Notes under the pieces: model-generated
Told to the model about the DNA's origin: nothing
Seen by the model: the letters and a program-made list of their open reading frames with translations, nothing else
Databases searched by the model: none
Part shown: positions 1-20,000 of the stretch, in pieces
How the letters are laid out: every line of letters begins with the position of its first letter
How positions within the stretch are numbered: position 1 is the stretch's first letter
Made by a program: the position numbers and the translations under genes
IMG/VR virus record: IMGVR_UViG_3300002124_000007
Span: 44,718-64,717 of that record
Direction: 5' to 3' (one strand)
Origin: an uncultured virus (IMG/VR IMGVR_UViG_3300002124_000007)
Taxonomy: Duplodnaviria > Heunggongvirae > Uroviricota > Caudoviricetes
Length of the DNA stretch: 20,000 nt

Positions 1-330
1 AACTTCTCTCACAATAACTGTACTAAAATTGATTCCATTGGCTGTGAAAGGATGTCCATGATATAAATCAAAAATTATGCTGGCTATGTGAGAAGCCTGC
101 TTGCTGGATTTCTCTGCGGAATAAACTTCCAAATCAACATCAGCATCATCCGGCCCACAGCGGTTGATGGATGGGCGAAAAGCTAAAGCCACACGCACAT
201 TGGGATATACCCAATCAGTCGATTGGTATTCCACTTCTCGTATCTCATCTCCCACCAAAGCTACAAGAGTTGTTCTAGTTTTTAGATTGGCAATCCAAGC
301 TTCCTTGAATGTCTCCGGTGTAGCACTCAT
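1..330 (-). CDS. Putative tail terminator / tail-completion protein (SPP1 gp17 / DUF3168-like); 3' end beyond the window
   Basis: Not in the ORF track. ATG at 330 overlaps the TGA of 327..869 (ATGA). Frame is open to base 1: MSATPETFKEAWIANLKTRTTLVALVGDEIREVEYQSTDWVYPNVRVALAF...DVDLEVYSAEKSSKQASHIASIIFDLYHG. 'LVALVGDEI..YP.V.V' pattern and position after a gp10-like gene fit this family. Confidence 0.65.
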   Translation of the reverse strand, partial: MSATPETFKEAWIANLKTRTTLVALVGDEIREVEYQSTDWVYPNVRVALAFRPSINRCGPDDADVDLEVYSAEKSSKQASHIASIIFDLYHGHPFTANGINFSTVIVREV

Positions 331-869
331 CTAGTTTTCCTCCCAAAACTTTCTCGCAAATCTCCCACAATTGCATTTCGTATTTCCAGAGATAAATCTG
401 CTTTGGCTCTTTTGCGAAGTTCCTTCATGGCGGGAGCAATATAACCCTTTCCAGCATTTGCCGCTTGAATGCCTGGATGTTGTACAGATGGAAGCAATAC
501 TCGACCATCAGGAGCAAACACAAAGCGTTCTGGATTAGCATTAGCCACGTCCCAATCAAAGGCAAGCACCTTTTTATTCTTAGGAAGAATTGGATACTTT
601 TGTTTTGTTCCACGCCTAGCCCTAAGACCAGAGCCAAATTCCTGCGCTCGTGCATCACTACTTCCATAATTAGGATGTCCAGGGCCAGTAGGATTTGCAA
701 ATCTATCTGCAGTAGTCCTGATAATAAAAGTTCCATCCCCTTTATCTTCTACTTTGCTTGAAATATAAGGCTTGATATGGTCAGGAGCAAAAGACTTGGC
801 AAGCAAAGTAAGCTGCCCCGCCCAAGCCCTTGCTCGTTTGATTAGGTTACTTTTTAGTCTAGCACTCAT
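327..869 (-). CDS. HK97 gp10-like neck/tail-completion protein
   Basis: Basic 180-aa protein with ARAQEFGSG (cf. YAxxxEFGT), YPILPKNKKVLAF, SVQHPG and GYIAPAM; lies between head-closure-like and terminator-like genes. Confidence 0.7.
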   Translation of the reverse strand: MSARLKSNLIKRARAWAGQLTLLAKSFAPDHIKPYISSKVEDKGDGTFIIRTTADRFANPTGPGHPNYGSSDARAQEFGSGLRARRGTKQKYPILPKNKKVLAFDWDVANANPERFVFAPDGRVLLPSVQHPGIQAANAGKGYIAPAMKELRKRAKADLSLEIRNAIVGDLRESFGRKTR

Positions 870-1267
870 TGTAGATTGTTTGGATTAGCTGTCTCAAGCC
901 TGCGAAGTGTCACTTGTAAGAACCGTCTATCATCGTTATACGAGACAGGGCGAATTCCTATAATGACAAACTTCTTGCCATAATATCCAGAGATGGGAGG
1001 ATGTGTCACCTCGTACTGATCGTTGTGCAAAACATCGAACGAGCCAGTAGGAGAATATGTAGCATAAGAAAATGTGGCCGTAAATATTTCTGGCGTCTCC
1101 AAGCCCTGCTCAAGCAGAGCAAGTGTGGGCTTTTCTGATCGGATACGTGACCAGACAGGCTCATATAAAATTGTACCTGTAGGAACTGCGCCTCCTACAG
1201 AATCATCGGCAGGGGTTGTTAGCCGCCAAATCCTTCCTTTAAGGTTTAATCCCGCAATATTTGTCAT
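866..1267 (-). CDS. Putative head closure / head-tail adaptor protein (SPP1 gp16-like)
   Basis: 133 aa, beta-rich: DDSVGGAVPT..LYEPVWSRI, then KKFVIIGIRPV...RFLQVTLRR; synteny with flanking neck genes; ATGA overlaps at both ends. Confidence 0.6.
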   Translation of the reverse strand: MTNIAGLNLKGRIWRLTTPADDSVGGAVPTGTILYEPVWSRIRSEKPTLALLEQGLETPEIFTATFSYATYSPTGSFDVLHNDQYEVTHPPISGYYGKKFVIIGIRPVSYNDDRRFLQVTLRRLETANPNNLQ

Positions 1268-1983
1268 GCAAACAAGACTCTACGAGCTTTTTTCACGGAC
1301 ATATCAATCAACTTCTTTGCGCGCTGGCTTCTAGCATCGTCCCCAAGAGCAGTTTTTACTAAAGCATGTTCAGCACGTTTTTCTGAATAGTCTAATGATT
1401 TGAATTCTTGTATCCCTACAGCCCCCACACTTTCGTTCTGTCCCACCTCACCTGGGAACATATCGTCCAAAGCAATTTGCGCCACAATCGTCAAAGCCCT
1501 CAAAATTCCTGGCTGTGTAGATGTGCCTGTGGGAAGCCCCGCTTGATACGCTAATTGAATTTGGTATGGCGCATACATAGAGACATAAGGCGAAGAAGGA
1601 TAACCCCACCAAGACCAGCCACAAGCAGACGATAATTGCCTGAAGTCTATATAGCCAAACGTGTCCTGATAGATGTATCCACACCCATCATTAGCGGTCA
1701 GGCTACAATCGTTGCAACTCTGTTTGGTCAGGATGCTTACGCTCAACAATTGCTGGACATATCCATAATCAGTAGCAAGCCTGTTTTGATGCATAAATGG
1801 ATATGTGCCAGTCATAGTGACAGGAAGCAGAGGCGCACCAATATAGCTTGTAGCCTGCATCTCTGCCATCAGGTAAGCATTTTGCAGGATGGCAGAAGCA
1901 AAAGTGCCAGTCCCATTCCCGCCATATTGGGAAAACACTGTGTCATTCAAGATGATTGGAGAATTAAATGGATATACTTGCAT
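1264..1983 (-). CDS. Putative head-tail connector / adaptor (SPP1 gp15 / HK97 gp6-like)
   Basis: AILQNAYLMAEMQATSYIGAPL, QIQLAYQAGL, LRALTIVAQIAL, IQEFKSLDYSEKR follow the usual connector layout; first gene of the neck module. Confidence 0.6.
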   Translation of the reverse strand: MQVYPFNSPIILNDTVFSQYGGNGTGTFASAILQNAYLMAEMQATSYIGAPLLPVTMTGTYPFMHQNRLATDYGYVQQLLSVSILTKQSCNDCSLTANDGCGYIYQDTFGYIDFRQLSSACGWSWWGYPSSPYVSMYAPYQIQLAYQAGLPTGTSTQPGILRALTIVAQIALDDMFPGEVGQNESVGAVGIQEFKSLDYSEKRAEHALVKTALGDDARSQRAKKLIDMSVKKARRVLFA

Positions 1984-1989
1984 GTAATA

Positions 1990-2018
1990 ATTCTACTTCC
2001 TTACTCCCCTTCTCACAA
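1990..2018 (-). promoter_or_regulatory. sigma70-like promoter for the head-tail module (TTGTGA-17-TAGAAT)
   Basis: Minus strand TTGTGA (2018-2013), 17-nt spacer, TAGAAT (1995-1990), then 6 nt to the ATG at 1983. Confidence 0.5.
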
Positions 2019-2025
2019 ATAACTC

Positions 2026-2871
2026 TTACCAGAAGTCGCCCGATGTCCAAGCCATAAGACCTGTTGCCGCCCACTTGGATTGAAAGATCATTTTGTTGTG
2101 CTGAAGGGGAAACGGTCTGCGCTTCTTCTCTGCCGTTCCACCAACATAATGATATCCTGTGGCATGAGTATTTACATAGTTTCTAAGTCCTGCCGCACGA
2201 ACCTTGAAGCACAAGTCCACATCTTCCCATGTCCCCAAACCATAGACAGGATCAAAACCCTGCAACTTATTGAATAGATTTCTGCGAATAGTCAAGCAAG
2301 CTCCGGTAATCGCAATCACATCTCGATTGATACAGGTTCTTGGATTCTCTGGACTCCATCCCACTAAAGGATGTTCTGCATCACCACGAATATTTAGAGC
2401 CATGCCCACGTGCTGAACCTTACCCGCTGGACGAATAGGTGACGTGGAATCTGGTGGGAAGATCAGCTTGATTCCTACTGTCCCTACCGTTTCATCTTTG
2501 AATGTATCTACCACCTTTTGAATTGTGCCTTCGTGAATCTCAACATCATCATTCAAAAACATAATGAGGGGCGCAGACCCCATTCTTGCTCCTTCATTAT
2601 TTGATTGTGAAAATCCCAATTCTTGCTTGAAGTGCTTGACTTGCAAGGATAATACAGAACTTCCTTCGCGCTTGAAAAACAATTCACTGTTGTCTCGATA
2701 TTCTTCGGCGGGAGATGCATTGTCCATAATATAAATAGAAAGTGGAACGCTTTCTGCTTCTCGATACAAAGCATCAAGACACTTGGAGAGCATATCAAAT
2801 CTGCCGCCAGTAACGATAACTACATCTAACACAGATTTTTGGCTACTCTGATGCTTCTGTTTTCGGCTCAT
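2026..2871 (-). CDS. Glycosyltransferase family 2 (GT-A fold, WbbL/RfbC-like)
   Basis: VVIVT..., MDNAS, GFSQSNNEG, FLNDD (DxD-like), AITGACL, GFDPVYGLGTWEDVDLC. Confidence 0.92.
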   Translation of the reverse strand: MSRKQKHQSSQKSVLDVVIVTGGRFDMLSKCLDALYREAESVPLSIYIMDNASPAEEYRDNSELFFKREGSSVLSLQVKHFKQELGFSQSNNEGARMGSAPLIMFLNDDVEIHEGTIQKVVDTFKDETVGTVGIKLIFPPDSTSPIRPAGKVQHVGMALNIRGDAEHPLVGWSPENPRTCINRDVIAITGACLTIRRNLFNKLQGFDPVYGLGTWEDVDLCFKVRAAGLRNYVNTHATGYHYVGGTAEKKRRPFPLQHNKMIFQSKWAATGLMAWTSGDFW

Positions 2872-4018
2872 CTTTTGTTATCTCCACAATTTTATCGTGC
2901 AACTGTTTGGCAGGAATATCCCATGTGCGCTTGGATACATAATCATATGCATTGTCTATAATTCGTGTGTGTGTCGTAGATAGATTTTCTTTGCTCGATA
3001 AGGCCCATTGCATGTCTCTTAGTGTAGATGCGGTTTCAGAACGATTAAGCATATCCCGCTTAGAATTGCCCCACACATCTGTAAAAGTATATTCAGAATT
3101 AATGAGCCATCCTCTATGCTCAGACAACAACTCATGCATTGCCCCTGTATCAGTTGCCACAACAGGAATTCTCATGCACATAGCGTCCAGTACAGGAAGC
3201 CCTAAGCCTTCTGCTTTAGACGGTTGCAAATACACATCAGCAATTGCATATAAAGCCCACAAATCTTTCTGTGGCATCCCTCGCTCATATGGAGTATATT
3301 CTTGATTGATCCCTAACTTTGTGGCAAGATCACGGAGCTTGAAACCATACGGATTTTGCTCACGAGTAACAATAACATATTTGATAGGGCGAGTGATTTC
3401 CTTTTTCAGTTTGGAAATAGCATCCATCCCCGCCCACAAATTTTTACGCTCCTGATTATCAGCAACGGTTAGTACAACAAAAGCATCCTGCGGAATTCCT
3501 AATCCGTCTCGAAATCTTTTCTTTTCTTCGGACGTAGCCGGATGCCATGACACCGTGTCAACGCCTATCTGAAGATGTTCTGCCTTGGTCACACCTGCCA
3601 GATGAGCCTCATCTGTTCCCAACTGTGAAATAAAGAATACACCATCCATATTGATAAGGGGTGCTGCCCAAGTCATACAGAGCGGCCCATTCTCAAGAGG
3701 AGTGATAGCAATATATTTCTTTCCAAATTTAGCAAACGTCTCATATAGACGAGATTGAATAGGTAAATCCATTCCCACAATCAGCGCATCAGGATTCCAA
3801 AGTTGAATAAGATTAGTGGCTATGACCGAGGCTTCTTCGATTGTTGCAGTAGGAATAACCGAGAAAGGATAGTTATGCTCCTCCCCTTGATACATAAATC
3901 CGATTAATTTAGTTTCATAATCATCTATTTTCTGTAGTTCCGTAAGTAGAGGAGCCATGATATGTTTATACCCACTACCTACAGAATCAAAATCAGTAAT
4001 AACTAATATCTTTTTCAC
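2843..4018 (-). CDS. Glycosyltransferase family 4 (GT-B fold)
   Basis: VADNQERKN, YAIADVYLQPSKAEGLGLPVLDAM, PVVATDTGA. Start placed at GTG 4018 (GTGA overlap, GGAGGAG upstream) rather than 4039. Confidence 0.92.
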   Translation of the reverse strand: MKKILVITDFDSVGSGYKHIMAPLLTELQKIDDYETKLIGFMYQGEEHNYPFSVIPTATIEEASVIATNLIQLWNPDALIVGMDLPIQSRLYETFAKFGKKYIAITPLENGPLCMTWAAPLINMDGVFFISQLGTDEAHLAGVTKAEHLQIGVDTVSWHPATSEEKKRFRDGLGIPQDAFVVLTVADNQERKNLWAGMDAISKLKKEITRPIKYVIVTREQNPYGFKLRDLATKLGINQEYTPYERGMPQKDLWALYAIADVYLQPSKAEGLGLPVLDAMCMRIPVVATDTGAMHELLSEHRGWLINSEYTFTDVWGNSKRDMLNRSETASTLRDMQWALSSKENLSTTHTRIIDNAYDYVSKRTWDIPAKQLHDKIVEITKDEPKTEASE

Positions 4019-5052
4019 GAGAAGACTTTCTCCTCCCAAGTATTCAGAATAGTCTCTACACTAAATCGTTTCTTGGCAACCTCACGCACCCATTCTTGTT
4101 TTTGTACCAATTTTGGGTCGGTCAATAACTCTATAGCGTTCTTTACAAATATGTCCTGCCATCTTGGGTCTTGAGCATTGCCATGAAGCACTCTCCCCAT
4201 ATTTGTAGTCTTTAAGGCTCCTGCATCCGTTGAGATTGGAAACACACCCGCTACCTGACTTTCTGCCACAGAGATACAAAACTGCTCATCAAAAATACAT
4301 GGGTAAAGATGAATATCAGCTTCTTGTTGAATTTTTACTAGTTCACTTCTCTTGATAGCTCCGTGATAAATCACATTTGGATGGTGAGCATAAGATAATT
4401 TGAAATGCCGAATTTGTTCTTCTGTACACCAGTCAGCCCATAATCTCCAATCCGATGTAATGACAAGAGATGCTTCTGGAACTTCAACATGAATACGTGG
4501 CCATGCCGCATGAAGCTCCATTACTCCCCTATCAGGGATAGATGTAAAGATGCACCGCTTAGGGATTTTTTGTACAGATTCCGAATACTCCCATGTGCGT
4601 ACTGGCAAATCAATCGCAATTCCATCTGTGATACCATACATCTCTTTAAAATAATTGGCGTGATGCGAGGATATATTCACTACCTTTTCTACATGACCGC
4701 GAAACTCTTTGAAGTCATCTACTGTATAACTATCACATGACCACCAAATTTTCTTGCCATTAGCTCCATCTATTCTTCTATTGGGAGAGCGAAAGACAAT
4801 CAATATATCTCTTTCATCTGATGGATTGAATTCTCCAAGCGTCTTTTGTTTGAAAGAAGATGCCCCGCCTTCCTTGGGATCATTATACAATGTGACATCG
4901 TTACCGTAATACTGCCACGCTCCACACATCGTCAGCAAGGCAAGCTCCGCCCCACCTACTCCCATGCGCCCATCTTCACCACGCATAGTTTTTTCTGTTA
5001 CCCCTAATGGCGAACCGTCGTTACATAGAACGTGAATAATTCTTCCTGTCAT
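4015..5052 (-). CDS. Glycosyltransferase family 4 (GT-B fold)
   Basis: GVGGAELA, FTSIPDRG, ADIHLYPCIFDEQFCISVAESQVAG (Ex7E motif), STDAGAL. Confidence 0.9.
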   Translation of the reverse strand: MTGRIIHVLCNDGSPLGVTEKTMRGEDGRMGVGGAELALLTMCGAWQYYGNDVTLYNDPKEGGASSFKQKTLGEFNPSDERDILIVFRSPNRRIDGANGKKIWWSCDSYTVDDFKEFRGHVEKVVNISSHHANYFKEMYGITDGIAIDLPVRTWEYSESVQKIPKRCIFTSIPDRGVMELHAAWPRIHVEVPEASLVITSDWRLWADWCTEEQIRHFKLSYAHHPNVIYHGAIKRSELVKIQQEADIHLYPCIFDEQFCISVAESQVAGVFPISTDAGALKTTNMGRVLHGNAQDPRWQDIFVKNAIELLTDPKLVQKQEWVREVAKKRFSVETILNTWEEKVFS

Positions 5053-5249
5053 TCTACAATCTTTCTTCTAATAATAACCTGAAGCGTAATCCCCTCGGTC
5101 AATTCTTTTTCATCTCTTGATAAAGGAAGTTTATATATTTCATCCAAAGCTCGCTTTAGGTCATCTAGATTATCTATATAATTAGTTCCCAAGGCAACTG
5201 TATCCCTTTTCTCGTTTAGACTATAAATTGAATAATTCCAATATCTCAT
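5049..5249 (-). CDS. Small hypothetical protein
   Basis: 66 aa; ATGA overlaps with both neighbours. Confidence 0.65.
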   Translation of the reverse strand: MRYWNYSIYSLNEKRDTVALGTNYIDNLDDLKRALDEIYKLPLSRDEKELTEGITLQVIIRRKIVE

Positions 5250-6496
5250 TTTGATATTCCTTCTTCTTCTAATTCTTTATTGAGTTTGTGCCAAAAGTCA
5301 TCAATCTCCTGCACCGAGACTTTTGATGTGGAGACAAATGAATGGTTCATATCATTCTTGCCCATATAGAACCAATCATCTGAAACATTATGCTCTATTC
5401 TAATATCGTAATTTTCTGGATGATTCCCCAAGGGTGTTCCAGGGAACGGTATAAGTCTTCCAACTTGCACTCTATCAGGTCTATACTCAAGTATCCACTT
5501 CCTAGTTTCTTGCATGGTAGCCAACGATTCCCCTGGGAGTCCGAGTATAAAGGATGTTTTACACCGTATCCCAAGTTCTTTGCACCACCTAACAATATTC
5601 GTATCCTGTTCAATCGTAGTCTTTTTGGTAATATTGTTCTTGATTTCGTTAGAAGCACTCTCCACTCCAACAAAAATTTCAACCAATCCGCCATCTCTTA
5701 GTTCTTTAAGATAGTCATATCCGCCCTGATTGTTGATGATATCACTCCGCAGGAAGCATCGCCAGATCATATTATATTTTCTATGTAGCTTCATTAATTC
5801 CAGCGTACGTTTTTTGTACAATGGAAGGATGTCATCGTAGTACGCAAGAGCCTGATAGCCTAAAGATTGTGCTTCTTTGATTTGATACTCCACTACATCC
5901 AAAGGTTCATAACGTGTAAGCCTGTCCCAAATGACGCCATGCCTTCCTGACTCACAAAATGCACATTCCAACGGACATCCACGAGAGGTGAACATAGTCG
6001 TGCAATCTATCTTTGTTCCATCTAAGTCTGTGAGTTGAGAAGAATACTTGCGTGACCATCTACGAACAGGAGGGATTACCCAATCCAATGTACGAGAGAT
6101 AGGAACAGAAAGATAAGGATTATCGTAATCTGGATTATGTAAAATTGTATGTATACTTTCTGGACTATCTGACTCTCCTCCTACAATCAAATCGTAATCT
6201 AAGTCTTTACAACTATCAGGATTTGCCCATACAGATGCCCCACCAAGAATCAATCTAGCATCATATCCGCCTAAAGACTTAGCAAGAGATTTAATTTCTT
6301 TCATCTGTGGGCTGGTAGCAGAAATCCAAATCTCATCATATACGTTAGAAGGTAATTCATCTACGTTCAAATCAAAAAATTCTGTTGTATGTCCTAATGA
6401 TTCTAAACGGGCCGCAAGATAAAAAAGTCCCAACGGCTGAAAAACCATAGGCATTTCAAGAAAAGTGCTTTTAGGCATTACCAAGGCAATGTTCAT
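5246..6496 (-). CDS. Cobalamin-binding (class B) radical SAM protein, probable methyltransferase
   Basis: N-terminal B12-binding domain (QPLGLFYLAARL, ILGGA), TSRGCPLECAFC (CxxxCxxC), YDD, VGVESAS, SFILGLPGES, PFPGTPL. Start placed at ATG 6496 (ATGA overlap). Confidence 0.9.
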   Translation of the reverse strand: MNIALVMPKSTFLEMPMVFQPLGLFYLAARLESLGHTTEFFDLNVDELPSNVYDEIWISATSPQMKEIKSLAKSLGGYDARLILGGASVWANPDSCKDLDYDLIVGGESDSPESIHTILHNPDYDNPYLSVPISRTLDWVIPPVRRWSRKYSSQLTDLDGTKIDCTTMFTSRGCPLECAFCESGRHGVIWDRLTRYEPLDVVEYQIKEAQSLGYQALAYYDDILPLYKKRTLELMKLHRKYNMIWRCFLRSDIINNQGGYDYLKELRDGGLVEIFVGVESASNEIKNNITKKTTIEQDTNIVRWCKELGIRCKTSFILGLPGESLATMQETRKWILEYRPDRVQVGRLIPFPGTPLGNHPENYDIRIEHNVSDDWFYMGKNDMNHSFVSTSKVSVQEIDDFWHKLNKELEEEGISK

Positions 6497-7185
6497 TCTT
6501 GCGCCCAATCCGGTAAATCTCTCAACTCTCCATTGGTTTCCAACGGATGTAACATAGGAAGTCCAAGAGCATTATACCGTTTCAACTTGGCATATATCGT
6601 GTCTGGCCCATAAGATTTATGCAGAAGACAGTACGGAGGCTTTAATTTCATGGTCACAGACTCATCCGCCAATCCAAGAAGCGTCCCATGTCGTACTGAC
6701 ATGTCAGCATAAATATCTACTACATCAGGACGCCAAGCCCATAGAGAACGATAATCTTCATGGAAATCCCTATTCATATAAGGAAAGTATTTATCATCTC
6801 CCCATAGATATAGACGGAAGGTATTTATTTGATGATATTGAAACATGTGTGCATATTTAAATATCGCCCTAGCCTCTTGTCTTAGAGTAAATGTTGGCAC
6901 ATCATCCATATCGTCAAAGATAATCCAATCTGGCTTCAATTCTTTTGCGGCATCTAACACAAAATTCATGTGTGGCGCATCTGGATTCCAAGTCTGCCCA
7001 TCTACTGTTTCTTGCTCTGTAAAGTGTAATAATTTCACTTTGGGATATTTCTTTAACATTTCCACAGAGTTGTCGGTTGAGCCTCCATCAGAGACTACAA
7101 TCATATCTGCAAAATCATAGCCACGCATGAAGCGTTCAATGTTCTTCTCTTCATTGTAACAGCGTACAGCCACTACAATTTTCAT
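6493..7185 (-). CDS. Glycosyltransferase family 2
   Basis: VRCYNEEKNIERF, VSDGGSTDNSVE, WIIFDDMDD. Start placed at ATG 7185 (ATGA overlap). Confidence 0.88.
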   Translation of the reverse strand: MKIVVAVRCYNEEKNIERFMRGYDFADMIVVSDGGSTDNSVEMLKKYPKVKLLHFTEQETVDGQTWNPDAPHMNFVLDAAKELKPDWIIFDDMDDVPTFTLRQEARAIFKYAHMFQYHQINTFRLYLWGDDKYFPYMNRDFHEDYRSLWAWRPDVVDIYADMSVRHGTLLGLADESVTMKLKPPYCLLHKSYGPDTIYAKLKRYNALGLPMLHPLETNGELRDLPDWAQE

Positions 7186-7853
7186 ATAATGGGTTCCCAT
7201 ACTACAGGAAAGCCGTTTGCCTTCCTAGCTTCATATACTATTCCATCATACATTGCCAAAGAATTTTCGTCTTTCCACTTATCATGGACATCATAAGGTC
7301 GTTTTCCATGAGCCGAATGTACATGCTCTACGATTGCCCTTTTGTCCCAATAAAACTTATTGAATAGCTTTGCTGTCTCATTAATTTCAGCATCTACACA
7401 CAAATACTCATAGACAGGCGGAGCAATCACTCCTCCCATATACTCTTTGCAATACCTTCTATCAAACATAAATTGTGTAGCAACTTGTAGATTTCCGTCA
7501 TAAGCCAAATCATTGAAGCCAACAACCCCACACCTGCCTAGCTTTTCTGCATGACTTTCTAATCCATACCTGAGCCAGTTCTCGTGGTATATCAAATCAT
7601 CCATAGAGGGGTGAATCATATCACCTGTAGACAACTTCAAACCCTTATTCCAAAGAGATAAAACGTTCCTACGATAATCACTATAATCTACAATACACCC
7701 ATAATCTAAAGCAATTTGGCAAGATTCTAAATCATCATCTATCAACACAATGGTTTCTATATCATAGTCATGAGTAGTTGCAACAAGACTATCCAGCATC
7801 GTTTTCAAAATTGTTGGACGTTTACAAGTGGGCAGAATAACAGAAACTTTCAT
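7182..7853 (-). CDS. Glycosyltransferase family 2
   Basis: MKVSVILPTCKRP, LIDDD, LWNKGLKLSTGD, SMDD, YLCVDAEI, VEHVH. Confidence 0.85.
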   Translation of the reverse strand: MKVSVILPTCKRPTILKTMLDSLVATTHDYDIETIVLIDDDLESCQIALDYGCIVDYSDYRRNVLSLWNKGLKLSTGDMIHPSMDDLIYHENWLRYGLESHAEKLGRCGVVGFNDLAYDGNLQVATQFMFDRRYCKEYMGGVIAPPVYEYLCVDAEINETAKLFNKFYWDKRAIVEHVHSAHGKRPYDVHDKWKDENSLAMYDGIVYEARKANGFPVVWEPII

Positions 7854-8788
7854 CGTTCTAACAACTTCCTTTCAAAATTCTCACGAACATCTTCTACAGC
7901 ATGAGTTCTATAATACCAGTCTACTGTATTTTGCACTCCCTGATCGAATGAGAAGTTTCTTTCCCATCCCAAAGAATGTATTTTTGTAGTATCTGCAATT
8001 TTGATTGGGCCAATAGGCATATCGGAACGAAAAACAATTTTTTTAGGACTCCAACCTACATAATACCAGATGACATCTAAAGCATCCATAGGAGTATATA
8101 GCTTTCCAGAGCCTATATCGACTTCTCCATCATCCATTTTCTCGGCGGCTAACAAGACTCCTTCAACCAAATCCTTTACATAAATCCAGTCTATCTTTTG
8201 ATTTCCATCTCCCCAAACTTCAAAGGGGTCTTGCTGGATAAAAGTCTTGGCGATCAGCGCACCAATGGCTCTATTCTCTTTCATTCGAGGGCCATATACG
8301 GTATAGGGACGGACAGAAATTCCACTAAATGAATTTTCAATGCTGAAGTCCTTCAACATTTGCTCACCCAACGATTTTTCCAGTCCATACACACCATCAA
8401 TTTCTCCAACAGCGCAAGCACTACTAAAAAATACAACCTTTTCAACCTGTTCACACGCCCTAAAAATAGTAGTATCCAGTTCCAAATTTCCCCACATTCT
8501 AGCATTATGATTTGTAAAATATCCCCTTCCCCCATTATCCGAGGCTAGATGAAATATGATATCAGACCCTTTCATAGCATGAACACATGAACTAAAGTTC
8601 CTCAAATCTGCTTGATAAATATATGCATCTTTGGGAATGTTTTTGTATAAGCCTGCTGAAAAGTCATCTACTACAATGACACTTTTTGCGACATTCAATA
8701 AAGATTCTGTAAGATGAGAACCAATAAATCCTGCCCCTCCAAGGACACACACCTGCTTGGATTTCCAAAAATCGTTCAATTTATTCAT
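7850..8788 (-). CDS. NAD-dependent NDP-sugar epimerase/dehydratase (extended SDR), GDP-mannose 3,5-epimerase-like
   Basis: GGAGFIG, HLASDNGGRGYF (cf. LAADMGGMGFI in GME, recalled), SSAC, YGLEK (YxxxK), VWGDGNQ, YVKDLVEG. Confidence 0.85.
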   Translation of the reverse strand: MNKLNDFWKSKQVCVLGGAGFIGSHLTESLLNVAKSVIVVDDFSAGLYKNIPKDAYIYQADLRNFSSCVHAMKGSDIIFHLASDNGGRGYFTNHNARMWGNLELDTTIFRACEQVEKVVFFSSACAVGEIDGVYGLEKSLGEQMLKDFSIENSFSGISVRPYTVYGPRMKENRAIGALIAKTFIQQDPFEVWGDGNQKIDWIYVKDLVEGVLLAAEKMDDGEVDIGSGKLYTPMDALDVIWYYVGWSPKKIVFRSDMPIGPIKIADTTKIHSLGWERNFSFDQGVQNTVDWYYRTHAVEDVRENFERKLLER

Positions 8789-9371
8789 ATCTTAATAAAT
8801 TCAAAAAAGTATTTCTATTCTCATCTAAATCTTTGTATGTCATACTCTTTATCTGCTCGATTGAGTATGAAAGCAAATTGATTTGTGTATCTTTTCTGAC
8901 AATGCCAATTCCACAATCTAAATCATGCACAGTAACATATAAATCAGGACGAGTTCTTAATGTAAGAATTGTTTTCCAAACTTCCCCACACCAGTCAGGA
9001 GATGCCTCTATGTATTTAGGAGTTGCCATCTCTGCTTTTGTGGGATTGCAATCATGAAGAAGAATAACTCCATTAGGGTTCATCCAACGCAAACAATTTT
9101 CTACGTCTCTTAGAGATTGTTCATAAGTATGATCCCCATCTATAAAAGCCGCATCAAAATGAGATGGGTGATAGAAAAAATAATCATCGCTAGACATCTC
9201 ATAAAACGTATCATTCTCATGATTTACAGGAACCGGAAAGTGAACATCTACCCCAATTTTATTCTTGCAGAGGATTGGAAAGAATGAATCTCCATTTCTA
9301 ACCCCGATTTCAAGATAGGTTTCTGCATCCAAAAAATCAATAAACCATTGGATTACATCAACCCTATTCAT
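8781..9371 (-). CDS. Class I SAM-dependent methyltransferase (Methyltransf_24-like)
   Basis: YLEIGVRNG, FDAAFIDGDHTYEQ, GVILLHDCNP, WCGEVWK. Confidence 0.88.
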   Translation of the reverse strand: MNRVDVIQWFIDFLDAETYLEIGVRNGDSFFPILCKNKIGVDVHFPVPVNHENDTFYEMSSDDYFFYHPSHFDAAFIDGDHTYEQSLRDVENCLRWMNPNGVILLHDCNPTKAEMATPKYIEASPDWCGEVWKTILTLRTRPDLYVTVHDLDCGIGIVRKDTQINLLSYSIEQIKSMTYKDLDENRNTFLNLLRYE

Positions 9372-9541
9372 CCTATCATCTCTTTCATTAAGCCTTTCAA
9401 ACTAGACAATTCAGCTTTCAATTCTATTTCAGGTAATTTTGCTAAATCAAATGGAAACATGTGTGGATTTGAATATGCCGCAATCAGGGTTGCCAGGACA
9501 TATAATGTTTCATTCATTTCATTCTCATCAAAAAGTTCCAT
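9368..9541 (-). CDS. Small hypothetical protein
   Basis: Its stop overlaps the methyltransferase start (ATGA). Start uncertain (9541, 9547 or 9568). Confidence 0.5.
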   Translation of the reverse strand: MELFDENEMNETLYVLATLIAAYSNPHMFPFDLAKLPEIELKAELSSLKGLMKEMIG

Positions 9542-9761
9542 TGCCATGCCTAAATTGAGGACAGACAAATTTCTTGTTGTTTTCAGTTAATCCACAGGCA
9601 ATACATTGAGATGTAAACCATTCCTCTAACGTACCAAAATTGTAAGTATAAGAATGATCTTTCAATTCGTGTCCACATTCTGTACAAGTAAGTTCTATCA
9701 TTCTTGACACTGTGTCATTTACTTCTAGTCGTATAATCTTTCCATTTGCTTCTACTATCAT
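9528..9761 (-). CDS. Small putative Zn-binding protein
   Basis: CTECGHELKDH ... CIACG ... CPQF pattern; ATG 9761 overlaps the upstream stop (ATGA). Confidence 0.6.
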   Translation of the reverse strand: MIVEANGKIIRLEVNDTVSRMIELTCTECGHELKDHSYTYNFGTLEEWFTSQCIACGLTENNKKFVCPQFRHGNGTF

Positions 9762-10360
9762 CTTTTCTTCTCGCTCATAATCCAATACTCGTTCGGACGA
9801 AGCTCATTATTTTCTTCATTCCACGTCAGAATATTTATGTGTTCCCACATAACATTCCAGCCAGAGACTTTTAAAAGGTTTTTGATTTGCTCCATATTCA
9901 TAACACTATAATGGTTTTTACCTACATAGGTATACCACTCAGGGGCAGGCAAAACCAGCCCAAGCCAGTTTTTAGAAACTCTTGCCCATTCCATTAGGGT
10001 TAATAACGGCATTGGAGAATGTTCTAAAGAGTGCCTGGAAAATACCAAATCAAATGAATCATCCTTATAATCCAAGAAGTTGAAGTCCATCCTCTTGACG
10101 TTGCGTCCATGATTTTGTGCATCAATATAATCTTCCCCCATACATATCCCATCGTATTTTACATCCCATTTTTCAAACATTGGCTGGCAAAATCCTGTGC
10201 CACATCCTACATCAAGAACGGATTTACAGGTCGCCATTCTACTCATCCAATAATCAATTACTTGGCGTGCAAGCTCGGTATGGCCGCTATCATCCGGTTG
10301 AGGATAAATATCCCCATATAATTTTGTAACATATTGATCGTGATGTTTCCAATCTCTCAT
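9758..10360 (-). CDS. Class I SAM-dependent methyltransferase (Methyltransf_11-like)
   Basis: SVLDVGCGTG, DDSFDLVFSRHSLEHSP, EWARV. Confidence 0.88.
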   Translation of the reverse strand: MRDWKHHDQYVTKLYGDIYPQPDDSGHTELARQVIDYWMSRMATCKSVLDVGCGTGFCQPMFEKWDVKYDGICMGEDYIDAQNHGRNVKRMDFNFLDYKDDSFDLVFSRHSLEHSPMPLLTLMEWARVSKNWLGLVLPAPEWYTYVGKNHYSVMNMEQIKNLLKVSGWNVMWEHINILTWNEENNELRPNEYWIMSEKKR

Positions 10361-10668
10361 TTCTCAAATACCAACTTTCTCATGTCTTCAAGATGCTTTT
10401 GTGTTGCGGCCAATGCCCCTGCCGAGCCTGTACCTTCTGATGGTCGCAATCCGCAGTTCCATAGATCGTCCATCAAAGCTTGAGCATCAGAATAATCCAA
10501 AGTAAACGAAGGGTTTATATATTCTACAAAACTTTTTTCATCATAAGTTGTCATAATCAAATCAGAGACAAGTGCATATAGTCTTCCCTCCCTAACTTCT
10601 GCCAAATAAAATTGTATTGACCTATGCCAAGGAGATGATATCCTAGCTTCTGCTTTTATTACAGTCAT
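10357..10668 (-). CDS. Hypothetical phage-type protein
   Basis: 103 aa with AQALMDDLWNCGLRPSEGTGSAGALAATQKHLEDMRKLVF; GGAG RBS; coupled to the next gene. Confidence 0.7.
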   Translation of the reverse strand: MTVIKAEARISSPWHRSIQFYLAEVREGRLYALVSDLIMTTYDEKSFVEYINPSFTLDYSDAQALMDDLWNCGLRPSEGTGSAGALAATQKHLEDMRKLVFEK

Positions 10669-10669
10669 T

Positions 10670-10903
10670 TTATTCTCCCAAATAAAACTTAATTGGTAAA
10701 TGCCCTATATCTAATTTTGTATGAGGAATTTTTTGTCCCTCTATATAAAAATTAAACCTAGCAGAGCCATCACCATCGACTTTCACCCTAAGTTCTCTAC
10801 TTGCCCCCACCGCCCCAAGATATTGAATAGCGCCACATATCGTTACAAAGTCTTGCAAGTCAGTATCATCTGCCTCAATCCTCATATCTATGTATTTTTT
10901 CAT
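10670..10903 (-). CDS. Small hypothetical protein
   Basis: 77 aa (VDGDGSARFNF); ATGA overlap with the rfbH stop. Confidence 0.65.
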   Translation of the reverse strand: MKKYIDMRIEADDTDLQDFVTICGAIQYLGAVGASRELRVKVDGDGSARFNFYIEGQKIPHTKLDIGHLPIKFYLGE

Positions 10904-12210
10904 TTCATTTTTCCTTCAATAAACTCATCAAATACAGAAAGCATGTAGGCAAGTCGTTCATCATCTATACTAGGATGTACACCAATCCAAAAAGAATAAT
11001 TCATTACCACATCTGAATTTATCAAGGGCTGAAAAACCTTACATTGGATAGATGAATATGCGGGTTGTCTAAGAAGATTTCCAGCAAATACCAGACGTGT
11101 GCCAATCTTCCTGCTCTCCAAAAAGTCAATCAACTCTCGCCTCGTGAATGGCGCAGATTCTTTCACGGTAATCAGGAAGCCAAACCATGACGGATTTGCG
11201 CCTTCAATATGCTGCATAAAGCGGAAATACTTTTTGTATTTATCTAATCCTTCGCGAAGAACTTGCCAATTATGTCTACGTCTTTCCACGAAAAAAGGCA
11301 ACTTCTTCAATTGTGATACTAAAAGTGATGCCTGCATGTCAGTTGCCTTCAGATTATATCCGATACGGGAAAAAGTATATTTATGGTCATAACCTTCTGG
11401 CAACTCACCTTCCTGCCAACAGAATCGTTTTCCACAAGTATTATCTTTTCCTGGCTCACACCAACAAGATTTTCCCCAATCTCTAAAACTTTGCAAAACC
11501 TTCTTCACCATAGGAGATTGGATTAGACACGCTCCCCCCTCCCCTGCCGTGATGTGATGAGCAGGGTAGAAACTGAGCGTACTAATATCACCAAAAGAGC
11601 CAAGTTGCTTACCACGAAGGCTACCCCCCAAACCGTCACAATTATCTTCGATAAGCCAGATTCCATATTCATTACAAATATCACGTAATGTTTCTGCATC
11701 GAAAGGATTACCGAGAGGATGAGCAAGAACCACACCTTTAGTTCGTCCCTCCACAATTGCATTTTCAATTATCTCCATACTCGGATTGAGTGTATTTAGG
11801 TCTACGTCCACGAAAACGGGAACAAGCCCGTTTTGGATAATAGGATTGAGAGTTGTTGGAAATCCCACTCCCACTGTAATGATTTCATCTCCAACATTTG
11901 CGCTTCGTGAGCCAAATGCCTTATCCGTAATTGTTGTGACAGCAAGTAAACTGGCAGAACTGCCACTATTAGTAAGCACAACATTACGTATTGTATGTTT
12001 GTAAAAAGTACGCAAATCTTTTTCAAATGTGTGAGCATATTTTCCTTCTGCATACCATTGTCCCAAAGCGCACTCTACAAGAGATGCTACATCATCACCG
12101 TCAAAATACTGTCCAGAGGATGTGATATAAGTTTCGCCTGGGATGAACTGTTTCTTTTTCTGACCATCAATGTTCTTTCTGACTCGCTCTATGATTTGTG
12201 CTTTGTTCAT
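10900..12210 (-). CDS. rfbH: NDP-4-keto-6-deoxyglucose 3-dehydrase (E1; RfbH/DdhC family; PMP- and [2Fe-2S]-dependent)
   Basis: NSGSSA, FPTTLNPIIQNGLVPVFVD, AHPLGNP, EDNCD, SFYPAHHITAGEGG (His in place of the DegT-family Lys), RDWGKSCWCEPGKDNTCGKRF, GYDHKYTFSRIGYNLK, FAGNLLRQPAY. Confidence 0.93.
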   Translation of the reverse strand: MNKAQIIERVRKNIDGQKKKQFIPGETYITSSGQYFDGDDVASLVECALGQWYAEGKYAHTFEKDLRTFYKHTIRNVVLTNSGSSASLLAVTTITDKAFGSRSANVGDEIITVGVGFPTTLNPIIQNGLVPVFVDVDLNTLNPSMEIIENAIVEGRTKGVVLAHPLGNPFDAETLRDICNEYGIWLIEDNCDGLGGSLRGKQLGSFGDISTLSFYPAHHITAGEGGACLIQSPMVKKVLQSFRDWGKSCWCEPGKDNTCGKRFCWQEGELPEGYDHKYTFSRIGYNLKATDMQASLLVSQLKKLPFFVERRRHNWQVLREGLDKYKKYFRFMQHIEGANPSWFGFLITVKESAPFTRRELIDFLESRKIGTRLVFAGNLLRQPAYSSIQCKVFQPLINSDVVMNYSFWIGVHPSIDDERLAYMLSVFDEFIEGKMK

Positions 12211-13064
12211 CCGTTGAATTCACTGGCAAGAAACTTTACCAATCCTTGCTCAAATGGCGGCACAAACAATCCCAATTCCTTTAACCCCGCACAATTCAGA
12301 CATCCATTTTTAGGGCGGGGAGCTTTCTGCTGCATTTCTTCAGTCGTCTTAGGAATAATCAACTTTTGCAATCCAAACTGTGTGGCAATCTTTACAGCAA
12401 AATCATATTTAGATAAGCACGTATCGCCTGCCACATGGAATAATCCTTGATATTTATCTGCCAATCCAATAGATAATCTAGCAAGATCATTTGATAATAT
12501 AGGATTCATAATTTGGTCAGTAGGAACAAATACTTTCTTTGCTTGAAAAATGGCAGAGATAACCTGCTTGGCAAAATTCTTTTTTAGCCTCTCTGTGCCA
12601 TATACTCCCACTGTTCGTACAATCACATATTTGGCATCCGATGTCAGGATGGTTTTTTCGACTGTTTCTTTTTGCACACCATATTTGTTTATAGGATGTG
12701 TCTCATCCTGTATTGTATAAGGCTCCTTCTTTGTCCCATCAAATACATAGGAAGATGAAAAATATACCAATTTGGCATTGAATGATTCGCACAAACGTAA
12801 TACAGTAATCGCACCCCTAACGTTCACTACATCTGTTCCGGCTGATTCTTCACACTTATCTACATGAGCAATTGCCGCTGGAAGATACACCACATCAGGG
12901 CGATCTTTGCTGAATACCTTGAAAAGAGTTTCATACTTTGTCAGGTCTGTATAACGCTCATTTGGATGTTTTGCTTCAACAGGTATGCCAAGGATAGCAT
13001 CTGGAATTTGCCTTGCAAGGGCTGATCCCACTAAACCACGTGCGCCAATAATCAAGGATTTCAC
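12207..13064 (-). CDS. RmlD-like NDP-4-keto-6-deoxysugar reductase (SDR)
   Basis: GARGLVG, AAIAHVDKCE, SSSYVFDGTKKEPY, PINKYGVQK, DQIMNP, APRPKN. GTG start overlaps the upstream stop. Confidence 0.88.
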   Translation of the reverse strand: MKSLIIGARGLVGSALARQIPDAILGIPVEAKHPNERYTDLTKYETLFKVFSKDRPDVVYLPAAIAHVDKCEESAGTDVVNVRGAITVLRLCESFNAKLVYFSSSYVFDGTKKEPYTIQDETHPINKYGVQKETVEKTILTSDAKYVIVRTVGVYGTERLKKNFAKQVISAIFQAKKVFVPTDQIMNPILSNDLARLSIGLADKYQGLFHVAGDTCLSKYDFAVKIATQFGLQKLIIPKTTEEMQQKAPRPKNGCLNCAGLKELGLFVPPFEQGLVKFLASEFNG

Positions 13065-13264
13065 TCAAAATTCTCCAACGTTTTCCAATGTGGATTATAT
13101 CTATAAAAAATATTTGATAGATACTGCTTAACTATTTTTCCGTTCCTAATAAATCCAATGTGACTTTTAGAAATAACCACATCATCCGCCCATACATACT
13201 CGGCCTCAGTTTCAGATGTCCATATGGTGTATTTATTCGTGGCTTCCATCGGCATGTTTTCCAT
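13061..13264 (-). CDS. Small hypothetical protein
   Basis: Up to 67 aa (start may be 13249); its stop overlaps the RmlD-like GTG start. Confidence 0.5.
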   Translation of the reverse strand: MENMPMEATNKYTIWTSETEAEYVWADDVVISKSHIGFIRNGKIVKQYLSNIFYRYNPHWKTLENFE

Positions 13265-13550
13265 ATTGAATTAGGTAATGACAAGAAATAACTTCATTCC
13301 CAATGAAAGCATTATATCTTTTGTATGCACCATAACCAACAATAATTCCAGGCGCACCGCAAGTACAAAATAATGTAGAACCTCGTGCATGACTCGCATC
13401 TCGAAAACAAAAATGCATAGAAGTTTGCAATACAGGAAACCATTGTTTGTATGACGGGAGGAAGATTTCTTTTTCCCGCTGAACGGAGACACCATTCAAA
13501 GTCGTAGCATGGTTAGGGTCATTATGATTACGAATTATATTGTTTGGCAT
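13233..13550 (-). CDS. Hypothetical protein with Cys/His motifs
   Basis: MHFC, FCTCGAPG, SCHY...GKHADGSHE; TAATG overlap with the upstream gene at 13550. Confidence 0.65.
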   Translation of the reverse strand: MPNNIIRNHNDPNHATTLNGVSVQREKEIFLPSYKQWFPVLQTSMHFCFRDASHARGSTLFCTCGAPGIIVGYGAYKRYNAFIGNEVISCHYLIQYGKHADGSHE

Positions 13551-14014
13551 TAGTCATACCATAGATAAGTAGCTGTATTCAAAAGGATTTGTTTCAACTG
13601 CGGATCAATCTTGAAACGTCCTGCATTGATTTCGATGGATTGAAAGATGTCGATGGGTTTTAGATTATGCCTCTCCCCTGCTGCCTTCCAATCACAAAGC
13701 ATCTCGATTAGATCAACCAAGTTCATTGCATTGATTCCATCAGGAAAATATTCAGGATGATGACGGTTATTGGTGTAGTGGTGATCGACTCCGACTTTCA
13801 TCTTGGATATAGTCTCACGATACACAGGGGAGCCATATTCCATTCCATTTAGTAGGGGAGTATATTTGTCGTAGATTTCTTTTTCAGGAGCCTCTAATTT
13901 GCTCATATCGTGCAGAAGAGAACGTCGAAGCAAATCTTCCACTACCTTATAAATCTTCAAACGCACATTTTGGATATGGTCTAATGTACCTTTCCAACTA
14001 TCGTAATTCACCAA
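13550..14014 (-). CDS. DUF5662-like HD-type metal-binding protein
   Basis: DHIQNV, LLHDMSKLE, HHYTNNRHHPEYF, MNLVDLIEMLCDWKAA, ILLNT. Start may be GTG 14011. Confidence 0.75.
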   Translation of the reverse strand: MVNYDSWKGTLDHIQNVRLKIYKVVEDLLRRSLLHDMSKLEAPEKEIYDKYTPLLNGMEYGSPVYRETISKMKVGVDHHYTNNRHHPEYFPDGINAMNLVDLIEMLCDWKAAGERHNLKPIDIFQSIEINAGRFKIDPQLKQILLNTATYLWYD

Positions 14015-14477
14015 ATACCTCTTTATAATAACTTTCTAAATATTTCCAGAGCGCGTCTTCTCCAAAATCTACTAGCAATCTAAATGCTCTATCTTTTGCT
14101 ACTAACCCATCATCATCTGTATATTTATAACCATAAAAACAGGGGGAATTATCAAAAACATAAGATACTCCACTATCAAAAAAAGCATCATCTTCACTCA
14201 TTCTGGTTAAGCTATAATAACAAACATCTGCTGGATACGGAGCATTAAAATGTCTAACCAAATAATCTTCCTTCCCCGAAATAATATCTATCTTTATACG
14301 AGCAAATCTTCTATTTTCAACCTGCTCATTGTACCAATTTGTTAACAATTGAAACTCAACAATTCCTCTTTCTCCAAGCACCAAAAATCTTAATTCTAAA
14401 CAATTAACTCCATAATTTTTCTTTGGGTCTGGATGAGTTCTATCATAAGCAGGAAAAAACTTTATTTCTCTTTTCAT
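13998..14477 (-). CDS. Hypothetical phage protein
   Basis: AT-rich ORF (YGVNCLELRFLVLGERGIVEFQLLTNWY ... GEDALWKYLESYYKEVF). ATG at 14477 lies 8 nt after TATAAT. Confidence 0.7.
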   Translation of the reverse strand: MKREIKFFPAYDRTHPDPKKNYGVNCLELRFLVLGERGIVEFQLLTNWYNEQVENRRFARIKIDIISGKEDYLVRHFNAPYPADVCYYSLTRMSEDDAFFDSGVSYVFDNSPCFYGYKYTDDDGLVAKDRAFRLLVDFGEDALWKYLESYYKEVFGELR

Positions 14478-14485
14478 ATACAACC

Positions 14486-14494
14486 ATTATATCA
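14486..14494 (-). promoter_or_regulatory. Extended -10 promoter element (TGnTATAAT), possibly driving a leaderless transcript
   Basis: Minus strand TGA-TATAAT-ggttgtat-ATG; the TG comes from the upstream stop codon; no SD before ATG 14477. Confidence 0.4.
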
Positions 14495-15421
14495 GGAAAT
14501 GAATCCACATTCTTTCAATATCATTGCGACACGGGCATCATAATCTTGACCTTGAACCAACTGGTAAGCTTCTTCTGCATTTGCTTCAGCCTTTTCAGGA
14601 TTGTTCTTGGCCCACAACACAGCATCAATAGCTTCCTGCATGTTGTTAAATATATGATGATGATGTAAAGATTCGTGTTTCCACCAGTCAGTGACATTAT
14701 TTATTATAGGATAAAGTTTCATGGCAGGAAGTTCAAACGCTCGACAATTCAAATCGTCCATACTTGACCAATTCAACCCAATCCTACCCTTATTGTACAA
14801 GGCTCGTGCTTCATCGAACACAGGCCCATTCTCAAATATCACACTCACACCTCGCTTACGAAGATCGTTTACCCATTGCACACGATTTTCATAAGGCATT
14901 CCTATCATAACAGCATCTACCATATCGTCTGGATTTGGAATATCTTTGGGATAAAAGTCATATTTACTATAAGCATACGGAAGGTAAATATCTCCATCCT
15001 TTGAATACACCGCCTGCATGTTGAAGAACTTATCGGAGTATTTGCGAGGAGTATCATAAAACTCATTCAGCACATGCGGGTCAGTTCCTACCGTCACAAC
15101 CATTCCATCCGAAGGCTTATACTTGGCATGAAATCCTGCATCCACTTGGATAATCAAATCGGGCTTCCAGTCTCCTAACTGCCCTTTGATAAGCTCATAA
15201 GGATATTCATTTGTGCCGAGAGTCAGAGGAAGTGGAACGTCGGGCGGAATAGCATACTTTTCTGGAAGGTTCATACCTCCAAGCCAGGGAATCCAACTCC
15301 CTGTATAAATTCCCGCCACTTTCAAATCCACATCTTCCCGATGCTCCAAGGCCTTCTTGAAATAAGTAGCCATAGCAAGAGGGTATACAAGATATGTAAG
15401 TAAGACTTTTATTTTATTCAT
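14492..15421 (-). CDS. Glycosyltransferase, GT-B fold (CgeB / Glyco_trans_1_2-like)
   Basis: GTDPHVL, YLPYAY, MIGMPYENRVQWV, LYNKGRIGLNWSSMDDLNCRAFELPAM, C-terminal DYDARVAMIL. Confidence 0.8.
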   Translation of the reverse strand: MNKIKVLLTYLVYPLAMATYFKKALEHREDVDLKVAGIYTGSWIPWLGGMNLPEKYAIPPDVPLPLTLGTNEYPYELIKGQLGDWKPDLIIQVDAGFHAKYKPSDGMVVTVGTDPHVLNEFYDTPRKYSDKFFNMQAVYSKDGDIYLPYAYSKYDFYPKDIPNPDDMVDAVMIGMPYENRVQWVNDLRKRGVSVIFENGPVFDEARALYNKGRIGLNWSSMDDLNCRAFELPAMKLYPIINNVTDWWKHESLHHHHIFNNMQEAIDAVLWAKNNPEKAEANAEEAYQLVQGQDYDARVAMILKECGFIS

Positions 15422-15824
15422 AGCAACTCTGGTTTAGAATAGTATCAACAACTTCGCCTCGCAACATAATTACATCGCTTCTCAACAACTGCGGCAAAAA
15501 CGGCATGAAGACATTGTGATAATATACAACGTCCACCTTTACGGCCTTCCCTTCACACAAAGAATTATCAGGATAAGAGATAAAAATCTCCACTTCGGGA
15601 TTGCTCAGATCGATTGGTGAATGTGAAGAATTACGAACACGCTCCTCAATTGACACTGTGTCATAAGGATACATGCTTCCATACAATGCGCCTTCTTGTG
15701 CGGCATCCTGAAGCTGAACATATTGAAAAAACATAATACCAAATTCAACTGCCCCACTTAGCAGAAACATCAACATAAGAAAACTAATTCCTAACTCAAC
15801 TAAACTTTGACCTTTATTTTTCAT
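15414..15824 (-). CDS. TadE-like pseudopilin (type IVc/Tad prepilin-like protein), 136 aa
   Basis: MKNKG|QSLVE: basic leader, Gly at -1, Glu at +5, hydrophobic helix LGISFLMLMFLLSGAVEFG, then LQDAAQEGALYGS. Start placed at ATG 15824; the longer track ORF overlaps the GT2 gene. Confidence 0.85.
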   Translation of the reverse strand: MKNKGQSLVELGISFLMLMFLLSGAVEFGIMFFQYVQLQDAAQEGALYGSMYPYDTVSIEERVRNSSHSPIDLSNPEVEIFISYPDNSLCEGKAVKVDVVYYHNVFMPFLPQLLRSDVIMLRGEVVDTILNQSCYE

Positions 15825-16494
15825 TCTCAGTCCATTTCTTACGAAACTTTTCTTTATTTGCAATAGTAATTGCCTCTCTGGCACTTCCATACGAGATACT
15901 TTGTGCCCCAATATGAGTTGTACAATCTTGTGTGAGAGCCACAAGATCAAATCCCAAGCTCTTTGCGGTTGTACAAATATCAACATCTTCCATGTCTGAT
16001 GGGGCATACCTCTCATCAAAATATCCAAGCTCTTCCCAATGTTCCTTGCGTGTGGCAAGTAACCAACCTTCCAAATATGGAAATATCTTCTTATTAAATG
16101 TGTTCCATCCCGTATCCCAATCTAAATAACGGCCTCCTACAATCGTTCTATTATAGGTCGTAGGTTGTAATGCAATAGAGATAGGAGACACGATGTCTTT
16201 ATGAATTCTAACATCATTACTAATCGTGATAATCACATCCCCCGTACAAGCCTTAATAGCGATATTGGACGCCTTCAAGAACATCACATTTTCATCCAAT
16301 TTGATGACTTTTATGGGAAGCATCCCATTCCCCTGCCACCACTTCAGGCCATCCAAAACATCTTGGTCGTTGCAATTATCGTTTACCACAACAACTTCAT
16401 GAACATCCGAACACTTCTGATATACGTCGAATAGAAGTTGGTGTGTAAGATGCCACTTACTATAAATAGGAATTGCAAAAGAAAATGTTTTCAT
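15814..16494 (-). CDS. Glycosyltransferase family 2
   Basis: FAIPIY, VVVVND, FLKASNIA, ISNDV, YLEGWLL, GYFDERYAPSDMEDVDIC. Confidence 0.9.
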   Translation of the reverse strand: MKTFSFAIPIYSKWHLTHQLLFDVYQKCSDVHEVVVVNDNCNDQDVLDGLKWWQGNGMLPIKVIKLDENVMFLKASNIAIKACTGDVIITISNDVRIHKDIVSPISIALQPTTYNRTIVGGRYLDWDTGWNTFNKKIFPYLEGWLLATRKEHWEELGYFDERYAPSDMEDVDICTTAKSLGFDLVALTQDCTTHIGAQSISYGSAREAITIANKEKFRKKWTENEK

Positions 16495-17315
16495 CTGTAA
16501 TAATCCGCAATCTCGAATATAGATTTTTGAATATCGTATTGGGACTGAAATCCCAAGCCGTGAATCTTGGATACATCCAAATAGAAATCTTTTGCCTGAA
16601 TTAATTTATGGAATTCTGGAATAGGAATTCTCTTAATGCTGCCTGTTCCTAGATACTTCTGCACAGAATACACAATTTCTTCAAAGCTATATCCTATTCC
16701 ATTGCCTACATTGTATATCTCATTTAGATTTCCGTAAACAAGGACGTGATAAATAGCATCAACCGCATCTCTCACATCAATCAAGTCACGAAGTATTTTT
16801 CCTTCATACAGAGAGACTTCTTCTCCTTGAACCAATTGCTGTATCATGTATTGCAGAGCGTTCTTCTTTTTGGAAACTTTGTGGTCATTGATCCCTATCA
16901 CATTAGACATACGAAGAATACGATAAGGAATATTACATGTTTGGCAATAGGAAATCAGTAATTGTTCCGCACATCGTTTGGTTATTGAATAAAATCCTGT
17001 GGGAAAGCAGGGTGAATCTTCTCGTGCAGGAATTTCAACCTTTCCATATACAAACCAAGATGAGATAAAGTTGAATTCAAATTCATTGCCATATTCTTTA
17101 CGACAATTTTCAAGAACATCTATCAATAAAGATAAGTTTGTATCAATGTCTAAATGTGGATTGGTATGAATATTATAATTGTCTACAGTAGATATAAAGT
17201 ATAAAATCTTGGGAGATTTGGGATAATAATCATCTCTCCCATTTGAAATAACACCATATCTACCACAAAACTCTCCCCCGATAAATCCTTTTCCAAACAC
17301 GTTTATTATGCTCAT
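16491..17315 (-). CDS. NAD-dependent NDP-sugar epimerase/reductase (extended SDR)
   Basis: FGKGFIGG, FISSWFVYG, GFYSITKRCAEQLL (YxxxK), RDLIDVRDAV, IYNVGNG. Confidence 0.85.
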   Translation of the reverse strand: MSIINVFGKGFIGGEFCGRYGVISNGRDDYYPKSPKILYFISTVDNYNIHTNPHLDIDTNLSLLIDVLENCRKEYGNEFEFNFISSWFVYGKVEIPAREDSPCFPTGFYSITKRCAEQLLISYCQTCNIPYRILRMSNVIGINDHKVSKKKNALQYMIQQLVQGEEVSLYEGKILRDLIDVRDAVDAIYHVLVYGNLNEIYNVGNGIGYSFEEIVYSVQKYLGTGSIKRIPIPEFHKLIQAKDFYLDVSKIHGLGFQSQYDIQKSIFEIADYYR

Positions 17316-18130
17316 TTTCCTGTCTCTTTCATCTCCTGCAATCCTTCAAGATGCCCGTATTGCAGTAGTCCTAACTTCTTACTCAAGTTTACATTCAGTC
17401 CTGCTTTATAAGGACGGGGTGCAACATCCATATCAAGTTCTTTATTTCTAGGCCCCACTAAAGACTCATCCAAACAATATTCCTTTGCCATATCCACAAT
17501 AAACTCGTACCAAGAAACAGTTCGTGACCCACTGATATGTAAAATATTCGGCATCTCATCAAATCTCAAAAGATATTGATAGAAGGCTTCTGCAAAATGT
17601 GGAAGGTACATGAATGAGCGTTCGATAAAGGTAGGATATGAATAAGACTGCCCTGCTCGCAGAGGATAAAGATGTTTGAATATTCGTTCGTGGTCAAAAA
17701 GATAAGATGTACGCACTACCTTCATAAATGGGAAAACTTCTCTAAGCCCCTCAGCCGCCAACTTAGTCAGTCCATAAAAGTTCTTAGGATTTGGCTTGCT
17801 ATTTTCCTTATAATTTCCCCACTTACCATCAAAAACTTGTGCTGTGGACATAAGAACCATTCCACAACCATACATCTCTGCCACTTCTGCTACATGGAAG
17901 GTTCCAATAACATTTATATCTTTGACTCTTTTTTCGTTTTCTTTCTTCTCACAAACATCTACATCAGAAATAGAAGCAAGGTGGACTATTATATCCACCT
18001 TGGTACTTCGTACAGCCAAATCAACTTCTTTCAAATTGCGAACATCGCAGGCTAATGGAACAACCTCCCCATATCTCATTAGCTCCTGTCCTACATGACC
18101 AGCATAACCCGTTAATCCATATGTTGTCAT
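17312..18130 (-). CDS. Second RmlD-like NDP-sugar reductase (SDR)
   Basis: TGYAGHVGQEL, HLASISDVDVCE, STAQVFDG, PNPKNFYGLTKLAAE, SWYEF, APRP. Confidence 0.85.
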   Translation of the reverse strand: MTTYGLTGYAGHVGQELMRYGEVVPLACDVRNLKEVDLAVRSTKVDIIVHLASISDVDVCEKKENEKRVKDINVIGTFHVAEVAEMYGCGMVLMSTAQVFDGKWGNYKENSKPNPKNFYGLTKLAAEGLREVFPFMKVVRTSYLFDHERIFKHLYPLRAGQSYSYPTFIERSFMYLPHFAEAFYQYLLRFDEMPNILHISGSRTVSWYEFIVDMAKEYCLDESLVGPRNKELDMDVAPRPYKAGLNVNLSKKLGLLQYGHLEGLQEMKETGK

Positions 18131-18160
18131 CTATCTTCTTTTCTTTTTTAGCCTAGGAAA

Positions 18161-18355
18161 CTATCGAATTCCAGCAACTCCCTGCTTACGAAGAGCTTGC
18201 ACTACATCTACATTCAATGCAGCAAGAATGCTAAGAACAAGCCAAAGTACCTGCTCCTCAGTCAGAGGCAAATCAGGAACATAGTTATTGATGACCGCAT
18301 AAATAAATCCCGCGGCAAGAACTACAAGGTAATAAGGTACGGAAATATACATCAC
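18161..18355 (-). CDS. Small two-helix membrane protein (holin-like)
   Basis: Hydrophobic YYLVVLAAGFIYAVI and VLWLVLSILAALNV separated by a PDLPLTEEQ turn; basic C-terminus. Confidence 0.5.
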   Translation of the reverse strand: MMYISVPYYLVVLAAGFIYAVINNYVPDLPLTEEQVLWLVLSILAALNVDVVQALRKQGVAGIR

Positions 18356-18531
18356 TCACTCTCCTTTGATTCTAAATTCACAATATAATACGCCAGAGCT
18401 TTCTCCAAGTCAGTATAGAGAACTGCCCAACGTCTAGCCACAACTCCTCCTTGATTTTCAGAAGCAACCGCTTTTTCTGTATTACATTCAAACATCAAGG
18501 CGGTCAATTTTTCTCTAAAATTCTCTTCCAA
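18352..18531 (-). CDS. Small hypothetical protein
   Basis: Probable TTG start at 18531 after GGAGGT; ARRWAVLYTDLEKALAYY; stop overlaps the next ATG. Confidence 0.6.
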   Translation of the reverse strand: MEENFREKLTALMFECNTEKAVASENQGGVVARRWAVLYTDLEKALAYYIVNLESKESE

Positions 18532-18532
18532 T

Positions 18533-18832
18533 CTATACCTCCATCCAGGTTCGTTCCACACCATTTCCATGTCTATCCCCTGTCATCCATAAATTTACAT
18601 CCAATAAGTTAGCATATTCAAATGCTTGCTTGAATGTTCCATTATTACAGTTACAAGTTTTTTCTTTCTTTGTAAGCAGAGCCGGAGCATCTGACAAATC
18701 AACCCAAGCCATTACCACATGAAACTTGGGTTGAAATACATAGAACCTGTTTGTCTCCCCCATCCGAACGGTCTTGCCATTTGGGTTTATCGTCCACTTG
18801 AGAGCAATTTGACCCGACGTGTTCTTAATCAT
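18533..18832 (-). CDS. Hypothetical protein with a CxC motif
   Basis: 99 aa, AWVDLSDAPALL...TCNCNNG...FEYA; TATAAT 8 nt upstream of the ATG. Confidence 0.7.
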   Translation of the reverse strand: MIKNTSGQIALKWTINPNGKTVRMGETNRFYVFQPKFHVVMAWVDLSDAPALLTKKEKTCNCNNGTFKQAFEYANLLDVNLWMTGDRHGNGVERTWMEV

Positions 18833-18836
18833 TACT

Positions 18837-18869
18837 CACAATTATACACTAAACTGTATATAAATTGTG
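18837..18869. promoter_or_regulatory. Imperfect palindrome overlapping a minus-strand TATAAT
   Basis: CACAATTATACA-ctaaac-TGTAT(ata)AATTGTG; minus-strand TATAAT at 18846-18841. Confidence 0.45.
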
Positions 18870-18879
18870 TAGGAATTTT

Positions 18880-19155
18880 TTACTTACTATGAATCACGGC
18901 CTTGAGCCTTTGCAGAGCATCTTTGTACTGAACTGCATTGACCATAACACACCCATTTACCCAATCCCCTTCAATCTTTTCCAGGTCTTGACCATCTATA
19001 TTGATAGAAGTTCCAGACAGCGTTCCCGTTTCAAATAAAGGCTTAGGCGAAAAGAAAAACTCCATATGTCGAATATCCGTTTTGTCTGTACGTTCGTGCT
19101 TTGCTCCTAATGTCAACCAAGTTGCCGCTAAATAAATATCTTTTGTCGATTTCAT
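18880..19155 (-). CDS. DUF5659-like small protein
   Basis: MKSTKDIYLAATWLTLGAK...MEFFF ... VNAVQYKDALQRLKAVIH resembles the DUF5659 pattern; strong SD (AAGGGAGGAG). Confidence 0.6.
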   Translation of the reverse strand: MKSTKDIYLAATWLTLGAKHERTDKTDIRHMEFFFSPKPLFETGTLSGTSINIDGQDLEKIEGDWVNGCVMVNAVQYKDALQRLKAVIHSK

Positions 19156-19176
19156 AATATATGTTCTCCTCCCTTA

Positions 19177-19218
19177 AGTATAAAAGAGAAATGACACGGA
19201 ATCAACCATGTCATTTCT
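19177..19218 (-). promoter_or_regulatory. sigma70-like promoter (TTGATT-17-TATACT) overlapped by a 10-bp perfect dyad (operator and/or terminator hairpin)
   Basis: TTGATT at 19205-19200, TATACT at 19182-19177. AGAAATGACA (19187-19196) and TGTCATTTCT (19209-19218) bracket the -35. On the minus strand the hairpin is followed by CTTTTAT. Confidence 0.6.
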
Positions 19219-19222
19219 GTTC

Positions 19223-19279
19223 TCAATAGGAGCGTGATGTGCTTACAGTATATGGTGGAGAAGTTTCTTTCTGTGGCAT
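19223..19279 (-). CDS. Possible 18-aa mini-ORF (MPQKETSPPYTVSTSRSY)
   Basis: AGAGGA 4 nt before ATG 19279; lies between a promoter-like motif and the hairpin. Confidence 0.3.
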   Translation of the reverse strand: MPQKETSPPYTVSTSRSY

Positions 19280-19304
19280 CTTATCCTCTTTTCTATTTAA
19301 GAGA

Positions 19305-19332
19305 ATAATACCATGTTGCAAATTAGTTACAA
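19305..19332 (-). promoter_or_regulatory. sigma70-like promoter (TTGTAA-16-TATTAT, with extended TGn)
   Basis: TTGTAA at 19332-19327, TGG-TATTAT ending at 19305; just downstream of the cassette array. Confidence 0.45.
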
Positions 19333-19346
19333 GGTAGGATTAACCC

Positions 19347-19417
19347 TACTAATGGTTTGCATTAGCGGCGCGTGCCAACAGACCGCTTTCAATAGTCGGC
19401 TCCACGCTTTGTTGGGC
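19347..19417 (-). mobile_element. Degenerate, probably chimeric, terminal attC-like site
   Basis: Top strand GCCCAAC-AAAGCGTGGAGCCGAC...GCCGCTAATGCAAACC-ATTAGTA. R'' is canonical RYYYAAC, but R' reads ATT instead of GTT and the two arms pair poorly. Confidence 0.6.
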
Positions 19418-19546
19418 GGATTCAAGATCATCAAGAATGGCTATTAGCGTGCCGCATGAAATCGTGTAAGGCTCACTCATTCCAAGCCTAGACTTTCTAG
19501 CCATCTCTTTAGCCTTTTTGCGAATATCAATCAATCCTTGTTGCAT
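19349..19546 (-). CDS. Cassette-borne hypothetical protein (65 aa) reading through the terminal attC
   Basis: AGGAG SD before ATG 19546 (MQQGLIDIRKKAKEM...); the C-terminus AQQSVEPT...ANH is encoded by the attC-like sequence. Confidence 0.6.
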   Translation of the reverse strand: MQQGLIDIRKKAKEMARKSRLGMSEPYTISCGTLIAILDDLESAQQSVEPTIESGLLARAANANH

Positions 19547-19567
19547 ATTTCTCTCCTGGGCGAGTCT

Positions 19568-19766
19568 GCCCAACTGATTAGGCTTTAGCGGCGGGGCGTC
19601 CCCAATAACCCAAACTCGCTGCGCCATAATGTTTGCAATCAACACCACAAATGGGGCAATGTTTCACATCTGCGCCATAAGCACGATGCACGTGATGACA
19701 TTTCGGGCAAGGCTTATCAGCCCACCGCCACTCTGTAGCCTCGTCCGCTGCAAGCCTGTGTTCTAC
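19568..19766 (-). mobile_element. attC-like site, 199 bp, with a ~140-nt central loop
   Basis: R'' GTAGAAC (19766-19760), R' GTTGGGC (19574-19568). Bottom (+) strand stem AGGCTT-t-AGCGG-CGGGGC pairs with GCCTCG-T-CCGCT-Gc-AAGCCT, leaving extrahelical T19744 and G19750 on the R'' arm. Confidence 0.75.
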
Positions 19767-19886
19767 CGCCACAAGCCCCTCAAGTTCCTTGATAAGCGGC
19801 AGGATTACTTTATCCCAACGTTCCTGGGTTACATACACATCCTCTTCGTAGAGCGTGTCAATTGCCTTTTGGATTATTTCTTCCAT
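19578..19886 (-). CDS. Cassette-borne hypothetical protein with a C-terminal zinc ribbon encoded inside the attC loop
   Basis: AAGGA SD, ATG 19886; CPKC-x13-CPIC; stop at 19580-19578 lies just before R'. Confidence 0.7.
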   Translation of the reverse strand: MEEIIQKAIDTLYEEDVYVTQERWDKVILPLIKELEGLVAVEHRLAADEATEWRWADKPCPKCHHVHRAYGADVKHCPICGVDCKHYGAASLGYWGRPAAKA

Positions 19887-19912
19887 CGTTTTCCTTTCGT
19901 ACGCATGAGGCG

Positions 19913-20000
19913 GTAGAACGGTTGGCGTTACCCGCTTGGGGCAACGTCATCATTGCTATCATTCGCCTCAGCCCGCCCCAAGTCGGGTGCAAGCTGTGTT
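19913..20000 (-). mobile_element. attC-like site (R'' truncated by the window edge)
   Basis: Top strand AAC-ACA-GCTTGCACCCGACTTGGGGC...GCCCCAAGCGGGTAACGC-CAACC-GTTCTAC. Bottom-strand stem ACCCG-CTTGGGGC / GCCCCAAG-T-CGGGT-G with extrahelical T19983 and G19989. Confidence 0.78.

Follow-up and report, generated by a model that had tools for sequence, protein, structure and literature searches.

Integrons are usually seen as bacterial gene-capture devices. In T4-type phages, very small accessory genes are bracketed by repeated intergenic elements of another kind, the promoter-stem-loop (PeSL) mini-cassettes, which occupy a hyperplastic region of the phage genome; a circular intermediate has been proposed for them, and their promoters and hairpins recombine by homology. 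Unlike PeSL elements, the repeats of the locus described here are attC sites of the IntI type with G|TT ends. Their nearest described counterparts are CALINs, clusters of attC sites that lack an integron integrase, which occur in both temperate and virulent phages (Qi, Rajabal, Ghaly, Tetu, Gillings 2023, Front Microbiol, PMC9892861). That report describes 17 CALINs in deposited, named phages of Tetrasphaera, Pseudoalteromonas, Polaribacter, and others, with five of six tested phage attC sites recombining with attI1 under IntI1; the cases are few, and the association of attC with phages is termed infrequent there (PMC9892861). The original prediction for the present locus, which implied that integrons are not described from phages, was out of date on this point, since CALINs in phages had been published in 2023 (PMC9892861). 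A phage-borne CALIN is a rare but already described kind of element, and the locus is a further case. As in the published arrays, the attC sites are co-oriented, the cassettes are small, the array stands in a phage genome, and intI is not nearby; one published array also adjoins a terminator, and capture by off-target or illegitimate recombination was proposed by the authors, as it is here (PMC9892861). The present case differs in its uncultivated phage, its Anaerolineales-type attC sites, its cassettes of 221–345 bp, and its ORFs that read through attC, and it is known from sequence alone.

Two further systems bear comparison. Vibrio anguillarum prophages, according to the same source, carry fragments of the sedentary chromosomal integron and excise at host attC sites, taking intIA with them (PMC9892861). 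In both cases a phage carries attC DNA of the family native to its host lineage, but the present array lies within the phage genome and lacks an integrase. The sedentary integrons of Anaerolineales (genomes G001–G003) share with it the invariant boxes AAC A..GC GTGCA...GAC and GC...TAACGC...CCGTT, as well as the predicted structure. They differ in having IntI directly upstream and divergent, followed by tens of cassettes with a median spacing of ~830 nt (counted with a strict regular expression), whereas the phage array has no IntI, five to six cassettes of ~220–350 nt, and sites with shorter or altered centres that score 31–60 bits.

The locus lies at one end of the window, which is the whole stretch of 20,000 nucleotides that was analysed. 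Read on the minus strand, positions 19347–20000 form the closing part of an integron cassette array with five or more co-oriented members, and very probably represent the distal end of a phage-borne CALIN with Anaerolineales-type attC sites, made up of at least five mini-cassettes and a truncated sixth. The array is part of a minus-strand gene block, with a virion structural gene on one side of it and an 18 kb cluster of sugar genes on the other, and because it is flanked by these two it is regarded as phage-borne. Its GC content is 0.507, against 0.35–0.42 in both flanks. The upstream virion structural protein matches phrog_1645 (E 9.4e-21), and the viral nature of the contig, which the original prediction had asked to be confirmed, was borne out by genes for TerL, portal, endolysin, DNA polymerase, primase, and helicase; a search of viral contigs with the portal protein returned no related loci. 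There is no prophage boundary at 19155–19347, the outcome that would have placed the array in a host chromosome, and the far flank encodes a virion structural protein. At its left end the array consists of an L'-spacer-R' stub (TAACGCAAGCCGTT) that abuts an esterase gene. Both junctions between array and phage DNA are crossed by contigs of the independent run X5 (records 3 and 6), with no difference. Among the contigs of four public runs, 11 kinds of joints at attC ends were seen, with sides of 20–26 nt; such joints often belong to other organisms, and they are counted as evidence of neither excision nor deletion. No excised cassette or circle was seen in these contigs.

Three units bounded by AAC...GTT, with ATT in the last, had been predicted, and all three can be read from the minus strand: AAC 20000–19998 to GTT 19919–19917, AAC 19762–19760 to GTT 19574–19572, and AAC 19413–19411 to ATT 19353–19351. 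The unit sizes given at that time, 345 and ~220 bp, agree with the 345 and 221 bp found here. The first unit is the attC site of cassette c (19913..20000; R'' AAC 20000–19998, R' GTTCTAC 19919–19913), which is cut by the contig end. Cassette d (19574..19918, 345 bp) is bounded by the TT of G|TT (19918) and by the G of the next G|TT (19574), and its first 11 nt, counted with the G at 19919 (GTTCTACCGCC, 19919–19909), are complementary at 11 of 11 positions to its own R'' box (GGCGGTAGAAC, 19770–19760). Compared with the family consensus, its attC site (19568..19766, 199 nt) is degenerate: a recognisable R''-L'' half, GTAGAAC ACAGGC TTGCAGCGGAC, and a recognisable L'-R' half, GCCGCTAAA GCCTAATCA GTTGGGC, stand ~150 nt apart, and the DNA between them encodes the zinc-ribbon part of a 102-aa ORF. 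Cassette e (19353..19573, 221 bp) starts with GTTGGGCAGACTC (19574–19562, including the G at 19574), which pairs at 11 of 13 positions with its own R'' (GAATCCGCCCAAC, 19423–19411); both complementarities had been part of the original prediction. Its attC site (19347..19417) is shortened to 71 nt and combines R'' GCCCAAC with a mutated R', ATTAGTA, in place of GTT.... Beyond it, a cargo remnant of a further cassette (19223..19321, minus strand), a 32-codon frame that no attC follows, marks where the array is truncated on its right-hand side; it is paralogous to the N-terminus of the 65-aa ORF of cassette e (BLASTP, 12/31 identical, E 5e-6). A strong terminator follows, in the form of an intrinsic-terminator-like hairpin (19187..19218, minus strand; L010 4289–4320) of 13 pairs and then CTTTTATACT, which would close the transcription unit of the array ahead of a 91-aa gene at 19155–18880.

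The contig ends inside an attC site. Two metagenome contigs, L009 and L010, are 100% identical to this end over 1645 and 1876 nt and extend past it by 819 and 3506 nt, respectively. The further repeats suspected past position 20000 are present in this extension, which reveals three more units, better preserved than those in the window; along the array, the cassettes measure 273, 273, 310, 345, and 221 bp, with the truncated sixth in addition. The repeats of the window taken by themselves are within chance, the whole contig containing 11 perfect 11-nt inverted repeats with arms 20–250 nt apart (5.2 ± 2.0 expected from 40 randomisations). Own-unit pairs become significant with the extension: L010 holds four consecutive units with perfect GTT.../...AAC pairs of 11 nt and a fifth with the 11/13 pair, whereas 200 trials with random sequence of like composition averaged 0.005 perfect pairs and never exceeded 1. 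Complementarity to the own R'' after G|TT is found in five of five phage units (11/11 in four, 11/13 in one) and in both units of a related locus, L011 (10/10 each). A cassette start complementary to its own R'' and not to that of its neighbour is the footprint that circular cassettes leave on crossover by IntI. When the three junctions were aligned in pairs, the results were weak, with 22, 176, and 6 of 300 shuffles scoring equally high.

The identity of the sites was examined with two covariance models. The first, R2, was built from 36 attC sites adjoining integron integrases in three Anaerolineales genomes only, and the integrases beside these training sites pass the NCBIfam TIGR02249 cut-off. 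As the original prediction would have it, R2 matches four of the five phage sites at the predicted boundaries, with E-values from 3.9e-7 to 3.1e-15: site a (L010 2881–3011, 56.5 bits, E 3.9e-14), site b (L010 3160–3284, 60.5 bits, E 3.1e-15), site c both truncated in the window (20000–19917, 49.6 bits, E 3.3e-12) and complete (L010 3503–3594, 92 nt, 55.3 bits, E 8.3e-14), and site e (window 19417–19347, 31.2 bits, E 3.9e-7). It misses site d as a whole, giving 6.6 bits (E 2.4) at its R' end only, and does not recognise the 5' half of the left-end site (4.4 bits, E 9.8); neither the 64.7 kb contig as a whole nor the remainder of L010 gave any other match at E < 0.4. The second model, R1, is a general one, derived from 18 attC sites of class 1 integrons on plasmids, in which 86.7% of cells are paired. 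With filters off, it places L010 3160–3284 and 2881–3011 among its top four matches at the exact predicted ends, with weak scores (11.5 and 11.0 bits, E 0.9 and 1.2). Its match to the related site in L011 reaches 23.3 bits (E 0.0014), and it recognises none of the sites inside the window. A search of Rfam gave five chance-level matches (E ≥ 1.5), with no attC model among them. A scanner with explicit attC rules (4–6-nt spacers, R and L boxes), which recovers 8 of 11 real class 1 sites, had no match at 19300–20000, and this was discarded as a false negative because the present attC family has a 7-nt spacer; over the contig it gave 20 matches, against 24.6 ± 6.0 in random sequence.

The sites share the layout R'' (..AAC), a 5-nt spacer, L'', a variable centre, L' (..TAAC), a spacer, and R' (GTT..). 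AAC is present in all five R'' boxes and GTT in four of five R' boxes (ATT in site e); the full consensus RYYYAAC is found in b, c, and e (GCCCAAC), and GTTRRRY after a, b, and d (GTTGGGC). Extrahelical T and G on the bottom strand had been reported in the original prediction, and in the family consensus structure the top-strand A (in GAC) and C (in GTGCA) are indeed unpaired, leaving T and G extrahelical on the bottom strand. Across six sites, those of the phage and of L011 taken together, 89.5% of cells pair in the predicted family structure, an alignment fitted to the model and a fold that is itself predicted, against 28–37% in slid controls; 10 of the 22 pairs of this structure are changed on both sides. 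An attC site is usually ~57–141 nt long. Sites a (131 nt), b (125 nt), c (92 nt), and e (71 nt) lie within this range and d (199 nt) outside it. All family-invariant bases of the R and L boxes are retained in sites a–c. That the units are attC sites, and that the array is inside a phage genome, is supported.

A pattern derived from the phage sites occurs in at least 188 stretches of bacterial genomes. Among the titled contigs listed with it, 40 of 51 are from Chloroflexota, up to 17 co-oriented copies stand in one array, and three of five such genomes encode an IntI above the TIGR02249 cut-off. In the 53 kb adjoining those intI genes, R1 has 43 matches at E ≤ 1, every one of them on the strand that runs divergently to intI. 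Judged by sequence, the phage attC sites belong to this ~130-nt family of chromosomal integrons of Anaerolineales (Chloroflexota), and it is from the attC family that the host is assigned. The phage TerL had no match at E ≤ 1e-10 in 301 genomes of the class of G001, which, given the query, speaks neither for nor against this host.

One SD and one small ORF per unit had been foreseen, and the window contains ORFs of 102 aa (19886–19578) and 65 aa (19546–19349), each cassette having its own SD and ATG. Every ORF of the array extends into or through its own attC site, which is unusual for cassettes. The 102-aa product of cassette d (19578..19886, minus strand; SD GAAAGGAA) ends in a CxxC...CxxC zinc-ribbon-like motif. 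Its only Pfam match, Zn_ribbon_IS1595, is sub-threshold (19.8 bits against a cut-off of 25.4); it has no PHROG match and Atlas scores < 0.9, finds only itself among 5.8 billion proteins, and has a single match in viral contigs, confined to the zinc finger. The 65-aa product of cassette e (19349..19546, minus strand) has homologues elsewhere, which are conserved up to residue 51, in the R''/L'' part of attC, and diverge completely beyond it; the viral-contig search found no loci related to it. When the cargo proteins were compared by tblastn with 193 bacterial and 110 viral loci, only cassette e was matched, in L011 (64.7% identity over 51 aa, E 1.4e-17), the remaining matches being translated attC; the bacterial arrays in this comparison contained no relatives of the cargo proteins. 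In L011 this cargo stands in another array context. A fixed gene order, on which the original prediction could have foundered, was accordingly not seen, the surroundings of the cassette-e cargo being different there. The idea that the 102-aa and 65-aa ORFs are paralogues of each other was rejected, as BLASTP shows no similarity between them. None of the cargo proteins could be given a function from Pfam, PHROGs, or Atlas.

Searches for tyrosine recombinases of all kinds (PF00589, TIGR02249) found none on the 64.7 kb contig, ~8% of the genome being unassembled, and no integrase is among the ORFs of the 3.5 kb extension (L010 1–2700). The intI, attI, and Pc that might have followed past position 20000 did not appear on contig or extension, where promoter-like sites are at chance level (6 found, 6.2 expected) and neither attI nor Pc was identified. 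Since no integrase is present in these ~68 kb, the element is a CALIN rather than a complete integron: four model-supported sites and a degenerate one share a strand over 1.3 kb, intI is not nearby, and the combination of intI, attI, and Pc beside the array that makes an integron complete was not found.

Three other explanations deserve to be weighed against a phage-borne CALIN. It is possible, if on balance rather doubtful, that the array is an inert relic, a fragment of a host or other-phage array that was captured once by illegitimate recombination and now decays with no further exchange. Such an origin would account for the ragged ends, with the L'-spacer-R' stub beside the esterase gene on the left and the stop inside a cargo remnant on the right, as well as for the degenerate sites d and e, the lack of an intI on the contig, and an array that is identical in three assemblies and in run X5. 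It fits less well with sites a–c, which keep the family-invariant R and L bases and pair well, with the presence of the cassette-e cargo elsewhere beside other attC interiors and neighbours (seen also in a loose end behind 4113 in X5), and with the existence of the attC family in viral records that have their own IntI.

The array could also be a host chromosomal sedentary integron beside a prophage, or a chimera made by the assembler at attC repeats; mis-joins at repeats do occur in metagenome assembly, the contig breaks inside an attC site, and GC steps from 0.39 to 0.51 at the array. Yet this is very unlikely. The upstream flank is phage-like and co-oriented (the phrog_1645 virion structural protein and a SASA esterase), as is the downstream one, where small ORFs lead on to the sugar cluster and the remaining phage genes, and the 64.7 kb contig has no bacterial housekeeping gene. 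The viral record is identical at every base to L009 and L010, unitigs of X5 span both junctions, and the conserved attC ends are only ~25–30 nt long. Scarcely credible is a third explanation, by which tandem paralogous phage genes carry coding motifs (..AQQSV.., ..AANANRW) that, together with mRNA hairpins acting as terminators or translational signals, mimic attC. The conserved boxes do lie in frame within ORFs, a cargo remnant and the gene next to it are paralogues, and the bottom-strand L'' regions score as terminator-like, but the 102-aa and 65-aa proteins are dissimilar, the boxes fall in other reading frames in cassette c, the same DNA elements stand beside unrelated genes near intI in bacteria, and complementarity of a unit to its own start with GTT/AAC ends has no role in mRNA.

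If the array is a phage-borne CALIN, its cassettes may derive from the pool of integron cassettes in the host lineage. A fragment of an array could have been captured, or the cassettes could have come in singly, through IntI acting in trans from the host or from a co-infecting phage that bears an integron. From the array we infer that cassettes of the phage can be mobilised. The upstream sites a–c look intact and could still recombine, while sites d and e of the window are decayed and probably fixed. The cassettes would probably be transcribed by read-through with the phage late genes, and their products would be small accessory proteins whose C-terminal tails are encoded by attC itself.

The same attC family is widespread in viral records. 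IMG/VR contains 115 matches to the pattern, and 291 model matches fall in 69 viral loci, often as dense arrays of 5–11 sites spaced 230–400 nt apart. An integron integrase above the curated cut-off is encoded in 9 of 50 viral records, out of ~100 attC-bearing viral loci, and among the intI-bearing records are genomes that have direct terminal repeats and also encode TerL, portal, and head protease. In several of the viral arrays, DNA methyltransferase genes stand between attC matches. A tentative reading, to which we give somewhat less than an even chance, is that integron cassettes may be a routine means of accessory-gene exchange for a broad set of Chloroflexota phages and not a rare accident. 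On that reading, the phage of the window would depend on IntI in trans, and its mini-cassettes, with ORFs ending in attC, would be a phage-adapted form of the cassette, with the recombination site doubling as coding sequence.

Chromosomal integrons have been presented, in a recent preprint, as stores of anti-phage defence cassettes (bioRxiv 10.1101/2024.07.02.601686). At a practical level, assemblies of such phages break at attC repeats, as happened here. The array offers a well-supported case of an uncultivated phage carrying cassettes with the attC family of a Chloroflexota lineage, a family that is common in viral contigs and sometimes accompanied there by phage-encoded IntI. This raises the questions of whether one cassette pool is common to phages and their hosts, and whether cassettes such as those for methyltransferases and small unknown proteins may serve phages as exchangeable counter-defence genes.

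The record from which the window is drawn is that of a phage. At 64,717 bases, it is classed as linear, with a completeness of 92%, and its gene products include a large terminase (phrog_979, E 2.4e-27), a weakly matching portal, an endolysin (8.3e-32), a DNA polymerase (3.2e-95) with its exonuclease subunit, a primase, a helicase, a UvsX-like recombinase and HNH endonucleases. The window is its final 20 kb, with the record ending at position 20000, and its likely genes all lie on the minus strand. By Pfam/PHROG-type annotation, positions 1-18130 (minus strand) form a block of sugar and glycan genes some 18 kb long. It encodes about eight glycosyltransferases (GT1, GT2, GT4) and five NAD-dependent epimerase/RmlD-type reductases, together with a DegT-type aminotransferase, a B12-binding radical SAM enzyme, a DUF5662 protein and three methyltransferases. 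Relatives of three enzymes from this block occur in further viral loci with attC sites (L220, L224 and L279). Large ORFs read by eye as tail genes are without PHROG support. One ORF within the block (15414-16058, minus strand) has a TadE-like pilus-assembly motif (Pfam TadE, 1.1e-9); it overlaps the ORF of a GT2 glycosyltransferase and is an odd neighbour for glycan genes. Four small ORFs lie between the sugar block and the GC-rich end of the window, where GC content is 0.45-0.53 over the final 650 bases versus about 0.39 elsewhere.

In this end, at 19347-20000, two inverted repeats, AAC...GTT/ATT boundaries and one SD plus ORF per unit had been described, and all were found again in the sequence. 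Taken by themselves, the repeats are not remarkable, the contig holding 11 perfect 11-nt inverted repeats within 250 nt for about 5 expected. The last unit, cassette e, carries a 65-aa ORF whose few relatives are near-identical to it through residue 51 and then diverge completely. Three of them (P0003, P0004 and P0005) are 79-100% identical over residues 1-51 and end in unrelated tails of 20-40 residues; the attC-encoded motif ASNASHW again closes the P0004 tail. This tail swap amounts to modular replacement downstream of the L'' box. Scanning metagenome contigs with an alignment of these relatives recovered L009 and L010, both 100% identical to the contig end, which they extend by 819 and 3506 bases, respectively. 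L010 runs as the minus strand of the window (window coordinate = 23507 - L010 coordinate). Further repeats do lie past 20000: the unit structure recurs upstream in L010, with starts at L010 2732, 3005, 3278, 3588 and 3933 (cassettes a to e). Each cassette has one SD and an ATG, and a terminator stands behind the array. In four units, the start (GTT plus 8 nt) is perfectly complementary to an ...AAC 11-mer found 145-221 nt later in that unit, and the fifth pair is 11/13, as originally noted; 0.005 such pairs are expected in random sequence of equal composition. The paired sequences vary from unit to unit while complementarity is kept inside each, which is the signature of cassettes circularised and then re-inserted at G|TT.

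A rule-based attC scan gave no support for the array because it was too rigid, allowing spacers of 4-6 nt when the phage attC family has 7. As real-integron controls, 18 attC sites were delimited in plasmid R100 and eight other class 1 arrays and aligned (canonical structure paired in 86.7% of cells, with strong covariation) to give the covariance model R1. With filters off, R1 places L010 3160-3284 and 2881-3011 among its top four matches, at full length and exactly at the predicted ends, with weak scores (11.5 bits, E 0.9, and 11.0 bits, E 1.2, respectively); a site on the related metagenome contig L011 reaches 23.3 bits (E 0.0014). By eye, the phage left half AAC AAAGC GTGCAGCGGAC is close to that of cmlA5, AAC AAATC GCTGCAGCCGAC, and the left halves of the VIM-1 and arr-2 attC sites are also close to the phage sites.

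A pattern drawn from the phage sites, for which about 0.01 chance matches were estimated in 596 Gb, matches at least 188 stretches in bacterial genome contigs, in co-oriented arrays of up to 17 copies. Among the matches listed, 40 of the 51 titled contigs are from Chloroflexota, mostly Anaerolineales. Single or double matches were also seen in 11 MAG loci from other phyla, two of them labelled archaea (L018, L044, L045, L047, L061, L073, L078, L080, L081, L082 and L085); these could reflect bin contamination or cross-phylum cassette transfer. Three of five pattern-bearing genomes encode an integron integrase above the curated TIGR02249 cut-off of NCBIfam (438-452 bits vs 265). In the 53 kb adjoining these intI genes, R1 gives 43 matches at E <= 1, every one on the strand diverging from intI, and the pattern gives 18, 16 and 6. 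These genomes therefore harbor complete integrons, to which the class-1-derived R1 generalises; Chloroflexi integrons are also described in the literature.

A second model, R2, was built from 36 aligned intI-adjacent bacterial sites only, with no phage sites. Run on the extended contig, it matches four of the five sites: site a (L010 2881-3011; 56.5 bits, E 3.9e-14) and site b (L010 3160-3284; 60.5 bits, E 3.1e-15), both beyond the window, site c (L010 3503-3594, window 20000-19917, cut by the contig end; 55.3 bits, 49.6 in the window, E 8.3e-14) and site e (L010 4090-4160, window 19417-19347; 31.2 bits, E 3.9e-7). Two L011 sites score higher still (275-403, 80.3 bits, E 1e-20; 1038-1148, 75.5 bits, E 2.2e-19). 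Elsewhere in the window and in L010, and over the other 45 kb of the phage, R2 found nothing better than E 0.4. Site d (window 19766-19568) was not called by R2; its halves are recognisable by eye, with 150 nt of zinc-ribbon coding sequence of the 102-aa ORF between them. For the six sites from the phage and L011, the family structure pairs 89.5% of cells versus 28-37% with the partner slid, in a model-fitted alignment that favours structure, and both sides have changed in 10 of 22 pairs.

The array is flanked by phage genes. Upstream of it, L010 encodes a virion structural protein of 419 aa (phrog_1645, E 9.4e-21) and a SASA-family carbohydrate esterase, as well as two small zinc-ribbon ORFs, all co-oriented with the cassettes; downstream are the terminator, small ORFs, the sugar cluster and the remaining phage. 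GC content rises from 0.39-0.42 upstream to 0.507 in the array and falls to 0.35-0.39 downstream. No base differs among the viral record, L009 and L010, and unitigs of a further metagenome run, one that had not been marked as a possible source, span the esterase/cassette-a (L010 2512-3176) and cassette-e/downstream (L010 4084-4700) junctions with zero differences. A host chromosomal integron abutting a prophage at 19155-19347 had been put forward as the alternative; no att-like boundary was seen in that stretch, which holds a 32-codon remnant and the terminator, and the array is therefore ragged on the right, ending inside a cargo. The remnant frame (19223-19321, minus strand) is identical to residues 1-31 of the 65-aa ORF at 12 of 31 positions (E 5e-6); it is a diverged copy of that N-terminus and marks a truncated extra cassette. 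On the left, an L'-spacer-R' stub stands alone behind the esterase gene, which encodes a sialate-type O-acetylesterase (L010 2155-2738, beyond the window end; Pfam 1.5e-22) and ends in the exact stub (TAACGCAAGCCGTT); some 135 nt upstream stands a weak R''-like box. Because its start and this box are roughly complementary by eye (R2 4.4 bits, E 9.8), the esterase unit, whose GC (0.42) is phage-like, may represent a decayed cassette. The viral record breaks off at 20000, after the fourth base of an attC R'' box, probably owing to repeated attC ends; depth peaks on attC ends in four metagenome runs, stemming from unrelated cassettes. The original observation is real and was correctly interpreted: the array is a phage-borne CALIN (an attC cluster lacking an integrase) of the Anaerolineales attC family, partly decayed in the window.

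The direct evidence comprises attC architecture, family membership, cassette footprints and phage location. No integrase was found in the roughly 68 kb made up of the contig and its 3.5 kb extension. The cassettes would have been drawn from the pool of an Anaerolineales-like host lineage, and further exchange would need IntI in trans. IntI can place cassettes outside att sites (bioRxiv 10.1101/2022.09.11.507474); the ragged ends fit en-bloc capture better. On L011, the cassette-e cargo is 64.7% identical; its attC there is full-length, its R'' core and its neighbours differ, and the own-start rule holds for both L011 cassettes. Further 65-aa homologues, including a loose end behind L010 4113 in one metagenome run (X5), have other attC interiors. 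Units of this kind have undergone some exchange somewhere. That the phage array is itself a relic, no longer active, is conceivable, if somewhat doubtful.

The earlier premise that integrons had yet to be described in phages no longer holds. Qi et al. 2023 (PMC9892861) found integron components in 21 phages, among them 17 CALINs, Vibrio chromosomal integron fragments in prophages and methyltransferase cassettes, with 5 of 6 phage attC sites recombining with attI1, so that the phage CALIN kind was already known. In IMG/VR, the phage-derived pattern occurs in 115 stretches, and R2 (E <= 1e-3) gives 291 matches in 69 of these loci, often in dense arrays. Of 12 sampled viral loci, 9 carry structural, packaging or lysis genes within 10 kb of the array. 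Several ORFs between attC matches encode DNA methyltransferases, a pattern met in many of the viral arrays (L234 855-4339, L271 5571-8066, L217 10046-10762, L209 8790-9449, L222 7346-8092, L214 12126-12971 and L261 10862-11512), echoing the methyltransferase cassettes of Qi et al. By a strict regex, a rough measure that misses many sites, median attC spacing is 556 nt in viral versus 834 nt in bacterial loci, with 37% versus 4% of spacings below 450 nt.

An IntI above the TIGR02249 cut-off (376-407 bits) is encoded by 9 of 50 attC-bearing viral records tested, out of about 100 such loci (L212, L216, L226, L251, L261, L268, L280, L281 and L284); a tenth matches at 257 bits. Three of the nine carry direct terminal repeats and are 100% complete by CheckV: one holds IntI, attC sites, TerL (2.8e-83), portal and head protease inside 12 kb, and in another a single strand bears IntI, TerL and three attC sites. 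In L251, L261, L268 and L281, intI is co-stranded with the cassettes and directly upstream of them, the opposite of the divergent intI of Anaerolineales chromosomal integrons. With a TerL identity of 24-31%, the IntI-bearing phages are not closely related to the window's phage. These stretches, R2 matches and IntI-bearing records go beyond Qi et al. 2023 (PMC9892861), and the window case points to integron parts being far more widespread among uncultivated phages than has been recorded.

What the first reader, a model, noticed from the sequence alone, without database searches (positions are those of the whole stretch)
19568..19886. Protein-coding attC: a zinc ribbon encoded in the variable loop of the recombination site
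Seen: the 102-aa ORF does not stop at R''. It runs through the left arm (VEHRLAADEA), the 140-nt loop (19737-19598; KPCPKCHHVHRAYGADVKHCPICG) and the right arm (RPAAKA), stopping just before R'. The next ORF also reads through its attC (AQQSVEPT...). Established: cassette ORFs usually stop in or near R'', and attC sites are typically about 55-145 bp, against 199 bp here. Inference: the attC loop has been co-opted as coding sequence, so the DNA is dual-use. Exchange between attC arms could swap C-terminal Zn-ribbon modules among cassette proteins.
Basis: partly seen in the sequence, partly recalled or inferred. Interest (0 to 1): 0.8.

Follow-up and report, generated by a model that had tools for sequence, protein, structure and literature searches.

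The report
Recombination hairpin doubling as zinc-finger gene
In this phage, the folded DNA site that lets a small gene be cut and pasted is itself read as the second half of that gene's protein, a probable zinc-binding tail, and related phages pair the same gene fronts with different tails, a natural form of protein part-swapping.

Summary
Confirmed. The 102-aa ORF (19886-19578, -) is a 40-aa head plus 62 aa read from a 199-nt attC site (19766-19568); the loop gives CxxC-x13-CxxC and the stop lies in the R' spacer. It sits in a cassette array at the cut end of a virus contig. It is no one-off: among 483 attC sites of this Chloroflexota-type family, 131 of 162 viral but 19 of 127 cellular sites are entered by an ORF; the right-arm stop is in the entering frame in 110 of 147 loop clusters (52 expected); CxxC lies in that frame in 48 of 142, against 11 of 284 off-frame. 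Homologous heads carry unrelated tails, and identity ends right after R''. One run holds cassette B with another loop. Against: 86 of 142 translated loops have at most one Cys, pN/pS is inconclusive, this site folds weakly, and expression, zinc binding and recombination are untested. Ordinary bottom-strand recombination cannot swap tails; a crossover at R'' is needed. The scan noted this trait before in other phages (e1-5345148, e1-5675510, e1-5917174); my paper searches found only engineered coding attC sites.

The parts
19913..20000 (-). attC1, cut by the contig end (R'' lacks its first 4 nt); R' GTTCTAC at 19919-19913; would be 92 nt; one frame is open to the L' TAA
19574..19918 (-). Cassette A (345 bp); its core TTCTAC is complementary to its own R'' GTAGAAC
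19892..19897 (-). Ribosome-binding-site-like AAAGGA, 5 nt before the ATG
   Evidence: sequence only
19578..19886 (-). 102-aa ORF: head residues 1-40, attC-encoded tail 41-102
19767..19886 (-). 40-aa helical head; homologues P0003, P0004, P0005 carry no tail or other attC-type tails
19568..19766 (-). attC2, 199 nt: R'' 19766-19760, spacer 19759-19755, L'' 19754-19747, L' 19589-19583, spacer 19582-19575 (holds the stop), R' 19574-19568
19598..19737 (-). 140-nt variable terminal loop, read in frame without a stop
19647..19709 (-). C60-x2-C63-x13-C77-x2-C80, probable zinc ribbon (a fifth Cys at 84)
19619..19680 (-). 11-nt exact repeat at 51-nt spacing (19680-19670 and 19629-19619): probable in-frame 17-codon duplication that lengthened the loop
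   Evidence: 14 of 5000 shuffles reach it; the ungapped window test was not significant (128 of 500)
19349..19546 (-). Cassette B ORF, 65 aa, reads through attC3 and stops in its core; cassette core TTGGGC complementary to R'' GCCCAAC
19347..19417 (-). attC3, 71 nt, decayed terminal site (core ATTAGTA, no attC fold); run X4 has a different sequence after its left arm (after 19394)

Best explanation
Cassette A belongs to an integron-type array carried by a phage, probably of Anaerolineae-type Chloroflexota. SHOWN in sequence: the ORF enters R'' without meeting a stop, and is open through the left arm and loop to a stop in the right arm; across the family, attC length is tuned so that the right-arm stop falls in the entering frame, and about a third of loops carry CxxC in that frame. 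INFERRED: these phage attC sites are under two constraints, folding of the bottom strand for IntI (host or phage encoded) and translation of the top strand, so the loop supplies a small C-terminal module, here a probable four-Cys zinc ribbon on a helical head, lengthened by a probable 17-codon duplication at some cost in folding. Whole cassettes move by normal recombination at G|TT, which keeps head and tail together. Tails are changed by a rarer crossover at or just after the R'' AAC that replaces the whole attC; candidates are IntI recombination of top strands, or homology/slippage in the conserved 23-nt left arm.
For: Entry frame vs L' stop frame 110 of 147 clusters, permutation mean 52, none of 20000 permutations reached it; viral 69 of 92; 72 of 91 with an RBS-like motif. 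CxxC in frame 48 of 142 vs 11 of 284 off-frame, two CxxC 18 of 142 (window included) vs 1 of 284, shuffled loops 3.5 and 0.05; in loci found by the right arm only 27 of 87 vs 8 of 174, reverse strand 2 of 261. Viral 131 of 162 vs cellular 19 of 127 sites entered by an ORF. Cassette cores complementary at 4 of 4 positions in 96 of 135 viral cassettes. IntI over the TIGR02249 cut-off in 3 of 50 viral records and 5 of 5 cellular genomes tested. Same head, other tail: P0004, P0005; 12 of 42 head-sharing pairs; in 10 such pairs R'' identity 0.95, spacer 0.60, background 0.57-0.66 and 0.58-0.60. L265, the closest attC relative, has an unrelated head entering in another frame yet reads CPKCH and ends RPAAKA*. 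Run X4: 607 nt identical, then another loop after attC3's left arm.
Against: 86 of 142 translated loops have at most one Cys, and 42 of 154 translated clusters stop inside the loop. pN/pS 0.76 and substitutions 19/16/19 by codon position on only 5 pairs, none Cys-rich. The ribbon is not conserved among head homologues; P0003 has no tail. Pfam match under cut-off (23.2 vs 25.4 bits), models of low confidence (pLDDT 61 and 59), no fold match at E<=0.001. This site folds weakly and its L' TAA is out of frame (it stops 7 nt later). No integrase in the record. ORF calls are mechanical; the 10 crossover pairs are not all independent.
Confidence: 0.7

Rival explanations
1. Translation through attC is selected for its effect on expression, not for the peptide: ribosomes melt the mRNA hairpin and stop about 30 nt from the next start, coupling translation along the array. 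Tails are mostly tolerated filler; zinc ribbons are a secondary gain in a subset.
For: A review (PMC8876359 section 31) reports that attC hairpins block ribosomes and that short ORFs within attC relieve this. It explains the stop-frame bias, the 86 of 142 Cys-poor loops, the weak pN/pS and free tail exchange.
Against: It does not explain frame-specific CxxC pairs (18 of 142 vs 1 of 284), nor a loop grown to 140 nt at a cost in folding; both cassettes here have their own RBS-like motif. It is compatible with the best explanation as its first step.
Confidence: 0.2
2. The family trait is real but attC2 itself is no longer a working site: the duplication overgrew the loop and the cassette is now a fixed gene with an attC-shaped relic.
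For: Longest of 483 sites, R-box pairing 0.021, 8-nt R' spacer, neighbouring attC3 decayed, no contig skipping or replacing cassette A at attC2 in 4 runs.
Against: Both arms, both extrahelical bases and GTT are intact and the MFE holds the L stem; chromosomal integrons hold many low-pfold sites (PMC5371416 passages); the same arm subtype recurs in L031, L264, L265, L296.
Confidence: 0.3
3. Accidental read-through: R'' lacks an in-frame TAA, and a Cys-rich loop arose by chance.
For: Short GC-balanced loops are often open in any frame (about half to two thirds in untranslated sites).
Against: Frame-specific stop and CxxC biases; shuffled loops give two CxxC 0.05 times in 142.
Confidence: 0.04

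Closest known systems
Integron attC sites and gene cassettes (IntI/attI/attC)
   Same: R''-L''-loop-L'-R' layout, AAC/GTT triplet, two extrahelical bases, complementary cassette cores, IntI in related records.
   Different: 199 nt against 57-141 bp (PMC5027507, PMC5371416 passages) and a 140-nt loop against 20-100 nt (10.1101/030866 passage); 8-nt R' spacer; 62 of 102 codons lie in the site.
Phage-borne integrons and CALINs (PMC9892861)
   Same: attC clusters in phage genomes, some recombined by IntI1 in that paper.
   Different: That text has no occurrence of 'zinc', 'Chloroflex' or 'VTS'; coding loops and tail exchange were not seen in the parts read.
Synthetic protein-coding attC sites (PMC7439510)
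   Same: One DNA stretch works as attC hairpin and as protein code; proposed for module shuffling.
   Different: Engineered, with 3-21-nt loops encoding linkers or lacZ stretches; here natural, the long loop encodes a terminal module and the arm supplies the stop.
Short ORFs inside attC that aid downstream translation (via review PMC8876359)
   Same: Translation across the attC hairpin.
   Different: Those start inside attC after the cassette gene stops; here the cassette gene itself continues, with frame-specific Cys motifs.
Group IIC-attC introns (via PMC7923331)
   Same: Insert at R'' and were proposed to join genes to attC sites, the same junction where heads and tails part here.
   Different: No intron or reverse transcriptase was looked for or seen; only a candidate route.

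Membership tests
Integron attC site | R'' and R' with AAC/GTT triplet | tested here: met
   GTAGAAC / GTTGGGC
Integron attC site | L''/L' stem on the bottom strand with two extrahelical bases | tested here: met
   MFE structure, pairing 0.6 (outer) and 0.35 (inner)
Integron attC site | Unpaired central spacer of 5-6 nt on each arm | tested here: inconclusive
   5 and 8 nt, three pairs of which extend the L stem; same subtype in L031, L264, L265, L296
Integron attC site | Usual length 57-141 bp (descriptive, not mechanistic) | tested here: not met
   199 nt; family median 123-129
Integron attC site | Cassette core complementary to the cassette's own R'' | tested here: met
   TTCTAC/GTAGAAC and TTGGGC/GCCCAAC; 96 of 135 viral cassettes 4 of 4
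Integron attC site | Recombined by IntI at G|TT | not testable with these tools
   Indirect only: contigs in runs X6 and X8 share attC1's right arm and part from it after GTT (35-38 nt matches, may be other phages)
CALIN (attC cluster without integrase) | Two or more attC, no nearby intI | tested here: inconclusive
   Three sites, no PF00589 match in G000, but the contig ends inside attC1 and intI lies upstream of the array in relatives
Zinc ribbon (4-Cys) | Two CxxC knuckles | tested here: met
   C60, C63, C77, C80
Zinc ribbon (4-Cys) | Profile or fold match to a named family | tested here: inconclusive
   PF12760 E 6.5e-5, under cut-off; best Foldseek rows mostly RanBP2-type fingers, E>=0.12
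Zinc ribbon (4-Cys) | Binds zinc | not testable with these tools
   needs purified protein

The most novel reading that the evidence does not exclude
These phages use integron chemistry at two levels: bottom-strand recombination at R' reorders whole cassettes, while integrase-driven top-strand recombination at R'' swaps the coding attC modules, building head x tail protein libraries (zinc ribbons, hydrophobic or acidic tails): a natural site-specific domain-shuffling system.
Probability: 0.25. Interest if true: 0.88.

Novelty: new variant of a known kind. Interest (0 to 1): 0.7.

Why it matters
attC loops are treated as structural spacers, and coding attC sites were found in my searches only as engineered tools. 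A natural family in which site length and content track the reading frame shows that recombination sites can become protein modules, gives a concrete route for new microproteins, and offers a testable handle on the open question of how genes get joined to, and re-joined with, attC sites (the junction maps to R''). It also means that cassette annotation that trims ORFs at attC, or attC models with length limits, would misread these arrays.

Tried and rejected
Circular contig: no terminal repeat, so the upstream array cannot be recovered. The search for related loci found only a 22-aa Cys-motif match; the search for homologous proteins only the protein itself; P0002 and P0006 are repeat-protein noise. 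One search gave one chance hit; about half of the 10 hits were not attC sites. First two detector versions were too strict. Ungapped test for a loop duplication not significant. pN/pS underpowered. ESM Atlas: no hit at 0.9 or more, structure rows under the bar. PHROGs: 0 families for 12 of 12 proteins. Rfam: nothing. Promoter/terminator scan at chance level. No RNA holder listed. No complex prediction was made. Scan notes for this genome or look-alikes: none.

Full report
Context. The window is the last 20 kb of G000, a 64,717-base IMG/VR virus record, linear, 92% complete, with no Phage_integrase match and no terminal repeat. The minus strand carries morphogenesis-like genes, a long glycosylation cluster and, at the very end, three attC-like sites; the contig ends inside the first.

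Observation. The ORF, the arms, the 140-nt loop and the stop position are as described. The two cassettes have complementary cores (TTCTAC/GTAGAAC, TTGGGC/GCCCAAC), the mark of insertion at G|TT. The bottom strand's MFE holds the L stem with two extrahelical bases, but the site is no more stable than shuffles (z -0.76), L-stem pairing is 0.64 (viral translated median 0.95) and R-box pairing 0.021 (about 11% of 167 viral sites are lower). attC3 is decayed (ATT core, no fold). An 11-nt repeat at 51-nt spacing (14 of 5000 shuffles) suggests a 17-codon duplication (CPKC...YGA / CPIC...YGA); a window-based test did not support it (128 of 500).

Data set. A family-specific detector gave 588 hits against 2 on reversed sequence of the same 1.10 Mb, 530 distinct. 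I dropped 47 with loops under 45 nt or length over 210, leaving 483 (170 viral, 174 metagenome, 139 genome) in 218 loop clusters. A site was called translated from upstream and left-arm sequence only (longest frame, ATG at least 30 codons before R'', no stop in the left arm); outcomes were measured on loop and right arm.

Family-level tests. Translated: 131 of 162 viral, 54 of 147 metagenome, 19 of 127 genome sites with full upstream sequence. The right-arm stop is in the entering frame in 110 of 147 clusters (permutation mean 52), for each of the three frames (47 of 69, 20 of 23, 43 of 55). Of 154 translated clusters, 104 stop in the right arm, 5 in the last two loop codons, 42 inside the loop and 3 beyond; the other frames give 65, 0, 157 and 86. 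CxxC: 48 of 142 in frame, 11 of 284 off-frame; two CxxC: 18 of 142 (window included) against 1 of 284; shuffled loops 3.5 and 0.05. In viral loci found by the right arm alone: 27 of 87, 8 of 174, reverse strand 2 of 261. The largest cluster (147 sites, mostly cellular or metagenomic) is 121 untranslated with no CxxC in any frame. Against a general zinc role: 86 of 142 loops have at most one Cys, and 5 independent same-frame pairs gave pN/pS 0.76 without third-position excess. The 17 two-CxxC tails aligned share only the four Cys (selected for that) and match assorted ribbon families weakly, so they look polyphyletic. The window's site is an exception to the L' stop rule: it uses a TAA 7 nt later, as do L031, L264, L296 and L265. 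L265 has the most similar arms, an unrelated head that enters one frame off, and still reads CPKCH...RPAAKA*; my script had missed it (GTG start).

Tail exchange. A search of 1.84 billion representatives gave 6 hits; three are homologues of the 40-aa head: P0003 ends without a tail, P0004 goes on VEHRVQRIG...CICVAC...ANR, P0005 AEQPLAVD with one Cys (protein only, the attC origin of those tails is inferred from the arm peptides). Among 455 sites, 12 of 42 head-sharing pairs have loops under 0.6 identity. In 10 such pairs among 378 sites with 23-nt arms, the first four R'' bases are 0.95 identical, the spacer 0.60 (background 0.57-0.66 and 0.58-0.60), and each site keeps matched L''/L': the attC is replaced as a unit from about the AAC. 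In run X4 a contig is identical to 19394-20000 and then continues with 169 other letters after attC3's left arm; read by hand from table 7, the first ten codons are open in frame. Whether this is another loop or further cassettes cannot be told. Contigs of X6 and X8 leave attC1 right after GTT.

Integrase. TIGR02249 passes its cut-off in 3 of 50 viral records (50 of 56 intended were searched) and in 5 of 5 cellular genomes picked for carrying these sites. In L323-L325 intI lies upstream of, and co-oriented with, the cassettes, i.e. where G000 is cut off, so CALIN or full integron is open.

Mechanism. Shown: anatomy, frame and Cys biases, head-tail mosaics. From literature: recombination is at AAC, in R' for the bottom and R'' for the top strand (PMC5027507, passages); integrase-free events occur between similar attC sites of small cassettes (PMC5371416, passages); group IIC-attC introns insert at R'' (PMC7923331, passages); attC hairpins hinder ribosomes and short inner ORFs relieve this (PMC8876359, passages and section 31; primary paper not read). 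Inferred: bottom-strand events keep head and tail together; tail swaps need an R''-side crossover; top x top attC recombination is my inference and was not seen tested. Models give a helix-loop-helix head continued by the left-arm peptide and a low-confidence tail, with weak zinc-finger fold hits only.

Prior work. Phage attC clusters: PMC9892861 (first seventh of the text and passages). Engineered coding attC: PMC7439510 (passages). Length ranges: 10.1101/030866 (passages). Nine searches listed no paper on natural coding loops or zinc ribbons in attC ('zinc ribbon' 0 in all 10 rows); subscription papers and supplements were not seen and may bear on this. That cassette ORFs sometimes run into attC, and that one gene can occur with different attC sites, is recalled from older literature, not checked. 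The scan itself noted the trait in at least three other phages, one note partly falling on later check (part not given); my numbers are independent of them.

Verdict. Real, a new variant of a known kind; dual use likely (0.7), function of this particular tail and activity of this long site open. Interest 0.7.

Noticed in passing
window 2026-18130 (-): About 16 kb of glycosyltransferases, NAD epimerases, RmlD-like reductases, a DegT aminotransferase, a B12 radical SAM enzyme and methyltransferases between the array and the morphogenesis genes; possibly virion or DNA glycosylation.
   Followed up: no
window 15414-15821 (-): TadE-like pseudopilin gene inside the phage glycosylation cluster (Pfam PF07811 over cut-off).
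   Followed up: no
L323, L324, L325, L326: Phage intI genes are co-oriented with the cassettes; in L326 cassettes lie on both sides of intI.
   Followed up: partly
window 19913-20000 (-): attC1 (92 nt if complete) is open to its L' TAA in one frame (acidic tail), which predicts the frame of the missing upstream gene.
   Followed up: partly
L305, attC at 2165 and 4584 (+): One phage holds two cassettes with nearly the same Cys/His tail on different heads.
   Followed up: no
L003, L293, L317, L320, L048, L121, L125 and window 19353-19347: Several sites have ATT instead of GTT in R'; in the window it is the last site of the array, perhaps a locked terminus.
   Followed up: no
L072/L297 and L288/L295: The same loop peptide is reached from different entry frames through a 4- or 5-nt spacer or a 1-nt loop change.
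   Followed up: partly
L190, L198: Phage-like short translated cassettes inside genome bins; may be prophages, which blurs the cellular control group.
   Followed up: no
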